Below are positions 1-64,000 of a stretch of DNA of 64,000 nucleotides, piece after piece. A program made the translations under genes and the position numbers. Source of the stretch: a virus. Lineage: Duplodnaviria; Heunggongvirae; Uroviricota; Caudoviricetes. Under the pieces are notes generated by a model, which had not been told where the DNA came from, made no database searches, and saw only the letters and a program-made list of their open reading frames with translations. Location of the stretch: the IMG/VR virus record IMGVR_UViG_3300001199_000001, positions 133,404-197,403 of that record; one strand, given 5' to 3'. The stretch's first letter is position 1. Each line of letters starts with the position of its first letter.

Positions 1-1082
1 CCAGCGTCGAGCAGGTCTTGACCTTTCAGGGGGAACAACGGCGCTGCCCGAGCGAAATTCTCCAACTGCTCCAACTCCAAGCTCGTTGCTTCGGCGTCGT
101 CAAGGAAGCCGAGACGTACCCGTTGGATAGTCGCTTCTAGATTTGATCGATTCACTTCAGCCCACACGACACGGCGATCCAGTCTCGAAAACACGAATTC
201 ATCGACCATCAGATCGACAGTCTTGAACCGCATGTCCTTGGACGTTTTCCAACGACGGCAAACGGCATCAGCTTTCTCGACCGACCACAGCCAGACGAGA
301 TTCAGTGGCTCGATATCGATCTTCAGGTCCAGCATTCGCTGGAACCGGCGAGTCAGGTCGGATAGTTCCGGCTCGAACAGAAACAGTTCCTGAAACACGT
401 CATCTACGTACAGGTTCTTTAGCGCCTTGATGACGTGAGGACCGCGCACAAGCTTGACGGTTTCCTTCTCTAGCCGCTCGCCCGACAGATTGCGGATGAG
501 ATCAGCATGCTTAGAGCACGCGTCATGCGCCTCGGCATCACCGTCAAAACCCAGTGTCGACATGAACCGATAAAGGCGTACGATCCGCAGCGCATCCTCA
601 CGAATGCGCATCGAAGCGTCGCCGACAAAGACCAGCTTCTTGTTCAGGATATCATCAACACCACCACCGGTCGGATCATCTACGTCGCCGTTAGGACGTA
701 GGTATAGCGCGTTGCAGCGAAAATCCCGCCGTTCAGCATCTTCGATCCAAGACGTAGTGAAGGCGACGACAGCCCGGCGCCCGTCTGTTTCGACATCGCG
801 GCGAAGCGTCGTGATCTCGTAAGGCTGGTGGTTCCAGATAACAGTGACTGTGCCGTGCTCGATTCCAGTCGGCTCGACTCGAAAGCCAGCTAGTTGAAAG
901 AGACGAGTGACCTGCTCTGGACGGAGAGGTGTAGCGAAGTCGATGTCGGATACTTCCCGCCCGATGATCGCGTCGCGCACACAGCCGCCCACGATCCGCA
1001 CAGAGTCCGGCAGGTGTTGTTCGAACACACTGATGACCTTGGCGACGCCCGGTTCTGATAGGAAGGCAGGCTGGATGTTCAT
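1..1082 (-). CDS. cca: CCA tRNA nucleotidyltransferase / poly(A) polymerase family (3' end runs off the window)
   Basis: Manual translation of the minus strand from the ATG at 1082 gives MNIQPAFLSEPG..VRIVGGCVRDAIIGREVSDIDFAT..GIEHGTV..YEITTLRRD..DAERRDFRCNAL..REDALRIVR, the class II nucleotidyltransferase motifs. It is absent from the ORF track because it has no stop in the window. Confidence 0.93.
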   Translation of the reverse strand, partial: MNIQPAFLSEPGVAKVISVFEQHLPDSVRIVGGCVRDAIIGREVSDIDFATPLRPEQVTRLFQLAGFRVEPTGIEHGTVTVIWNHQPYEITTLRRDVETDGRRAVVAFTTSWIEDAERRDFRCNALYLRPNGDVDDPTGGGVDDILNKKLVFVGDASMRIREDALRIVRLYRFMSTLGFDGDAEAHDACSKHADLIRNLSGERLEKETVKLVRGPHVIKALKNLYVDDVFQELFLFEPELSDLTRRFQRMLDLKIDIEPLNLVWLWSVEKADAVCRRWKTSKDMRFKTVDLMVDEFVFSRLDRRVVWAEVNRSNLEATIQRVRLGFLDDAEATSLELEQLENFARAAPLFPLKGQDLLDA

Positions 1083-1280
1083 GAGCTAAAGTTTACAGCC
1101 AAACGTGTTAGCTGTCAACTCATTTGCACCCATTTCTTGACAATACCAAGAATTGTGGTATGGTTCGCCATTCTCACACAGGGGAATGGCTCGTGAGCAC
1201 ACGACCAAAGCGGTAAGACCGCGCTTCGGCGCGGTGACACGCAGCGTTGAGGCTGGAAACGCCTGTTTTAGGAAATGAAG

Positions 1281-1318
1281 AAGCCCCGGACCTTGCGGTC
1301 CGGGGCTTTGTTCTTTTT
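1281..1318. terminator. Intrinsic terminator hairpin downstream of the XRE gene
   Basis: AAGCCCCGGACC-TTGC-GGTCCGGGGCTT, with T-rich sequence on one side and A-rich on the other. Confidence 0.75.
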
Positions 1319-2045
1319 AGACCGCACCTATCTTGGCGATGACACGTCCTAGGATGGCAATATCCTGCTCGGCGATCTGCCGAGTGCGCTTACCGTCTTT
1401 AGAGGCTAGAAAGTACGGACCATTGCGGGACGGGCGTGAAAGAACGCCGACCTTGGCTTTTGAAGTAGCCTCGACTTCCCCCTTGGCCCTGGTTTTTTCC
1501 TCGAACACGAAATCGTACTCGTTAGGATTGGAGCCGGGCTTGGTATCGAGCTTGACCACAAGCATGTCGTCCATCTCGACACGGTTCGTGGCGTTGGTCG
1601 CTTGCCAGAGGACAACTTCCGACGGTTCGACTTCGTGTTGCTCGTAGAGCCATTCGTCGTCGATGCGCCACTTCTTAACGTGGGAAAAATCACCACGGTC
1701 GTCTAGGGCTACTTGGGGGATAGAGTTATCATCCGACACGCCGTAGGCTATATATTCCGGCGTGGATTGAAGGACGGCTGCGATCTTCTCGATCTTTTTA
1801 ACGTCGTGCGTGACGGCGTCTTGTTCATACATACAATAGCCAGAACGGGACATTCTTTCCTCAGTCCCATCCTTGCGGCGAATGACCACCTTCTCGGCGA
1901 CATCCTCTTGCCGGAGTCCAAGTTCCTTACGACGCTGGGCCATCCGCTGACCCGGAGTCTGTAAGGAATTACTGAGGAGGCGGTGCGAGCGCTGGCGGGG
2001 TTGCTCCCGGCGGCGGTCCTGCACTGCATTGTTCGTACCCAACAT
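1317..2045 (-). CDS. XRE/CI-like helix-turn-helix regulator with a degenerate S24-like C-terminal domain
   Basis: RRKELGLRQEDVAEKV..SRSGYCMYEQD..KIEKIAAVLQSTPEYIAYG; C-terminus IAILGRVI. The true start may be downstream. Confidence 0.8.
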   Translation of the reverse strand: MLGTNNAVQDRRREQPRQRSHRLLSNSLQTPGQRMAQRRKELGLRQEDVAEKVVIRRKDGTEERMSRSGYCMYEQDAVTHDVKKIEKIAAVLQSTPEYIAYGVSDDNSIPQVALDDRGDFSHVKKWRIDDEWLYEQHEVEPSEVVLWQATNATNRVEMDDMLVVKLDTKPGSNPNEYDFVFEEKTRAKGEVEATSKAKVGVLSRPSRNGPYFLASKDGKRTRQIAEQDIAILGRVIAKIGAV

Positions 2046-2247
2046 AATACCTTCCTTCTGTGGCTGCCCTTCGCTTTCGCATCCGGCGTCTGGTTCACAA
2101 ACCCTGATGTTAGCAAAAGGTTGCGAGGCTAGATTTAGCAGCCAGTTGTCAACACATCAAGACCGTTAATGAAAAAGTTCTAGAACGATCTTTTTATCGG
2201 TTGTCAACAAGGTAGGTATGTTTTAGGCGAATCACAAGATGGATTCG

Positions 2248-2892
2248 TTAACAGATATTAACGCCCGTCGAACCGAACCCGCCGCTGCCTCTGATAGTGG
2301 GGGAAAGGGTTTTAGATTCAACAGCATGTACATCCAGATATGAGATGATCGCCAACTGCGCGATGCGATCATTGACACGGATGATAAAGGGAGGCGCATC
2401 GCAAGGTGCGACATATTGTAGCAGAACTTTTATTTCGCCTCGATAATCGCGGTCGATGACACCGCCACGTACTGCAAGGCCCTTTGAGCCTAACGACGAC
2501 CGATCAAGCACCTGTCCGTAATGACCGTAAGGAAGTTCGAGCGCCCATCCGGTAGATATCTTCGCAACCTCGCCCGGCATGATCTTCAACGCCGCTGGGA
2601 TATCGGCGTAAAGATCGAGACCAGCGCAGTCCAGTGATCCGCGTGCGGGCAGGATGGCGGTATCGCTCAGGCGTTTGAACGTGAGCGAGTGGACTGATCG
2701 CCACGTACGCGATTGCTGAAGCAGGTTCTCCAGATCGACATAGTCCTCGCCTAGCTTGGCGATAGGTTGATCGACATCCGGAGAGACCTGAACCTTGGCA
2801 TCAAACCCCCGATCCACCAGTAGTGACACCAGTTCTTGGATTGCGGGCCGAAAATCAGTGTGGTCCGGCAGATATATAACGGCGGTTGGCAT
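2248..2892 (-). CDS. dut: Trimeric dUTPase with ~70-aa N-terminal extension
   Basis: AGLDL, DRSS, GVIDRDYRGEI, RIAQL and RGSGGFGSTG motifs. Confidence 0.95.
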   Translation of the reverse strand: MPTAVIYLPDHTDFRPAIQELVSLLVDRGFDAKVQVSPDVDQPIAKLGEDYVDLENLLQQSRTWRSVHSLTFKRLSDTAILPARGSLDCAGLDLYADIPAALKIMPGEVAKISTGWALELPYGHYGQVLDRSSLGSKGLAVRGGVIDRDYRGEIKVLLQYVAPCDAPPFIIRVNDRIAQLAIISYLDVHAVESKTLSPTIRGSGGFGSTGVNIC

Positions 2893-3143
2893 TATTTTTC
2901 GTTCTGAGCCAGATCACGGAACAGGTTGTCATACCCGCCGATAAACCGGTTGGGTTTACCGTGACTATCGAGTTCGAAAATCACCGGGAACGACCGCCAG
3001 CCGTTGCCGAGCTTGGACAGAAATTCGCGGCGCTCTTCCTGAAGTTCCATATGGACCTCGGTGAAACCGATGTTCTTTGTGGTCAACAGGGTTTTGGCCT
3101 TCGTGCAATAGGGGCAGCCGGGCATAGTATAGATGCGGTACAT
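2892..3143 (-). CDS. Glutaredoxin
   Basis: CPYC, SFPVIF and FIGGYD motifs; adjacent to nrdAB. Confidence 0.93.
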   Translation of the reverse strand: MYRIYTMPGCPYCTKAKTLLTTKNIGFTEVHMELQEERREFLSKLGNGWRSFPVIFELDSHGKPNRFIGGYDNLFRDLAQNEK

Positions 3144-4150
3144 CAGGACACCTCGGTGGGTTCGGGGGTAAGTTTATTATGACTCGATAGGAAGTTGAAT
3201 GCCGTGTCCCACCCTTCGACGCCGCCCTTGCCGTACTCGGTCGCGCGTTGTTCGAAGAAGTTCGTGTGGGTCGGGAGGTTCATGATTTCGTCGAGCCACG
3301 AGAACGGGTTCGTCTTCTGCCCATAGTTGGGCTTCAACCCAAGCTGGAGAAGGCGCCGGTCAGCGATGTAACGGATGTAGGTCTTCGTTTCCGTCGCTGT
3401 AACGCCTTCGACTTCGCCCAGAGCGAACGCTTGGTCGATAAACGCGTCTTCGAGTTCGACCATGGTGCGGCAAGCGTCGTAAACGCGCTTCTTGTTCTCG
3501 TCCGTCCACGCACGCGGGTGCTCGGTGACAAGGTCATGGAAGAGGTGGACCATGCTTTCGACGTGATGCGACTCGTCACGGATCGACCATTCAATCGCCG
3601 TCGTCATCCCCTTCATCAGGCCGCGACGCTGGAAATTCATCAGCAGGGCGAACGACGAAAATAGCTGCATGCCCTCACCGAATGCGGAGAAGACGGCGAT
3701 ATCCACCAGCAGGTCGCCAATCGATGAGCCGATATCGCGCTCAAACATGTACTCGTGTTTGTCGCGCATCGCCTTGTAGTCCATGAAGGCTTTATACTCG
3801 CCTTCGGAGATGCCGAGCGTATCCATCAGCAGTGAGTAGGCATGAATGTGATTAGCCTCGGCGTTACCAAAGCACATCAGCATCATCCTAACTTCTGGCT
3901 GCGGGAACCGCTTCAGGTAGCGTTCGGCGTATCCACGCGCCACGTCCACATCGGCCTGAGTGAAGAAACGGAACAACTGCGTGAGAAGAGCCTTCTCGCT
4001 ATCCATCAGCCGGTTGTTCCAGTCCTTGATGTCCTCGGCCATGGGAATTTCCTCAGGATGCCAGTCAAGCTTACGCATCTTGAGGTAGGCCTTGAACGCC
4101 CACGGATAGTTCATTGGCTTGTAGTAGTCGCGTTGGTCGAGGAGGGACAT
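3143..4150 (-). CDS. nrdB: Ribonucleotide reductase class Ia beta subunit
   Basis: FFTQADVDV, EANHIHAY, EGMQLFSSF, IRDESHH and NFFEQRATEY di-iron motifs. Confidence 0.96.
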   Translation of the reverse strand: MSLLDQRDYYKPMNYPWAFKAYLKMRKLDWHPEEIPMAEDIKDWNNRLMDSEKALLTQLFRFFTQADVDVARGYAERYLKRFPQPEVRMMLMCFGNAEANHIHAYSLLMDTLGISEGEYKAFMDYKAMRDKHEYMFERDIGSSIGDLLVDIAVFSAFGEGMQLFSSFALLMNFQRRGLMKGMTTAIEWSIRDESHHVESMVHLFHDLVTEHPRAWTDENKKRVYDACRTMVELEDAFIDQAFALGEVEGVTATETKTYIRYIADRRLLQLGLKPNYGQKTNPFSWLDEIMNLPTHTNFFEQRATEYGKGGVEGWDTAFNFLSSHNKLTPEPTEVS

Positions 4151-4182
4151 TCGTTTACCTATTTATTTTATTATGACTCGAA

Positions 4183-6921
4183 CTAGCCCTCGCAGGCGAT
4201 GCAAGCGGACTCTTCCATAACCGGAGGGCCGCCCATCGCCAGCGCAGCGAGGTCTTCCAACGTCTCTTCAACAGCGTCAGTCATCTTTATACGTTCGACC
4301 TTGGTGTTGGTGTTTTCAGCACGATTCGGTGTGGTTGAACGTAGATAATAAAGTGACTTGAGGCCCATCCGCCATGCGTCAAAATGGACTTCTGACAGAT
4401 AACCGGCGTCGGCGTCGAACGGGAAGAAGAGGTTGGTCGACTGTGCTTGATCGATATCCGGCTGGCGGTCGGCGGCATGGATGATCACCCAACGCTGATC
4501 GACCTCGATAGCCGTCTTGAAGACAGCCTTGTCGATGTCGCTCAGGCATTCAAGATGCTGGACCGATCCTTCGTTCGCGGCGATGGATTTCCAGACTTCA
4601 TCCGTATCTTGCCCGATAGAGGCCAGCATCGCCTTAAGATAGCGGTTACGCACCGGGAACGAGCCGGACAACGTCTTATGTAGGAAGAACATCGCCCGTC
4701 CGAGTTCGCACGCCGGATCGACACCGCCGCAGAGGATTGACGAAGAGGCGTTCGGCGCAATCGCCCTACGGTGAGCAAACCGGTGACCGGTCCCGATCAT
4801 ATCGGGAGCTTCCCCACGCGCGGCGCCGAGTTTCAGCGACGCTTCATCGCTCTTCTGACGGACGTGGGTAAAGATGGCCTTGTTGATCAAGCGGGCGGCA
4901 TCGCTTTCGTAGGCGATGCGGTGCTGTTGCAGATAGGATGTGAAGCCCATCAGGCCGAGACCGACCGACCGTTCCATGGTCGCCGAATAGACTGCGTTGG
5001 CGATCTGCTCAGGAGCCTTCCTGATGAAAACGTCGAGGCAGTTGTCCAGCATGCGCATCAGGTCTTCGATGAACATCGGATGATCACGCCATTCATCGTA
5101 TTTATCGGCGTTCAGTGACGACAGGCAGCAGACAGCGGTGCGCTTGCGGCCTTGATCATCGCGGCCGGTCGGCAGGGTGATCTCAGTGCAGTTGCCGGTT
5201 TGTACGCCGTTGAAGACAAGGCGGTTACGCTTTGGTTCCGTCGCGCAGAAGGTATCTGCTCGGTAGGGCAGCGGGTGAACGTCGACAACAATCTGACTAC
5301 GCCCGACGAGATCGTCTAGCGGCTTGGCTTCATGCCGCAGGAGGAGTCCTTCACTGATCAAGACGCTGACATCACGAGCGTTCAACATGAACGCGTTCAT
5401 GGTGTCGGTCATGCGTACGCGAGGACGGAAGCCTAGCTCCAGGGCCGCCAGTCTCATCTCACGGATAGTCTGCTCATCGGTCGATCCCAATGACAGCCAC
5501 CAGACGCCGTCCACGTCGATCCAGTCAGCGACGGCGTCCAAGGCCCCAGCAAACCAAGCACGGCGGCTAGCAGCCTTCCAGCGCAGCGGCGTGTACCCGC
5601 TATTGATGGTCTTAGGCTCGTACCTAACGATGGTTCCAAATTCGTCCGTGGCCATATCCACCGACGGCGTCAGTAAGCGTTTAGTGACTCGATCATTATA
5701 GGTGTTCGGGACGAAAACGGCCAAGCGGTTGTTATCTTCGAAGCCGCCGAACGTCGCATATCCCGCGACGTAAGCTTCTTCCTTTTTGACCTTAAGGTCG
5801 GTCTTCAGTTCAATCTCAGGATGGCGGAAGTATTGCAGTTCTTCGCCGTTCTTCAGATTGGCGGCCCGTGTCTCACGCCCCATAACGTCATAAAATTTAT
5901 GGTACGGGGTACAGTCTATAAAGCCGCCGTCGTCGAACCACACGCGGATAACTTCTTGCTGCTCGCCGGTCTTGACTACATCGACCTGCGAATATTCCTC
6001 ACCGTTCCAAACACTGACTGACGTACCTTCCAGGCCTTCAATCGGCATATAACCTTTGTCGGTCAGCAGTTCGGTGGAGCCGACGACACAGAGGTTGGAT
6101 TGGCGGACCTTCAGGCCCTTGGCCTTCTGCGTGGCGGGCAGGTGTCGGTTTGAGGTGTCGACGAAGTGGAAGTAGGGCTCGCCAGTTTGCATCCGCGTTT
6201 CGATCAGCAGACGCCACAGGTTGCGCGCCTTGACGACCTTCTTAACGACTTGGCTGTGCGGGTCGACGAGATTGAAGTCCGTGTCATCGCGGACTGCTTC
6301 CATAAATTCGTCAGTGATGTTGACAGCGTTGTGGAGATTAAGAGCCTTGCGATTCTCGTCGCCGCCGGTCGATTTCCGGAGCGTGATGAATTCTTCGATC
6401 TCAGGGTGATTGATATCGAGATAGGCTGCTTCTGATCCTCTGCGAGTCCCGCCCTGTGACACGCTCAGGATGATACGATCCTCAGCCGCGATGAAAGGAA
6501 TAACCCCGGTAGATGCCGAGCCCTTCGAGGTCTTTTCACCTTGCGAGCGAAGATCGCCCCAATAGGAACCGACGCCGCCGCCAAGCGACGAAAGCCAACC
6601 CACTTCCGCCCAGTGGTCGAAAATGCCTTGGCGACTGTCTTCCACGGGAAGGAGGAAGCAGGAGATCGGCAGACCACGGTCGGTCCCACCATTCGACAAC
6701 AGCGGCGTCGCAAACATGAACCAAAGGTTCGAGACATAGTCATAAAGGCGTTGAGCATGGGCCTCATCATCCGCGAAAGCGGCTGATGCTCGGGCGAAGG
6801 CGTCCTGCGGCGAGTTCTCGCCGGGGATCAGGTAGCGCTCCTTCAATGTCTGTAATGCGAAGTCGGTAAGGTTGTTGTCACGAGCATAGTCAATTTTGAT
6901 TGTCGAAGGAGATACAGCCAT
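4183..6921 (-). CDS. nrdA: Ribonucleotide reductase class Ia alpha subunit with intein
   Basis: ATPLLSN, PISCF, QGGTRRGS, QSNL|C..|CTEI, AVCCLSS, IAPNASSS, KSLYY and C-terminal CIACEG. Confidence 0.96.
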   Translation of the reverse strand: MAVSPSTIKIDYARDNNLTDFALQTLKERYLIPGENSPQDAFARASAAFADDEAHAQRLYDYVSNLWFMFATPLLSNGGTDRGLPISCFLLPVEDSRQGIFDHWAEVGWLSSLGGGVGSYWGDLRSQGEKTSKGSASTGVIPFIAAEDRIILSVSQGGTRRGSEAAYLDINHPEIEEFITLRKSTGGDENRKALNLHNAVNITDEFMEAVRDDTDFNLVDPHSQVVKKVVKARNLWRLLIETRMQTGEPYFHFVDTSNRHLPATQKAKGLKVRQSNLCVVGSTELLTDKGYMPIEGLEGTSVSVWNGEEYSQVDVVKTGEQQEVIRVWFDDGGFIDCTPYHKFYDVMGRETRAANLKNGEELQYFRHPEIELKTDLKVKKEEAYVAGYATFGGFEDNNRLAVFVPNTYNDRVTKRLLTPSVDMATDEFGTIVRYEPKTINSGYTPLRWKAASRRAWFAGALDAVADWIDVDGVWWLSLGSTDEQTIREMRLAALELGFRPRVRMTDTMNAFMLNARDVSVLISEGLLLRHEAKPLDDLVGRSQIVVDVHPLPYRADTFCATEPKRNRLVFNGVQTGNCTEITLPTGRDDQGRKRTAVCCLSSLNADKYDEWRDHPMFIEDLMRMLDNCLDVFIRKAPEQIANAVYSATMERSVGLGLMGFTSYLQQHRIAYESDAARLINKAIFTHVRQKSDEASLKLGAARGEAPDMIGTGHRFAHRRAIAPNASSSILCGGVDPACELGRAMFFLHKTLSGSFPVRNRYLKAMLASIGQDTDEVWKSIAANEGSVQHLECLSDIDKAVFKTAIEVDQRWVIIHAADRQPDIDQAQSTNLFFPFDADAGYLSEVHFDAWRMGLKSLYYLRSTTPNRAENTNTKVERIKMTDAVEETLEDLAALAMGGPPVMEESACIACEG
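5191..6090 (-). mobile_element. 300-aa intein in NrdA at the NLC catalytic-cysteine site
   Basis: Starts CVVGSTELLTDKG, has block B CTPYHKF, ends LVFNGVQTGN followed by extein Cys (CTEI); degenerate LAGLIDADG-like segment WFAGALDAV. Confidence 0.92.
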
Positions 6922-7003
6922 GATGCGCCCGAACAAAAAGCCCTGAGAATTCAGGGCCTTACAAGATTTTTACGAAGAGTCGACGATATCCAAAAAGGGC
7001 TTC

Positions 7004-7024
7004 CGTGTCAAGGATTCTGACACG
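7004..7024. promoter_or_regulatory. Operator-like palindrome CGTGTCA-N7-TGACACG upstream of nrdA
   Basis: Perfect 7-bp arms; the same motif recurs at 14143, 21619, 34183, 41757 and 44452. Confidence 0.7.
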
Positions 7025-7341
7025 AATTTTCCGCCAGATTGACATCTATCTGTTGTGAATGACGAACCCCAGCACACAAGTAGTTGTTTTTACAAAGTCT
7101 TTACGGGAATAGAATTCGTCATGTCAACAGGGTAAAAATAGAGTATCAATCCTCAGGATACTTCATCCCGGCTGCCTCGAATACTTTCTTTGTATTACAG
7201 AGGCGTCCATCGAGTACAAAGCCGTCGCGAGTTTCCTTGATACGCGATCCTAGGCGTTCAAGAGCCCGTTCGAGATCGGTCAGACCATCACCCATAGGAA
7301 TGACGATGTAACCCTTCTCGCGCGGTAGTCGGTGGGAAAGT

Positions 7342-7656
7342 TTAGGATGGGTCGTCTTCGTTCGTTTGACGGACATTGTAAATCTGTACTCCGATGGCGT
7401 CGTTGAATGCTTGCGCGGCTGTTCGGGGGTCTGGCCCGTTCCTGAGGAGTTCATAAGCGGCGTGAACCCGTTGGATGGCCTCATCCACAGACACGTCGGC
7501 AGACACCGCGAGGTTGGTCAGGGCCAGGGCGAGGATGTCGATCTGAGGGACGAAGGTCTGTTGCGACGGATCGTGCGATAGACGGAGGTCGATTGAGAAT
7601 CGGCCCTCGGTGTCTTCAGACAGCAGGATCGCCGCTCGTTTAGGAGTTGAGGACAT
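7342..7656 (-). CDS. Hypothetical protein
   Basis: Co-oriented and overlapping its neighbours in an operon-like run. Confidence 0.6.
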   Translation of the reverse strand: MSSTPKRAAILLSEDTEGRFSIDLRLSHDPSQQTFVPQIDILALALTNLAVSADVSVDEAIQRVHAAYELLRNGPDPRTAAQAFNDAIGVQIYNVRQTNEDDPS

Positions 7657-7933
7657 TTACTTTTCCTTGCATTAAAAATTCGATGCGGCGGACGACCTCA
7701 GCTTCACTGGGAAGTTCGCCTTCAGTCAGCCTGTCGACTTCATTGTCGATGAGACCCATCTGCTCGACGGTCATCAGCGCCAGTCCGTAAATCAGGGCGA
7801 GAGGAGCCGGGGCGTCTTCATCCGGCTCATGTGGAACGAAGACCCTCATGTCAGCTTCGGACGGTTCTCCGTTCGTAGCGACGTAGGCCAGTGTGAACAG
7901 CGGCTGCTCGTTAGTATAAGATGACTCGGTCAT
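7640..7933 (-). CDS. Hypothetical protein (start MTESSY)
   Basis: ATG overlaps the thyX stop; acidic, protein-like composition. Confidence 0.65.
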   Translation of the reverse strand: MTESSYTNEQPLFTLAYVATNGEPSEADMRVFVPHEPDEDAPAPLALIYGLALMTVEQMGLIDNEVDRLTEGELPSEAEVVRRIEFLMQGKVNVLNS

Positions 7934-8841
7934 TACAGGCACTCGTAAGGAATGAATTTGCGGAATTGCTGCCAGTCGCCGTCGAAGTTGCCGTTGAAGT
8001 AGAATTCCATGTCGTCGCCGATACGAGCTTGGTGCTCTAGCGGCGAGGCATGCATCGGCGTCGAACCGGCGAGGAGTACGAAGCGGTTGATGTCCTCTTC
8101 GAGGGTCGAGGGCGTGCCGTCGTGCTTGGCATACGAGACCCGGCAACAGCGCGCGGCCGAGATACAAACTAGCAGACGGGTGACGTTGTTGACGGTGGCT
8201 AGTTCGTCTGACGTGAAGGCGAATTCCACCCGACGGAGTAGATCAATCGCTGAACCGTCCACGAATGCGGAGCCGACGACGCCGTACGTCTCGTCATCGA
8301 CGTAAGGCAGGTGCCAATGTCCGGGAGCCAGGAGCTTCGGTTCGACTTCGCTACGCGCCTTTTTGATAGCGCGGGCGAGATCGATGATCTCTGGTTGGGC
8401 GGCCTCGTGGTCGCGTAGGCCGTCCCAGTTCGACCATTCCGTGGAGGACACGACCACGTCGATGTAGCCGAACCACTCCAGCGGGCGACCGCCGTGCTGC
8501 TTATGGACGCCGAGCTTGGCAAGTTCCGCACAGCCGTCGGCGCAAGCCTGAGCCATACGACGCCAGACTGCCTCGGCTTCAGTCGCCTTTTCCGGGTCGA
8601 GGAGACCGTCGGCCTGCATACCCGGCTTGTTCTTGGTGAATTCCGGAACGAAGATTTCGTCGCGAGCCAGGAAGGAGTTGATCGGGATCGCGCGGGTCGA
8701 TGAAGCATTTCGCGAGAACTGCCGGTGAGTCATGAACTCGGCGTGGATGATCCGGGGATAGCGAAGCTGTAATGTATCGAGGCGAATGCCTTGCGGAGAC
8801 TCGGACGATGCAATGACCTTGGCGGTGATGTCAGTACGCAC
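7933..8841 (-). CDS. thyX: Flavin-dependent thymidylate synthase
   Basis: AEFMTHRQFSRNASSTRAIP, LRDHEAAQPEI, SAARCCRVSY and HASPLEH; probable GTG start at 8841. Confidence 0.92.
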   Translation of the reverse strand: MRTDITAKVIASSESPQGIRLDTLQLRYPRIIHAEFMTHRQFSRNASSTRAIPINSFLARDEIFVPEFTKNKPGMQADGLLDPEKATEAEAVWRRMAQACADGCAELAKLGVHKQHGGRPLEWFGYIDVVVSSTEWSNWDGLRDHEAAQPEIIDLARAIKKARSEVEPKLLAPGHWHLPYVDDETYGVVGSAFVDGSAIDLLRRVEFAFTSDELATVNNVTRLLVCISAARCCRVSYAKHDGTPSTLEEDINRFVLLAGSTPMHASPLEHQARIGDDMEFYFNGNFDGDWQQFRKFIPYECL

Positions 8842-9385
8842 GCTGCACCCCCACGATATCGATGATGGCGTCTTGCAGCTTTTGCATCGAATTTTTCCGG
8901 GGATCGTTCTCGACACGCCAGTTCGGCACGATGTCATCGACGCCAAGTTCAGAAGCGTGCTGCGAGGCGGCGTCTGTCTGACGAAGCTGCGGGTTGTCGA
9001 TCCGGATGATCTGACCACCCATCTTGCGGATGGCGAGGGCTTCGTTCGGGAACCGGCAATCAGAACATACGACGTGGCTGAATTGACTCGCCCGGCGCTT
9101 GAAAGCCTCGATCCACGTGTCCTGATGAATCCCCTCGCGGAAGAGTTCCGTGCCGATTTTCTGGAGGAGTTCGCGCGGGCTCAAGAACGGGAAGTAGTCG
9201 AGCTTCACTTCCTTCAAGACGGGGTCGTTCATGACCGATAGCGGGACGCCGTACACAACGTTGACGACCTCACGCAGGGGGTCGGCGAAGTTGATGTGCT
9301 GGAAGCCGACCTGCTCTAGGCCTGCGGCTGCCGTGGTTTTGCCAGAGCCCCGCTTTCCGGTGATGCCGATGATGAACTCTGGCAT
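8831..9385 (-). CDS. Deoxynucleoside monophosphate kinase
   Basis: GITGKRGSGKT P-loop, FADPLRE, PRELLQKIGTE, SDCRFPNE and HASE. Confidence 0.92.
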   Translation of the reverse strand: MPEFIIGITGKRGSGKTTAAAGLEQVGFQHINFADPLREVVNVVYGVPLSVMNDPVLKEVKLDYFPFLSPRELLQKIGTELFREGIHQDTWIEAFKRRASQFSHVVCSDCRFPNEALAIRKMGGQIIRIDNPQLRQTDAASQHASELGVDDIVPNWRVENDPRKNSMQKLQDAIIDIVGVQRAY

Positions 9386-9406
9386 GGTTTACTCCACTTA
9401 AAATGA

Positions 9407-10732
9407 CTAGACTAGGATGGTCAGGCGCTCTTCAGCGCGGGTGATGGCGGTATAGAGGTGACGGGCGGCATCCTTCCGAAAGCAGCCAGACTCGTCGATC
9501 ACGACGACGTTCTTCCAAGAAGAGCCTTGGGATTTATGGACGGTGATCACGTAACCCCAGTCGACGTTGATGGTCTTCATCTTGGCGCGATAAGCGAGCG
9601 ATCCGGCGGCGGTGTATTTGCCGGGCGTCTTGCTGTAGTGCTCCTCGAAAAGTCCTTGGAAGACCTTCTTATTTTCGTACAGCGTGCCATCTTCATCCTC
9701 GAAGGACATTTCCATCGCCGTTTGGGCGTTGACGAGTTCGCCGTCCGACGCGGCGATTGCCGACGCGCCGTTAACCAACTGAGGGTATTCCTTGTTGTTC
9801 TTACAGATGATTAGCGGCTCGCCGGTACGCGGTCCAAGAACGTGCTTCTCGTCTTCGATGATCCCGAAGTTCATCCGCATCAGTTGAGTGTTACGCCAGC
9901 GAGTTTTGTTCGTGCCGCATAGGATTTGCGGCTGCTCTTCCGCTTCATAGTCATGGTTGTAATCTTTACGGCGCATGCACTCGATGCCCTCGCCATAGAC
10001 GCCGTATGGGATGTCCTCTTCATTGCGCGCCATAGTCGCGAGCCGGATGATCGGATTGTCTGCGGCTTGGCGATGGATTTCGCTCAAGAAGAAATCGGCC
10101 CGAACTCCAAACGCCATCTCGCCCTCAACGGGTGGAAGCTGTCCCGGATCGCCAATAGCGAGGATCGGCACGCCGAAGTGCTTAAGGTCTTCGCCCATGC
10201 GCTCATTGACCATCGAACGTTCGTCGATAACGATCAGGCTGGCGTTTTGAACGAGGCTGTCGACGTTAAGTTGGAAGTTCAGCTTGTCATCGCGATAGAG
10301 CGATTCCAATTCCATTTCCAACCGAGCAACGGCTTTGCGTAAGTGGGCGCAGAACGCTTTGTCCGCTGGCTCCCCGGCTTCCGCTTTGGCGGCGAGATAG
10401 TTCTGAAGCTCGGTCTGGTGATTATAAAGCTCGGTCTCAAGCTGCCCTATAGGGGCCGGTTTCGCCCGATAGATAGCGCTGTGAATAGTCGACGCCATGG
10501 CGCCGGAATAAATCTTCCGCAGCTTCTGGCGCATGACTTTGGCGGCCTTGCCTGTCGGCGCCATGAAAGCAACGGTGTTCGGATCAAAACCGAGATCGTC
10601 AATGATGTACGGCAAAACCGTGGACTTACCCGTCCCGGCGTAGCCGTCGAACAGGGTGATCGGCGCCCCGTCCTTGATTTGATTAACGCAGCCGCGCACC
10701 GCGCTGGCCTGCTTGTCGCTGAGCGTCGTCAT
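9407..10732 (-). CDS. SF1B helicase (Dda/RecD2-like)
   Basis: GYAGTGKS, APTGKAA, TIHS, IDERSM, GDPGQLPPV, IHRQ, TVHKSQGS and YTAITRA. Confidence 0.93.
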   Translation of the reverse strand: MTTLSDKQASAVRGCVNQIKDGAPITLFDGYAGTGKSTVLPYIIDDLGFDPNTVAFMAPTGKAAKVMRQKLRKIYSGAMASTIHSAIYRAKPAPIGQLETELYNHQTELQNYLAAKAEAGEPADKAFCAHLRKAVARLEMELESLYRDDKLNFQLNVDSLVQNASLIVIDERSMVNERMGEDLKHFGVPILAIGDPGQLPPVEGEMAFGVRADFFLSEIHRQAADNPIIRLATMARNEEDIPYGVYGEGIECMRRKDYNHDYEAEEQPQILCGTNKTRWRNTQLMRMNFGIIEDEKHVLGPRTGEPLIICKNNKEYPQLVNGASAIAASDGELVNAQTAMEMSFEDEDGTLYENKKVFQGLFEEHYSKTPGKYTAAGSLAYRAKMKTINVDWGYVITVHKSQGSSWKNVVVIDESGCFRKDAARHLYTAITRAEERLTILV

Positions 10733-10752
10733 TGTACTTCCAGATGAGAGAA

Positions 10753-10787
10753 GAAAGGCCCCGCCCGTGTCGGGACGGGCGGGGCTA
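10753..10787 (-). terminator. Intrinsic terminator after the SSB gene
   Basis: GCCCCGCCCGT-GTCGGG-ACGGGCGGGGC hairpin with a U-tract on the minus strand. Confidence 0.75.
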
Positions 10788-10799
10788 CGGAGCTAACTT

Positions 10800-11711
10800 C
10801 TAGAAGTTACCCCGGCGAGGCCGAGCGGCGGTCGTTTGACCACGAGCCGGACGCACGTCTTCTTCGTCTTCCTCATCGTCTTCAACGACAGGAGCAGCGG
10901 CCCGGCGGCGAGGCGGCGGGGCGGCTTCTTCCTCATCGTCTTCTTCAACGACAGGAGCAGCGGCGCGACGCTTAGGCGGCGGGGCGGCTTCCTCTTCCTC
11001 ATCGTCGTATTCTTCGACGACGGGCTTTGCGAGACGCTTCGGCGCTTCACTTTTAGTGACTCGCGGAGCTTCTTCCTTCGCGTCATAGTCTTCGGGCGTA
11101 CCTTCGACCAGGGCAGCGAGTTCGTCCAGTTCAACCCAGTCAACGATCTTGAAGACCGGGGCGTGCTTCTTGTACTTCTTCTTGCCGTTCGGAGCCTTCG
11201 CTTCGAATTCAGTCGAACTGATTTCGATGATCGGAGCGCAGCCGGGGTACTTACGGAAGTCGCGAGCGAAGGCCTTCATCATGTTTTCGAAGGCGATGCG
11301 CTTGGACTTGTTGTTAGCCGGGAAAAGCATGTTGAGGTGCGGATCATCCATCATCCGCATTTCGATGCTGTACTGCTCAGACCAACCGCTGTCGTCATCG
11401 TAGGGACCGTGGTCGGGCAGGTCTTGCTTACGCGGCGGACCGCCTTCAGCGACTGCAACCATGATCTCTTCGACCACCTTGCCTTCGACCCAGCAAATAT
11501 AGCCCTTCTTGTAGGAGGGGATATTGATGGCGAAGAGGGCTCCTTCGGCAAGTTCAGTGCCGTCCGAGCCATACGAAAATTCGCCGGTATTGCCGTCGAA
11601 CTTCATGAACATCAGACCGCCGCTGTCGCGCATGGTCGACGTGTCCGCCGCCACCGCAGCGAAAATGTCGTCCATCGACAGGTAGTTTTTAGTGACTAGA
11701 TCGTTAGCCAT
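10800..11711 (-). CDS. Putative single-stranded DNA-binding protein with repetitive acidic tail
   Basis: FMKFDGNTGEF..GYICW..APVFKIVDWV core seen in phage SSB-like proteins; repeated PVVEEDDEEEAAPPPRRRAAA tail; replication context. Confidence 0.65.
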   Translation of the reverse strand: MANDLVTKNYLSMDDIFAAVAADTSTMRDSGGLMFMKFDGNTGEFSYGSDGTELAEGALFAINIPSYKKGYICWVEGKVVEEIMVAVAEGGPPRKQDLPDHGPYDDDSGWSEQYSIEMRMMDDPHLNMLFPANNKSKRIAFENMMKAFARDFRKYPGCAPIIEISSTEFEAKAPNGKKKYKKHAPVFKIVDWVELDELAALVEGTPEDYDAKEEAPRVTKSEAPKRLAKPVVEEYDDEEEEAAPPPKRRAAAPVVEEDDEEEAAPPPRRRAAAPVVEDDEEDEEDVRPARGQTTAARPRRGNF

Positions 11712-11860
11712 TCTCTTAGGTTCTCTCTTTTTGATGATGTTGTCCGGAGGGCGACCCGCCCCCCGGAACTGCTATTTACTTTGTCTATTCTCTAGGTCTA
11801 TTTGCTTTTCACTATTTCTGTTTCTACTTTTCTCCTATTACAGTCACTTAAAGTGACTCG

Positions 11861-12973
11861 TTAGTCAAGGCCCTCATCGTCCGCCGATTTCGGTCCTTTT
11901 TCACTTATGCGCAGGACATCATAGCCGTCGCCTTCCCGCGCATATGGGCTGAGATCGACACCGTTAGCGAGGGCAGCCTTAACGTCATAAGTCACCCTCC
12001 CCTTGGTCCAACTCAGCGAGGCCTTCGCGAATAGCGGAACCTCCGCTCTCCGGACGCCAGTATCGCGGAACCATTGCTTTAGCCTCTCTGAGGCCTCGGC
12101 TTTCCGCTTCTCCGCAGCCTTGTATTCTGCTGAGGCCGCGCGCTCCTCGCGCAGACGGGCTTCGAAGTCCTCCATCAAGGGTGATGGCGTGTTCTGTTCG
12201 TTGGCGACGGTTTTATCGTCGGTTGGGAATGCAGACTTGTTGGTCCGAGCACACGCAGATGAGTACTGGCAGTACGTGCATCCGCCGTTTTCATACTTAC
12301 CTTCCGCCATGAGCTTGGACGGATCGGTGGTTTCGAAAACTTGGATGGCCCGCTTCTTGGCGATCTTGTATGTACGTTCATCGTAAGGAACGACGAATAT
12401 CTCGATGTCGCTGAAGAACGAGGCGTCGATATAGATGATCACCGCGTGGTTCGGCTTGTAGCGGGTCTTCTCGCGAGTCAGGCCCATCTGAACGATGGTT
12501 TGGCCTCGGTGGATCGCCTTTTCTTCCTTCAGGTTAACCCGAGGGTCGATGGACTTGATCTCGAAGTTGAAGCATCCAGAGCCGCCAAGGCTTGGCACAT
12601 TGTAGAGCGCCAAGGCGTCATCTTCGACACCGACAACGAGACCGTCTGGTGTGGCTGACAGACCGGTGACTTCGTCGATAAAGGTTCGCTGCTTCTTACC
12701 GCCGTAGAGAAGACTGGCGCCAAAAAGTTGCTCTAGGAACCAGTTCGTGGCAGGTTCGACGAAGTGATTTTCGATCAGGTCGCCGCGTTGTAGAGCGCCC
12801 CAGTCTTCAGTATATCCTTCGTCTTTTTCGGTGTTGTTCTTGGCGAACCATGCCTTGCGGATGCAGCCGAACGCTTCCGACGCACCCAGCGTCTTGGAGC
12901 GGTCGTGGCCCCATTTTTTCTGGTGAGCCTTGACGTAGGCGTCAATGCCCTCGCGGAAGTCGATTGCAGCCAT
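11861..12973 (-). CDS. Cas4-like / PD-(D/E)XK exonuclease
   Basis: GASEAFGCIRK, SATPDG, EIKS, QxxxQM and C-terminal CTYCQYSSAC (putative Fe-S ligands). Confidence 0.85.
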   Translation of the reverse strand: MAAIDFREGIDAYVKAHQKKWGHDRSKTLGASEAFGCIRKAWFAKNNTEKDEGYTEDWGALQRGDLIENHFVEPATNWFLEQLFGASLLYGGKKQRTFIDEVTGLSATPDGLVVGVEDDALALYNVPSLGGSGCFNFEIKSIDPRVNLKEEKAIHRGQTIVQMGLTREKTRYKPNHAVIIYIDASFFSDIEIFVVPYDERTYKIAKKRAIQVFETTDPSKLMAEGKYENGGCTYCQYSSACARTNKSAFPTDDKTVANEQNTPSPLMEDFEARLREERAASAEYKAAEKRKAEASERLKQWFRDTGVRRAEVPLFAKASLSWTKGRVTYDVKAALANGVDLSPYAREGDGYDVLRISEKGPKSADDEGLD

Positions 12974-13153
12974 CGGGCGGCGCCTCTTATTTACGGTGGA
13001 TAGCGATTGCGACGCCGACAGCGACGCCAACGGCGACACAGCCGCCGAAGAGCAGTAAAATTTCCATGGTTTATCTTCTTTTCTTGTCTCGATTATCGTG
13101 GTCGGGGAGGACGAACAAAATGACGAGGAGTCCCGCCACCACTAGGCCGGTGA

Positions 13154-13723
13154 TCATTTCTTGAATCGCTCTTCGAGTTTGTGGAATACCCGCTTGCAGG
13201 CGAGCACATCGTGAATAGCTTGGTGCGCATTTTCGAACGGCTCGCCGACGAAATACTGGTGCGCTTCCATGAGGCTAGGAAACTTGATCCCGCCGCCCCG
13301 TTTCGGGATACGACAGATCGGATTCGAAGCCTGCATGGTGCAGAACTTCTGCTTACCCTTAAACGGATCGTCGTGCTTGAGCTTGAGGTGGAACAGTGAG
13401 TTTTTAATGACTCGTTCATCATAGTCAAGATTATGCGCGATGATAAGATCGCACACTTCAACCATGTCTTCGAAAATGTTCACCGCCGCCGCTTCGTTGA
13501 CGCCGTAGGCCGTGGCAAACTCTTTAGTGATCCCATGCGCCTTGACCGCTGGCACCGGAATTTCTTCATCCCGATAAATCACGAGATCGATCCGCATCCG
13601 CTCATTGCCTTCATCGTCGGCCATTAGGGCGGCAAGTTGGACCAGTCGGGGCTGACTCTCATGACCGACCGGGGCCTTATAATTCCAGAGCCCAGTCGTC
13701 TCGGTATCGAAGAATAAAATCAC
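13154..13723 (-). CDS. DEDDh 3'-5' exonuclease (DnaQ-like)
   Basis: FDTETTG, AHNLDYD, CTM and AHQAIHDV. Confidence 0.92.
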   Translation of the reverse strand: MILFFDTETTGLWNYKAPVGHESQPRLVQLAALMADDEGNERMRIDLVIYRDEEIPVPAVKAHGITKEFATAYGVNEAAAVNIFEDMVEVCDLIIAHNLDYDERVIKNSLFHLKLKHDDPFKGKQKFCTMQASNPICRIPKRGGGIKFPSLMEAHQYFVGEPFENAHQAIHDVLACKRVFHKLEERFKK

Positions 13724-13746
13724 GGCTTTTCTCGAACTTAAAGTGA

Positions 13747-14112
13747 CTAATTGAGCTTGCTGCTGGGCTTATTAGTGGGTTTCCAAGAGGTCTTCTCGGA
13801 GATCACGCCGTGTTTCGCGCCACGCAGGGTCTTAATCAGATTTACGTGGTCCACGCCCGAAGCCAGCACTAGCCAGACAACAAAAGCTGTCAGGGATAGT
13901 AGTAGCTGCCAGATCGCGTAGAAGAGGAACGCCAATGCGAACCAAGTTCCAGCGACGGCGTGCAGCGTAGTCAGGGGATACCCCAGCAGGCCCGAGACGC
14001 CGGTTACTACCCAAACCAGGGCAGTAGCCAGTAGAGCCAAGATGTTGATGGTCGGGAACTCTCGCGCCCTTAGCAGCAACGTCTCTAGGATTTGGTCTTT
14101 TTGGTCGCTCAT
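13747..14112 (-). CDS. Small membrane protein
   Basis: Two to three long hydrophobic segments and a basic C-terminal tail. Confidence 0.65.
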   Translation of the reverse strand: MSDQKDQILETLLLRAREFPTINILALLATALVWVVTGVSGLLGYPLTTLHAVAGTWFALAFLFYAIWQLLLSLTAFVVWLVLASGVDHVNLIKTLRGAKHGVISEKTSWKPTNKPSSKLN

Positions 14113-14174
14113 CGTCCTTACGTGTTACCCTAGCTGAATTGGCGTGTCAAGCTAATTGACACGGATAAAGTGAC

Positions 14175-16472
14175 TCAGTGTGTCTCGGCCCAGTTGCGGC
14201 CAAACTTAACGTCCACGTCAACAGGCATGCTGAAATTGAGCAGCTTGCCTGCATTGCGCCCGGCCCGCTCGATACACTCTTTGGCGATATCCATGATCCG
14301 CTGATCATCCCGGACCGCGACTTGAAGTTCATCGTGAACCCATGCAAGAACCGCGAAATCGCCCTCCCACCCGTGGACGAGTCCGGCGTCTTCCATGTAT
14401 TCCTCGAACAAAACACACCACATTTTGGAAATGGTCGCGGCGGCGCCTTGCAGTTTCGTATTCAACGCGGCGTGTGGCGAGCGGACAAAAAGACGCCGAC
14501 CATCCAGGGCGTCGAGATATCCCCGGCGAGCTTCTTTTTGGACAGCCTTAACCACAGACCCCAGAGCGGGAATCCGCGTCATGATCCGTCGGTTCATCTC
14601 GATCCCGAGATTCTTCGCAGCAGCGGGCCTGACAGCAAGCGCGGGTTCGAGCGTGATTCCGAGCTTGAACGGTCCCGCGCCATAAATCATGGCATAAATG
14701 AACGTCTTTGCGGTATCACGGGAATCAAGTTCCATGACCTGCTGGTGCAAGTCGTGAGGGTCCGATTCCACGCAGAGGCGTCCGTATTTACCTCCGTCGT
14801 ATTCCGCCATGTAGTGGCCTAGGCAGCGAAGTTCGATCCCCTTTTGGTCGGCTCCCATAAGCTTCCAGCCGTCGGGAACAATGAAGAGACTGCGGCATTC
14901 CCAGCCGTGGTCCCCGGCCCGCCCTTTCATCAGGCTCTTCTTGGTCTCGATTTTACCTTCTTTGTCGTAAACATATTCGCCACCCTCAGCGGTAATGGTC
15001 TCGCCGACCTTGTTAAGGATGATGTCGCCTTTTTTGGCGATTTTCGGGGTACCGACGAATTGCTTACCGTCAGGGTCGAGCAACGGCGTTAAATTCATGT
15101 CGAACGATCCGTCAGGGCGCTCGATCCCGTAAACAAGCTCACCCTTCTCCAGACGGTAAGTGACGCCTTTTTCCTGCCACTGCTTCAACTTCTTGAAGAC
15201 GACGCGGGGTACCTGGGCGATGTTAGGATTTGAGTGGGTAGCTCGGTTGGTGACGGCTCCACCGACGATAAATCGTGGATGGATGTAGCCGTCATTGAAT
15301 AGCTGCGCTTTTTGTATCCAGCCGTTGTCACCGTCAACAAGCTGCCCGAGTCTCTTTTTGTAATAGAAGATTTCGGCCAGATCGATGGCGATTGGTACTG
15401 TCTTGCCGATATCTCTAAGAATTTCATCATCGACCTTTGGTGTACCTTTTGGCCACCGCTTGGTGATGGTCTCGGTGAAATCCTGAGGCTCCCATTCGTA
15501 AATCTTCATCAACCGGTCGATGATCATCGGGCGGCTATTCGGATTGAAATCTTTCATCACGACAGGGCAGAAAGCAGCGCCTTCGATCCTGTCGCCCTTT
15601 GCCGGGTCTTTATAGTTTACCGAACGAGTAGGTACGACAACTTCGCCCCAGTGATGCCGATTGCTGTTCTCTTCACCGAGTTCTGGTCTTGGCTTACCTT
15701 CGTACCACTTCTTAGGGACCCACCACGAGCCGAAGTGTTCCTTGGCGCGCGCGGTCTTTTCATCGAAGTTTGTGCGGAGGTCTTCTTCCATCCGCCGAGC
15801 GCCTTCCATATCGAACGGGAAGCCGTTGCGCGTAGCGCGCTCCATGAGTTCATGCACTCGGTGTTCGAGGATGATGGCCTCTTCGGACCAAGGGATTTTG
15901 ACGATCTTATCCCACAAGGCTTCTGTGACTTCCCCGTCGACGATGGCGTAGTCTTCCATGTCCTGATTCCAAGTCGCCCATACCAGACGATTGATCTCTT
16001 CCTTGGGAAGGTCGGGGAATTGCTCTTTGAGTTCGGCGGCGCGGCGCTTGGAATAATCGTCCTTAGGGTAGCCGAGCCGTTGACCCCACGCTTCAAGCGT
16101 ATGCGTGCCGATGTTCTTGCCATCAAGCAGCCCGCGACGATGCAGGCGGAAGTCCCGTTCTTTCTGGTCAGCGAAATACATCCGACACATGACGAGCGTA
16201 TCGCGCATTTTACCCTTAGGGGAAAAATCCTCGCCGTAAACTTTCCACAATGCCGGACAGTCGAAACCTACCCCGTTATGCATAACAAGGGTTTCGGCCT
16301 CATTAAGCATTTTGATGCCTTCGAGGATGTTATCCTCGTGGCGATTACGACGAAAAACCCACGAGCGTCCGGTCTCGAATTCCCGAATAACCATGATGTG
16401 GACACGGGTTAGCTCATGGAGCAAACCGTCGGTCTCTAGGTCGAAAATGAGAGTCTGATACTTATATGTCAT
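14175..16472 (-). CDS. Family A DNA polymerase, T7-like, with 3'-5' exonuclease
   Basis: FDLETDG, HNGVGFD, NPNIAQVP, motif A GADQKGIELR, motif B RDTAKTFIYAMIYG, motif C WVHDE. Confidence 0.96.
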   Translation of the reverse strand: MTYKYQTLIFDLETDGLLHELTRVHIMVIREFETGRSWVFRRNRHEDNILEGIKMLNEAETLVMHNGVGFDCPALWKVYGEDFSPKGKMRDTLVMCRMYFADQKERDFRLHRRGLLDGKNIGTHTLEAWGQRLGYPKDDYSKRRAAELKEQFPDLPKEEINRLVWATWNQDMEDYAIVDGEVTEALWDKIVKIPWSEEAIILEHRVHELMERATRNGFPFDMEGARRMEEDLRTNFDEKTARAKEHFGSWWVPKKWYEGKPRPELGEENSNRHHWGEVVVPTRSVNYKDPAKGDRIEGAAFCPVVMKDFNPNSRPMIIDRLMKIYEWEPQDFTETITKRWPKGTPKVDDEILRDIGKTVPIAIDLAEIFYYKKRLGQLVDGDNGWIQKAQLFNDGYIHPRFIVGGAVTNRATHSNPNIAQVPRVVFKKLKQWQEKGVTYRLEKGELVYGIERPDGSFDMNLTPLLDPDGKQFVGTPKIAKKGDIILNKVGETITAEGGEYVYDKEGKIETKKSLMKGRAGDHGWECRSLFIVPDGWKLMGADQKGIELRCLGHYMAEYDGGKYGRLCVESDPHDLHQQVMELDSRDTAKTFIYAMIYGAGPFKLGITLEPALAVRPAAAKNLGIEMNRRIMTRIPALGSVVKAVQKEARRGYLDALDGRRLFVRSPHAALNTKLQGAAATISKMWCVLFEEYMEDAGLVHGWEGDFAVLAWVHDELQVAVRDDQRIMDIAKECIERAGRNAGKLLNFSMPVDVDVKFGRNWAETH

Positions 16473-17079
16473 GGGTGTATCGGTTGCCTTTGCGGCTATT
16501 CTCGACGCTCGTCATAATTTGAAGGTTGTTATGTACGTGCAGTCCCGAGACATCCTCGCCAAGAATTGGTACGATGTGATCGACGACATGTAGGACCCCG
16601 GTCGCCTCGGTGAGATGGCGGGCTTCAGTGTAAAACTGCTCAATCTCTACCCAGTCAGCCCATCTAGGCACTTGGGAGGACATGCGTTCACGCCGGGCAG
16701 CCGCTTCACGGCGACTCGCCTCTTTACCTTTGTCCGATCTCTTATAGTTCCTTGATATTTCACGAACACGGGGTTTGTGCTCTTGATGCCATTGTTTAAC
16801 GGCGTTAGCACGTTGCCGGGCGACCTCTTTAACCTTAGCTGGATTCGCTTTGCGCCATTCTTTAGCTTTCTGACTAAGTAACTCTGCATAATCGCGCTGG
16901 TACTTTTCTCGCCAAGCCTTGTCCTTTTCAGGGTTCCTTTTGCGCAAAAGGTTAGTGCATTCAGCGCAGCGTCCTGAAGTCGTGAAGCGTTCTGCGACAT
17001 GACCCTGCGGACAAGGCCTGCCAGTGAAATAACGAACATTACCGTTGGCCTTGGCCTCCGCTCGCTCTCCTTTTTTCAT
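16462..17079 (-). CDS. HNH homing endonuclease
   Basis: YFTGRPCPQGH..CAEC N-terminus; VDHIVPI..VSGLHVHNNLQ..ENSRKGN; more AT-rich than its neighbours. Confidence 0.9.
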   Translation of the reverse strand: MKKGERAEAKANGNVRYFTGRPCPQGHVAERFTTSGRCAECTNLLRKRNPEKDKAWREKYQRDYAELLSQKAKEWRKANPAKVKEVARQRANAVKQWHQEHKPRVREISRNYKRSDKGKEASRREAAARRERMSSQVPRWADWVEIEQFYTEARHLTEATGVLHVVDHIVPILGEDVSGLHVHNNLQIMTSVENSRKGNRYTHDI

Positions 17080-17882
17080 GGAAGAGCCTTATACAAAGCA
17101 TTTAAGATGACTCCCGCTACTTGCGGGCAGATGGCGTTGCCGTATCCTTTGAGTATGTCCATCCGGTTGGGTACCCCATCACCCAGCGGACAAATTCCGG
17201 CTGCAAAACGGCGCCTTTTTTGGTCTGGTCCGACCACGACGGAGGCGTCAGCCCAAGGCGAATCAATTCCCGGCACAGCCACTGCAACCCCACTTGACCC
17301 TTCGTTCCGTTGGGTCGCTGTCCGGTTATCGTTGTCCCTGCCGGTAAAGTCTTGCTCCCCGTGGCGTCGCTCACCAATGGTGTTGGCAAGAGCGACCATC
17401 CAAACCCGCTCTCGTCTATGGGGCGCGTTGACGGCGAAAGCACCAATACGGTACGGCCTTGTGGTGTAGTCTGCTTTTTCCAGATCATCGAGCACTCGGT
17501 CGAGGCCCAGATCGATGATCCCTCGGACGTTCTCACCAAGGAATCGGTCAGGGCGTCGAGCACGGATGAGGCGGTAGAGTTCTGGCCAGAGGGCTCGTTC
17601 ATCTTCTTCTGCTTTCTGATCCCCTGCTTCCGAGAACGGTTGGCATGGGAATCCCCCGGTCCATAAGGGTAGATCGTCAGGCCAGCCTGCCATACGAGCA
17701 GCGAGCCCAAACCCGCCGATACCTGCAAACATGTGAACCTGATCGTATCCTTTAAGGTCGTCCGGGTGGACTTTCTGGATAGGACGGTCGTCCACATCGC
17801 CCGGCGGAATGCGACCGGCGGCGATGAGATTTTTCAGCCACTCGCCGCAGTAGGGATCAAAATCGTTGTAGTAGGCAGGCAT
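17076..17882 (-). CDS. C5-cytosine DNA methyltransferase, alpha-type polypeptide lacking motif IX
   Basis: FAGIGG (I), GFPCQPFS (IV), ENV (VI), HRRERVW (VIII) and LKGYGNAI (X). Confidence 0.92.
   Translation of the reverse strand: MPAYYNDFDPYCGEWLKNLIAAGRIPPGDVDDRPIQKVHPDDLKGYDQVHMFAGIGGFGLAARMAGWPDDLPLWTGGFPCQPFSEAGDQKAEEDERALWPELYRLIRARRPDRFLGENVRGIIDLGLDRVLDDLEKADYTTRPYRIGAFAVNAPHRRERVWMVALANTIGERRHGEQDFTGRDNDNRTATQRNEGSSGVAVAVPGIDSPWADASVVVGPDQKRRRFAAGICPLGDGVPNRMDILKGYGNAICPQVAGVILNALYKALP
17117..17797 (-). CDS. Probable beta polypeptide of the C5 methyltransferase in an overlapping frame
   Basis: 226-codon same-strand alternative frame with LLPTPLVSD and LQPEFVRWVMGYPTGWT (motif IX-like); start uncertain. 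Confidence 0.72.
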   Translation of the reverse strand: MWTTVLSRKSTRTTLKDTIRFTCLQVSAGLGSLLVWQAGLTIYPYGPGDSHANRSRKQGIRKQKKMNEPSGQNSTASSVLDALTDSLVRTSEGSSIWASTECSMIWKKQTTPQGRTVLVLSPSTRPIDESGFGWSLLPTPLVSDATGSKTLPAGTTITGQRPNGTKGQVGLQWLCRELIRLGLTPPSWSDQTKKGAVLQPEFVRWVMGYPTGWTYSKDTATPSARK

Positions 17883-17912
17883 AGTTTTAAGTGACAGATG
17901 TTAGCGAGACTG

Positions 17913-18635
17913 TCAATGCATGTCAGCCATATCAAACTCGTCCTCATCGTCGTTATCTAACGAAACCTCGCCGGGCCACACCGAATCGGCCAAGCGAACT
18001 AGCTCGACGGCGATTGCGCGCAAGTTCACAACGTGGCTGACCCACGGCGAGAACTCGGCAGGCCATCGCGGCGGCGACGAGTAAAAATAGATGGCTTTGC
18101 CCCGGTAGAGGTTGCAGGCGAACTCGCTGACGCCTCGCCTGGAGAGTGCATAGCTGTTATCGCCGAGCATCGGCGTTTCGCTCTCGGTGATAAAACCGAT
18201 GCCGATCCGGATGCGGTCGCTATCGTCGTCATACATCAACCAGACGACTCGACCGTCGAGCATGGGTACGATCACCGGCTCCCAAGCGTTCGGGTTCCCC
18301 CAGACTTCGTCGTGGACGTTGATCACAGCCGCGCAGAGAGCGTCGCTGGTGGCTTTGTCCAGACGGTACTCCTTCGCCTCCGGGTCGGACGTGAAAAGCT
18401 CTGAGAGCTTCCCCAGTGTCAGCGTGACGCCATTGTCGCGGGCTTTGTCGACCCACTCGTGTACGCTGAACTGATGCACGTTAGCCGTCGAGATGTGGGC
18501 CTGCTGCAAACCGTTCATCGAACGGACGCCTAGACCGATCTGGATGTGATTGGTGTTCGGGATGTGCAAGGCATAGACAAAACCACCTCGCGGATTTGTT
18601 TGAACATGTACGCGTTCGATAATCAGATCGTCCAT
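17913..18635 (-). CDS. Hypothetical protein
   Basis: 240-aa ORF in the operon run. Confidence 0.7.
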   Translation of the reverse strand: MDDLIIERVHVQTNPRGGFVYALHIPNTNHIQIGLGVRSMNGLQQAHISTANVHQFSVHEWVDKARDNGVTLTLGKLSELFTSDPEAKEYRLDKATSDALCAAVINVHDEVWGNPNAWEPVIVPMLDGRVVWLMYDDDSDRIRIGIGFITESETPMLGDNSYALSRRGVSEFACNLYRGKAIYFYSSPPRWPAEFSPWVSHVVNLRAIAVELVRLADSVWPGEVSLDNDDEDEFDMADMH

Positions 18636-18877
18636 CTACTGTAAAACTCCACTAGCAGCCGTAGCTCATCTAAAGTTGCGTCGTTTTTGATCCTATTGGC
18701 ACGGAAACTGATAACTATTACATTCCCAGGGACGTAGCCTAGATCGGGCAATACTCGATCTAGTGTCGCGCTACCATCTGTGCGTTTTCCGTTCCCGATC
18801 TTGAGAGGTATCCCAAGAAATTCTGACCTAGCTTTTACGGTATCGCAATTACTGCATTCTCTTTTTAGATCGTCCAT
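18623..18877 (-). CDS. Short or truncated HNH-like endonuclease
   Basis: ATLDRVLPDLGYVPGNVIVISFRANRIKNDATLDEL, a phage endonuclease motif; AT-rich. Confidence 0.65.
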   Translation of the reverse strand: MDDLKRECSNCDTVKARSEFLGIPLKIGNGKRTDGSATLDRVLPDLGYVPGNVIVISFRANRIKNDATLDELRLLVEFYSRWTI

Positions 18878-20511
18878 CGACCGTTACTTAACGTTACTAT
18901 TGTACGTCGACCATTCTGATATTGTATTACATGGGACCACGACCATGAACTCATTCCGACGTTGTAGCCAAGGTCTAATGAAGAAGTCGTTCCCGCAACA
19001 TAAGCGCCATCAAGGATGGCAGCGGAGTGCGTGTGGCCCGAGGTTGTCTTAGACCCGCCCCGCACAAAAGCATGGATACTGCCGCGAGCACCGTTTGCGC
19101 CGTGGTGACCGTGGTTGGCGTGCTCGACGCCACCAATGACAAGGCTGTCGTCCTGTTTGAGGAAATTGACTTTGTCACAACGCCATTCCTTGAACATTTC
19201 GCACAGGGTGTGGACGTAGATGTCAAAATCATCGTCACCGCGTGCCATGGCCTCATAGCAGGCCGACTGGCTCTTGAGGAAGAACAGAGCGTTGATCGGA
19301 TCGCTCCGATAATCAGCCGTCTTCAGCCACTTCAAGAAGGCACCGTGGTGGTTTGAATCGACGACGTGGACTTGCCCAGGCGTGCGCTCCTGCATGAAAT
19401 GCAGGAACATAGCGTCCTGACGAAGTTCTTCTTCGACGGTCTCGACGCCTTGGACGTGCATCTTGAACCGGCTGTGCGGATCGTGAATTTCGTGGTGGCT
19501 GCGACTACGGAAATCCGAAACGTCATGTAGGAAAAGATGACTCGGTTTAAGCCTTTCGAGCATCGACGTGCCATTATATTCTGACTCCCAGACGTATCCG
19601 GTGTTAGGATCGCGCTCACCTGTCGGCCAAACACCAAAGGTCGCCTTAGAGACTTCCGGGTCGATCTTGACGACGTGGATATCACCGGGCGTCAGGCATT
19701 CGATGGCGTGATTTTCGCTAACCTCGCCATTCGACACATAGCGATCAAGGTCATAGAACGAGCCGTCATCATGTTCGCCCATAAGGTGGCGGACAAAGAA
19801 GGTTTCATCGTCATCGATCTCGACGATGATGGCGGCTATGGAGTGGTGGAAGGACGCTCGCAGGCCCGCGCGCTTCGGCACATAGTTCGATCTGGTGATC
19901 GTGCCGGTCGTGTAGTTGATCTTGGTCGGTTTATATTTCTGCGTCGGGATCGACGATAGTTGTACTTTAGCATGAGGAAAGACGCCGCTACGATGCCGGG
20001 TGTAGGTCTCGAATCCGGTTAGCGGTGTGACGGCTGTGGGTAGAATATTTATCTCAGCGCAAAAATCCAACCCTTCACATAGGCGCATGCGCTCATTGCG
20101 TAGGTACGGTTGGACGCGCTCATGGAAGAGCGGCGCTTTGTTTTTGGCGTGATCTTCGAACAGGCTCTTATTGTACGTGTAACCGGCAATGATGATCTCG
20201 CAAGGGGCGTCCTGCCCCAGCCAGTCAGCATAGGCCTCCAGGTTCGTCAGAAAGTTATCGTGTACACGGGTTCCGTCCTGAGCCGAGGAGAGGATATAAC
20301 GGCGACGACCGGTACCCTGCTGGCCCAAAAGCACCGGCTCCGGTCTGGGGCGATGCTGGAATGGATCGGCCCGAAGCTTATGTAGGCGGTCTTGCAAGGT
20401 GGTGCGCGGGATGCCGTACTTACGCGCGAAAGCGCGCTGTCCCCCGGCCTTACGGACCTCAGCCAGCAGTTCATGCGTGTCAACGGCGTCGAGATTGAAG
20501 GTGTCGCTCAT
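18865..20511 (-). CDS. HTH plus calcineurin-like metallophosphoesterase protein
   Basis: N-terminal QRAFARKYGIPRTTLQDRL; GDIH, LHD, DSNHH, HGHHG and GHTHS motifs. Confidence 0.75.
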   Translation of the reverse strand: MSDTFNLDAVDTHELLAEVRKAGGQRAFARKYGIPRTTLQDRLHKLRADPFQHRPRPEPVLLGQQGTGRRRYILSSAQDGTRVHDNFLTNLEAYADWLGQDAPCEIIIAGYTYNKSLFEDHAKNKAPLFHERVQPYLRNERMRLCEGLDFCAEINILPTAVTPLTGFETYTRHRSGVFPHAKVQLSSIPTQKYKPTKINYTTGTITRSNYVPKRAGLRASFHHSIAAIIVEIDDDETFFVRHLMGEHDDGSFYDLDRYVSNGEVSENHAIECLTPGDIHVVKIDPEVSKATFGVWPTGERDPNTGYVWESEYNGTSMLERLKPSHLFLHDVSDFRSRSHHEIHDPHSRFKMHVQGVETVEEELRQDAMFLHFMQERTPGQVHVVDSNHHGAFLKWLKTADYRSDPINALFFLKSQSACYEAMARGDDDFDIYVHTLCEMFKEWRCDKVNFLKQDDSLVIGGVEHANHGHHGANGARGSIHAFVRGGSKTTSGHTHSAAILDGAYVAGTTSSLDLGYNVGMSSWSWSHVIQYQNGRRTIVTLSNGRWTI

Positions 20512-20945
20512 TGGGATTCGCCGCGTAGGTTGGCCTTGCCGTTGGTCTTAAGGGCGGTGAAGAAATCCACGACCCAGCTATCGCCCGCGAAGACGGCTTC
20601 TTGAAAGAACATCGCGATCACGGTGAGTTCGTTCCACGAGGCACCTTGGGCAGGCGTTCCATCGGGATTGATCCGGTACCAGTTGACGGTGTTGTTTTCG
20701 AGAAAGGCGCGGAAGTGAGGACGTTCGTATCTCATGCTCAATCAGCCCTTACGATAATGTCGTTCTTCTTGAGCTTCAGGCCGAAGAAATGTTTATGGTA
20801 AAGCTTAACGAACTTCCGGGCCGACCGCTTGGTTTTGGCGTGGAAGCGAAGCGCGTGCGGCATGCCTCTCAGCCGCGCCGGATGGATGTTGAGATACGAC
20901 TCCGGCTTCAGCGAGCCAGTGAAGTTGGGCTCATGATAAGGTGAC

Positions 20946-21569
20946 TCATCCCACATAGATAAGCTCCGGCTTGAGGGCCATGGGCTTCGACCAATCCCAA
21001 TAATACCAGCTATAGTTAAAACGAGGGGCGCCAGACGTGCCTTCGATCCAGCGTGGGCGAAAACGCATTGTGATCTTGTAGCGGAAGGCCGGGTGATCGA
21101 AGAGGTCCGAACGTCCCTTGGCGGTATCCCACTCATGGCGGCAGAGCATGACGACGACGCCCTGCTCCGGCTCCACTAGCTCCAGCGCCTTGCGCGTGAA
21201 AGCTTCAGCGTTCTTGCCGTAAGGCGGGTTGGTCAGGATGAAATCGGGGCGAATGCCGTCCGGGCTGAACGCCGCAACATCGTCGATGGAGCAGTCCAGA
21301 AAATCCAAGAAACCGTCCGGCTGGAAGCCGTCATAAAGCGCAATGTCGGTCGAAATGAACGACTGGAAATGATCCTTCACGACATTAGAGATCGCCCCAT
21401 TACCGCAAGCGGGCTCCCAGCCGTGATAGCCAGCGAAGTCGTCGCCGAGGGCTGTCAGCAACGCTTCAGTGCATCGTGCGGGGGTGGGGTAATGATCCAG
21501 CGCTACACGTTCGTATTGGAACTGAGCAAGCATGGAAGGGTCTTTTTTCGGGGCATCGGATTTTTCCAT
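20946..21569 (-). CDS. Putative amino (N6-adenine-type) DNA methyltransferase
   Basis: DHYPTP, WEPACGNG, DFL and ILTNPPY. Confidence 0.85.
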   Translation of the reverse strand: MEKSDAPKKDPSMLAQFQYERVALDHYPTPARCTEALLTALGDDFAGYHGWEPACGNGAISNVVKDHFQSFISTDIALYDGFQPDGFLDFLDCSIDDVAAFSPDGIRPDFILTNPPYGKNAEAFTRKALELVEPEQGVVVMLCRHEWDTAKGRSDLFDHPAFRYKITMRFRPRWIEGTSGAPRFNYSWYYWDWSKPMALKPELIYVG

Positions 21570-21649
21570 GCCCGCAAGCTGTCACATTAAACTAAGGGCG
21601 TCAAGAAATCGCACATTCGATGTCAGCGAGGCTGACACGGGTGCCGAAC

Positions 21650-22057
21650 CTATCTGTCTGGTATGATCTCCGTGAGAGATTTTTGCTGCTGCTTGGGCGT
21701 CATCTTCAGAGATAACATCCACTGCGGGTACCTCCCCGCCGCGATGTGTCCGCGCCACCTCTCGGTTAAAATCGCCCGCCGCTCAAGTTTTTCTTCCAGG
21801 GTGCGCAGCGTCGAAGCGCTCGAATTGCAGCCCTTATGCGCCAAGACCAGATTATCCAACCTATTCGATCCGCCGTCCGCGCTGTTATGCAGATGCTCTA
21901 GTGTAGCGTACCACTTAGAGGGATTCTTCCCTAAAACGACGAATACCAACGGTAGGTCGCAGTACCAGCAGTTATCGCCGTCGCGCTCGCGTAACCTGTC
22001 TCGCTTACTACGGCGTTGTCTGCTTTGCATCTGTCTTGAAGGCATCCTGCTGGCCAT
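21650..22057 (-). CDS. HNH endonuclease
   Basis: RDGDNCWYC..ATLEHLHNSADGGSNRLDNLVLAHKGCN. Confidence 0.88.
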   Translation of the reverse strand: MASRMPSRQMQSRQRRSKRDRLRERDGDNCWYCDLPLVFVVLGKNPSKWYATLEHLHNSADGGSNRLDNLVLAHKGCNSSASTLRTLEEKLERRAILTERWRGHIAAGRYPQWMLSLKMTPKQQQKSLTEIIPDR

Positions 22058-22059
22058 CC

Positions 22060-22089
22060 AAAAAGGCGGGGGAGCGATCCCCCGCCTTT
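22060..22089 (-). terminator. Intrinsic terminator
   Basis: AAAAGGCGGGGG-AGCGAT-CCCCCGCCTTT. Confidence 0.75.
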
Positions 22090-22110
22090 GCTTAGTTTCC
22101 GGCTTAGTAG

Positions 22111-22506
22111 CTAGTCGTCGATCATCGCCATCAGTTCGTCGACTGACTTCGAACGCAGGTCGGTGTCCTGCTTCTCGGCGATGATCTCCAAGAGCTTCTG
22201 CTTCTGCGCCGCCTTGGCCTGCCGCGTCCGCGTCGCTTCGTTCTCGGCCATTCGCACATCGATGATGTACTTGACGATCTCGAACGCCAGTTGCTTGTCG
22301 GTGTCGACCCCAGCGGACGGGGTCACAAACGAGATGGTATCCTCGTTCCGCAGTTGGCGGTGTAGCGACCGCGCCACGTCATCCAGGCTCGTAGCCAGCG
22401 GCTTGGTGGTCGTCAGCGGCAGGTCCCACAGGTCTTCCACGGTCAGTTGACCCTTGGTCGTGTCGAAGCGCAGCTTGCGGCGTGAGGCTTGTTCAAAAAT
22501 TTCCAT
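22111..22506 (-). CDS. Conserved phage hypothetical protein
   Basis: FEQASRRKLRF..GQLTVEDLWDLPL motif recalled from large phages; paired with the upstream 679-aa gene. Confidence 0.8.
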   Translation of the reverse strand: MEIFEQASRRKLRFDTTKGQLTVEDLWDLPLTTTKPLATSLDDVARSLHRQLRNEDTISFVTPSAGVDTDKQLAFEIVKYIIDVRMAENEATRTRQAKAAQKQKLLEIIAEKQDTDLRSKSVDELMAMIDD

Positions 22507-22518
22507 TGCAGTTCTCCT

Positions 22519-24558
22519 TTAGAATACGATTTTGACGTTACGCGTGAAACTACCTTTGACGCGGGCGATCACGTCCGCTCGCTGCGTCGTCGAGAAGCCG
22601 AGGCCGCTCAATTGGTCGACCGACTCTTCTGTCCGCATCTTGGCGCCGACCATCTCAATGACCTTCCGGTGAGGCGTCAGGGCCTCACTGAGGAATTCAT
22701 TATAGAAGCCCCGCGCCGTGCCGTCGTTCTGACAGCCGTCGAGCATGAAGAAGTAGTGCTGGTTGCCGACGCCGCGATCTCCCCAGTAGTTGGGCGATCT
22801 CATCAGAACGTTGACCTTGGCGAAGTCGCCGGTCTTGACGTTCCAGACCGTCTTCGACGACTCCGTAGACGGCAGCGAGTCAAGAAACTCGATGCCTCCC
22901 GCATGCGTATATCGAAACTTGGCGACCGGCACGTTCTTAGTTGAGCCGACCGCCTTATCGTAGACGAAGCGACGAACCGTCCCAAGATAATCGATCTCCA
23001 CCTCGAAACCGACGTTGGTCGATTCACGCTTGTGGTAGTTGTTCACGAAAAGCTCGTAGACACCTTCGGGCATCTTGCGTCGAGATGTGTAGAAGATGTT
23101 CTCCACCGGCTCTCGCGTCGTCCCGCCGCCAGCGTTCATGTCTACGTCGAGCTTACCGCCGGAGCTACGATCCTCACGGTGGCCGAAATAGATGTGCTCA
23201 CCGTTCGGCTGGCGCATATGCAGGTCGAGGTCATCGTAGTTGAACCACGCTAGGCGGCAGCAGAGGTCGCCCGTGACATTGCCGCCAGCACGCTTAACCC
23301 GCTCTTTGATCGAGTCGGCGACATCGCCGTTGTAGGACCAACTGAAGTTGTTATCCCACTTGAACAGCTTGCCTCCGGTCGGGTCGACGGGCGCGATCAG
23401 GCTCACGAGGTTCGAGATGTGTCGGTTCTCGACCATGATCTCAACCGACTGCGCACGAGGAACGATCTCGCTCATGAACTTGTCGACAGGAATTTCATCG
23501 ACGCGGTCAAGGCTCGGCGTGCGTCCCACCTTGGTTTCCGAGGCCAGCACATCGAATACATCACCCTCGATCATCGACTTGCGGGCCGTGCGGTCCGCAA
23601 AGATGATGTCGTTGACGTTGATATCAGCGAGACGCGCATAACGGCGATCCAGCGCTGATATGAGTCCCAGCGATTCGAGTGTCGCCTTGGCGTTCTCGAT
23701 CATCTTCTTCGAGACCAGGGCTGTTGGACGCTTATAGTTCGCGGGCGCCATGACGGCGTCGAACTTGCGGACCGCCTGTTCGAGTTCGAGGCCTTCCGAT
23801 AAATCGATCAGCAGCGTGCCGATGGAAGTGTTACGCACCTTGGCCACGGACGCGGGAACCGTATTGATCTTCGACCAGACGAAGGCGCTCTTCTCGGCAG
23901 TCGTCGCCTGACGCTGTTCGAGCTTGCGGAACTCGGCCTTCAGCTTGCGGAACGAATCGACCACGAACGTGTGCTCAGTCCCACGATAAAGGGCGTTCTG
24001 CGCGATAAGGTCGAGAACGGTGTCGACGGCTTCGTCCGTGATCTCCGTCAAGCTGCGCAGCATGACATCGTAAAGCGCACGCGCCTCCGAGCGCTTCGGG
24101 CCGATATCGACGCCCCGGCAGACGAAGTCGTTCGGAATCTGGACGTGGAAATGGTTCCACGTCTGCACCTTATCGAGGACTTGCTCGAAGCTCTTTTCCG
24201 TACCCGCCGACCGTTCGGTGTGCAGGAAGATGTTGTCGATGGCCTTATCCTTGACAAGCTTTGCCATAGCATCGGCCACGACCTGATAGGCGGGCTCGCC
24301 GGGAATTTCCACATCCCAGATGCTGACAACCTTCCCGTTCACAACGGCGACAGCATTGCCGACGGCACGGATGAACTGACGGCAGCAGGAACAATCGTGC
24401 TCAGTCCGCACGCGGACAAGCGGGTTCGTCCCCGGCGGGAAGCTGTTGATATAGGTGTTCCACAGGTCATCGCCTGTGACATCGGCGCGGAACAACGGCT
24501 GCTTACGCAGTGTTTCGAATTGCCCGCCAACGGCTGTTTTGAACTGGGAGAAGTTCAT
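22519..24558 (-). CDS. Conserved large-phage protein with YfaP/DUF2135-like DLDLH domain
   Basis: HDCSCC, LAWFNYDDLDLH, LDVDMN, PVENI and RGFYNEFL. Confidence 0.75.
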   Translation of the reverse strand: MNFSQFKTAVGGQFETLRKQPLFRADVTGDDLWNTYINSFPPGTNPLVRVRTEHDCSCCRQFIRAVGNAVAVVNGKVVSIWDVEIPGEPAYQVVADAMAKLVKDKAIDNIFLHTERSAGTEKSFEQVLDKVQTWNHFHVQIPNDFVCRGVDIGPKRSEARALYDVMLRSLTEITDEAVDTVLDLIAQNALYRGTEHTFVVDSFRKLKAEFRKLEQRQATTAEKSAFVWSKINTVPASVAKVRNTSIGTLLIDLSEGLELEQAVRKFDAVMAPANYKRPTALVSKKMIENAKATLESLGLISALDRRYARLADINVNDIIFADRTARKSMIEGDVFDVLASETKVGRTPSLDRVDEIPVDKFMSEIVPRAQSVEIMVENRHISNLVSLIAPVDPTGGKLFKWDNNFSWSYNGDVADSIKERVKRAGGNVTGDLCCRLAWFNYDDLDLHMRQPNGEHIYFGHREDRSSGGKLDVDMNAGGGTTREPVENIFYTSRRKMPEGVYELFVNNYHKRESTNVGFEVEIDYLGTVRRFVYDKAVGSTKNVPVAKFRYTHAGGIEFLDSLPSTESSKTVWNVKTGDFAKVNVLMRSPNYWGDRGVGNQHYFFMLDGCQNDGTARGFYNEFLSEALTPHRKVIEMVGAKMRTEESVDQLSGLGFSTTQRADVIARVKGSFTRNVKIVF

Positions 24559-24620
24559 CGGTGCTCCTATCTTGCACCGACATTATTAGCACAGGCTTTC
24601 GTTGTCAACACATTTCAACG

Positions 24621-24726
24621 ATGGCCGGATATGTCCGGATAATGTCCGGCTAATTCAAAAAACTTAATAAATTCAATAGAGACATGCCGTGAAGGATGTC
24701 CAGCAAATGTCCGGATATGGCCGGAT
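24621..24726. repeat. Six ATG(G/T)CCGGAT-type direct repeats in two triads around an AT-rich core
   Basis: Copies at 24621, 24631, 24642, 24696, 24707 and 24717; AT-rich stretch at 24651-24680. Confidence 0.8.
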
Positions 24727-24734
24727 ACTCGAAG

Positions 24735-24768
24735 AAAAACCCGCCAGACCGAAGTCGGGCGGGTTTTC
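24735..24768 (-). terminator. Terminator ending the minus-strand RNA transcript
   Basis: AAAAACCCGCC-AGAC-CGAA-GTC-GGGCGGGTTTT. Confidence 0.75.
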
Positions 24769-24773
24769 TCGCA

Positions 24774-24883
24774 TGGAGCGAGAGGTTGGATTCACACCAA
24801 CGTCCTCGTAAGCGAAACATTACCGCAAATGAATGCGGAAGAGGCGTCGCCGCCAGAGTGCCCTTAACCTAGACCACTCTCGC
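24774..24883 (-). ncRNA. tRNA-like RNA with ~55-nt expanded anticodon arm
   Basis: Acceptor GCGAGAG/CTCTCGC plus T-CCA; D arm GTCT-AGGTTAA-GGGC; T arm GTTGG-TGTGAAT-CCAAC. Confidence 0.75.
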
Positions 24884-24884
24884 A

Positions 24885-25740
24885 GAATGCTTGCTTGACA
24901 GGCTGAGACTACACCTATCGACAACCGTACTTCCGAAGCTTATACTGCCGGTGCGACCCTACAGCTTACCTCGACATCCACCCGGTGGGCTTTAACCCCT
25001 CACCAAGTCTACGGTCAACGCCGCGATTTATAAAGCGCTTGCATCGGCGCTGTCGTCACAGACTACTCGGCATATCACTTCCCGCCTACTTGACGCAGTT
25101 CGAGGGAGCTACCCTCTACGAGTTGTTCCTTACCGACACCGTCAGGTTTGCGACCCTTCGATGACTGGATTACCCGAAGGCTCCAGCGTTAGGCGTCTTT
25201 CGTCTATGACCGAACTCGGACTTTGCTTTTAGCGTATCGGGTTTCGAACCCGAGACAACCACCTGTCAAGGGTGATGCTCTACCAACTGAGCTATGCGCA
25301 AACCCACCATGACGAGCCGAGTTCCGTTGTTCCAATCCCTTTTGGGGACCAGAATGCAACCCGCCACATGCCTTTCACCCCGCTAAGGACTACTCGACTG
25401 TCGTCAAGGACTTCGGTTCCTTACCTTTAGGGCCTTTTTGGACCCATGGGCATATTACCGCCTCCCTCTGGACTACGCCGCGCTCTTGGCCGCTAAGCCT
25501 TAAACTGCGCATCACAGCATTACCTGTGACACTCGGCGTCTCAAGACATTGACCTATGGGCTCTGGATCGTTTGGACAGGAGCTTCAGGGTTCCACCCCC
25601 TCTACGATACGAGCCGCTTATCGCGTCCACCCGCATCCGCCGCTTTCGCGGTCTCCTACGATCTTCGAGCTTGTCTCATACACCTCGCAGCGTATAAGCA
25701 GGAGGTCTCCCTCCTCGGTCTGTCCGGCTTGCTATTTCTC
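24885..25740 (-). ncRNA. Large structured RNA, GOLLD-like
   Basis: ~850 nt with no credible ORF, many GNRA/UUCG-type hairpins, an embedded tRNA, possible 5'/3' end pairing (GACAG/CTGTC), and a phage tRNA-cluster context. The family assignment is from recalled architecture, not from a covariance search. Confidence 0.65.
25230..25301 (-). tRNA. Degenerate tRNA embedded in the large RNA (loop CTTGACA; no CCA)
   Basis: GCTC-AGTTGGTA-GAGC, TCACC-CTTGACA-GGTGG and TCGGG-TTCGAAA-CCCGA; acceptor TTGCGCA/TACGCTA has two mismatches. Confidence 0.75.
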
Positions 25741-25973
25741 CAAGATGGCCACGGGGGTCACCAGAGAGAAGGTCGGGATTGGCGTGGGGGCCTCACCCTG
25801 TCAGGGAAACCGGATCGCTCCGATGTCCCCGCCGCAAGCAGTGATGAGATACTGCCTGAGCCCGCTGGAAAGTGCAACAGAAAAATGTGTTTACGATGAA
25901 ATTTTTTCATCCACATGTTATCCACATAAACATTGTTGTTGACGACGTGCACACGATGAAATAGTGCGTAGGA

Positions 25974-26150
25974 TGCGTCGAAGTCCTGTCGGTCGGCCGA
26001 TTTGGCGGGGCTTCCTTACGCGGATGATGTAAGCCGGGGTGCGGGGTTGAACCCGTACGGAGGTGGATCGGGCGCCGCGAGAGTCTAACCGTCAGGCGCC
26101 TGCCGGGGACGACCGACAAATAAGCCTACGACCGATATGGGGACGCACCA
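25974..26150 (+). ncRNA. Candidate structured RNA ending in ACCA
   Basis: GCGTC/GACGC+ACCA closing stem; TGTCGGTCG/CGACCGACA 9-bp stem; TTGACG -35 at 25939. Confidence 0.45.
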
Positions 26151-26171
26151 CATTCTTACAGCGAGTACGAC

Positions 26172-26519
26172 ATGAGCCTTTTTCAACTCGGCGACTTCAC
26201 CCTTGCTTCCGGCGTCAAGAGCGCGTGGAAGATAGAATGCGATGCGCTCACCCCAGACGATTGGTCCGCGCTGGCTAAGATGGCTGTAGAACGCCTGCCA
26301 GCATTTGGTGAGGTCGAAGGTGTTCCGCGTGGCGGTATTCCGTTTGCTGATGCACTCCGTATATATGCGACGCAAGGCCCACTGCTTATCGCCGAGGATG
26401 TCGTGACGACCGGCGGTAGTATGGAGCGCTTTCGGGCCGGTCGCGACGCTATCGGCATTGCGGTTTTCGGACGGGGGCAATTCCCGGAATGGATTAATCC
26501 CTTGTTCCGTCTCAGCTAA
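26172..26519 (+). CDS. Minimal type I phosphoribosyltransferase (orotate PRT-like)
   Basis: GDFTLASG, GVPRGG and PRPP loop LIAEDVVTTGGS. Confidence 0.85.
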   Translation: MSLFQLGDFTLASGVKSAWKIECDALTPDDWSALAKMAVERLPAFGEVEGVPRGGIPFADALRIYATQGPLLIAEDVVTTGGSMERFRAGRDAIGIAVFGRGQFPEWINPLFRLS

Positions 26520-26528
26520 TAGTTGTTG

Positions 26529-26557
26529 TTGACATACCGGCAAGAATCGATTATAAA
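26529..26557 (+). promoter_or_regulatory. Sigma70-type promoter of the tmRNA
   Basis: TTGACA-17 nt-TATAAA. Confidence 0.8.
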
Positions 26558-26562
26558 CACGA

Positions 26563-27000
26563 AATCGTCGTAATTCGGTTTACGGCGTTGGCGGCAAGAC
26601 GGGGCTTCGATGCCCCCGCCTCCACCACGAACACCTGATCTGCTAACCTTCGGGGACGCAGACCAGACGAAAGCCATCTGTCTGAAATCTGCGGATCGCC
26701 TCAGGCCTCCGGAGTTGAGAAGATAGCTGGATAGCAGGTGTTCTTGATGGGGGCGATTTGGTTTCGATTGGCGCTGACGGATGTGGGACGCGACGGTGGG
26801 TGACCTCCGCCTTGTGCGGTCGTGAGGATCGGAAATATGGAAGTCCTCGGACGTTCCTGATCTGTCCAAGCGCGGCAAGAATTGGGTCAGTCTTGACAAC
26901 TGTCAACGACAACACCGCTCCGGTTATGGAGACCCTGCTCGCTGCTTAATCGCAGTTAGCACGGGCTCAGGGGACGGCCTTGGAACAGAAGGTCCCCACT
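26563..27000 (+). ncRNA. ssrA: Circularly permuted two-piece tmRNA
   Basis: Acceptor piece with T arm ends CGCCTCCACCA (26627). Coding piece starts GGGGGCG (26749), giving G3-U70. Tag frame 26902-26949 reads VNDNTAPVMETLLAA*. Alphaproteobacterial-type 3' hairpin with AACAGAA. Confidence 0.93.
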
Positions 27001-27042
27001 CTACCCCGAGACTTCCTCCCCGACATTCGAACTTAAACCTCT

Positions 27043-27348
27043 GTGGGAGACATTCATTTGTCCAGTCATACCGTCACTGTAATTCCGCTTTCGGCCGTTC
27101 AAACCGAACAATTTGTCCAGCTTCCGGTTAATGCCGAGATCATCGGCGTCACCTGCCTGAACAACGCCCCGGCGCTTCTCAAAGCGACCCATGGCGAGGC
27201 CGATACAGCAAATCGGGTTCGGTTCTTCGTGCACGAACTAACAACGTCGACCAGCTTCATCCCGCCCGAGTACTACGAGATCAAGGGCTATCCCACCAAC
27301 GGTACGAAAACCTGGGCCGTTTATTACGACGGTCGCGGAGTCGTCTAA
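27043..27348 (+). CDS. Hypothetical protein
   Basis: 101-aa ORF between the tmRNA and the next promoter. Confidence 0.55.
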   Translation: MGDIHLSSHTVTVIPLSAVQTEQFVQLPVNAEIIGVTCLNNAPALLKATHGEADTANRVRFFVHELTTSTSFIPPEYYEIKGYPTNGTKTWAVYYDGRGVV

Positions 27349-27591
27349 ACAAAATTGCTTGACAACGTCACTGACATATAATATGTAGTGCAAATCAGTT
27401 TCCAGCGGGCACGGACGCAAGTCCACCTACGATCCCTAAACGCGTTAGGGGGAGGCGCTAGGAAAAACGGTCGGTGGTGACATCGGCAAGCGGCGACCGG
27501 GGAAGCGAGGCCCCACACTCGGAAGCTGCGAACTTTATTTACGCAGGCGGATGTATCCGAAAGGGTAAGTCCGTCTCCGTAAGTAAATTGA

Positions 27592-27668
27592 CGCGGGATG
27601 GAGCAGCCCAGTAGCTCGTCAGTCTCATACGCTGAAGGTCGCCAGTGCGAATCTGGCTCCCGCACCCA
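27592..27668 (+). tRNA. tRNA-Met(CAT), initiator-like
   Basis: Cloverleaf CGCGGGA/TCCCGCA with C1:A72 mismatch, loop CTCATAC, encoded CCA. Confidence 0.9.
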
Positions 27669-27689
27669 ATTAGGTTCGTACGTCGGAGA

Positions 27690-28201
27690 GAGCGTGCGGC
27701 CTTAGGAGTTAGTCAGCGACGGCTGCTAACTCCGCATAAATTTACGGGCAGGTCGGGGCGAAAGTCAAGGCAGGCCCTCCAAAACGGCTCGCCTGCCATG
27801 TGTAGGAAGAGTATTCGGGATCGTTTCGGCAAGACCGGGACGGTCCCAGCAATATCCCCGCGAGGGAACGAACGTCGGAAGTAGCGGACGTGACAAGCTG
27901 GAGAGGACAGCACTTCAGGGGCCAGATGATGGGTTGGCCTTTGGTGAACGCCGACCCCGAGGCGTGACGGCGAGAGAGAACGCACAAATAGATAAAGGCG
28001 CGGGAGATTTGTTACCCCGGCTCATCTATTTAGCGTCAGTGAGGTGAGAACGCCCTCCTCATACACCGCCTAGGCGGTAAAGTAGGCTCAGGCCGAAGAG
28101 ATGCAGGATTCCATGCCGTTCGCGGGTGGATGAAAACCGGGGACCCTGCCGCTGACGATTTCATAAGCAAAAACCGCCGCCACCTTGGCGGCGGTACGCT
28201 C
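27690..28201 (+). ncRNA. Candidate ~510-nt structured RNA (ROOL size class, family unconfirmed)
   Basis: Closing stem GAGCGTGC/GTACGCTC, several long internal helices, no credible ORF, directly after the tRNA. Confidence 0.5.
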
Positions 28202-28212
28202 ATGGGATCGTC

Positions 28213-28353
28213 ATGAAAGATTACGCAAAAGACCTCCGCTACATCGCTGTTCAGACTGGCGCCGATCTTATCGCGCTGGCTCGTCGTCTCGGACAACAGC
28301 GCCCCGAGCAAGACCCTATAGCGAAGTACACATGGAAAAAGGCCCGCCAGTAG
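28213..28353 (+). CDS. Small hypothetical protein (46 aa)
   Basis: MKDYAKDLRYIAVQTGADLIALARRLG..; ends inside the terminator. Confidence 0.4.
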   Translation: MKDYAKDLRYIAVQTGADLIALARRLGQQRPEQDPIAKYTWKKARQ

Positions 28354-28363
28354 GCGGGCCTTT
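28336..28363. terminator. Bidirectional terminator
   Basis: AAAAAGGCCCGCC-AGTA-GGCGGGCCTTT between convergent units. Confidence 0.85.
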
Positions 28364-28366
28364 GAT

Positions 28367-29839
28367 TCATTCAGCGATGCCGCACATCAATGGATTGTCG
28401 ATGTGACCCTCGTAGACGTGGACCGGCTGTCCCCAAAGACGCCGGACATGTTTCATCATCGGCGTTGGATCGGCGATCATACGGTTCTTATGTGGCGTCC
28501 ACCTGATCCACAGGCGCCGTTGGTCGTCCACCCGGAACACCTCCAGCTTCGGCACGTAGGCTTCGCGTTCGTGGCTATCGGCCAAGGTCTCGCGGATGTT
28601 GTGATAGCCCTGCTCGTTTTGGATCGCCTTGACCTGATATTTGTCGTCTTCCCGGTCATCGAACACGTGGAAGAAACCAAAGTCGCGTATGACCTTTGGC
28701 GATAGGAACTGCCGGATCATACTTTCGTCGCGGTAATTGGCCACGATATCCTTGATCACCTCACGCCCGTTGACGCCGGTAAGATCAGGGAACCACTGTT
28801 TATCCTCATCGGTCGGATTTGCGCAGATGCGCTCGACATCCCGAAGAATCTCGAAGCCAAGCTTGTACGGGTTGATGCCGCTGTATCGCTTGTCGTTCCA
28901 GCGGGGCTGGAAGAGAACGTTGGCGTGCAGCATCAACCACTCTAGTTGAGAGCCGTCGGTGATCAGGCCCTTCTCATGAAGACGGTTCATGATCGTGTAG
29001 TGAGTCCACGAGGCAAAGCCCTCGTTGGCGACCTTGGTCTGGCCTTGCGGATAAAAATACTGGGCGACCTTCCGGACGATACGAATTAACTCACGCTGCC
29101 ACGGCTTTAGCGACGGCGAGTGTTTCTCACAGAAATAGAGGATGTTTTCCTCCGGGCTCTCCGGGAAGAATTTATCGTCTTCCGGGGTCTCCTCCTCATC
29201 GGGCAAAATTCGGTAAAGCTCGTCGACCCGCGATTGCAGGTACCTCTCGCGTTCCTTCTGACGCTCGCGCTCTTTAGCCAGGGAAATCTTCGATGGACGC
29301 TTATAGCGATTGATGCCGTAGTTCATCAGCGCATGGCAGGAGTCTAGGAACTGCTCGACCTCGTCGTGTCCGTGCTTGAACTCGCAGTCGGCGACATAAT
29401 CCTTAGCGAAGATCATATAGTCGACGATACTCTCAGCGTCGGTCCAAGTTTTGAATAGGTAGTTGCATTTGAAGAACGAATTATGCCCGACCCCAGCGTG
29501 CGCCATGACCAGCCCTTGGGTGGTCATCGTGTTTTCTTCCATGAGATAGTTCACACACGGAGAAGAATTGATGACCAATTCATAGGCGAGTCCACTCGCC
29601 CCTGACTTGTATGATTGATGCTGCGCGGCGAAGCTCTTACCGAAGCTCCAGTGATTATAATAGATGGGCAGGCCGATGCTCGAATAAGCATCCAGCATCT
29701 GGTCGCTGGTGATAATTTCGAACTGGTTTCGATAAATGTCGAAACCAAGCTCTTCGTCGTTGATGGTTTGAATGGCGGCCCAAGTCCGATTGATCCGGTC
29801 GAAGGTCCACTCACTGTCCGTCCACAGGGGCTCGGTCAT
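28367..29839 (-). CDS. ycgB: SpoVR/YcgB family protein
   Basis: YNHWSFGK, GLAYELVINS, AHAGVGHNSFFK and QTKVANEGFASWTHY. Confidence 0.95.
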   Translation of the reverse strand: MTEPLWTDSEWTFDRINRTWAAIQTINDEELGFDIYRNQFEIITSDQMLDAYSSIGLPIYYNHWSFGKSFAAQHQSYKSGASGLAYELVINSSPCVNYLMEENTMTTQGLVMAHAGVGHNSFFKCNYLFKTWTDAESIVDYMIFAKDYVADCEFKHGHDEVEQFLDSCHALMNYGINRYKRPSKISLAKERERQKERERYLQSRVDELYRILPDEEETPEDDKFFPESPEENILYFCEKHSPSLKPWQRELIRIVRKVAQYFYPQGQTKVANEGFASWTHYTIMNRLHEKGLITDGSQLEWLMLHANVLFQPRWNDKRYSGINPYKLGFEILRDVERICANPTDEDKQWFPDLTGVNGREVIKDIVANYRDESMIRQFLSPKVIRDFGFFHVFDDREDDKYQVKAIQNEQGYHNIRETLADSHEREAYVPKLEVFRVDDQRRLWIRWTPHKNRMIADPTPMMKHVRRLWGQPVHVYEGHIDNPLMCGIAE

Positions 29840-31158
29840 TCCCTATCCTTACTGAAAAGCTTACGGAAGACGCTGATGACCTCTTTGTCGTCATCGATCT
29901 GCGCCATATCCATGTTCCGGTGTTTGAGGTTGGCGATCTTGAGCACCTTCCACAGACCCTCATCGTACATCAGCGATCCCCAGAAGGAGTGCTTCTTGTA
30001 GGGGTGCGGGACCTCGATATAGTTGAAGTGCTGGCACATCGGCAGGAGCCTATCGAGCGCGCTAAGCACGACCGGGTTATCACTGTCGGAGTTATCACCG
30101 TCACTGACCTGCGCGAGATAAATATTCCAATCATCGACCGGGTAACGCGCTGAGATCACGCTTTGGACGACTTCGTAGGCCGTAGAGACGACCGTCCCGC
30201 CGCTCTCCCGTGAGTTAAAGAAGGCATCCTCATCGCATTCGATGGCCGTGTCGTGGTGCCGAACGAAAACCACGTCGATGTTGCGATACTGACGGCGGAG
30301 GAAAAGACTGAGCAGTAGGAAAAATTTCTTGGCGATGGTTTTCTCGCGGTTACCCATCGAACCCGATACGTCCATCACGCAGATCATCACTGCCTGGACG
30401 GAGGGGCGGGGGTGTTTGACGAAATTGTTGAACCGCAGATCGACATCGTCGAGGAAGGTGACGGCGTTCGCGCGCCGCCGCAAAACTGAAATCTGCTCTT
30501 CGATTTCAGGGATCGACGCCCTTATGCTGTCGTGAGTTTCCGGGTGCAGTCCCAGATCAAGGATTTCCTGATATTGGGCTAGCTGCTCTTCCAATTCCTT
30601 GATCTTGGCCATCTTCGGCGACCGCAAGGCGATCCTTCGGCCGAGGCCCGCGATAGCCGTGCGTTCAACGTTGAGATTGGCGGGGATGCCGACACTGGTG
30701 TGTCCGGCGCGAACGGTGTCGTATTTGACCACATTTTTCTCTGACTGCTTGACCATGTCCGGCAGTTCGAGGTCTTCAAAAATGATGTTCAGATACTCGT
30801 CGTAGGACAAGGCAAAGTCGAAGTCGTCTTCATCTGGACCGTCTGAGGAACCGCCGCGTCCCATGCCGTTAGGGTCGCTCTCAGGCTTATAGATGCTGTC
30901 GCCCGGCACGTAGTCCTTGTTGCCCGGCAGGACATAATCGTATTCACCGAACTCGCGGTCGTGATGAAATTGCGGCTCGTCGATCCCGTCATGCGGAATG
31001 GAGATATCCGCATCGGTCGTGTCGTTGATGGACCGCCCGGCGATCTTACGCCGGGCGGCATCCTGAATAGACTTCTTAGCCCGGCCGACAAACCGCTGAC
31101 GGTTGTTAAGCGACTTTCCTTGCGGGTTTTTGCGTCGGTCGATGATGATACTGGACAA
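29836..31158 (-). CDS. yeaH: YeaH/YhbH (DUF444) vWA protein
   Basis: IIDRRKNPQGKS, PGNKDY, MDVSGSM, RESGGTVVS and SDGDN. Confidence 0.95.
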   Translation of the reverse strand: MSSIIIDRRKNPQGKSLNNRQRFVGRAKKSIQDAARRKIAGRSINDTTDADISIPHDGIDEPQFHHDREFGEYDYVLPGNKDYVPGDSIYKPESDPNGMGRGGSSDGPDEDDFDFALSYDEYLNIIFEDLELPDMVKQSEKNVVKYDTVRAGHTSVGIPANLNVERTAIAGLGRRIALRSPKMAKIKELEEQLAQYQEILDLGLHPETHDSIRASIPEIEEQISVLRRRANAVTFLDDVDLRFNNFVKHPRPSVQAVMICVMDVSGSMGNREKTIAKKFFLLLSLFLRRQYRNIDVVFVRHHDTAIECDEDAFFNSRESGGTVVSTAYEVVQSVISARYPVDDWNIYLAQVSDGDNSDSDNPVVLSALDRLLPMCQHFNYIEVPHPYKKHSFWGSLMYDEGLWKVLKIANLKHRNMDMAQIDDDKEVISVFRKLFSKDRE

Positions 31159-31350
31159 CGCGTTATCCCTTTAAGATAGGCGGTTGATTATGCTGCTCAT
31201 AGTTCGAAGGGTATCTTGTGCTCGATCTTGAGCGGCAGGTTCTTCACGTCGGAGCATTCGATGAGGGCGCAGTCGCCGGGCATAACCTCAGCGAGAACGC
31301 GGCGACTGCGAGTCCACACCACCACCATCTCATCGCCTAAGTTCTCAAGC

Positions 31351-31782
31351 TTAAGCAGCAACCGCCACCTGTCTTTCGATCTCAGCCACTAGCTGCGGCT
31401 CCGGCGGCTGCCATGACGGCGGCTTCATGACCTTGCCATCTTCTTTGAAGCGCGGCTTGCCGTCTTCCCAAAGCTTGGCCATGTTAGCGCCTTGGACGAT
31501 ATCCCAGAGATTCCCAGGCTGTACGCCCATGACCACCAGACCGCCCATTGCGAAGTAGAGGATGTCCAAGAAGGCGTCGGCTTGGTCGACGATAGTTGTC
31601 GCCTCGCCGAGTTCACGGACCTCTTCCTTGATCCATTCCGACCGCCGCGTGACCTCGAATTCATTCATCAAGGTCGGCCCGTCGGGAGCCGGATGGTTAA
31701 ACGCGAGGTGGAAGTCGCGGACTTCGTGCCACTGTTTATTCACGCAGTCCGCCTTTCGGATTTCCGCTGCTCGTTTTTCCAC
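31351..31782 (-). CDS. MazG-like / PRA-PH family NTP pyrophosphohydrolase
   Basis: VRDFHLAF, EEVREL, DAFLDILY, VQGANMAK and DGKVMKP. Confidence 0.88.
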   Translation of the reverse strand: MEKRAAEIRKADCVNKQWHEVRDFHLAFNHPAPDGPTLMNEFEVTRRSEWIKEEVRELGEATTIVDQADAFLDILYFAMGGLVVMGVQPGNLWDIVQGANMAKLWEDGKPRFKEDGKVMKPPSWQPPEPQLVAEIERQVAVAA

Positions 31783-32192
31783 TCTTCGAATGTATTGTAT
31801 TGCACACCGTAAGCTGCATTAACTACAACCCCGTTCGAATGCCTGACATCAAAGCTGTTAGAGTCAGCGGCATCATTAATCCCATTTGCTGTAATGGGCA
31901 TTAAAGTTCCAGACACATTAACGGCCCACCCAATAACCGGTATTGAATGAATGTAGTAACCTTCAGATAAATTTTCGTCAGGCCAGTATGATATTAAGTC
32001 AGTATCGGGCGAAGCGGCGAACGTCGAAACTATAGGACTAATGAAATCGTTCAATTCATATGAACTGACCTCTATGCTTCGTTCGCCCTTAAGATATACA
32101 TAATGCCTGTCATTATCTAGTTTCTTGGATATCTCTGTTACCCTACTGATTGGGTAATAGGCTCCATGAATATCTTTAAGAAATGCTGTCAT
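31740..32192 (-). CDS. Hypothetical protein, AT-rich
   Basis: 150-aa ORF, visibly lower GC than its flanks. Confidence 0.7.
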   Translation of the reverse strand: MTAFLKDIHGAYYPISRVTEISKKLDNDRHYVYLKGERSIEVSSYELNDFISPIVSTFAASPDTDLISYWPDENLSEGYYIHSIPVIGWAVNVSGTLMPITANGINDAADSNSFDVRHSNGVVVNAAYGVQYNTFEEWKNEQRKSERRTA

Positions 32193-32193
32193 T

Positions 32194-34134
32194 TTATCCG
32201 GCCTTCCGAGTGCGTTGATACCATTCCACCACGCGCCGGACCTGACGGGGGGTGTAGCCCTTGGCGCACATCCGCTCGACGAAGTCCTTGTGCTTCTGTT
32301 CGGTCTCGCGGTCCTGCTTGGCGCCGAACGAGATCACCGGCAGAAGCTCTTCAACGGACGAGAACATCTTCTTCTCGATGACGCGCTTCAGTTTCTCGTA
32401 GGCGGTCCACTTGACGATATCGCCTTCACGGGCCTTCTTCCGCAGAACGAAGTTCACGACCTCATGGCGGAAGTCCTTTGGGTTGGCGATACCCGCTGCC
32501 TTTTCGATCTTCTCAAGCTCGTTATTGAGGAGTTCGCGGTTGAACAGGTTGCCGGTGTCAGGGTCCTTGAAGTCGATCTCTTGCATCCAGTGATCGGCGT
32601 ACTCAAGATAGCGGTCGAACAGGTTCTGGCCGAACTCATCGTACGCCTCAAGGTAGGCCGTCTGAATTTCGTTACCGATGAAGTCGCGGTACTCCGGAAC
32701 GAGGCGTTCCTTGATGTAATTCAGGTACTTAAGTTCGATCTCTTTCGGGAACTGCTCGCGGCGGATAGCGTCTTCGAGCACTAACATGATGTGAACCGGG
32801 TCCGTGGAGACCTCATCGCTATCGTAGTTGTATGCCTTCGAGAGGATTTTGAAGGCGAAGCGCGTCGAGATGCCCGACATACCTTCATCCATCCCGGCGT
32901 CGTCGCGATATTCCTGGACCGATTTGGCGCGGGGATCGGTTTCCTTGATGTTCTCGCCGTCGTAGACGCGCATCTTGGACCACTCATTCGAGTTCGGGTG
33001 ATCCTTGAGGCGGGAGAGAACGCTGAAGCGAGACAGCAGTCGAAGGGTCTCAGGCGCGATAGGAGCCTTCGCAAGGTCCGACGATTGCAGCATCTTTTCG
33101 TAGATGGATTGCTCTTCAGTGACCCGCAGGCAGTACGGAACCTTGACCACGCAGATGCGGTCGATGAAGGCTTCGTTGTTCTTGTTATTCTTGAACGTCT
33201 GCCATTCGGCTTCGTTCGAGTGCGCCAAGATCATGCCATTGAACGGGATAGCCGAGATCGCTTCGGTGCCGACGTAGTTGCCTTCTTGCGTGGCGGTCAG
33301 CAGCGGGTGGAGCACCTTGATCGGCGCCTTGAACATCTCGACAAATTCCATCAGGCCTTGGTTGGCCCGGCAGAGCGCGCCGGAGAAGGCGTAGGCGTCA
33401 GGATCGCTTTGCGAGAAGTGCTCCAGCTTGCGGATGTCGGTCTTGCCGACGAGGCAGGAGATATCTTGGTTATTCTCGTCGCCCGGCTCGGTCTTGGCGA
33501 TGCTGATTTGTTCGAGACGCGAGGGCCAGACCTTGGCGACGCGGAACTTGCGGATGTCGCCGCCGAAGCCCTTGAGGCGCTTGACCGCCCATGGCGACAG
33601 GATCGATGAGAGGTAACGACGCTCGATGCCGTAGCGCTCGCTTAGTTCGGTAGCGAATTTATCGGCAGGGAAGAGGCCGAGCGGGCTTTCGAACACCGGG
33701 CTCATCTCTTCGCCCGCGCATAGGACGTAGATGGGATAGGACTCCATCAATTCCTTCAGGCGTTCAGCGATGGAGGATTTACCGCCGCCAACCGGGCCGA
33801 GCAGATAGAGAATCTGCTTACGCTCTTCGAGGCCCTGCGCCGATTGACGGAAGTAGGCGACGATACGCTCGACGGTATCTTCCATGCCGTAAAAATTGGC
33901 GAAGGTCGGATAGATGCGGAGCGTCTTGTTCAGGTAGATACGCGACAGGCGCGGATCGGTCGAAGTATCGAGCTTAACCGGCTCGCCAATTGCCTTGACC
34001 ATCCGCTCCGGAGCGGAAGCATAAGCCATCGGATCAACTTTGCAGAGGTCTAGGTAATCTCCCAGGTCCATGTATTCGACTTGGGACTTTTCGTAGTTGT
34101 CTCGAAAGAGATCAAACAGCGACGGTGCGGGCAT
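32194..34134 (-). CDS. yeaG: PrkA/YeaG AAA+ ATPase / Ser kinase family
   Basis: GPVGGGKS, PGDENNQDIS, ANQGLMEFVEMFK, AHSNE and GISTRF. Confidence 0.96.
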   Translation of the reverse strand: MPAPSLFDLFRDNYEKSQVEYMDLGDYLDLCKVDPMAYASAPERMVKAIGEPVKLDTSTDPRLSRIYLNKTLRIYPTFANFYGMEDTVERIVAYFRQSAQGLEERKQILYLLGPVGGGKSSIAERLKELMESYPIYVLCAGEEMSPVFESPLGLFPADKFATELSERYGIERRYLSSILSPWAVKRLKGFGGDIRKFRVAKVWPSRLEQISIAKTEPGDENNQDISCLVGKTDIRKLEHFSQSDPDAYAFSGALCRANQGLMEFVEMFKAPIKVLHPLLTATQEGNYVGTEAISAIPFNGMILAHSNEAEWQTFKNNKNNEAFIDRICVVKVPYCLRVTEEQSIYEKMLQSSDLAKAPIAPETLRLLSRFSVLSRLKDHPNSNEWSKMRVYDGENIKETDPRAKSVQEYRDDAGMDEGMSGISTRFAFKILSKAYNYDSDEVSTDPVHIMLVLEDAIRREQFPKEIELKYLNYIKERLVPEYRDFIGNEIQTAYLEAYDEFGQNLFDRYLEYADHWMQEIDFKDPDTGNLFNRELLNNELEKIEKAAGIANPKDFRHEVVNFVLRKKAREGDIVKWTAYEKLKRVIEKKMFSSVEELLPVISFGAKQDRETEQKHKDFVERMCAKGYTPRQVRRVVEWYQRTRKAG

Positions 34135-34319
34135 CAGCGGGTTACTCCAAGCTACCCCGCCAGACCACCACCTTTCGTGACCCGTGTCAAGAAAACTGAC
34201 ACGGAATGTTCGTGATAATGACCTGCGACCTTTTTACAGGCCGGTTTCGATGACGAAATGTGTTGACAACTGACGCTTGTTTCCGTATGGTCCGGCCTCA
34301 TTCACAGAGAACAAGGACG

Positions 34320-35540
34320 ATGGTACAGGAACTCGACGGTTTATATGGCGGAAAGATTAAGGCGTGGACCGATGGTGTCGCCTTCGAAGATCGTGCGCGC
34401 GAGCAGGCCTCGAATGTCGCCGCCCTGCCGTTCATCTTCAAGTACGTCGCGATCATGCCGGACGTGCACGCCGGGTACGGCGCGACCGTCGGTTCCGTCA
34501 TCCCGACTAAGGATGTCATCATCCCATATGCGGTTGGCGTCGACATCGGCTGCGGGATGACCGCTGTACGTACGTCGCTGACGGCTTCGGACCTGCCAGA
34601 CAATCTCTTTGATATCCGGACGGCTATTGAGCGTGCCGTTCCGCACGGCGGACCGGGCGTGAAGGGTTCGTGGTCTGAAGCCGGTCGCGGCGGCGTACCG
34701 ACGCGAATCGCCAAGACGTGGAATCAGTCAGGTCTTGCCGACGGGTTCAAGAAGCTCGTCGAAAAGACGCCGACGCTCGAACGGGCGGCGACGGTAACGC
34801 AACTTGGCTCGCTCGGCGGCGGCAACCACTTCATCGAGCTTTGCCTTGATGAGGACAACCGTGTCTGGGTGATGTTACACTCAGGCTCGCGTGGCGTCGG
34901 CAATGTGATCGGGACGCAGTTCGTCGCTGAGGCAAAGGAGCTTCTGCTTCGCCGTGGAGTAGTTCCGCGCGACCGTGACCTTGCCTACCTCCTGAAGGGC
35001 GAGGACGCCTTCGACCGCTACGTCGAGGCCGTCGAGTGGGGACAGAACTTCGCTCGCGTGAATCGCGAGATGATGATGATCCGCGTGCTCGAAGCGCTGC
35101 GCAAGACCGGCTTGCCGTCCTTCCAGACGGATAAGGAAGCGGTCTCGTGCCACCACAACTACGTGGCGCGTGAAACGCACTTTGGCGAAGACATCTTCGT
35201 GACCCGTAAAGGTGCGGTGTCGGCTCAACTCGGCGAATTCGGGATTATTCCGGGTTCAATGGGCGCGCGTTCCTTTATCGTTCGCGGTAAGGGTAACATC
35301 GATTCGTTCTGCTCATGCTCCCACGGTGCTGGACGGGTCATGTCACGTGGCGAAGCCAAGCGGTCTATCTCGCTCGAACAGCACATTGCCGACACGGCGG
35401 GCGTCGAGTGCCGTAAGGATGATTCGGTGCGTGACGAATCGCCGAAGGCCTACAAAAACATCGACGACGTGATGGCGGCTCAGGCCGACCTTGTGGATAT
35501 TGTTCACACCCTGAAGCAAGTCGTTTGCGTGAAGGGTTGA
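34320..35540 (+). CDS. rtcB: RNA 3'-phosphate/5'-OH ligase RtcB
   Basis: MPDVHAG, VGVDIGCG, GGGNHFIE, HSGSRG, HHNY, RKGA, PGSMG and SHGAGR. Confidence 0.97.
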   Translation: MVQELDGLYGGKIKAWTDGVAFEDRAREQASNVAALPFIFKYVAIMPDVHAGYGATVGSVIPTKDVIIPYAVGVDIGCGMTAVRTSLTASDLPDNLFDIRTAIERAVPHGGPGVKGSWSEAGRGGVPTRIAKTWNQSGLADGFKKLVEKTPTLERAATVTQLGSLGGGNHFIELCLDEDNRVWVMLHSGSRGVGNVIGTQFVAEAKELLLRRGVVPRDRDLAYLLKGEDAFDRYVEAVEWGQNFARVNREMMMIRVLEALRKTGLPSFQTDKEAVSCHHNYVARETHFGEDIFVTRKGAVSAQLGEFGIIPGSMGARSFIVRGKGNIDSFCSCSHGAGRVMSRGEAKRSISLEQHIADTAGVECRKDDSVRDESPKAYKNIDDVMAAQADLVDIVHTLKQVVCVKG

Positions 35541-35756
35541 CGTGTCGTCCTGTCTCCTGAAAGCGCCGAGGTTCTTTTCCAAAGAGGACGGGATATCCTA
35601 TTTCAAGTGGATATCCCGTCTTCCCGGTTTCAGGGACTTGAAGATCGCTGGAAAGCATGTCTGGGTCGACTTCGAGGGAGCCATCCCGCCGGAGGCTAAA
35701 AAGGAAATCGAGGCCCTAGAGCGTCGCTATCTGATGTCGTCGCTAGAGGATTATGC

Positions 35757-36134
35757 ATGAGCTACCGAAAAATCACCGTAGACGGCAAAACCTACGAATA
35801 CGTCGTCGGGCGTACTCATCTCAAAATCAAAGGGTTCGGCCTGTTCGCGACCGCCGAGATCGGGAATCCCGTCCGGAAGGGCCGAAAGGCTCCAGGGATA
35901 GACGCTTGGGGAAGGCGTAACCGTGGCGATGCCTATGAAGCATTCGTAATTACGCCTGAGGTTGTTCGTCGTGTGATCAAAGGAGAATCCCTGCCTTTGG
36001 TCTTCCATTGCGAGCGGCATGGTGTCAGCACCTCCCGCCTAACTACTGATCCCTTCTCAGCCGAAATCTACGGTAAATACCCGACGATGGTGGACTGCGG
36101 AGAATGCGTCCAGAACCGTGCGTGGGAAATCTGA
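35757..36134 (+). CDS. Hypothetical protein
   Basis: RBS GAGGA and operon coupling. Confidence 0.65.
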   Translation: MSYRKITVDGKTYEYVVGRTHLKIKGFGLFATAEIGNPVRKGRKAPGIDAWGRRNRGDAYEAFVITPEVVRRVIKGESLPLVFHCERHGVSTSRLTTDPFSAEIYGKYPTMVDCGECVQNRAWEI

Positions 36135-36584
36135 ATGAATATCGCTATAACTGGGGAACCCATGCTCTGGACGGACGAACGCGTCGAGACACTTATGGCC
36201 ATGCGCGCCAAAAGGATATCATCCGGCAAGATCGCGCTCGAACTCGGCGTCACCCGTAGCGCCGTAATGGGCAAGCTGAACCGCATACGGGCCGCTGAAA
36301 AAGCTGCCTTGGAGCCGCAGAAGATGCTTGTCAAACCGTTGCCCACGCCGGTCAAGATGGGGCCATCCGCGCCGCGTAGCTTTGGAGCCGTTGAGCCGCG
36401 CGGTGCGGCTACCGTCATGACCCTGAATCATACGACCTGCAAATGGCCCATCGGCGATCCTCAGAGTGATGATTTCACCTTCTGCGGCAAGCGCCCTGAC
36501 AAGGGCGTATACTGCCCTGCTCACGCGAAGATCGCCTACAACCCTCCGCCGCGTCGAACGTCTAGAGCCACGGTAAATGCCTAA
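36135..36584 (+). CDS. gcrA: GcrA cell-cycle regulator homolog
   Basis: WTDERVETL..IALELGVTRSAVMGKLNR; CKWPIGDP..FTFCG..YCPAHAKIAY. Confidence 0.94.
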   Translation: MNIAITGEPMLWTDERVETLMAMRAKRISSGKIALELGVTRSAVMGKLNRIRAAEKAALEPQKMLVKPLPTPVKMGPSAPRSFGAVEPRGAATVMTLNHTTCKWPIGDPQSDDFTFCGKRPDKGVYCPAHAKIAYNPPPRRTSRATVNA

Positions 36585-36773
36585 ACCGAAGGTTACGCCT
36601 TTAGAGCCGATCATCTTGCCGAAGAAGCTTTGTCGTGCGTGTGGTAAAGGTCTCCTTAACGCTACCTTTGCTGGACTAGGATGGACGTGCTTGGCGGATG
36701 GCTGCACAGGCGGCACGCGTCAGGACCCCGCGCTTGAAGCGCCGAAGAAACGACGATCCCGGCAGGTCGAGCT

Positions 36774-37034
36774 ATGAGGCCCGCGCCGATCATCGACAAG
36801 ACGAAGTGGTACGTTCATGTCAACCAAGGGATCATCCGATCCAACTTCAGTAAAGGTACTGACGAGCCCGTTTTTCGCTACCAGAAGGGCGGCTACGGCA
36901 AACCTGTTTACGCACATGAACTACGCTTTGCGGGGGGTAGAACCATCGTCTCACGTAACGGCCTTCCACTCCTGCCTTGCGGAGCCCGCGTTATAATCGA
37001 ATGTGATATCGAACCTGAGATTATCGAGCCATGA
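36774..37034 (+). CDS. Conserved phage hypothetical protein
   Basis: VHVNQGII..PLLPCGARVIIE motif. Confidence 0.65.
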   Translation: MRPAPIIDKTKWYVHVNQGIIRSNFSKGTDEPVFRYQKGGYGKPVYAHELRFAGGRTIVSRNGLPLLPCGARVIIECDIEPEIIEP

Positions 37035-37748
37035 AGAAGCTTTGGTTCCTCGATATTTACCAGAGCAGCGATGTCGATGGCTGCCAATGCCCCACGTGTG
37101 GCCCAACAATCTGGGTAGTCGACGGCCATGACGACGCCCGATGGCTGCTCTGCTGTGGAACCGCCTGCACCGCCACGGCTCCTATCCCCCAAGGCTTTAC
37201 CGTAGTTGGCGACTATCAAAAGTATGACTGAGAAACTAGCCCACAATGACATCGTGTACGTGACGGATCACGATGATGATTGGTCGCCATATGGACGTGT
37301 CTGGCGACGAGTTGATGGCGATAGCGTCGAGGTGATTTTTACGGACGGCGTGGTAGTTACCCTGAATGACAATCAGTTGACCCGTGAACCGAACTATCGA
37401 GGCTGCTGGATTTCTTACGGGGCGGAACGACTGGACGCCGAGGGTAACGACATCCGTCCGCAGAAGTGGTCGGCTATGCCAAACCTACGGCATTTGAAGC
37501 AGAAGGCGGGATTGTTGCGGAAATGACCCGATCACCCCTATGCCCAATGGATGAATGGGTACTCGTCTGGGACTCTCTCGGATGTTATTGGCAATCCCGT
37601 CACTACCTCATATCGGGACCATATACGACGGAGCGCGAGGCCAGGGAATGGCTTAAAAGCGAGGACGCTCTAGGCCTAACAAACGCCGATCCCTACCTTA
37701 TCACCATAGACAGAGATCGCCTGCGCTGGTAGCCATACGCCGTTAAAT

Positions 37749-37775
37749 CCGTGGGAGAGGCTGCTCGCACCACGG
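37749..37775 (+). promoter_or_regulatory. Putative uL1-binding autoregulatory leader
   Basis: CCGTGG-GAG..GCA-CCACGG helix (GGGAG/ACCAC pattern) just before the rplK RBS AGGAG. Confidence 0.65.
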
Positions 37776-37791
37776 CCATCAGGAGACAGAC

Positions 37792-38223
37792 ATGGCCAAG
37801 AAAATCTTGGGCTACATCAAGCTACAGGTGAAGGCTGGGTCGGCGACGCCCTCGCCTCCTATCGGCCCGGCGCTGGGCCAACGCGGCGTTAACATCATGG
37901 GCTTCTGTAAGGAGTTCAACGCCCGCACCGAAAAGGAAGTCAAAGGCACGCCCCTGCCTACCGTCATTACGGTCTATCAGGACAAGTCCTTCACCTTCAT
38001 CACCAAGACGCCGCCCGCGACCCACTATCTGAAGGAAGCCGCCAAGCTACAATCCGGTTCGAAAGAGCCCGGTCGCGTAGTTGCTGGTTCCGTCACCCGA
38101 ACTCAATTGCGCGAGATCGCCGAAAAGAAAATGAAAGACCTCAACGCCCACGACATCGAAGCCGCAGCGCGTATCATTGAAGGCTCGGCTCGTGCGATGG
38201 GCCTCAAAGTGGTGGAGCGTTAA
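37792..38223 (+). CDS. rplK: 50S ribosomal protein uL11
   Basis: [53 protein letters not shown], full length. Confidence 0.98.
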
Positions 38224-38225
38224 TC

Positions 38226-38903
38226 ATGCGCAAGCCATCAAAACGCTTTACCGCGCGGACCGGAGACCGAGCCGTTAATCACCCTCTCGAAGAGGCCATC
38301 CGGCTTGTGAAGGCGAACGCTACGGCTAAGTTCGATGAGACCGTTGAAATTTCCGTCAACCTGGGCGTCGATCCACGCCACGCCGATCAACAGGTGCGTG
38401 GTGTCGTTAGCCTACCGTCCGGTACTGGGCGCACGGTTCGTGTGGCGGTGATCGCCAAGGACGCCAAGGCGCAAGAAGCGGTCGATGCAGGTGCGGATAT
38501 TGTCGGCGCTGAAGACCTCGTCGAGCGTATTCAAGGCGGGTTTCTGGCTTTCGACCGCGTCATCGCGTCGCCGGACATGATGGCGCTCGTCGGTCGGCTC
38601 GGTAAGGTGCTGGGTCCACGTGGTCTGATGCCCAATCCGCGTGTCGGAACCGTCACGCAAAACGTCGGTCAGGCCGTCAAGGACGCTAAAGGCGGGGCGA
38701 TAGAATTTCGCACCGACAAGGCCGGAATCATTCACGCAGGAATTGGTAAGACGAGCTTTACCGACGATGCTCTGAAAGCCAACGCAGTCGCCATGATAGA
38801 CGCGCTGAACAAAGCCAAGCCCACGGGGGCTAAGGGGACCTACATGCAGCGAGTCAGTCTCTCATCAACTATGGGGCCGGGCTTCAAGGTTGATTTAGCG
38901 TAG
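38226..38903 (+). CDS. rplA: 50S ribosomal protein uL1
   Basis: [36 protein letters not shown] and SSTMGPG. Confidence 0.98.
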
Positions 38904-38914
38904 CGGGCGAGGAC

Positions 38915-39136
38915 ATGATGACCAAAAATCCCAGAGGGTTCGCCGCCATGGACCCAGAGCGTCACCGCGAGCTTGCCTCCATGGGCGGGCGGGCTCAAGA
39001 TATCCGACTGCGCAGTTTCAGTAAATCCAGTGAAGTTGCTGCGGCTGCTGGACGTAACGGCGGCAAGAAACGTGCTGAGAATGCGGCGGCTCGCAAGGTG
39101 GCTGAGTTGGCTGCCAAGCAGGACGAGACGAACTGA
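38915..39136 (+). CDS. KGG-repeat general stress protein
   Basis: RGFAAMDPERHRELASMGG..AAAAGRNGG. Confidence 0.88.
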   Translation: MMTKNPRGFAAMDPERHRELASMGGRAQDIRLRSFSKSSEVAAAAGRNGGKKRAENAAARKVAELAAKQDETN

Positions 39137-39144
39137 TTATTGCG

Positions 39145-39483
39145 CTACCGCAGGTCCGCGTCCCCCGACGGGGGAGAAGGGGGTAAGCGCTCTTCGACCC
39201 AACAGACGAAAAGCTCGGCTCGGCCGATCATCAATGCGGCTAGGTATTCATGCCGCCCGTCGATAATTACAAAGCGGTCTCCTCGCCATTCTCCCACGGC
39301 AGGAGGCCAAGCTGAGTCTGGTCCGAGGTTAAGAAAGCGTCGATATTTCTCGATCACCGCTTCAGGCGACATTGGTACCCTGCATCCCAGGATGCACGCG
39401 TTTATGTCCACCCAATCAGAACGAACGATCTGATGTGGAGCCACCCTGATGGCGCGGTCTTCAGCGATGCGTACAGGATTCAC
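39145..39483 (-). CDS. ParB/Srx-like domain protein
   Basis: PPAVG..FVIIDGRHEYLAA. Confidence 0.6.
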   Translation of the reverse strand: MNPVRIAEDRAIRVAPHQIVRSDWVDINACILGCRVPMSPEAVIEKYRRFLNLGPDSAWPPAVGEWRGDRFVIIDGRHEYLAALMIGRAELFVCWVEERLPPSPPSGDADLR

Positions 39484-39492
39484 GGCAGCCCC

Positions 39493-41295
39493 TCAGGTGT
39501 CCAGAACTTCGGCGATGGTCTCTTCTTTAAGATAAGATGACTGGGCGATCCGAGAGTCTAAGCTCCCGTTCGCCACCAGATAGTTGACGAAAATCTTTTC
39601 GAACTTCGAGCCGATCCGACAAGCTCGGTCCTCGCACTGCGACAGCTTGGCCGGGACCCAGTCGATCTCCACAAAGCACACGTCAGAGGCTTTAGTCAGC
39701 GTCAGGCCAACCCCGGCGGCGTCTATGTTGCCGATAAAGACACGGCAGGTTTCATCTTCTTGAAATTGGTCGACCTGTAGCTGGCGCTTCTTGACGGGGG
39801 TCTTGCCGTAAATCACCGCTGGATTGTAGTCGGCGAGAGCTTCCCGCAGCGCCTCAACGACGGCGCTATGATAGGCGAAGACGAGGAGCTTGTTACCGCC
39901 GTCCAGTACGGTCTTGATCCACGGTACGGCTCCGGACAGCTTGGCTAGGCCGAGTTCCCGCCTGACGTGCGCGAGTTCTTCAAAAAGAATCGCCACCGCT
40001 GGCGGCTCCAGCCCAAGGACGGCCGACGCGTATTCAAGATTGACTCGGCGCGACCACGTACCGTTTTCGTCGTAATCCGCCTCAGACATACCGAAGTCAG
40101 CCATCTTGTCGACGATCTGCTCGCCGCCGACATCAGCGATAGCGAGCTTTTCGTAGAGCTTCAGCGCGTCGGCGAGTTCCGACTCGCGGGCGACCAGTTC
40201 ACGAAGCTCCGGCGTGTCTAGGACGATCACGCCTCGCAGTTTCTGCGGTAGGTCCGGTAGCACGTTCTTCTTGAGGCGCCGGACCATGAAGCGCTCACGC
40301 ATGATCGTGCCAAGTTCTTTTTTGTTTGAAGCACCCGACACATCCAGGCGCCCGAAATAGTCGTAGTGAGCTTCGCAGTACCGTTCCGTGAACTGGGTAT
40401 AGCTCTTGCCCAACCCGTTGCCGTCCAGGGCGTGTACGAGAGGCCAGAGTTCAACAGGTCTGTTTAGAATAGGCGTACCAGTCAAGAACAGGCGTTTTTT
40501 GGCGTCAATCGGGTAGTATTTCGTGACTTCTTTGGTTTTTCCCTTCCCCTTTTCATGCTTACCGCCGAGGATGAGGATTGTCCGCAGGCTCTCCTTTGTC
40601 TTAAGAGCGTGACTTTCATCGACAACCAGTAAGTCCCAGTGGACCTCTTTGATCTGATCCAGGAATCTCGAAATAATATCGTAGTTTATAATGACTACAT
40701 CGGTTTCGGGCCAGAATTCCTTGGTGATTTCCGTCTTGTATTTGGCTTTACCATTCTTGTAGAAACCGTCCGCGACCTTCTGCTTATTTTGGGTTTCAGC
40801 GATCCCGACAGTCACGTCCTTAGTCTTCCAACGCTCGACCTCCCGGCGCCAGTTCTCTTTTAGAGACGCAGGAGCGATGACTAACACGCGAGGGCGTAGC
40901 ACCTTGAGGCAGTTCATCACGCCGACTGATGTCGGGCTTTTCCCGAGGCCGGGCTGATCGGCTATCAACGTGTCCTTGCGGAACATCGCATATTCGATCC
41001 CGGCTTTTTGAAATGCGAAGAACTCCAGGCCCGGTGGCGAGGGCGGATTGAACTCTGTTTCCTCAGCGTAGGATAGCTCTAGAGAGGCGTTATTGGCCCT
41101 ATCGATCTGATCCAACAAGGCGACAGCGGCTGGCATCCAGCGGACGCCCTTGATGCTGTAGGCGGCATCCGCGTCTTTCGTTACCCATGCCTTGTAGCGC
41201 GGATTCCACGTGAACCCCGCGTTCTGGAATAGCGTGCGTTCGTCGAACGAGCCAATCCCAAGGAAGAGGTTGTCTAAGGAATCAATGCGCGCCAA
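39493..41295 (-). CDS. SNF2-family (SMARCAL1-like) helicase
   Basis: IADQPGLGKS, VVDESH, LTGTP, RRLK, AAGVGLTL and QCEDRACRIG. Confidence 0.94.
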   Translation of the reverse strand: MARIDSLDNLFLGIGSFDERTLFQNAGFTWNPRYKAWVTKDADAAYSIKGVRWMPAAVALLDQIDRANNASLELSYAEETEFNPPSPPGLEFFAFQKAGIEYAMFRKDTLIADQPGLGKSPTSVGVMNCLKVLRPRVLVIAPASLKENWRREVERWKTKDVTVGIAETQNKQKVADGFYKNGKAKYKTEITKEFWPETDVVIINYDIISRFLDQIKEVHWDLLVVDESHALKTKESLRTILILGGKHEKGKGKTKEVTKYYPIDAKKRLFLTGTPILNRPVELWPLVHALDGNGLGKSYTQFTERYCEAHYDYFGRLDVSGASNKKELGTIMRERFMVRRLKKNVLPDLPQKLRGVIVLDTPELRELVARESELADALKLYEKLAIADVGGEQIVDKMADFGMSEADYDENGTWSRRVNLEYASAVLGLEPPAVAILFEELAHVRRELGLAKLSGAVPWIKTVLDGGNKLLVFAYHSAVVEALREALADYNPAVIYGKTPVKKRQLQVDQFQEDETCRVFIGNIDAAGVGLTLTKASDVCFVEIDWVPAKLSQCEDRACRIGSKFEKIFVNYLVANGSLDSRIAQSSYLKEETIAEVLDT

Positions 41296-41296
41296 G

Positions 41297-41515
41297 TCAG
41301 GACCGGATCAACTCATGCACCGGCAGGATGAAGAAGCGCATCAAGGCGTCATCGACGGTTGCCTGCGCACGCCCGCGCCAAGCCACCTTGGCGCTGGTCT
41401 CACAACCATAGACGCCAACGACCTCGATCTGTGAGGGATCGCGAAAAGCGGTCGACTGTGGATCAGTCAACCGCCCGCCGATCACAACATAAAGTGACTG
41501 GCTAGTTCCAGTCAT
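41297..41515 (-). CDS. DUF4170 family protein
   Basis: LYVVIGGRL..IEVVGVY..AWRGRAQATVDDALMRFFI. Confidence 0.8.
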   Translation of the reverse strand: MTGTSQSLYVVIGGRLTDPQSTAFRDPSQIEVVGVYGCETSAKVAWRGRAQATVDDALMRFFILPVHELIRS

Positions 41516-41806
41516 CGTCGCTTTCATCTTCGTCATCATCATCCGGGAATCCGACGTATTCGATCTCGTCGTCATCGTTGAACTCCTCCGCATCGCCGAG
41601 GTCGATCACGCAGTCCATGTGGGCCAGGGCCTTGTGATCTTCGTCGATGTAAAGGGTATGCTCTTCGTAGACGCCAATCGGGCGGTCGCATAGAGGGCAG
41701 CAAGGGAGGGAGGTAACTGAACTTGACATAACGCAACACCCAATTAGTAGTGGGTGTATGTCAACATGCCTGACATCTTATGTCAAGAAATCGAACATCT
41801 TGAAGG

Positions 41807-42289
41807 CTACTTAGCGCGTGAAATATGTTCGTCAGCGATTTTAGCGGCTGCTTCGTAGCGGGCTGCGTTCCAAAGCCGGGCCACTTGGAGGAGGGCAGCG
41901 AACTTTTCCTCAAGATAGGCGAAGGTTGATGGCGCGTTTTCCGGCATGTGCGCAAAGCCTGTGCCGATCCCATCGGCTGGCCAGATTATGATCCCACCGT
42001 TCTTCACATGCTCGAACAACGGCTTCATATCGACATCGAGCACACGCTTTTGCGACTCCGTCGCGGTAGCTTCTTCGATAAAGTAGACGCCCGGCTTGTA
42101 AAGAGTGGCGACGCCGACGGCATTGGGCTCATCACGCATTTCGCCAGCCTGTCCCGCATATCCGTAGCGGCCGATGTTATCGCCGAAGACATAGAGGACC
42201 GGATTGCCTGCGGCGTAATTTCGCTGCGCATCCTCGCGCTTGTAAATCTTCTGGAAGATGATCACGACGGCGCGCTCCGCTAACTTCAA
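41807..42289 (-). CDS. Conserved phage protein with VFGDN..GQA motif (possibly macro-like fold)
   Basis: LYVFGDN, AGQAGEMRDEPNAVGVAT and PADGIGTG. Confidence 0.65.
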   Translation of the reverse strand: MKLAERAVVIIFQKIYKREDAQRNYAAGNPVLYVFGDNIGRYGYAGQAGEMRDEPNAVGVATLYKPGVYFIEEATATESQKRVLDVDMKPLFEHVKNGGIIIWPADGIGTGFAHMPENAPSTFAYLEEKFAALLQVARLWNAARYEAAAKIADEHISRAK

Positions 42290-43392
42290 TCCGTACTGAT
42301 CCTATTCCGCCGTGGTGCTAGAATGTCAAGGATATACACACTTGATGTTAGAATCCTTGACGTTTTAGGGGTTTTAAGTATCATGAAATAAATGGAACAG
42401 GTGTGCACGTGTAAAGAGAAGGGGTCGGCATCAGATGCCCACATCATCTACGCCCCCACACGTAACCCCCTGAGGCCTAATGAATATAAGCCTGTATGGT
42501 ATGGGAGGAAAAGTTGCCCACTACACAACCTAATTCGGTCCGTGAGAGAAGATACCGTAGGCGAGACTTCAACGACCTCCACGACGAAGTCATCAAAGAC
42601 AAAACGAAAGACGAAAGATACAACGGCGGAGTAAGTAACGCGGTAAAAGCGGATTACATCTGCCGTGTCCTCGCACACCCTCGTGAAGCATTTGATCTCG
42701 ACTTGCCGTTTCCTTACGAGGACTGGGCTAAGGAAGACAATCAAGGCAAGATCAATGCCGGATTGTACCTCTGCGATCTCCGTGTGCAGTTCTACGGCGC
42801 CGTCCTAGAACGCAGTCAAGACCCGCACAGTGAGGTGTGGTTGAAACACGCCGAGGCGGAATTCTGGTGCGAGGCTTTCAACACCTTGACCCATGTCCGT
42901 CAGTTCGGTTACCTGCTCGAAGACGACAGGGATATCAATTGACCACGCTTCCTATCTATGACGGCGCGATAAAGGCCCACAAGGTGTCCGCCTTCGTGAA
43001 ATGCGGCATAGGCTTTGACATCATTCGCCCAGGCTATGATTCGCAAGGGAGGCGTCATGCCTCTTGGACCCAGATCGTTCACGAGGGCGTCCCTATCTAT
43101 ACCGCCCGTATGATGCTGCCGCTGGAAAAGTTCATCGCCCGCTTCGAAGAGAAGTGGGCTGAACACATCGGCGATGATCTCGTGCTTATGCGACGGGCTC
43201 TCGAAGCGACAAAGAACGATCACATGAACCGCTTCAAGGATGGCGTTACCGGGGAGACCCCGGCGCCGTCGTTATCGCGTGATGGGCAGGGCGAGGGGAT
43301 TAACTACCTGTCATAAAAAACTTGGTCTGCAAGCGTTGACAACGCATTTAAAATGACTTAGATTCCAACCTGTGACGAAAACAGGAGGTTCT

Positions 43393-44214
43393 ATGACAAT
43401 CAAGACCAAGGCCCCGGCTAAGCCCAAGGGCAAGAAGGCCGTCGTTCTCAGAGGCGACGCCAAGAAGACCCCCGTCAAGCTGCGCGGCGATGCCAAGAAG
43501 CAGCCAAAGGCCGTCGTCGCTGACGGTTCTGGTGTCTATTCCAACCGCATTCGCGCTCTCACCAAGCTGTCCGTGTCGTCCAAGGGCGGCGGCGGTAAGG
43601 CCACGCGGGTGGTCCCCAAGGTGCGCCGCGCTGCTGTGCTCGAACAGGATCAGTTCGCTGAAGTGATCCGGGCGATTGAGGACTACGACCTCACCAACGC
43701 CGTGCGCAACGAAGTCATCATGCGCCTGTCGTTCCAAGCTGGCCTGCGCGCCAAGGAGATCGCCGGACTTCGTTGGCTCCCCAACGTCCTTGATGCTAAG
43801 GGCAAGGTCGCCAAGATGCTGACGGTGACTCACGACATCGGCAAGCGCTCACAGGAGCGGCAAATCCCGCTGGCTCCGGAACTGCGTAAGGCGTTGCAAT
43901 ATCTGCTCGACGAAGGCCACAACTCCGAGCACGTCATCTATCGGCTCAATCCTTATGACGGGATTGACGGCATTTCACCGAACGGCGTCGTCCAGACCGT
44001 CAAGCGGTTCTTCAAATACGTCGGTTACGTCGGCTGCACGTCCCACTCCGGGCGCCGCACCTTCATCACCAACGCCGCTCGGCGGGCCAATCTTCACGGC
44101 TCCTCGATCAAGGATGTGCAGGAAATGGCGGGACACAAATATCTCCAGTCCACCACTAAGTACATCGAGCCTTCGGATCAACAGCATAATCTGGTGAACA
44201 GCCTTTACCGTTAA
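43393..44214 (+). CDS. Tyrosine recombinase / integrase
   Basis: AGLRAKEI, K, HSGRRTF and AGH..TTKY catalytic residues; RBS AGGAGG. Confidence 0.92.
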   Translation: MTIKTKAPAKPKGKKAVVLRGDAKKTPVKLRGDAKKQPKAVVADGSGVYSNRIRALTKLSVSSKGGGGKATRVVPKVRRAAVLEQDQFAEVIRAIEDYDLTNAVRNEVIMRLSFQAGLRAKEIAGLRWLPNVLDAKGKVAKMLTVTHDIGKRSQERQIPLAPELRKALQYLLDEGHNSEHVIYRLNPYDGIDGISPNGVVQTVKRFFKYVGYVGCTSHSGRRTFITNAARRANLHGSSIKDVQEMAGHKYLQSTTKYIEPSDQQHNLVNSLYR

Positions 44215-44533
44215 ATCCATGAAACTGATCATCATCGTACGCAACGAGAGCGACCTCTTCGAGGTGTTTGAAAAGGAGGAGGGCGTTTTCGTCGGCTACT
44301 TCAACGGCGTGCTGTCCGTATCGTCGGCCTGCCCTAACACGGCCTATCGCGGCTTGATCAAGAAGCACTGCGTCGAGCGTCCACAACAGGCTGCTAACGT
44401 CGTCGATCTAGCCCAAGAGCGAGCGCGGCGGCGCCAGTCTGGCTGACATTCAGAGTCAATAATCTTGACACCTCGCGCGATTTAGGGGAGGTTGGGGTTC
44501 CTCAAGAATTAACCCCCGCCCCCGTTCGCATGA

Positions 44534-47500
44534 ATGTCAGATCGTCTAGATTTCCTTAACGCCGCTATCGCCGCTCATGACGGCCCGTACCTCTTCGAGG
44601 TTGAAGGCGAGCGCCAGCAAGTTGCCCGCAACGCTGTTCGCGCAATTGCCGAGAGCGCCGAGCAACTTCGTATTTCCCCTATAACAGCCGATAACAAGGT
44701 CTGTTTCTTTTTCCGTGTCCTCGAAGAGGTCGAGGAAGATACATGGATGGGCGCCCGGCTTATGCCGTCGATGGTCCTCCAGAAGGGGGACAACCTTCTC
44801 CTCTGCTGGGCGTTGGAAGAGCCTGTCGACCTCAGTGAAGAGGTTGAGGCCTTTGGCCTCGACTTCGATGAGGGATTCACTGAAGACGCTATCCCGACGC
44901 CGGGTACCAACGGCTGGGGACTGGTCGCCTGTGATCCTGATCGAGCCTACCCCCTCGACGAGTTTTACCGTGTATACGGTAACTCGGAGGAGGCCGCTGA
45001 AGGCAAGGCTGAGCCTGCCGTGGTCAAGGATAGCCCGCCAGAACAATTGGTCTCCTTGGGCAAGTACGGAGACGCGGATATCTTCGCCGAGTTTGACGAG
45101 AACGACCCTGCCCTCGCTCGTGAGATCGTCGTAACGCTCGGCGCTAGTCGCGATTCGGTGAAGTGGAAGCCGACGAAACTCCCCATCGGAGCCTTGATCG
45201 GTAAGCTCTGCCGACATGAAGAAGGCAAGAAGGATGGGTTGTCTGTCGTTCTCGCCGACATGGTTCCGGGCCAACGTAAGAACAATTCAATCATCGCTGA
45301 ATACGGCGTCGGCCTCGATATCGACACCGGCATGCCCGCCGAACAGATAGACGCTGCGGTCAAGAAGCTCGGCATCATGGCAGTGCGCTACACCACGCAC
45401 TCCAACGGCACGGTCTCCACGTCTTTCTCCAGAGACGCGGTCGTTAAGAAAACGGGCGAGACCAAAATCACCACAGAGGTGATGCGAGATTACCTACGTA
45501 AAGAACACTCCTGGGTCCCGGAAATCCTAGACTCGGTCAAATACGAGACCAATGAACATACCGAACGCGGTATTCAGGTCGTCATCAGTCACAAGCCGAT
45601 GGCGAAGAACCGTCTGATCGTACCGTTCGCTTCGCCGTTCATCATCGCCGATGTCGCGGACACTCAAAAAAAGGCCTTGGACCTTTGGAAAGAGATTCCG
45701 CAAGGTCTCGCCGATCTGCTTGGCGGATTGCCGTTGGACACTGCCTGTTTGGAAGCGGCGCGTCTTTTCTATATGCCGCGTCACCCCAAAGGGCAGGAGT
45801 TCAGTGTGTCGCTGTTTGGCGGCAAGCTATTCGACTGGCAAACTCTGACGGCCAAATCAAACCTAGAAAAAGACCTCGAAAAACTGACAGGCGGTCGCAA
45901 GTCCGGCGGTCCTTCGACGGAACTGGGTCGAAAGCTGGGACGCTGGGCGATGACCAGCGCTCACGGTTTCCAGATCGCCACGGCCATCGAGGATCATCAG
46001 CCTGACCGTGTGCGTTTCGAAAAGGCTCCGGGCAATCTCGAAATCGAATGCCCGTTCGATGAGGATCACTCAAACCCCGGCGATCCGGAAGATCGGGCCT
46101 GTTTCGTGGTCAATGCCGGTGATGGCGCGGGCGATGCGTTCTTCGCACGTTGCCGCCATGATTCTTGTTCGGATAAAAATAACCTAGACATGCTCGGCAA
46201 GATGATCGCCGACGGATGGTTCGGTGACGAAATTCTGGCGGACGACAGTTATAACACCGCCCTGGTCGAAGACGCCCCGAATCCGGAAGTCGCCAAGCGC
46301 ATTGTCAAAGAAGACGAAGCAAAGGCTGATTATCAAGAAGCCATCGAACCACTCACACCCACCTCAGATGCCGGTACAATCGAGAAGGCGATCAGACTCG
46401 TACTCGAAGCCAAGCTGAATCCCATCGAACATAAGCAGGCCCTGAAAATGATTCAGAAGGCCATCAAACACACGGCAGTAGAAATGAAAAGCCACATTAG
46501 ATACGTCATGGGTCTTATCAAAGAGGCTGACGATGACAAAGACGGTAAGACCAAGAGTAAGTTCAACCACCTTGTTTACGAGTACGAAGGCGAGCCGCAC
46601 TTCCACGAGGCAAGCGGCATCTGTCTTGAGGAACTGATCAACGCCTCTCGCGATCCGAAGGACAAGAAAACGTGGCTTGAGCCTCAGTTCTCTTGTCTCG
46701 ACGAGCGATTGATGCGCATGCAATGGAATCGCGCTAAAACACGCGTCTCTTTTACACAACTTGATGCGACTTCCACGTGGGCGGAATTATCCGACCGGGT
46801 GGCTTTCGTTCGGGTCAGCGATGGTGTCCAAAGCAAGCCGCAGAAGGTTCCGGAAGATATCGCCAAGCACGTCTTCGTCACGGCCTACCGTACTTTGCCG
46901 CAGACGCCTGAAGTGCTTTACACGCCCTGCTTCACAAGCGCTGGCAAACTTATCACCGAACCGATGTGGTACACCGACGGTGATGATAACATCTTCCTCG
47001 TTGATACCGGTCTTCAAGTCGATCCTATTTCAGATGAGCCTGAAATCGAAGAGGTCGAAGAGGCCGTCGACTGGCTGGTCAACGATCTCATGGTCGATTT
47101 CGCGTTTCTCGATCACGATCTCGAAGGCAATGAGCGGGTCGAGCCTTCGCGGGCCAACGCGCTGGCAATGCTGATCACGCCGTTCATGCGGCGTATGATC
47201 AAGGGCGTGACCCCGGTCTTCTTCGTCACCAAGCCGATGCCGGGGACCGGCGGTACGCTGCTGGGCTCGATGCCGATGCTGATTTTCGACGGCGATAACG
47301 GCATGCCGCTGGCCTATTCCATGGCGGAAGACGAGATGCGTAAAATCCTCGTCTCGGCGATCATGGAAACTCGGACCTCGCTGTTCTTCGATGACGTGAA
47401 GGATTTCAACAACCGGACCCTGCTGCAATCGATCACGGCGCCGTCCATCGGTGGGCGTATCCTTGGCTCTTCGAAGAATGTCGAGCGGCCTAACAATTAT

Positions 47501-48169
47501 ATCTGGGGAGCCACCGGCAACAACCCTCACATCCTCAGTGAGATGGCTCGCCGCATCTGCTGGATCAGACTGAACGCCAAGACCGGGGATATCAACCAAC
47601 GGAAATTCACCGAGCGTTATCGCACGGGGGAAGACGGCAAGCCCGAACGTATCGAGTTCAACAACTGGGTACTGGAGACTCGCGGTAAGACCGTCTGGGC
47701 CATCTTGACGCTAATTCAGCACTGGATCGCTAGCGGATCGGTACCCTTTACCGCCCGTTATCTTACCACCTTCGAAGAATGGGGGAAGAAGGTCGGCGGC
47801 GTTCTACAGGCGGCGGGCATCGAAGGGTTCCTAGACAATCGACGCGTCATAAACGTTGACCAAGATGAATCGGCGATACGTCAGTTCGTTGTTGAATGGT
47901 CCAAGAGCGTCGATAGCCAGCACGGGCGTCCGATGCATCTGAAGGCGCTGCTCGATCTGGCGGCGCTCAATGAACTGGATATCCTTGAAGGCAACAACGA
48001 CGACCAGAAAAAGAGCCGGTTCCTGAAGATCGCTCGGACACTGCCGGGGCGCGTATTCAAGATCGGGAAAGTCGACTACATGGTTCACGAGACCTTGGAC
48101 GACGAAGACAATTATGCCCTCATCTTGAAACTCAATGATCCTGAACCGGCGATAATCGCCGCAGAGTAA
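44534..48169 (+). CDS. Large primase-helicase-like replication protein
   Basis: LDID, YTTHS and RLFYMP primase-polymerase-like motifs; CPF..H..C..C zinc-binding segment; C-terminal P-loop-like PGTGGTLL, FFDD and ATGNN. Confidence 0.75.
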   Translation: MSDRLDFLNAAIAAHDGPYLFEVEGERQQVARNAVRAIAESAEQLRISPITADNKVCFFFRVLEEVEEDTWMGARLMPSMVLQKGDNLLLCWALEEPVDLSEEVEAFGLDFDEGFTEDAIPTPGTNGWGLVACDPDRAYPLDEFYRVYGNSEEAAEGKAEPAVVKDSPPEQLVSLGKYGDADIFAEFDENDPALAREIVVTLGASRDSVKWKPTKLPIGALIGKLCRHEEGKKDGLSVVLADMVPGQRKNNSIIAEYGVGLDIDTGMPAEQIDAAVKKLGIMAVRYTTHSNGTVSTSFSRDAVVKKTGETKITTEVMRDYLRKEHSWVPEILDSVKYETNEHTERGIQVVISHKPMAKNRLIVPFASPFIIADVADTQKKALDLWKEIPQGLADLLGGLPLDTACLEAARLFYMPRHPKGQEFSVSLFGGKLFDWQTLTAKSNLEKDLEKLTGGRKSGGPSTELGRKLGRWAMTSAHGFQIATAIEDHQPDRVRFEKAPGNLEIECPFDEDHSNPGDPEDRACFVVNAGDGAGDAFFARCRHDSCSDKNNLDMLGKMIADGWFGDEILADDSYNTALVEDAPNPEVAKRIVKEDEAKADYQEAIEPLTPTSDAGTIEKAIRLVLEAKLNPIEHKQALKMIQKAIKHTAVEMKSHIRYVMGLIKEADDDKDGKTKSKFNHLVYEYEGEPHFHEASGICLEELINASRDPKDKKTWLEPQFSCLDERLMRMQWNRAKTRVSFTQLDATSTWAELSDRVAFVRVSDGVQSKPQKVPEDIAKHVFVTAYRTLPQTPEVLYTPCFTSAGKLITEPMWYTDGDDNIFLVDTGLQVDPISDEPEIEEVEEAVDWLVNDLMVDFAFLDHDLEGNERVEPSRANALAMLITPFMRRMIKGVTPVFFVTKPMPGTGGTLLGSMPMLIFDGDNGMPLAYSMAEDEMRKILVSAIMETRTSLFFDDVKDFNNRTLLQSITAPSIGGRILGSSKNVERPNNYIWGATGNNPHILSEMARRICWIRLNAKTGDINQRKFTERYRTGEDGKPERIEFNNWVLETRGKTVWAILTLIQHWIASGSVPFTARYLTTFEEWGKKVGGVLQAAGIEGFLDNRRVINVDQDESAIRQFVVEWSKSVDSQHGRPMHLKALLDLAALNELDILEGNNDDQKKSRFLKIARTLPGRVFKIGKVDYMVHETLDDEDNYALILKLNDPEPAIIAAE

Positions 48170-48197
48170 GAAAAAGGCCCCGAAAGGGGCCTTTTTT
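48170..48197. terminator. Bidirectional terminator
   Basis: AAAAAGGCCCC-GAAA-GGGGCCTTTTT. Confidence 0.9.
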
Positions 48198-48594
48198 ATT
48201 CGGGGAGTTTTAGTTTGAAGGCCGATTTCTCGATGCCCTCGACAACATCGTTCAAGTCCGGGCTGTCTGGCATGCCCTCATGGGCGAGGAGGTCAGCCAG
48301 AATGAGGATACGTTCGATGACCACCTGTTGTAGAGCGATGTTCAGCGTCGGCGGCATCGTCCGGGAGCCGTTCAGCCACCGGGTGATTTGGGCCTTGGAA
48401 AAGCCGATCTGCTTGGCGAAGTCTGCTTGCCAGTGAGTCCCGTAGAGAGTTTTGCCGACGCGCTTCAATAGGTCCGCCACCAGCGCCGAGTCTGGGGGGA
48501 TCGTGTCGCTAATGTCTCCTGAAACCGTGTCTCGCGAATGTCCATCGGCGGTGACGGCTTGGGCTTCTTGTTCTTTTTGCAGCGTAGTATCCAT
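48196..48594 (-). CDS. HTH protein
   Basis: LYGTHWQADFAKQIGFSKAQITRWLNG. Confidence 0.75.
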   Translation of the reverse strand: MDTTLQKEQEAQAVTADGHSRDTVSGDISDTIPPDSALVADLLKRVGKTLYGTHWQADFAKQIGFSKAQITRWLNGSRTMPPTLNIALQQVVIERILILADLLAHEGMPDSPDLNDVVEGIEKSAFKLKLPE

Positions 48595-48627
48595 GACATG
48601 AGTTCCCCGTAACCTTGCGGTTAGGCA

Positions 48628-49218
48628 CTAGCTCCCGTTTTTAAGGAGAGCGGCGAATTTGAAGATATCCTGTGGTTGGTCCTGATTACGAGCGCGCCAA
48701 GCCGTAGAATTACGACCTACTTGCACCATTGAACCGGGACCGAGATATTCAGCCATCTTCAACAATTCATCGCCTACGGTCGTTGGGAAGTAGAAAGCCC
48801 GCGTGCCGCGCCAACCGACGTGCTGGACGACAGAACGGATAATCCCATTTTTCCGCAGTGATGTAACGATGTTCTGTAGCGTATTTTGCCTTTGACCGGT
48901 CATTTCCATCAAGTCAGTGATGGTCACGCCGGGGTTTGGCTCGGCATTTGTTCTCTTAGAGAGCCAAATGCGCCAGATGGCTTTATAAGTATCGAAGTGA
49001 GGGAAGGAAATCTTCGCGACCCCGCGAGGCGTCCGGACAAGAATGAAGTCCTGTCTATGACGCGTCCCGGCGGCGCGCATCTTTTCCATGCGTCCACCCG
49101 GATCAGCCTTGGCGACTTTTGAGGTATCGTCCCGAGGCGGACGGCGACGCGCAGGATGGGTCTCTACGACCTCTGCGGCGTTATCTTCCAACTCATGGGC
49201 CGAAATCTTGGTGGTCAA
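48628..49218 (-). CDS. Winged-HTH DNA-binding protein
   Basis: TITDLMEMTGQRQNTLQNIVTSLRKNGII..YFPTTVG. Confidence 0.65.
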   Translation of the reverse strand: MTTKISAHELEDNAAEVVETHPARRRPPRDDTSKVAKADPGGRMEKMRAAGTRHRQDFILVRTPRGVAKISFPHFDTYKAIWRIWLSKRTNAEPNPGVTITDLMEMTGQRQNTLQNIVTSLRKNGIIRSVVQHVGWRGTRAFYFPTTVGDELLKMAEYLGPGSMVQVGRNSTAWRARNQDQPQDIFKFAALLKNGS

Positions 49219-49357
49219 GGCTTTCTCCGCTGTGTCTCGGTCACATAAACCATTTCGCTCTGCCTGTCAACACTTTAGCACCGTAAACAATTGTTGACGG
49301 CTGGATTTCGTGTGGCATTGTGAGGACATCGTCCACTTAAAGTGACTCATAATCCCG

Positions 49358-49738
49358 ATGTACAAGACTAGCGCCAAGACGATCCATCAAGCTCGCAAGC
49401 AATTCAACCGCCTCAAGACCGACGGCCAAGAGCGCACCCGCTTGCGCGATGTTATGGAATCCGGGAAACGCCGGTTCGGCCGTAAGATGGGGCGCACCAA
49501 GACTCCTGAGCAGGAATATCAAGCCCTGATCAAGGAAGGCATCGTGCGCGTCACCCGTCGTCGTGGCCATTACCCGCTGATCGAGGTGAAGTGGAACGAC
49601 GGTTGGGTCGAGCTATCGACCTTCAACCTGACCGATGAACAGGCTGAAGAAGTCGAAGCCCGTATCGCCGCCGCTCGCGAAAAGACTGAAGCTGCAAGCG
49701 AGCCTAGCGATCAGACGGTGACGGCGTCCGCCACCTGA
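49358..49738 (+). CDS. Hypothetical basic protein
   Basis: 126-aa ORF with its own TTGACG upstream element. Confidence 0.65.
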   Translation: MYKTSAKTIHQARKQFNRLKTDGQERTRLRDVMESGKRRFGRKMGRTKTPEQEYQALIKEGIVRVTRRRGHYPLIEVKWNDGWVELSTFNLTDEQAEEVEARIAAAREKTEAASEPSDQTVTASAT

Positions 49739-49743
49739 GTCCT

Positions 49744-51444
49744 TTATCGCCAAGAATTAACAATAGGGTAGCGACGGTCACGTCCATGGATTTTGGACGT
49801 GATCTTCACTCCCGGCGCCGCCTGCCTGCGCTTATATTCCGCCCGGTCAATCAAATGACGGACGCGGTTGACGACTTCTTCGGCATAGCCACGCAAGGCG
49901 ATGATCTCAGCGCGGGACATCTCACCCTCGATCATCAGCATCAGAATGTCGTCGAGCACCGCGTAAGGCGGTAAGCTGTCCTCGTCCTTCTGGTCGGGGC
50001 GAAGTTCTGCCGATGGTGGCTTGGCGATGATCTCTTCCGGAACGACCTGCGCTTCGGGACCGAGAAACCCGTAATCCCTGATCTCACCGATATAGAGTTC
50101 ATTACGCCAGCGGCACATTGCCCAGACCATGGTCTTGTAGCAGTCCTTGATCGGATTGAAGCCGCCAGACATGTCGCCGTAAAGGGTGGAATAGCCGACA
50201 CTCACTTCCGACTTGTTGCCAGTGGTCAGAAGGAGATGACCTTCCTGATTGGAGATCGCCATCAGGATGTTACCCCGCGCTCGGGCCTGGATGTTTTCAT
50301 CTGCAACGCCCTTCAAGTCTTGACGGGTATGCTCCCCGGTAGCGTCGTCCACAGCATAGTAATAGGCGTCACGTAGGGCATCCACGACGCCTTCAATGCC
50401 GATGGTGCGCATCGGCGCGCCTAGCCTCTTTGACCCCGCTTCAGCGTCGTCCAGGGAGCCTTGGCTGCTATACTTCGACGGCAGGCGGACAAGATGAACG
50501 TTCTGAGGTCCGATAGCATCCGCCGCCAATGCCGCGACAAGCCCGGAATCGACTCCGCCTGAATAACCAAGCACGACAGATTGGAAACCCTGCTTGCGCA
50601 TATAATCTCGTAGGCCGAGCACGCAGGCTTGGTAGACCTCGCCAATTTCCTCAGCGTCGTCGACATAGCCTTCCGCCATGGTGACCGGGTCACGCGTATT
50701 GGTCAGGTCGGTTTCAAAATATCCAACCCCCTCGACAAACCGAGGCGCGAACTGGGTGCCTTCCTTGCCGACAAGATACGAGCCGCCGTCAAAGACAAGT
50801 TCGTCCTGACCGCCGAGCATATTGACATAGAGGAAGGGTAAGCCCGTCTCGGTGACACGAGCGCGGATAACGTCTTGCCGCTTCAACGTCTTGCCAGCCT
50901 CGAAAGGCGATCCATTGATGGCGATGAGGAAGGCGGCCCCCGTGTCGCGCAGATTCTCCGATACCGTCGGAAACCATGCGTCTTCGCAGATCATCAACCC
51001 AAGCCGATACCCACGCCACTCGAATGAATTATTACCATGCTCGGAACGGCTGAAGACGCGTTTTTCGTCGAACACGCCGTAGTTCGGTAGCTCAGACTTA
51101 ACCACCACGATATTTTTGCCGGTGGTCGGGTCGACCAGAATGGCGGCGTTGTTGATACAGCCCGACAGGTCCGATAGCGGAGAGCCGAAGATCAAGGCCG
51201 CCTTTCGCCCAGAAGCCTTCACCGCTCTGACGAGTTCACTGACCTTGGCGTTAACCGCTTCGATGAAGCTCGCCCGAAGGACGAGGTCTTCCAGCGGATA
51301 GCCAGTCAGGACACATTCAGGCATGACGACGAGGTCAGCGCCTTGGTCGTCGGCGGTGAAGTAGCTCTTGAGGATAAGTTGATAGTTGCCATCCAAATCC
51401 CCAACGGTGGGGTTGGCGTGAACAACTGCGATCTTGATCTTCAT
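49744..51444 (-). CDS. nadE: Glutamine-dependent NAD+ synthetase
   Basis: Nitrilase domain (PE, K..LPNYGVFDEKR, ICED) plus GYSGGVDS, ENIQARARG, TGNKSE, GYSTLYGD and PPSAEL; start MKIKIAVV. Confidence 0.96.
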   Translation of the reverse strand: MKIKIAVVHANPTVGDLDGNYQLILKSYFTADDQGADLVVMPECVLTGYPLEDLVLRASFIEAVNAKVSELVRAVKASGRKAALIFGSPLSDLSGCINNAAILVDPTTGKNIVVVKSELPNYGVFDEKRVFSRSEHGNNSFEWRGYRLGLMICEDAWFPTVSENLRDTGAAFLIAINGSPFEAGKTLKRQDVIRARVTETGLPFLYVNMLGGQDELVFDGGSYLVGKEGTQFAPRFVEGVGYFETDLTNTRDPVTMAEGYVDDAEEIGEVYQACVLGLRDYMRKQGFQSVVLGYSGGVDSGLVAALAADAIGPQNVHLVRLPSKYSSQGSLDDAEAGSKRLGAPMRTIGIEGVVDALRDAYYYAVDDATGEHTRQDLKGVADENIQARARGNILMAISNQEGHLLLTTGNKSEVSVGYSTLYGDMSGGFNPIKDCYKTMVWAMCRWRNELYIGEIRDYGFLGPEAQVVPEEIIAKPPSAELRPDQKDEDSLPPYAVLDDILMLMIEGEMSRAEIIALRGYAEEVVNRVRHLIDRAEYKRRQAAPGVKITSKIHGRDRRYPIVNSWR

Positions 51445-51449
51445 CTCGT

Positions 51450-52082
51450 TTATCCGTTCAGGACGGCTTCGGCGTTGATCCGGTTGACGCCGCGCCGCTG
51501 GAAGTTCTGGTTGGCGACTTCGGTTGTGTTCGCAGCGATGGCGCGGGTCGCGTCTTCGATAACGAAGGTGTCGAACCGCAGACCGATGGCGTCGAGCGCC
51601 GTGAAGGCCACGCAATAGTCATAGGCTAGGCCAACGCAGAATACGCGATGGTAGCCCTTCTCGCGTAAGATTTTGTCGAGGCCGGTACCGACCTTCTTGT
51701 CATTGTCTTGGAACGCCGAATAGCTGTCGACCTTGGGGTCCATGCCTTTGCGGATGATGGCGAAGGCTGGATTGGTATTCAGCCCCTTGACGAACTCAGC
51801 GCCTTTCGTGCCCTGGACGCAGTGATCTGGCCAATAGGTGTCGCCGGTCTCCGAATTCTGCGCGAACGCCTCAACGCCTGCTGTGGAAGCGAAAGATGTG
51901 TGGCCCTTCGGGTGCCAGTCTTGGGTCAGCACGACGCCCGCGCCCGCAGCGGCGAAGTGATCGCTCAGTTTGTTGATGATCGGCACGATTTGATCGCCGT
52001 CTTCGACAGCAAGGGCGCCGCCGGGGATGAAATCGTTCTGAACATCGATGATGAGCAAAACGTCGGTTTTGAGAATTTCCAT
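51450..52082 (-). CDS. pncA: Nicotinamidase
   Basis: IDVQNDF..GGAL, QDWHP, WPDHCVQ, RKG..DSYSAF and GLAYDYCV. Confidence 0.96.
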   Translation of the reverse strand: MEILKTDVLLIIDVQNDFIPGGALAVEDGDQIVPIINKLSDHFAAAGAGVVLTQDWHPKGHTSFASTAGVEAFAQNSETGDTYWPDHCVQGTKGAEFVKGLNTNPAFAIIRKGMDPKVDSYSAFQDNDKKVGTGLDKILREKGYHRVFCVGLAYDYCVAFTALDAIGLRFDTFVIEDATRAIAANTTEVANQNFQRRGVNRINAEAVLNG

Positions 52083-52260
52083 GAGGTGTGGTCCTTAGAA
52101 TTTACGAAGAAGAGTATCGAGACGGGAGTTCTTGGCGGCGGTTGAGATCACCGCCTTCATGTTACCTTTCGATCCGCTAGAGAGGCGCTTGCCGGGCGTG
52201 TCCTTCTCCTGTGCAGGTGGATCGACGGGAGTCTTTTTTGTCATGCTGATCTTTCTCTTG

Positions 52261-53643
52261 TTAGACGACAACCGGAGCATCTTTGACGCCTTCGACGCCA
52301 AATACACGACGATAGCGTTCGATCTCTTCAGTCGGGCCGGTGGCCTTCGTGAAGTTGTCCGACAGTTTGACAGCCGGGCGCCCGTCAGCATCCTTGACCT
52401 TGCAGACGATGCTGATCGGCTTCATGTTGTCAGGGTCAACCGGATCACAGCCGATGAAATCGTTCGTCAGCATGGTCCCCCAGCCGTAGCCGTCACGGAT
52501 TCGGCCATGGAAGTAGTTGTATAGCTCGACGATATCGACGCCCTGCGGCTCGAACCCATCGATCTTTACGTCAAGGCCATCGCTGAAGAGAACAAGCTTG
52601 TCGGTCGGAGCGATGCTCTTGCTCAGCCACCAATCGATGATCTCATCCCCGGCGACAAACGGGTCTTTTGAATCCGGGCGGTGTCCCGTCCAATAGGTCA
52701 GAAATTCCGGCGCGTTCTTCAGAAACTGGGTGGTTCCAAAGGTGTCGGGCAGGCATACCAGCAGGTTGCCGCGATAGTCGTCCTGCCAGAGCTTCAGCAC
52801 CTTATACTGTGCCTGCGCAAGGTCGTGATCTCCCTGCGCCAGCGCGGCGACGGCCATCGGTAATTCGTGAGCGTTGGTTCCCTTGGCGTCGAGGCCGTGC
52901 CTATAGGCAAGGTAGGCGTTCGACGTGCCGGTAAACCGCTTGCCGAGCACTTCCTTCATCATCAGCACGCAGAATTCCTGCCACAGGAAGGAGTGGCGGC
53001 GGCGTGTGCCGAAATCCGTGATGCTCAGTTCCGGAAGGGTGGCGAGCCGTTGGAGTTTCTTGAACAGTTTGACCTTGGCCTGAGCATACATGATGTCAAG
53101 ACGCCACTTCGGCATCGTCGCCAACTTCTTGCGATAACGAAGCTCGTTGACGATGCACATGGCGAAGGTTTCCCAGAGGGTCGTCTCCAGCCAGGGACCG
53201 TGGAAGGTCAACACAATCTGACCCGTCGTCTCGTGGATCGGATGGCCGAAACCGTCGTCCTCGACCAGAACTTCATCACTGAACTCATGTTCAAGACGAT
53301 AATCACTCAGTTTGAACGAATGCCGCAGGTAATCCATGTAGCCCGGCGCGAAGATTCCGTCCTGCCCGTAGAACTTGTTGCCCTCCAACCAGATCAGGAA
53401 GCTTTCTTCCCACTCCAGGGTCTTGACGTGGTCAAGCTGGCGTCGCAGTTCGTCGATATCGATATCGTCCGCAAGCCGCACAGACTTGGTGCGGTTCTTG
53501 AGGCCGAAGGTCGCGGTCGTGCCGTAGAAATTTCGCCAGATGAACTGGTGCATCAGCAGTTTGTAGAAATCGAGATCGCCGAGGTGGCGAATGATCGGAT
53601 CGAACGGAAAACCGTGATCGTAGGCGCGTTTTGCGAAGTCCAT
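52261..53643 (-). CDS. pncB: Nicotinate phosphoribosyltransferase
   Basis: DLDFYKLLM, DFGTRRR, GTSN, GTNAHE, PDTFG, RPDS, SDGL and VKLSDN. Confidence 0.95.
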   Translation of the reverse strand: MDFAKRAYDHGFPFDPIIRHLGDLDFYKLLMHQFIWRNFYGTTATFGLKNRTKSVRLADDIDIDELRRQLDHVKTLEWEESFLIWLEGNKFYGQDGIFAPGYMDYLRHSFKLSDYRLEHEFSDEVLVEDDGFGHPIHETTGQIVLTFHGPWLETTLWETFAMCIVNELRYRKKLATMPKWRLDIMYAQAKVKLFKKLQRLATLPELSITDFGTRRRHSFLWQEFCVLMMKEVLGKRFTGTSNAYLAYRHGLDAKGTNAHELPMAVAALAQGDHDLAQAQYKVLKLWQDDYRGNLLVCLPDTFGTTQFLKNAPEFLTYWTGHRPDSKDPFVAGDEIIDWWLSKSIAPTDKLVLFSDGLDVKIDGFEPQGVDIVELYNYFHGRIRDGYGWGTMLTNDFIGCDPVDPDNMKPISIVCKVKDADGRPAVKLSDNFTKATGPTEEIERYRRVFGVEGVKDAPVVV

Positions 53644-53644
53644 C

Positions 53645-54769
53645 TTAATTGCCCCCGTCGAGATGACGCAGCATTTTGTGGATGATCTTATAGTGATCTT
53701 CCATCATCTGAGACCGCTGCACGTCAGCCAGTGGGACCCATACGGCGCGCTTTGCGTCCGAGCCCGCCTTGATCTTCGGCAACGCCGTCATTTCACGCAC
53801 GCGCTTCTGAAATTGAGCCGTGGTCTCTCCGACCCGTTGCGGCGGGACTTCCGGCTGAAGGTGGAAAAGAAAGGCGGTGGTGATCGTCCGCTTCCGGGTT
53901 GAGCGCATCGGGTGATCGAAGACCTCTTGATGCTTCAGCGCCTTTTTAAGGATCGGCTCCGGCACGGCGATTCGCGTTTCTTCCATCAATTCCTTAATGA
54001 CGGTCTGATAGAAGGTGTCGTTCTTTTCGACGTGACCGCCCGGCAGCGCCCAGAGGCCCTTACATGGATAATCCCTCCGCTGAACCAGCAGGACATGGCC
54101 CGCTTGGATAACGACGGCGTCTGAGGTGACGAAATTTGGTGGATATTGTGCGGTATTCGTCTTCAGGTATTTGAGCATGAATTCCCGCTCGGCGCGTAGC
54201 TCGGCGAACGCGTCTGTATCCTGAAACTTCAAAAGAAAATCCTGTACCGCAACCGGGACTTGTTGGCTGATGGGCGTGCCAATCCAGCCGACGGTCGAGC
54301 GCCGTACGTCCCTCGCCAGAACGATTTCACGGATCGCGGTGGCGTCTAACTGTTCGTGATTGGGGACTTCAATCGTGTCCCACTGGGGGAACATCTTGAT
54401 GTAATAGGAGGACTGGTCCTTGGAGTGACCGACGAGGCTTATCCAAGCATTTTCAGGAAGGTCGAAGTGGTCGAGCGCCCCTTCCGCACATTGCTGGATT
54501 GAAACGGTCCAGTCGTCATCGCTGTAGTTTGAATCCGGTTGAGCGGCGAAATCCACCCGCCCTCGTTCTTCTGCCGTTAGGCTGTCTTGGATCATACGCA
54601 TCCGTTCAACATCGGTGAACGGAAGCACGTCCCAGCGGCGGGGCTGGTCGGCGGAGCCTATAACGATGAGGAGGTAGCGGCACTGCGCCAAGGCGGCTCT
54701 GATGACCGCAAGATGACCGTTATGAAACGGTTGGAAGCGTCCAATGAAGACGCCGAGATCGTAATGCAC
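53645..54769 (-). CDS. nadM: Bifunctional NMN/NaMN adenylyltransferase-Nudix ADP-ribose pyrophosphatase
   Basis: GRFQPFHNGH, GH.KD.SSYY, DATAIRE; Nudix box ALPGGHVE..KELMEET; MEDH. Confidence 0.95.
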   Translation of the reverse strand: MHYDLGVFIGRFQPFHNGHLAVIRAALAQCRYLLIVIGSADQPRRWDVLPFTDVERMRMIQDSLTAEERGRVDFAAQPDSNYSDDDWTVSIQQCAEGALDHFDLPENAWISLVGHSKDQSSYYIKMFPQWDTIEVPNHEQLDATAIREIVLARDVRRSTVGWIGTPISQQVPVAVQDFLLKFQDTDAFAELRAEREFMLKYLKTNTAQYPPNFVTSDAVVIQAGHVLLVQRRDYPCKGLWALPGGHVEKNDTFYQTVIKELMEETRIAVPEPILKKALKHQEVFDHPMRSTRKRTITTAFLFHLQPEVPPQRVGETTAQFQKRVREMTALPKIKAGSDAKRAVWVPLADVQRSQMMEDHYKIIHKMLRHLDGGN

Positions 54770-54828
54770 CGGTAGCTCCTACTCGGTTATGGTCGGTCGG
54801 CGAGTCTATCTCTATGACCGTTGACAAA

Positions 54829-54857
54829 AGCTTATGCTACGAAAAAGCATAAGTCAA
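54829..54857 (-). promoter_or_regulatory. Promoter of the NAD operon with an NrtR-box-like palindrome between -35 and -10
   Basis: Minus strand TTGACT-17-TAAGCT; 21-bp palindrome TTATGCT-N7-AGCATAA at 54832-54852. Confidence 0.65.
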
Positions 54858-54865
54858 GTTAAAAA

Positions 54866-55279
54866 TCACCCGGCTTTGCGCCGTTTCCTCTGTGGCGGTT
54901 CCTCCGGTTTGACCTCGACATCGGTTTTCTTTCGCGCGCCTTTAACCGGATCGCCTGGATAGAGCCGCGCGGCTGCTAAAAAATCACGAAGTAAGAATGG
55001 CGGCGGCCTGCGTCCCCATTCAACTTCATCCATCTGTGACAGGACATCGCGAGGCGTGTTTTCCATCAGAAACGTCAGGTACGCGCGGTCGTCGTTGATC
55101 TCCATCATGGGCACGCGATTATCATCGATAGGCGGACCGAACTCGATGCCAGACGCTATATGATAGGTGCTGCCTTCATCGCTGAAAGCAAAGCTGCCGA
55201 TAACGACACAGTCGACCATCTTGGCGCGCTTGCCTCCGGTGAAGACGCGGATTTTCTGCGTGGGTTCCGCCTTCTTCAT
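54866..55279 (-). CDS. Hypothetical protein
   Basis: 137-aa ORF. Confidence 0.6.
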   Translation of the reverse strand: MKKAEPTQKIRVFTGGKRAKMVDCVVIGSFAFSDEGSTYHIASGIEFGPPIDDNRVPMMEINDDRAYLTFLMENTPRDVLSQMDEVEWGRRPPPFLLRDFLAAARLYPGDPVKGARKKTDVEVKPEEPPQRKRRKAG

Positions 55280-55476
55280 CAGGATTGACGCCGCGCGCGA
55301 TCCAGCGCAAGGAAGCGTTCAAGTTCTTTATCGGTGCAGTCCGGCAAGAATTTGAGGGCGGACTTTACGACCTCCTCGCCATATTCCATGACCAAGCGCC
55401 GTCTGGGCTCAGACAGATTGTCGTACCAATCGGTGAGAGCCTTGTCTGTCATGAGCGGACGTTACTGACAGGCGAG

Positions 55477-55887
55477 TTAGTTGTCAACTCTTTTCGACCT
55501 ACCGAATCGGCTGAAGCGCTTAAAGAGGCTGGTCGCTTTTTCCTTGCCGGTGAACGGGTCTAGCCCTGCTTTTCGCCAGTGATCGTGAAAATGGTCGATC
55601 TTCGCCTGCCGGTCAAAGGAGACGCCCTTACTGACCGCGAAAGCTTCGTCCAGAAGCAGTCCGGACATATCATCGGCATGCCAAAGTTTAAACCGTGTGA
55701 GGAAGTGATCATGCAGCGGCGTGCCAGCATGCCAAAGCTGCCACGCATTCCTCAGGGCCATGCCGCCAAAGTGGTGAACTAGGGTCGGTTCGAGGTCGTA
55801 CTTCGCCTCGACAAGCCGACCCAACGCCTCCTCGTAAGTCGCTGGGATCGGCTCGATTTTTACCGAGATTTCACTCTCCACCGGCAA
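55477..55887 (-). CDS. Hypothetical protein (DUF6794-like)
   Basis: HHFGGMALRNAWQLW..HADDMSGLLL. Confidence 0.65.
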   Translation of the reverse strand: MPVESEISVKIEPIPATYEEALGRLVEAKYDLEPTLVHHFGGMALRNAWQLWHAGTPLHDHFLTRFKLWHADDMSGLLLDEAFAVSKGVSFDRQAKIDHFHDHWRKAGLDPFTGKEKATSLFKRFSRFGRSKRVDN

Positions 55888-56126
55888 CTTCCTCGAACAA
55901 GGTCCCGAAGTCTCGCGCCGTGTAGGCCGACAGGGTGTCGTGCTCCAGTACGATGAAGCTGCCGATACGGCCTTGATGTGCCGCGCCCTCGGCCTGCGGA
56001 ACGATCAGCGTGCGGACCGCATCAATCGAAACAGGCTGTGAGCCGATGGGAGTATAGACGCTATAGTCCTGCACCCACTCGGGCCATTCACTACGCGCCT
56101 GTCCCTCGTAGCGGAAGACCTTGATT

Positions 56127-56567
56127 TCAGACGGTCTGCGGACATAGGTCATCGGCTTTAAGCTCCATGTATTTGTGGGATCGGGACACGTGACTTACGG
56201 ACTTAAAGCCGGTACCGAGCATAAATTGGTGGGGCATGGTCCAGATAGATTTACCAAGACACCCGCCGCCGTCCGTCTTGTTGTGCAGCCAGTATACCTC
56301 ACGGCCAAGCATTTTGGCGTAATCAATCTCACGAGTCGTCGATTCGCCGTAGTACTGATTAACATTCAGCACGAGGATTGCATCTGACTGAGCAATCTTC
56401 TCAAGATGAATGACATCCAGCCTTCGCTTCTCTTCGTCGTCAAATACGTCGCCTGAGTGTCCAAACCCCGCCACTGAATAGACGATGTGACCCGCCAAGG
56501 TCAGGATGATATTCCAGTCCTGAAAGGCTTCGCGAAATTTTGTCGAGCCACAAAGGGTGATTTTCAT
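56127..56567 (-). CDS. Nucleoside deoxyribosyltransferase/TIR-like fold protein
   Basis: KITLCGS..HLEKIAQSDAILVLN..YYGESTTREIDYA. Confidence 0.65.
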   Translation of the reverse strand: MKITLCGSTKFREAFQDWNIILTLAGHIVYSVAGFGHSGDVFDDEEKRRLDVIHLEKIAQSDAILVLNVNQYYGESTTREIDYAKMLGREVYWLHNKTDGGGCLGKSIWTMPHQFMLGTGFKSVSHVSRSHKYMELKADDLCPQTV

Positions 56568-57141
56568 CCAAACGCCCTCCAGACCCGCACGATCTCAGGC
56601 TCGAAATAAAGTGACGCGAGCACGCCGAGCGTGAAGGAGCAGCAACCAAGAATAAGAAAAGCGGGATTCGCCTTGAACGACGGTCTATTCACTGCGCAGC
56701 CCCGAAGGTGAGTTCATCAAGCTGACACTCTATGTCAGCTTGGCTTACACCGTCAAGAATTCGCTAGGAACTTTCGGAACGACAAAATGTCGCCCTCTAG
56801 CTGGGTCAGCATCGTGCGCGCCTGATCGATGGGACCGGCCGAGAGGATGCCTCGCAGTTGCTGGATTTCACGCGCAGTGGCGGCGGCGGCTTCGAGGTCG
56901 TCGATCATCTGCGCGATGAAGCCTTTACCCTCTTCTCTCGCCTGGGCGAGGAGCGCGAGAACGTATTGTGGGTTACGGCGTTGACGCGTTTCCTCGGTGC
57001 TGAAGGATTCGAGAGCGTTGTCGTTTTTATCAACGACCGTCAGGTGAGGTACGGACATCGGTTTCCCCATGAAATGTCAATATCCCCGACTCTAAGCGAG
57101 AGAATGACAACTGTCAACACATTTCGACCGGTGATAAAGTG

Positions 57142-57169
57142 TTGACAACAGGCGGAGGCTGATTATAAT
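57142..57169 (+). promoter_or_regulatory. Sigma70-type promoter
   Basis: TTGACA-16-TATAAT. Confidence 0.75.
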
Positions 57170-57197
57170 GAACCGAAGTCAGCGATAGGAAACTCTA

Positions 57198-58565
57198 ATG
57201 GCCGCTTCGCCGCCCGGATGTGTGGAATTCCTGAAGGAATACAATCTTGCGAACGATCAGTTCGCTAAGGAAATTCTGAAGAACAACAACGAAGTCGTTC
57301 TCGGAAAGAGGGCGGCGACTCTTCGCGTTAAGATCGATGAGCCGACGTGGACGGCAAAGGCGGTCACTATCGCTTTTCACAAAGTCATGACGCTTCAAGA
57401 GCTACGGACCCTCATCGAGGAACGCTTTGGCGCCGTGAGACTCAAATCCGACGAACCGCTTCATCAGTCGTTTTATCGCTCGACCTATAAAAGCGATATC
57501 TTGAAGCGTATCGCAGACGGTAAGGCGGCTCACAAACGCATCTCGGGCTATCAATCTATGATTCGGCAAGCCAATCGCTTCGTCCTAACGAACGACACGC
57601 TTGAAGAAGTCTATCACTTGTCTCATCAGGTAGATAAACTCTACGACCGCTCTGCACTGGCGCGTATTCCCTTCGATACGGTCTTTATCGAGTACGACGG
57701 ACACCACAAGGTCCGCGTCGGTCGAGAGCACGGCACCGTAATCAAGGACATGGACTACGACGACTACACGGACATTCCGCGTAAATCCGGTTTTTTACTT
57801 AAGCAACTTTATCCGGACCGCCCTGATGCATGGGTGGCCTTCACGGTGCATTCCGATCAGGTCGTTGGCGGCCTGACGCCGCTGGGGTTCTTGTTTGACG
57901 CCCAGTCAACGGAAGTCATGCAAGAAAGGCTTGGATGGAAGAATATCACCCAGACCTATCTCAAGAAACTTCCCGCCTTCATGAATGAAGATGCCCATGA
58001 TGCCTTACAAGAATATAGCTGGGGTGTCTTTGGTCCGAAAGAAACAAAACCACCTGGGTGGGACGCCTTGACTAAAATGAGCGCCTACATCGAAGAGCCA
58101 TTATGGGCGCTTCATTTCGAAAAATACTCATCTCGCACTGAGATTGAATCACAAGCCAAAGTGCTCGCTGATGTAATGCGCGAACACGCTGGCGACCTTC
58201 GTTTTCTCGTCAGCCTACTCGCCGTTATGAACGAAGTGCCGATTATCCTGAACCCAGTCGAGTCGCGGGGATCATTCATGGCTGGCGGCAAGATGCAGCC
58301 GTTCTTTAGCCACCGGACAGTCGGCATTGATCTCCCCGCGCGTTATCGTAAACAGCGTCGGACGAAGATCGCCAAGCTCATCGCCGCTGCGGTCAAGTCA
58401 CGCAAACGCCGCCATCAGGTGCGCGGCCACATGCGGCGCTACTACGATAAAAACAAGACGCTGAAGAAAGAAGTCTGGATCAATTCGCATGCGCGCGGCG
58501 ACGCCACACTGGGGTGGGTGCACCAGGATTGGGAGGTCAGATCAAAGCATGTTCCTTCGCATTAG
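57198..58565 (+). CDS. Phage hypothetical protein with basic RRH.VRGH.R C-terminal motif
   Basis: 455-aa ORF; RRHQVRGHMRRY..VWINSHARGD. Confidence 0.8.
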   Translation: MAASPPGCVEFLKEYNLANDQFAKEILKNNNEVVLGKRAATLRVKIDEPTWTAKAVTIAFHKVMTLQELRTLIEERFGAVRLKSDEPLHQSFYRSTYKSDILKRIADGKAAHKRISGYQSMIRQANRFVLTNDTLEEVYHLSHQVDKLYDRSALARIPFDTVFIEYDGHHKVRVGREHGTVIKDMDYDDYTDIPRKSGFLLKQLYPDRPDAWVAFTVHSDQVVGGLTPLGFLFDAQSTEVMQERLGWKNITQTYLKKLPAFMNEDAHDALQEYSWGVFGPKETKPPGWDALTKMSAYIEEPLWALHFEKYSSRTEIESQAKVLADVMREHAGDLRFLVSLLAVMNEVPIILNPVESRGSFMAGGKMQPFFSHRTVGIDLPARYRKQRRTKIAKLIAAAVKSRKRRHQVRGHMRRYYDKNKTLKKEVWINSHARGDATLGWVHQDWEVRSKHVPSH

Positions 58566-58940
58566 CAATATCCTGATGCTGCTGATCCTCCTAGCCATAC
58601 TCTGGTGAGAATGTGTTGACAAATGACATGAAATCCTTCATACTGAACACATGGAGGCATTTCATGACTCGGTTCGACCTGATCCACGTTGATCTTCTTG
58701 ACACCCTGCGCATGCGCGGGCGGTTCGGCCCTGTCTCCAAAACTCAATATATCGCCGAACAGCCTGCCCTTGCAGCCGCCGAGCGTCGCGTTGGCGAGTT
58801 GTTGGCTCACGGTTTTGTTGCGCAAAAAGATCATCTACTGCTCGTGACCGACAAGGGCATGACCGCCCTGGACGCGGCGCGGCGCGCGTCCATGAACAAA
58901 CCGCGCCGTACTTTTCTGGCAGAAGGGATCAAGCTGCTAA

Positions 58941-59471
58941 ATGTTGGCTGAACTTTTTACGGACGAGGACGCCCCCGACCGGTTCGAATATCATCGTGAG
59001 ATGAACGAACAGATCGGGGGCAGGCCTGCCGACGCCATTGTCATCGAAGGATATGCCGTCGAATGGGGCGTCCTCGATGAAGAGAAAGAGATCATCTATC
59101 GCGGCGCGTTCGCCCAAAGCCTTAAGCTAAGCAAAGGCGCTTATGGCGTCCTCATGCATTATCAACACCTTGAGCGCCATCCTATCGGCCGCTGGTCGAA
59201 GATCGTCGAGGATGACCACGGGCTGTTTTGTCGCGGAGCTATCTATCCGCGTCTGTGTCCGCTGGGTCTTGTCCATGAAGTCCTCAAGAAGCATGACCCG
59301 ATCCGGGGCCTATCTCCAGGGTTCTTTTACCGCAACAGCACCAAAGGCATCTACACGACCTTCACTCGACGCCTGATACGTCGCGAGGTTCGAGGCGCGT
59401 GGCTGATGGAAGTTTCAGTCGGACGCGGCCCTGTGCAGCCCTCGGCGGCGTTCACCATCGTAAATCGTTGA
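58941..59471 (+). CDS. HK97-type prohead protease-like protein
   Basis: IEGYA..EIIYRGAFAQSL..YQH..PIGRW..EDDHGLF..GLSPGF..LMEVSV. Confidence 0.8.
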   Translation: MLAELFTDEDAPDRFEYHREMNEQIGGRPADAIVIEGYAVEWGVLDEEKEIIYRGAFAQSLKLSKGAYGVLMHYQHLERHPIGRWSKIVEDDHGLFCRGAIYPRLCPLGLVHEVLKKHDPIRGLSPGFFYRNSTKGIYTTFTRRLIRREVRGAWLMEVSVGRGPVQPSAAFTIVNR

Positions 59472-60025
59472 CCACTGAATTTCAGTCGTGCTACCTTGTC
59501 ATCAAATCAGGGGACGGCAATATGAAATTCCTCACGTTCACCAGTAACGATTTCACGGCAAACGATCCATCCTTATACGTCCCAGCCAGCCAGATCAGCG
59601 CTGTTGCGACGGGGTTTTCGGACGAAAGCGCTGTCTTGCTGGGCATGTTCTCTATGCCCGGCAACGCCGCCATGCATTACGTTGTGCGGGGCTCTCAGCA
59701 ACAGGTCGCGGCTGAAGTCTCGCGTGGGCTGGGATATCCCCTTATCGGTATCCATACCGACAGCGATGATGATCAACTGGGTATATGCCTGCTGTTCGTC
59801 AATCCTAGCTTTATCACCGCTATCCTCCCTGCCGCAAACGAGGAGCGGTCGCTTTTATCGGTTATGATGGCCCCGCCTTCCGGTAACATGCATGCTACCT
59901 CCATACACAGCCGTGTCGATATGCTGGCCCTAATCAGCGGGTGGCAAGACAACAAAAACTTCGGGGTTGGTTATGTCGCCCTAGAGAACGGCGCCATCGT
60001 CGCCAAGCCCTTCAAGGAGAATTAG

Positions 60026-60577
60026 ATGTTCTGGAATCTATTCAATTTCTTGCGCGGTCGACGCAAACCGGATTTGAAAGTCGTGAACGTTAAGGCGCTC
60101 GAACGCGACACACCGTTCTGCAATGTTGATGTCATCATGCCGGTGGTCACCCTTACGCCGACTGTCGAGATCGAGGCGGCGCTGCCGTCAAAGCCGGTTC
60201 GCAAAGCGAAGCCAAAAGAAACAACCCCACGGGCCACAAAGACAGCCGCAAAGAAGCCCGCCGCGCGTAAAAAGGCGGACACCACAGATGAGGATGTGAA
60301 CTTGGTGACATCCAACTTCGGCGCCATTCCAGGCTGGCTTGATCCTACACCCTCGTCCCCTGTAGCTTCCGAGCCCTCTGCGTCTGTCGAAGAGCCCTTC
60401 AGCGGTGGTGGTGGTAGCACTGGCGGCGGCGGCGCCACGGCTAGCTGGGGCGATTCATCGCCGTCGAATTCAAGTGATTACAGTTCATCCTACGATAGCG
60501 GTTCCAGCAGTTCATCGTCCTATGACAGCGGTAGTTCGTCTGATAACAGCGGTGGTGGTGGTGGAGGGGGCGACTGA
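60026..60577 (+). CDS. Hypothetical protein with Ser/Gly low-complexity tail
   Basis: RBS AAGGAG; FSGGGGSTGGGGATASW..SSSYDSGSSS. Confidence 0.7.
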   Translation: MFWNLFNFLRGRRKPDLKVVNVKALERDTPFCNVDVIMPVVTLTPTVEIEAALPSKPVRKAKPKETTPRATKTAAKKPAARKKADTTDEDVNLVTSNFGAIPGWLDPTPSSPVASEPSASVEEPFSGGGGSTGGGGATASWGDSSPSNSSDYSSSYDSGSSSSSSYDSGSSSDNSGGGGGGGD

Positions 60578-60780
60578 TGCGTTGTTCCGACTGCAACCAT
60601 CTCTGTACCTCGGTCGTGGTGTATGAATCGAAGTCCGCCGGTCTTTGCGGTGGGCGGCGTTCAGCGCGTTTCAACAAGGAGGTAACCGCTGTCGATGGTT
60701 GCGGCGTTTTCATGTTGCGCCCGGCTCCGAAGACGAACCGTGTACTCGCTAACTCTTCAGCCTCCTACTAGGCCGAAAGA

Positions 60781-61221
60781 ATGAAGGGCGGGACCACCGG
60801 GACCCAAGAAGGCGCGACCCGTCTCCAGCTTCAACGGCTGGACGGTTATCTTAGCTCGGGTCTTTTCACCGAATGGCACCACGGTGATTGCATCGGCGCC
60901 GATGAGGAAACTGATGGGATCGCGGAAAAGTACGGTATCCGGCGTGTTGCACATCCGCCGACCAACAGCAGCAAGCGCGCCTTTTGTAAGGCTGAACTTA
61001 TCCTTCCACCGCGTCCTTATCTTGACCGTAACGAAGACATTGTCGACGCAGTCGACATCATGTTCGGACTGCCGAAGGGTATGGCTGAGGAAATCCGTTC
61101 CGGGACGTGGGCGACGATCCGCTACGCCAAGAAGTGGCGCAAGCAGTTAGTCATTCTCTGGCCCGACGGTACGGAGACTCGCTTGTTTATAGACAAGGGC
61201 GTTGTGGAGCTTGAGTCATGA
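60781..61221 (+). CDS. SLOG/DprA-like Rossmann-fold protein
   Basis: HHGDCIGAD, YLDRNEDIV and RSGTWATIRYA. Confidence 0.7.
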   Translation: MKGGTTGTQEGATRLQLQRLDGYLSSGLFTEWHHGDCIGADEETDGIAEKYGIRRVAHPPTNSSKRAFCKAELILPPRPYLDRNEDIVDAVDIMFGLPKGMAEEIRSGTWATIRYAKKWRKQLVILWPDGTETRLFIDKGVVELES

Positions 61222-61505
61222 TCCGCGTCGTTCATTGCCGCCGTGAGCCTTACGACCTTTACATAGGTCGGGCTAATCCCTCGATTGGCGAGTACGAGGA
61301 TAGTGAATGGGCGAATAAATTCATTGTCGGCGTGCATGGAACGCGCGCCGAAGTGATTGAGAAATATGAAGCCTATCTCACCACTCAGCCTGATCTGATG
61401 GCTAAGCTGCATACGCTTGAAGGGCTGGTCCTGGGATGTTGGTGTAAGCCGAAGGCCTGCCATGGCGATGTCATTAAGAAGTTCGTCGAGTCCCTGAATG
61501 CCTAA
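61218..61505 (+). CDS. DUF4326 family protein
   Basis: YIGR..WANKF..LEGLVLGCWCKPKACHGDV. Confidence 0.88.
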   Translation: MIRVVHCRREPYDLYIGRANPSIGEYEDSEWANKFIVGVHGTRAEVIEKYEAYLTTQPDLMAKLHTLEGLVLGCWCKPKACHGDVIKKFVESLNA

Positions 61506-62208
61506 GCTTCTTATTTTCACCGGAGCCGGTATCTCCGCCGAAAGTGGCCTGTCCACCTTTCGGGGTGATGATGGACTGTGGGAGGGGCATGAGATTGACC
61601 GGGTCTGTAATTATCGCACGTGGAAGCAGAATTTCGATGAGGTTCACGGCTTCTACAACATGCTTCGAGGCAAGCTGGAACACGCGCAGCCGAACTCGGC
61701 GCACTTCAAGGTCGCTGAATGGCAGCGGCACTACGAGACGATCCTGCTAACCCAGAACTGCGACGATCTTTTAGAGCGAGCCGGGTGCACCAATGTCGTG
61801 CACCTACATGGCGACCTCTGTTCCGTTCGTTGCGAGGCATGTGGAGCCGTCAGTCAAATAGGCTATCGCGAGTGGTCGCCTGAGGATCGTTGTCCCTGCT
61901 GCAATTCCCTTAAGGGGGTGAAGCCGAACGTAGTGTTCTTCAACGAACAGGCTCCGCTTTACGCCGACTTGCATAAGCACCTCCGCAATTTGGAGGAGCA
62001 TGATCTCGTCGTTGTGATCGGCACGAGCAGCCAAGTCGTGCCGATTGGTCTCTATCTTGAACGGCGTCCGGGATTCAAAATCCTCAACAACCTCGAACCG
62101 TCCTCGGACCCTGAAATTCAGCAGATTGACGAGATCGCCTACAACGTTCGGTACTATAAGCCTGCGACCCAGGCCGTAGATGAAATCGATGAGCTTCTAA
62201 GGGGTTGA
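61498..62208 (+). CDS. Sir2/CobB-family NAD-dependent deacylase
   Basis: TGAGISAESGLSTFR, TQNCD, HLHG, CxxC..CxxC, KPNVVFF and IGTS. Confidence 0.93.
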   Translation: MPKLLIFTGAGISAESGLSTFRGDDGLWEGHEIDRVCNYRTWKQNFDEVHGFYNMLRGKLEHAQPNSAHFKVAEWQRHYETILLTQNCDDLLERAGCTNVVHLHGDLCSVRCEACGAVSQIGYREWSPEDRCPCCNSLKGVKPNVVFFNEQAPLYADLHKHLRNLEEHDLVVVIGTSSQVVPIGLYLERRPGFKILNNLEPSSDPEIQQIDEIAYNVRYYKPATQAVDEIDELLRG

Positions 62209-62209
62209 C

Positions 62210-62695
62210 ATGATCGTCTATAATCCGCCCATCTACCCCAACATCGACGGCGGTGAGCCTGCATTGTTTCTAGCGGGGTCCATTGATATGGGATCAGCCG
62301 TAGACTGGCAGAAAGAGGTTATCGACGCCCTCAGCGATCTTAAAGGGACGATCTACAATCCACGTCGCGATGATTGGGACCCCTCGTGGGACCAGGATAT
62401 TTCAAATGAGCCGTTCCGCAAGCAAGTTGAGTGGGAATTGGACCATCTCCAATGGGCCAGTATCATCTGCTTCTACTTTGATCCTAATGGACCGGCTCCC
62501 ATCACGCTCCTCGAACTGGGACTTTCCGCCAAGGCTTCTTACTTCGGTACACACGTCGTCGTATGCTGTCCTAAGGGGTACTGGCGCAGGGGTAATGTCG
62601 CCATAGTTTGTCAGCGCCACGGCATCGATTTTGTCGAGACTCTTGATGAGATGATCGCTAACATTCGAGGCTATGTCCTTGATGTGTGGCCATGA
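62210..62695 (+). CDS. Nucleoside 2-deoxyribosyltransferase-like protein
   Basis: FLAGSI..WQ..NPRRDDWD..QVEWELDHL..PITLLELG. Confidence 0.85.
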   Translation: MIVYNPPIYPNIDGGEPALFLAGSIDMGSAVDWQKEVIDALSDLKGTIYNPRRDDWDPSWDQDISNEPFRKQVEWELDHLQWASIICFYFDPNGPAPITLLELGLSAKASYFGTHVVVCCPKGYWRRGNVAIVCQRHGIDFVETLDEMIANIRGYVLDVWP

Positions 62696-62892
62696 CTGAC
62701 ACCTTCGTCTGGCGTCTGGTGAAAGACGCCCCTGAATATGAAAATCCCTACGATTTCAGGGATTATCACGTTCTCATACAGGATCGGCCTCATGGCTATC
62801 ATTGGGCTCGCGTCGAGCAGCGCTCCGACCGGCCTTATCTTGAGCCGGAAGAAGGCCCGTCTCCATGGCCTTGAATCCAGTCGGATAGCATG

Positions 62893-63162
62893 TTAATTTT
62901 TGGTCGAAAGATCGATGCTGCGTATCCGGCGCATGATCCTGACGACCTCTCGCCTGTCGACCTCGATAGCGCCGTACTGAAGCGCAAGCTTACGCCGGGT
63001 CAGCGACACGTCGTAGTGCGGAAAGCTTGTCGGTTGAAACCATTCCCTCTTCATGCCGATCTTAGCTGCCATAGCGTGAAGCTCGTCGAGCGTGTCAGCC
63101 AACATATGACACATGACCATTCGGCCTAGCGGGTTGCGGGCCTGATCGACGTAGACGGCCAC
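62893..63162 (-). CDS. DUF4031 family protein
   Basis: [29 protein letters not shown]. Confidence 0.88.
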
Positions 63163-63416
63163 TATTCGACCCAGGTCGCTGACGAAAGCCGCCCCGCCCC
63201 GATAACACCTAGATAGGATACGGTGATGGAGTGGATCGGCGCATCGATCTCTCTGCGCCAGTACGAGAGGAAGCGTTTGATCTTCGGAAAGCCGGGCGGG
63301 ATGTCGTCGGCCTGCCAGAGGAATTCCTGAAGCAGTGACGGATGATCGGGTAGCCGATAGATCAGTTGCAAGGTTGTAAGGCGAGCGCCTTCGCGAAACT
63401 GAGAAGCGAAACGCAT
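63162..63416 (-). CDS. usg: Usg family protein
   Basis: [47 protein letters not shown]. Confidence 0.85.
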
Positions 63417-63474
63417 GCTACACCTTCGTACAATTGACCAGAAGGTCAACAGCTTACAACACAACTCCGATTTG

Positions 63475-63972
63475 TCAAGAATTAGACGGTCGTTGGAAAA
63501 TGCCGCGCGAAAGCTGCGCCGCGTCTAGTTCAAGCACCTCGCCCATGGCGTAATAGAACGACAAGGGTGCTAATTCGTGCGTATCCCAATCTCCGTTGAT
63601 GAACAGGTCGATCAGGCGTTCAGGCAGCCCTGCCTCGAACATGGTTTTGACGTTGTCGCGAGCGTTGATGATATCGGTATCGCTCTTCCCAACCTTTCTT
63701 AGGCTCCGAGCCTCCACGCCATCTTCGAGGTCATAGGGTGTTTCAACGATCTCGCTGAGGAGTTCGAAATATCGAGTCTTGGCGCGCTTGAACCGGCGGA
63801 CGAATTCTTCCATGGCTTCAGTCATGATCGGACTTAACGCGATCTCTGCGGGAGAAATTTTACGCCAGTGGAGCGCGTAATAATACGCCGTGCCGATCCT
63901 ACCGAAGAGGTCTTCAAGCTCGGCCTCGATATCCGGTAGAAACCCCCAGGTGGCGGTAAAATTCAAGGCCAT
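63475..63972 (-). CDS. Hypothetical protein
   Basis: 165-aa ORF. Confidence 0.65.
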   Translation of the reverse strand: MALNFTATWGFLPDIEAELEDLFGRIGTAYYYALHWRKISPAEIALSPIMTEAMEEFVRRFKRAKTRYFELLSEIVETPYDLEDGVEARSLRKVGKSDTDIINARDNVKTMFEAGLPERLIDLFINGDWDTHELAPLSFYYAMGEVLELDAAQLSRGIFQRPSNS

Positions 63973-64000
63973 GTTGCGCCCTGTTAGAGGGAGCGCCGCT

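Follow-up and report, generated by a model that had tools for sequence, protein, structure and literature searches.

A tRNA-derived, predicted non-decoding module in the tRNA slot behind a phage GOLLD RNA, tentatively read as an RNase P processing signal

Introduction

GOLLD RNAs assemble into 14-mer cages, and tRNAs are persistently found alongside them. A tRNA-shaped 3' module at the end of a long RNA is familiar from MALAT1-mascRNA and MEN-beta, in which cutting by RNase P yields both the 3' end of the long RNA and a small tRNA-like RNA. The cleavage determinants of bacterial RNase P are an acceptor/T stack of about 12 bp, an NCCA end and a U at position -1, with the anticodon arm being dispensable. 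Phage T4 also encodes two small RNAs beside its tRNAs, RNAC and RNAD, which have tRNA-like ends. According to the accessible parts of two reports, GOLLD RNAs lie near tRNA islands and can hold tRNAs in their linker (PMC6582537; bioRxiv 10.1101/2024.12.08.627333). RNAC and RNAD (species 1 and 2) are described, in the available text, as small RNAs of the T4 tRNA region whose role is unknown (PMC3014915, PMC9697503), and YrlA, a bacterial Y RNA (RF02553), is portrayed in excerpts of another report as a non-decoding tRNA mimic with T and D arms (PMC4201824). For RNase P substrates, the accessible portion of a further report assigns a role to the RCCA end and to the base at -1 (PMC12710915).

The locus described here belongs to a 278,859-bp virus genome from a groundwater metagenome, and the window, i.e., the whole 64,000-nt stretch that was analysed, spans bases 133404-197403 of that record. 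It contains a 110-nt tRNA look-alike next to a GOLLD RNA. Like the tRNAs associated with GOLLD in three other loci (L006, L025 and L448), the element lies on the GOLLD strand directly after the conserved GOLLD 3' hairpin; unlike them, it has no anticodon loop, carries 57 nt instead, and leaves default tRNA finders silent. Its predicted processing follows the same logic as that of MALAT1-mascRNA and MEN-beta. However, those systems are eukaryotic, their CCA is added after an RNase Z cut and their anticodon arm is reduced, whereas the element encodes its CCA and has an expanded arm. T4 RNAC and RNAD resemble it as non-decoding small stable RNAs encoded with phage tRNAs, yet they reside in a tRNA cluster rather than behind a GOLLD RNA, and no sequence relation between them and the element was found. 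YrlA likewise is a non-decoding mimic with T and D arms, and such RNAs occur in phages; in CcrColossus, for instance, a TROVE gene is followed by three sub-threshold YrlA-like matches with permuted arm order. In the YrlA model, however, the T arm precedes the D arm and the ends lie at the anticodon side, whereas the element keeps the tRNA order and ends in an acceptor stem with CCA. An identity with YrlA or Y RNA was rejected given this arm order, the lack of an RF02553 match on the element and the absence of the TROVE/Ro60 family from the phage genome, in a search in which control genomes did match. The tRNA-like domain of tmRNA shares with the element an acceptor stem with CCA, a T arm and a long helix in place of the anticodon arm; this candidate, too, was dismissed, since the element has G3-C70 rather than G3-U70, no coding part and no tmRNA-family match. 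A tRNA-derived non-decoding module in the tRNA slot of GOLLD is plausibly a variant of a known arrangement, with a predicted function.

A tRNA frame lies between a GOLLD RNA and an intrinsic terminator

The GOLLD match scores above the gathering score of 150 and covers model positions 1-416. The element lies outside this covariance-model match, which ends at 24900, whereas the element starts at 24883; its positions are numbered from 24883 as position 1. The features of the locus are as follows.

25229..25301, minus strand: tRNA inside the GOLLD linker, anticodon UGA, short variable loop (Rfam tRNA model, 49 bits)
24900..25367, minus strand: conserved 3' domain of the GOLLD RNA (RF02032; cmscan, 163.6 bits)
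24884..24899, minus strand: 16-nt linker from the GOLLD match to the element, with U at position -1 (from the sequence)
24774..24883, minus strand: tRNA look-alike, the whole 110-nt element (strict frame scan; identical coordinates in ARAGORN intron mode)
24877..24883, minus strand: acceptor 5' strand GCGAGAG (7/7 Watson-Crick pairs with 24778-24784)
24860..24874, minus strand: D arm GUCU-AGGUUAA-GGGC (4 pairs, two G-C and two G-U; GG in the loop)
24802..24858, minus strand: expanded central region of 57 nt replacing the anticodon arm (from the sequence)
24823..24838, minus strand: cap hairpin CCGCA-UUCAUU-UGCGG, 5 bp with a 6-nt loop (pair probability 0.998 in the unconstrained ensemble)
24785..24801, minus strand: T arm GUUGG-UGUGAAU-CCAAC (5/5 pairs, pair probability 0.98)
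24774..24784, minus strand: acceptor 3' strand CUCUCGC, discriminator U and encoded CCA (from the sequence)
24735..24763, minus strand: intrinsic terminator, 9 pairs and 1 mismatch, UUCG loop, U5 tail (from the sequence)
26566-26949, strand opposite to GOLLD: permuted tmRNA of the phage (Rfam)
strand opposite to GOLLD: tRNA-Met (Rfam and ARAGORN)

ARAGORN places the GOLLD-embedded tRNA at 25228-25302. Within the element, U8 and G9 sit between the acceptor 5' strand and the D arm, and a single A (position 25) separates the D arm from the central region; on the 3' side, CUCUCGC occupies 24784-24778, the discriminator U73 lies at 24777 and the CCA at 24776-24774. The anatomy put forward by the first-pass annotation, i.e., a 7-bp acceptor stem, an encoded CCA, D and T arms and the CCGCA-UUCAUU-UGCGG cap, is confirmed on the minus strand. 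Its estimate of about 55 nt in place of the anticodon arm is borne out by the 57 nt between position 25 and the T arm, and the terminator that it saw after the element is indeed present at 24763-24735. In contrast, the element had been placed within 1-2 nt of the GOLLD 3' end, and here the count had to be corrected: the Rfam match ends at 24900 and the actual gap is 16 nt (24899-24884). The acceptor end (G1-C72, C2-G71, G3-C70, U73) is that of tRNA-Gly of this phage and of related phages. In the T loop UGUGAAU, U54 and A58 are retained, whereas the U55 and C56 of tRNAs are replaced by G55 and U56; this loop differs from the TTCRANN of all 22 tRNA-cluster and tRNA-Tyr frames listed in the relaxed scan described below. 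The cap hairpin together with the U-rich stretch after it was flagged as weakly terminator-like in the terminator scan. Two small open reading frames (56 and 58 aa) overlap the element, and no PHROG family was found for either.

The tRNA frame of the element is real and far beyond chance. We searched the 278,859-bp genome on both strands for a strict pattern, 60-140 nt long in total, that consists of seven Watson-Crick acceptor pairs, any base followed by CCA, an abutting T hairpin (5 bp, 7-nt loop) and, at position 10, a D stem of 4 bp. The genome gave ten matches, nine of them in the tRNA cluster (80-90 kb) and the tenth being the element, as against one match in total over 40 Markov-shuffled genomes. 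A relaxed scan, with the CCA optional and lengths up to 600 allowed, returned 39 matches versus 13-20 in shuffles and is uninformative.

On the GOLLD strand, the sole strong terminator stands 3' of the element. It begins 10 nt beyond the CCA and reads, from 24763 to 24735, CCCGCCCGAC-UUCG-GUCUGGCGGG, then U5; this hairpin forms in the context fold and is missing from the output of a simple terminator scan. In the linker (24884-24899), scanning of the minus strand yielded neither promoter-like nor terminator-like sites. Because GOLLD and the element share a strand, are separated by neither a promoter nor a strong terminator and are followed by a strong terminator beyond the CCA, a single transcription unit comprising both is plausible from the sequence. 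No RNA run is listed with the stretch; the only run listed is a DNA run, perhaps of the source sample.

The element lacks a decoding arm

ARAGORN in default mode makes no call on the element, and the Rfam tRNA model RF00005 does not match it even at E <=10. The acceptor, D and T arms stand in cloverleaf order and are followed by a discriminator and CCA, but a 5-bp anticodon stem with a 7-nt loop (U33, purine 37) is absent. Indeed, no stem of at least 4 pairs in the element closes a 7-nt loop, and the sole capped 5-bp stem has the 6-nt loop UUCAUU. Since it has no 7-nt anticodon loop, the element cannot decode, and judged by its sequence it is non-decoding. The earlier statement that it "cannot decode as it stands" therefore holds. 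The element seems to keep only what tRNA-processing enzymes read, with the part read by the ribosome lost.

The element occupies the first tRNA slot after GOLLD

To see what follows GOLLD elsewhere, flanks were gathered around an exact 15-nt GOLLD 3' motif at 28 loci in IMG/VR, at least 119 in metagenomes and at least 120 in species genomes. The GOLLD profile confirmed 25/147 loci from IMG/VR and metagenomes and 11/120 from species genomes. Downstream of GOLLD, one or more tRNAs are present within 400 nt in 7/17 distinct flanks from IMG/VR and metagenomes, a count that excludes three duplicate flanks and one 18-nt stub, and in 7/11 flanks from species genomes. In L006, L025 and L448, ARAGORN tRNAs start 6, 17 and 14 nt after the motif, respectively; for the element, this distance is 17 nt. 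Because ordinary tRNAs stand 6-17 nt after this motif in three other GOLLD loci, the element, by its position in the sequence, is assigned to the slot of the first tRNA after GOLLD.

Other GOLLD loci are built differently. In the phiCbK group, in Bertelyvirus C1 and BL47 and in L013, GOLLD is directly followed by a terminator, and since these related GOLLD RNAs end in this way, the GOLLD 3' end needs no tRNA. In phiCbK, Karma and Swift, GOLLD, a terminator, about 200 nt of folded-looking sequence and a second terminator follow each other on one strand, and are succeeded by an 89-nt long-variable-arm tRNA-Cys(GCA) with U73 and CCA and by a third terminator. L022 and L151 share a three-way junction after GOLLD, with a compensatory change. 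In L164, a 126-nt tRNA frame with a central insert of about 75 nt begins 54 nt after a 164.5-bit GOLLD. This frame has a canonical D arm and T loop, and its acceptor, D and T arms are present in the unconstrained MFE fold; the Rfam tRNA model makes no call on it, and ARAGORN reads it as Gln(CUG) in which 41 nt are inserted on the 5' side of the loop. By sequence, L164 is an independent parallel to the element.

Searches for relatives and a probable tRNA origin

The GOLLD region is 71-72% identical to Caulobacter phiCbK-type phages by blastn against a phage collection, which returned nothing closer than these for the source genome. Querying phages with 24700-25500 in distant-mode blastn returned matches in 18 Caulobacter phage records, none reaching the element; all match query positions 86-375 only, i.e., the upstream GOLLD part and the embedded tRNA. 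With 24650-24900 as the query, blastn gave short matches only, the best of them on a repeat motif beyond the terminator. No GOLLD match was found in CcrColossus, CcrRogue, CcrBL10 or Brevundimonas phage Marchewka.

Exact-word scans of IMG/VR gave similar results. An 18-mer of the T arm occurs at 4 loci, none a relative of the element, and the D arm 16-mer (2 loci) and the cap 16-mer (19 loci) occur in unrelated contexts only. A 15-mer of the T arm was found at 120 loci in 97 distinct contexts, 34 of them hairpin-closed, and among these 34 only L098/L248 are tRNA-shaped. L098 has an identical 18-nt T arm in a tRNA-like frame, with the acceptor stem extended to a 13-bp stem and a rod as its MFE fold; with about a one-in-six chance of such a match by luck among the 34 hairpin-closed contexts, it may be luck. 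A single-sequence covariance model of the element, R1, was run over 173 sources (100 + 57 + 16) and over five genomes of the subfamily to which this phage also belongs, the Dolichocephalovirinae; apart from the element and L098, it matched nothing but ordinary tRNAs. Synteny was equally silent: the 679-aa downstream gene was traced to 58 loci, none of which resembles the GOLLD region or carries a tRNA at the corresponding position, and the open reading frames at 26085-26543 and 26172-26519 have no relatives. Covariation in related phages, named by the first-pass annotation as a check, thus found nothing to work on, with 0 homologues by BLAST, word scans, R1 and synteny. So far, the element is a singleton among the searched collections.

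Judged by its position, the element probably descends from an ordinary tRNA of the kind that closes GOLLD RNA islands in other phages. From sequence features, we infer that the ancestor was a U73 tRNA, with a Gly type or a long-variable-arm 'Cys/Lys' type as candidates. In related phages, R1 scores highest on tRNA-Gly(UCC), with 36.9 and 32.1 bits, followed by an unusual 87-90-nt long-arm 'tRNA-Lys(CUU)' with U73, at 35.1 and 28.4 bits. Homology to the 89-nt tRNA-Cys of phiCbK is conceivable but unsupported: other U73 tRNAs match the element frame at least as well, and R1 misses it.

Competing folds of the element

Without constraints, the MFE fold of the element is not a cloverleaf but three hairpins (-43.7 kcal/mol, z -3.1). 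With the tRNA frame enforced, the central region forms either a single 16-bp arm (-38.0 kcal/mol) or, at -37.3 kcal/mol, a GGCG-GCGA-CGCC hairpin, a cap arm of 5 bp with a 6-nt loop and a 6-bp variable-arm hairpin; as modelled, this second fold looks like a long-variable-arm tRNA with one additional hairpin. Folded alone, the central region (24804-24858) reaches -19.2 kcal/mol (z -2.2), and 4/200 shuffles are equally folded. In the unconstrained ensemble, the acceptor stem has a pair probability of 0.005 versus 0.99 for a rival 5' hairpin. The competing pairings join the 5' acceptor strand with element positions 24-32, and positions 76-80 with 101-105. In the context fold, the linker pairs with element positions 63-74, a GCGAGA repeat of the trailer takes up the 3' acceptor strand, and the acceptor stem is absent. 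Such linker or trailer pairings could, if the model is right, mask the RNase P site.

The gap between the cloverleaf and the MFE fold is 5.7 kcal/mol for the element, compared with a median of 2.3 for the 43 ARAGORN tRNAs that the phage carries elsewhere. Because an equal or larger gap is seen in 7/43 of these real tRNAs, the energy model is indecisive, and thermodynamics alone does not settle the fold of the element.

A possible RNase P processing module and its rivals

Our preferred reading, held tentatively and at somewhat less than even confidence, is that the element is a tRNA-derived non-decoding module that probably marks the end of the GOLLD transcript for processing. GOLLD and the element would be made as one transcript ending at the terminator 24763-24735. 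Host RNase P would then read three features, an acceptor/T stack of 12 bp, the NCCA end and the U at -1, and a cut between U24884 and G24883 would set the GOLLD 3' end and free a 110-nt RNA, whose trailer exonucleases would trim back to the CCA. The decoding part would have been replaced or expanded, with the parts read by processing enzymes kept. The cut is predicted at U24884/G24883 because the 12-bp stack, the NCCA and the U at -1 coincide with the determinants of the bacterial enzyme. The element indeed offers 7+5 pairs, UCCA and a U at 24884; the leader, however, is paired in the context fold, and G55 and U56 in the T loop may weaken elbow recognition. The suggestion, already made in the first-pass annotation, that the element is an RNase P processing tag stands as the best context-supported reading, with the cleavage itself a prediction: the GOLLD-adjacent position on the same strand, with a terminator only afterwards, the intact acceptor/T stack with NCCA and the true tRNAs that fill this slot in other loci make it so. 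Significance of the strict frame, the tRNA slot, a folding gap of 5.7 that falls within the range of the phage tRNAs and the parallel in L164 count in favour of the processing module, whereas the lack of a homologue or covariation, the three-hairpin MFE fold, the related GOLLD RNAs that stop directly at a terminator and the terminator-like cap with its U-rich stretch count against it.

The element may instead be an inert relic, which we consider rather unlikely: a former tRNA gene of the GOLLD island would have taken up an insertion, lost an anticodon-loop base and be drifting, with any RNase P cutting incidental. Its singleton status, with no relative detected in the searches, fits this idea, as does a T loop that is degenerate compared with the 22 listed tRNA frames. 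The phage already has 43 ARAGORN tRNAs, a normal tRNA-Cys and two tRNA-Gly among them, and the GOLLD of relatives stops at a terminator without a tRNA. In addition, ARAGORN intron mode resolves the element into an 89-nt long-arm tRNA plus 21 bases, 89 nt being the length of the terminal tRNA-Cys of phiCbK. However, all 16/16 pairs of the acceptor, D and T stems and the CCA are intact despite a heavily changed middle and T loop, which argues against a relic, since free drift should have struck the stems too; the inserted region is also more folded than shuffles (z -2.2). A related view, that the tRNA frame is an evolutionary leftover in what is now a three-hairpin 3' tail of the GOLLD transcript, never folded as a tRNA in the cell, strikes us as very doubtful. 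It draws on the MFE of -43.7 kcal/mol, to which the cloverleaf is 5.7 kcal/mol inferior, on the acceptor pair probability of 0.005 and on the context fold without an acceptor stem, but this gap is equalled or exceeded in 7/43 real phage tRNAs, and the frame lies far beyond chance in the strict scan.

Splicing was raised by the first-pass annotation as well, in the form of an intron-containing tRNA ligated by the phage RtcB. According to this reading, the insert would be removed and the halves joined by RtcB into an 89-nt long-arm tRNA with the anticodon CAU. Part of the proposal stood: ARAGORN intron mode does call a tRNA-Met(CAU) of 89 nt with a 21-nt insert after position 29, RtcB is encoded at 34260-35540, 9.4 kb from the element, and L164 receives a similar call, namely Gln(CUG) with 41 inserted nt. 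The remainder fared badly. The anticodon stem would consist of two Watson-Crick pairs, two G-U pairs and one mismatch, with a U at position 37, and the insert does not lie at the canonical 37/38 site. At 21 nt, the insert falls far below the size of a group I intron, and no intron family in Rfam matched. The tRNA splicing endonuclease family (tRNA_int_endo, PF01974) is absent from the phage in a search in which control genomes matched, arguing against archaeal-type enzymatic splicing. Elsewhere in the genome, ARAGORN intron mode proposes three further tRNAs with long inserts, and 0/3 passed the relaxed frame scan. We regard an intron as highly improbable. Action in trans as a tRNA mimic, which we hold to be doubtful, would have the released CCA-ended RNA engage a tRNA-binding partner, with the expanded arm as its specific part; the partner may be a synthetase, one of two phage proteins (RtcB or the CCA-adding enzyme), a defence nuclease of the host that targets tRNAs, or the GOLLD cage. 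The acceptor end matches the phage tRNA-Gly (G1-C72, C2-G71, G3-C70, U73), the phage encodes both RtcB and a PolyA_pol/CCA-adding-type enzyme, and L164 is another oversized tRNA look-alike in a phage RNA island; a cryo-EM preprint on GOLLD also proposes that the cages may hold or expose linked tRNAs (bioRxiv 10.1101/2024.12.08.627333). Conservation, however, was not found in the searches for relatives, and the lack of a Ro60/TROVE gene in the phage argues against a Y-RNA-type role. If action in trans were true, the RNA could be charged or bound instead of a tRNA, serve as a sponge for defence enzymes or dock tRNA-handling factors to the GOLLD cage.

Should the processing module be real, the tRNA next to GOLLD would be there at least partly for processing, which bears on how the GOLLD end is formed. 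A broader possibility, to which we give little credence, is that the element belongs to a recurrent but undescribed class of tRNA mimics, oversized, CCA-ended and unable to decode, found beside giant cage-forming phage RNAs; RNase P would release it, and it would act in trans through a Gly-type acceptor end and a 57-nt arm. If such look-alikes formed a conserved class with arm domains of their own, they would be a bacterial and phage counterpart to mimics of the mascRNA and Y-RNA types. As a side observation on gene content, the phage also encodes PrkA, DUF444, SpoVR, GcrA and the ribosomal proteins L11 and L1.

tRNA-shaped elements in the phage genome and at other loci

The 278,859-bp phage genome carries other elements with a tRNA frame besides the 110-nt non-decoding tRNA look-alike that follows GOLLD. 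Outside the window, a 74-nt element with CCA at genome positions 80073-80146 (+) passes the strict tRNA-frame scan (seven acceptor pairs, NCCA, a 5-bp T hairpin with a 7-nt loop and a 4-bp D stem), and it is absent from ARAGORN's tRNA list for the genome. Within the window, a tRNA at 25229-25301 (-) lies inside the GOLLD linker, with anticodon UGA, assigned to Ser by ARAGORN. Its variable loop is short and its acceptor stem contains mismatches; a similar embedded tRNA is found at two further loci, L009 and L031.

Two tRNA-shaped elements are found at other loci. At the GOLLD locus L164, a 126-nt tRNA frame (521-646, -) whose D arm and T loop are canonical holds a central insert of ~75 nt, made up of a small hairpin and a long arm. 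This frame is positioned 54 nt after GOLLD and upstream of a tRNA array, and it is missed by the Rfam tRNA model. The IMG/VR locus L098, retrieved by an exact-word scan with the T arm of the window's element, contains an intergenic tRNA-shaped element (1491-1559, -) whose T arm matches that of the window's element over 18 identical nucleotides. It bears a CCC-GAAG-GGG mini arm where the anticodon arm would sit, its acceptor stem extends into a 13-bp stem, and its fold has an energy of -61.5 kcal/mol (z -9).

Long-variable-arm tRNAs of 87-91 nt with U73 and anticodons for Lys (CUU/UUU) or Cys (GCA) recur in phiCbK, C1, Colossus and the present phage. The sites recorded are:

Sites of long-variable-arm U73 tRNAs
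G000 82790-82876: present phage, outside the window
L375:1408-1591
L373:1501-1587
L377:1501-1590
L001:2259-2347: phiCbK
L421: flank

In a Pseudaquabacterium contig, GOLLD is also followed by an 87-nt tRNA-Cys. Lys and Cys tRNAs have short variable loops as a rule, and the identity of these long-arm forms therefore merits a closer look.

Other RNA modules downstream of GOLLD and a likely one in CcrColossus

A three-way-junction RNA, located about 17-95 nt past the GOLLD 3' motif, is common to the loci L022 and L151/L112. Its closing stem is 8-10 bp long and, as judged by eye, has undergone a compensatory change from G-C to C-G; besides this stem it has one hairpin that varies and one, CUGG-AUUGGUG-CCAG, that is conserved. 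In phiCbK, a GC-rich, folded-looking stretch of ~200 nt with its own terminator (L001:2030-2258) sits between the GOLLD terminator and an 89-nt tRNA-Cys.

In Caulobacter phage CcrColossus (107800-110300), three YrlA-like matches come after gp139, a TROVE/Ro60-like gene. They score 42.3, 30.5 and 29.9 bits, all below the gathering score of 69, and one of them overlaps an annotated tRNA-Gln. This stretch is likely a Ro60/Y-RNA module.

Repeat cluster and other genes of the phage

The stretch that separates the intrinsic terminator downstream of the 110-nt element from the beginning of the 679-aa gene contains five clustered copies of the 10-mer TGTCCGGATA, either exact or with one mismatch (window 24622-24652 and 24708-24727). 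Allowing at most one mismatch, the window contains 10 matches versus 3.6 expected, and short matches to the repeat stretch are present in CcrRogue, CcrBL10 and Bertelyvirus genomes. The cluster may represent a regulator-binding or promoter array. Other genes in the window are the following:

Other genes of the phage (window positions)
about 633-998: PolyA_pol/CCA-adding-type gene
28367-34134 (-): PrkA/DUF444/SpoVR trio
34260-35540 (+): RtcB
36135-36584 (+): GcrA cell-cycle regulator
37792-38903 (+): adjacent genes for ribosomal proteins L11 and L1

Follow-up and report, generated by a model that had tools for sequence, protein, structure and literature searches.

The window analysed here is a 64,000-nt stretch from the 279-kb genome of a jumbo phage that is related to phiCbK. 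The DNA polymerase of this phage is 57.7% identical to that of the phiCbK-group Caulobacter phages and, judged from this identity together with a permuted tmRNA, its nearest cultured kin infect Alphaproteobacteria. On its minus strand the window carries a GOLLD RNA with an embedded tRNA-like module. The following features were delimited, with coordinates referring to the window.

24897 to 25745, minus strand: GOLLD RNA of about 850 nt with approximate ends, based on the Rfam 3' part, the conserved 5' start and inter-domain covariation.
25368 to 25745, minus strand: divergent 5' domain outside the Rfam model, weakly similar to the 5' domains of the phiCbK group.
24900 to 25367, minus strand: 3' domain with a variable linker, corresponding to positions 1-416 of RF02032 (163.6 bits; covariation).
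25849 to 25877, minus strand: weak candidate promoter TTGCAC-17-CAGTAT, spotted by eye; the conserved 5' end follows about 100 nt downstream.
25229 to 25301, minus strand: tRNA-like module (ARAGORN, Rfam) in which the D arm, T arm and anticodon stem are intact, the variable arm is short and CCA is missing.
25264 to 25270, minus strand: anticodon loop CUUGACA with nominal anticodon UGA at 25268-25266 and C37, from sequence and parse.
25303 to 25702, minus strand: long-range 5-bp helix, 25702-25698 with 25303-25307, from inter-domain covariation.
25212 to 25324, minus strand: 8-bp pseudoknot helix GAACUCGG/CCGAGUUC, 25324-25317 with 25219-25212 (covariation z 14-28).
25148 to 25226, minus strand: GCAAAG motif adjoining the module on its 3' side and GCAA loop 25152-25148, linked by the covarying pair C25225-G25151.
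25018 to 25196, minus strand: long-range helix ACGCC 25196-25192 with GGCGU 25022-25018 (covariation z 14-27).
25107 to 25111, minus strand: self-complementary loop UAGCU; 82 of 87 homologues, the window among them, have a GC or CG palindrome here.
26566 to 26949, plus strand: permuted (two-piece) tmRNA with tag VNDNTAPVMETLLAA, adjoining GOLLD.
27592: tRNA-Met, near GOLLD.

The sequence-only reading had proposed a GOLLD RNA at this site, either a member from an alphaproteobacterial phage or a new relative of the family. The Rfam GOLLD model (RF02032) matched positions 25367-24900 on the minus strand over its full length (model positions 1-416 of 416) with 163.6 bits (E 4.6e-44), above the gathering score of 150 bits. 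By this match the RNA is a member of the known GOLLD family, located in a phiCbK-related phage, and not a new relative; it is the sole GOLLD of the 278,859-nt virus record. Conservation on the 5' side begins near 25740 and the Rfam model stops at 24900; the RNA is therefore about 850 nt long, and the ends first proposed are correct to about 10 nt. The region 24885-25740 had been described as free of ORFs, and indeed no credible gene was found in it: the longest stop-free runs are 85 aa on the plus and 64 aa on the minus strand, and the ORFs present are short and overlapping. When its minus strand was compared with 20 dinucleotide shuffles, it folded more strongly than every one of them (z = -3.5). 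For the hairpin loops noted earlier, the density of strict GNRA and UUCG tetraloops taken by itself lies within chance: the region has four, and 79 of 300 shuffles reach four. Complementary ends, also proposed, had to be given up: the window ends form 5 bp, mean end complementarity in a set of 83 homologues was alike for own (6.7) and mismatched ends (6.4), and the termini showed no covariation. The candidate promoter at 25849-25877 was absent from the output of a consensus promoter scan.

GOLLD sits here in a phage and near tRNA genes, with the tRNA-Met and the tmRNA close by. Compared with other GOLLDs, the window copy is set apart by lying about 70 kb from the main tRNA array (about 36 genes) and beside a permuted tmRNA. 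On its 3' side follow a methylase gene and an A1-like 'DNA transfer' gene. Using blastn, we found GOLLD in 18 Caulobacter phage records, and homologues also occur in Mesorhizobium phage Cp1R7A-A1 and Sinorhizobium phage Phosso. In the five Caulobacter phage records that were opened (phiCbK, Karma, Swift, Magneto and BL57), the island is syntenic, with GOLLD divergent from the permuted tmRNA and the methylase and A1-like genes 3' of it as in the window. GOLLD scores 165-171 bits in each of the five and is unannotated; the inner tRNA alone is annotated, as Gly or Lys. In phiCbK (JX100813.1) the RNA, of some 865 nt, lies on the minus strand at about 102,285-103,150. The permuted tmRNA likewise has unannotated counterparts in Caulobacter phages, e.g. 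phiCbK, Rogue, Colossus and PW. Among five Dolichocephalovirinae genomes, only phiCbK was positive for GOLLD, which is missing in Colossus, Rogue, BL10 and PW while the tmRNA is kept. The window GOLLD is about 72% identical to those of the phiCbK group in the matched pieces and carries the same type of module, whereas its 5' domain is much diverged, its anticodon loop reads CUUGACA instead of CGUCCUA, CAUCCUA or CUCUUAA, and extra small elements lie on either side. A near relative was not found: one search returned four loci without a GOLLD match, a further one a phiCbK-group contig only and another a single distant homologue, and GOLLD was present at 0 of the 58 loci of the neighbouring 679-aa protein. 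Two observations concern the Caulobacter phage records themselves. In BL57 (locus L003, 2617-2823), the annotated hypothetical CDS BL57_146c, which overlaps the 5' end of GOLLD, is probably spurious. In phiCbK (locus L001, about 3570-3850), the GOLLD terminator is followed, before tRNA-Cys, by about 170 nt of GC-rich non-coding sequence that is nearly invariant in five Caulobacter phages and has no significant Rfam match.

The scaffold shows clear covariation among homologues. Mutual information was calculated over 87 3' domains, and the top 140 pairs contain 104 pairing-type pairs, 95 of which are canonical in the window 3' domain. In the 5' domain the window shows canonical pairing at 33 of 67 covarying pairs, in an alignment that is poor and has many gaps; similarity to the 5' domains of the phiCbK group is weak (best E 7.7e-5). 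The helix GAACUCGG/CCGAGUUC, which the sequence-only reading had taken to enclose the tRNA, is real and covaries across the 87 homologues, but it forms a pseudoknot and not a simple closing stem; by our own assignment of the stem number it is probably P14. Within the long-range 5-bp helix, four of the five pairs (25702-25699 with 25303-25306) covary with z 7-17 and are 98-99% canonical in 83 homologues. This helix connects the 5' domain with the 3' domain at the 5' side of the tRNA module, so that a conserved pairing element of the scaffold holds the module on either side. The C25225-G25151 pair is CG in 82 and GC in 5 of 87 homologues, and we consider the GCAAAG/GCAA-loop contact likely to be the L20-J13/15 inter-chain bridge B7 of Kretsch et al.; the UAGCU loop is likely their kissing loop L21a of bridge B8. 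Both bridge-like elements are present in the window sequence, and their numbering follows the accessible text of that paper, not its structure figure. As in GOLLD RF02032 generally, the window copy thus combines a full-length model match, a conserved 3' and a divergent 5' domain and a phage-encoded RNA of about 850 nt, and it retains the covarying long-range pairs and the palindromic loop, while the cage is known from other members only. One difference lies in the second loop of the P21-like region, which is GUCAA in the window and commonly UCGCAA.

The internal tRNA cloverleaf noted earlier is called by both ARAGORN and Rfam at 25301-25229. With class-I tRNAs and tRNA-Ser(UGA) the module shares the cloverleaf, the D and T loops and the tertiary pair 15-48 (G25287-C25254), which covaries (z 18); D arm, T arm and this pair point to an L-shaped core. 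It differs from them in being tethered at both ends and in lacking a long variable arm, a CCA end, an intact acceptor and a canonical loop. The acceptor stem has mismatches at 2-71 and 6-67 instead of 7 bp, AAAG follows in place of CCA, the variable loop is 5 nt long (UUGUC), and in the anticodon loop U33 is kept while C37 replaces a purine. CCA can be added after transcription in some bacteria; the stem of the window module is broken regardless. SerRS requires a long variable arm, so that charging of a Ser anticodon without such an arm is not expected. A separate, complete long-arm tRNA-Ser(UGA) with CCA is encoded elsewhere in the phage genome. The insert, read from its sequence, is not an ordinary tRNA: it has the shape of one and likely cannot be charged. 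We also considered a recent copy from the phage's own tRNA array and rejected it, since the best match there was 74.5% over 55 nt and the best free tRNA reached 0.73. As a side observation, the window loop holds UUGACA, which is found as the Val(GAC) loop motif in the tRNA-Val of this genome and is displaced here by one position, and a slip of one base aligns the phiCbK loop (L001 3137-3143) with that of Karma; slippage may, speculatively, be a route out of the canonical loop form.

These features bear on the proposal that the module represents a tRNA in storage, to be excised, CCA-tailed, charged and used in translation. Such 'inhibited storage' of a GOLLD-embedded tRNA is put forward for a Mycolicibacterium GOLLD in the accessible part of a review (PMC12990946). 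For the window module, the two acceptor mismatches, the absent CCA, C37 and the Ser anticodon without a long arm all argue against it, as does the complete tRNA-Ser(UGA) elsewhere in the genome, and for the embedded pseudo-tRNA of M. aubagnense no expression was detected according to the accessible text of PMC6582537.

We then compared embedded modules across the family. A search pattern combining the T arm with the conserved GCAAAG motif gave at least 120 viral loci, and among those listed 94 matched the 3'-core profile; in prokaryote genomes the same pattern gave 38 matches in 68 loci, and a 3'-end pattern gave 27 in 120. From 157 full-start core matches, 103 unique modules passed the parser, duplicates, short loci and unparsable modules being excluded. 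By design, this sample is enriched for tRNA-bearing GOLLDs, and both pattern and parser demanded the T-loop motif and at least four anticodon-stem pairs; conservation of the T loop and anticodon stem therefore arises partly by construction and is not independent evidence. For comparison, 258 free class-I tRNAs were run through the identical parser, and 43 scaffold clusters were used for weighting. The chargeable end was mostly lost: NCCA was present in 9/103 embedded modules versus 232/258 free tRNAs and a full 7-bp acceptor in 14/103 versus 216/258. The outer acceptor pairs 1-72, 2-71 and 3-70 were formed in 51, 58 and 62% of embedded modules compared with 92, 97 and 96% of free tRNAs, and the inner pairs 4-7 in 85-97% of embedded modules. 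Cluster weighting left the picture unchanged (CCA 0.11, full acceptor 0.17). The tRNA body persisted, with U8 in 100 of 103 modules, the 15-48 pair in 86, and A14 and the D-loop GG retained, and the stems of the embedded modules covary (87 3' domains). Loop geometry was mostly retained as well (U33 in 94, purine 37 in 95 and A38 in 93 of the 103), while 31 anticodon types occurred. This suggests that, as far as sequence can tell, most tRNAs embedded in the surveyed subgroup of GOLLDs are mimics that lack the end needed for charging. The survey thereby narrows the storage hypothesis, for which the modules with CCA or a full acceptor stem still speak and which we regard as highly improbable; it also implies that some annotated phage tRNA genes are probably not tRNAs, among them the tRNA-Gly of phiCbK and the tRNA-Lys of Karma.

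Drift of the acceptor end and of the anticodon could also be read as decay, the module being a structural relic or filler, i.e. an old tRNA insertion kept as a compact stable fold that binds nothing. Many GOLLDs do without it: among 21 GOLLDs reached via 3'-end patterns, nine had a module and 12 had none that could be seen (L053, counted among these 12, does carry a variant module), which makes the module dispensable for the family. The absence of GOLLD from four of the five Dolichocephalovirinae genomes fits this reading as well. However, U8, A14, the D-loop GG, the 15-48 pair and the loop geometry persist over 43 scaffold clusters long after the loss of CCA, and the nearest neighbours of the modules are other embedded modules (median 0.83) and not free tRNAs (0.71). 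We consider a mere relic distinctly unlikely.

Scaffolds that are 93-99.7% alike can carry modules as low as 60-83% alike. Of seven independent pairs whose flanks are 93% alike or more (overall divergence 3.9%), six differ in the anticodon; across the seven, 25-44% of the sites in the module stems are changed, yet pairing is retained. The pair L163/L212 illustrates this pattern with identities of 0.99, 0.61 and 0.94 upstream of, in and downstream of the module; L219/L223 shows the opposite (0.85, 1.00 and 0.76), and in 17 pairs modules are 92-100% alike on scaffolds that are 73-87% alike. Some of the discordant pairs come from metagenome assemblies, in which chimeras are possible. In addition, an 850-nt contig of RNA run X13 tracks homologue L034 (1412-2250) with 33 other letters outside the module, while 70 module letters of L034 are replaced by 77 others, and run X11 contains loose ends matching this replacement. 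Together, the discordant pairs and the X13 contig imply that swaps occur. The module also had the lowest mean identity and the widest spread when compared with scaffold windows. Nevertheless, the rank correlation between module and scaffold identity was 0.24 and thus inside the range of the scaffold windows (0.04-0.43; 223 pairs, 43 sequences), so that swapping beyond that of the rest of the RNA is not supported.

Another reading is that the module acts as a sequence-specific decoy for host anticodon nucleases, an abundant multivalent bait that would absorb tRNA-cutting defence enzymes and whose anticodon arm would be exchanged in an arms race. The GOLLDs of phiCbK and Magneto differ by three substitutions outside the loop in 881 nt, and their 7-nt loops (CGUCCUA and CUCUUAA) differ at five letters, equivalent to one substitution and a one-base slip. 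NUU anticodons occur in 37/44 modules of the largest clade; AriB cuts tRNAs Lys(UUU), Thr(UGU) and Asn(GUU), and competition by viral tRNAs is raised as a possibility in the accessible text of PMC12409363, while that of PMC10264068 proposes that phage tRNA loops evolve against such nucleases. The cluster-weighted NUU share is 0.22 against 30/258 free tRNAs; as the excess stems mainly from one clade, a general Lys/Asn-specific decoy is weakened. Moreover, with C37 in the window and G33 and U37 in phiCbK, these two loops imitate no host tRNA well, the linker is directed into the cage according to the accessible text of Kretsch et al. (PMC12286853), and preferential swapping was not supported. 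All in all we judge the decoy unlikely. A bolder version, in which GOLLD cages would be anti-defence particles displaying 12-14 tethered tRNA mimics as a cassette swapped between phages against tRNA-targeting nucleases, appears quite doubtful to us. Were it true, phiCbK with its non-canonical loop and Karma, Swift and Magneto with a canonical Lys loop would be natural alleles.

Contigs from RNA libraries cover the GOLLD span of L034, although such contigs cannot show level, strand or ends. In run X1, contig depth is 13,000-25,000 for the contigs listed inside the L034 GOLLD versus about 600 in long flanking contigs, a depth that cannot rank genes. Runs X5, X8, X11 and X13 have no cover outside the GOLLD span, the stretch through which they were selected. 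A piece from run X16 (2173-2310) extends about 50 nt beyond the predicted start of the L034 GOLLD, which argues against a sharp 5' end. The X13 contig bridges the module but does not prove a single molecule, and with that proviso it speaks against the module being a processing signal at which RNase P or another tRNA-processing enzyme splits the GOLLD halves or opens the cage. The conserved elbow read by RNase P and the position of the module close to where the 5' and 3' domains meet would suit such a signal; on the other hand, the acceptor/T helix is cut down to about 9-10 bp in most members, and processing gives no need to keep the geometry of the anticodon loop. This makes processing very unlikely in our view.

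Our own interpretation, held tentatively and with slightly less than even confidence, is that GOLLD is a cage-forming scaffold showing a tethered, tRNA-shaped handle without CCA to host tRNA-binding machinery. GOLLD would be transcribed abundantly late in infection and, carrying over the published structures of other members, would assemble into a cage with the linker inside. The module would stay attached, neither charged nor decoded, and 12-14 copies per cage would bind and hold ribosomes or proteins that recognise the tRNA body; the anticodon could change through recombination, since no codon would be read. We favour the handle: the modules retain their shape and the geometry of the loop, but neither the features for charging nor a fixed codon identity. 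It agrees with the Rfam match, with the retention of covarying long-range pairs, with the loss of CCA and outer acceptor pairs, with the freedom of the anticodon, with the conserved pairing that flanks the module and with the differing modules of some near-identical scaffolds, and also with ribosome pull-downs with GOLLD, which Kretsch et al. (PMC12286853) cite in the accessible part of their paper. Against it stand the covariation of the module, which could be inherited from real tRNAs, the nine of 103 modules that retain CCA, the T loop and anticodon stem imposed by the search, the 12 of 21 GOLLDs without a module, and the lack of support for preferential swapping.

The GOLLD family and tRNAs embedded in it are already known. 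To our knowledge, GOLLD has no known function despite high-resolution structures of its cage. Degenerate embedded tRNAs may already have been described by Morgado et al. in 2020. In published structures, other members assemble into cages of 12 to 14 copies that enclose the linker (env-38, 14-mer; S. agalactiae, 12-mer), and the accessible text of Kretsch et al. (bioRxiv 10.1101/2024.12.08.627333; PMC12286853) states that tRNAs are sometimes located in the linker, which points inward. The window module resembles the tRNAs embedded in J13/15 (Mycolicibacterium tRNA-Phe; the M. aubagnense pseudo-tRNA; Kretsch Fig. 4c) in linker position and orientation. That literature, in the parts consulted, treats embedded tRNAs as stored or exposed, whereas most modules of the surveyed set lack a chargeable end, their anticodon is free, and modules can differ between nearly identical scaffolds. 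PMC12191101 does not mention GOLLD, and we found no papers on GOLLD in Caulobacter phages or on module exchange in a search that covered subscription papers and bioRxiv supplements thinly. To what was known, the present analysis adds the unannotated, syntenic GOLLD in phiCbK and close isolates. The host of phiCbK, a laboratory phage, is harmless and genetically tractable, making deletion, module-swap and pull-down tests of GOLLD function straightforward; the phiCbK group offers natural loop alleles on 99%-identical backgrounds along with relatives that have no GOLLD at that site, and RNA-seq of phiCbK infection exists (PMC10688885 and PMC13478754, by their accessible text).

Several small elements surround GOLLD in the window. 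Directly after it, at 24773-24883 (minus strand), lies a tRNA-like element whose 7-bp acceptor ends in UCCA. Its arms resemble D and T arms, and its middle, enlarged to about 60 nt, contains an inner hairpin that bears UUCAUU; ARAGORN called the element with the intron option only. Between the candidate promoter and the GOLLD start, about 100 nt (25746-25845, minus strand) can form a long imperfect stem ending in GCCA, with a fold that is not significant (z -0.3). On the opposite strand, an ORF-free element (25970-26130, plus strand) follows TTGACG-17-TAGTGC and has the paired ends GTCGGTCG/CGACCGAC (z -1.0; no Rfam match). None of these three elements had a homologue in the collected loci, and the upstream and downstream ones also had none in phages. 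Further on, a stretch of about 530 nt (27670-28200, plus strand) is strongly folded (z -3.65) and ends in a terminator-like hairpin. Its segment 28039-28108 is 91-93% identical to Rogue/BL10-group phages and gave a weak skipping-rope RNA match of 26.2 bits, below cut-off; the remainder had no match. Beyond it, at 28367-34134 (minus strand), the phage carries a gene trio encoding PrkA (YeaG), DUF444 (YeaH) and SpoVR, of which PrkA has few phage relatives (17 records).
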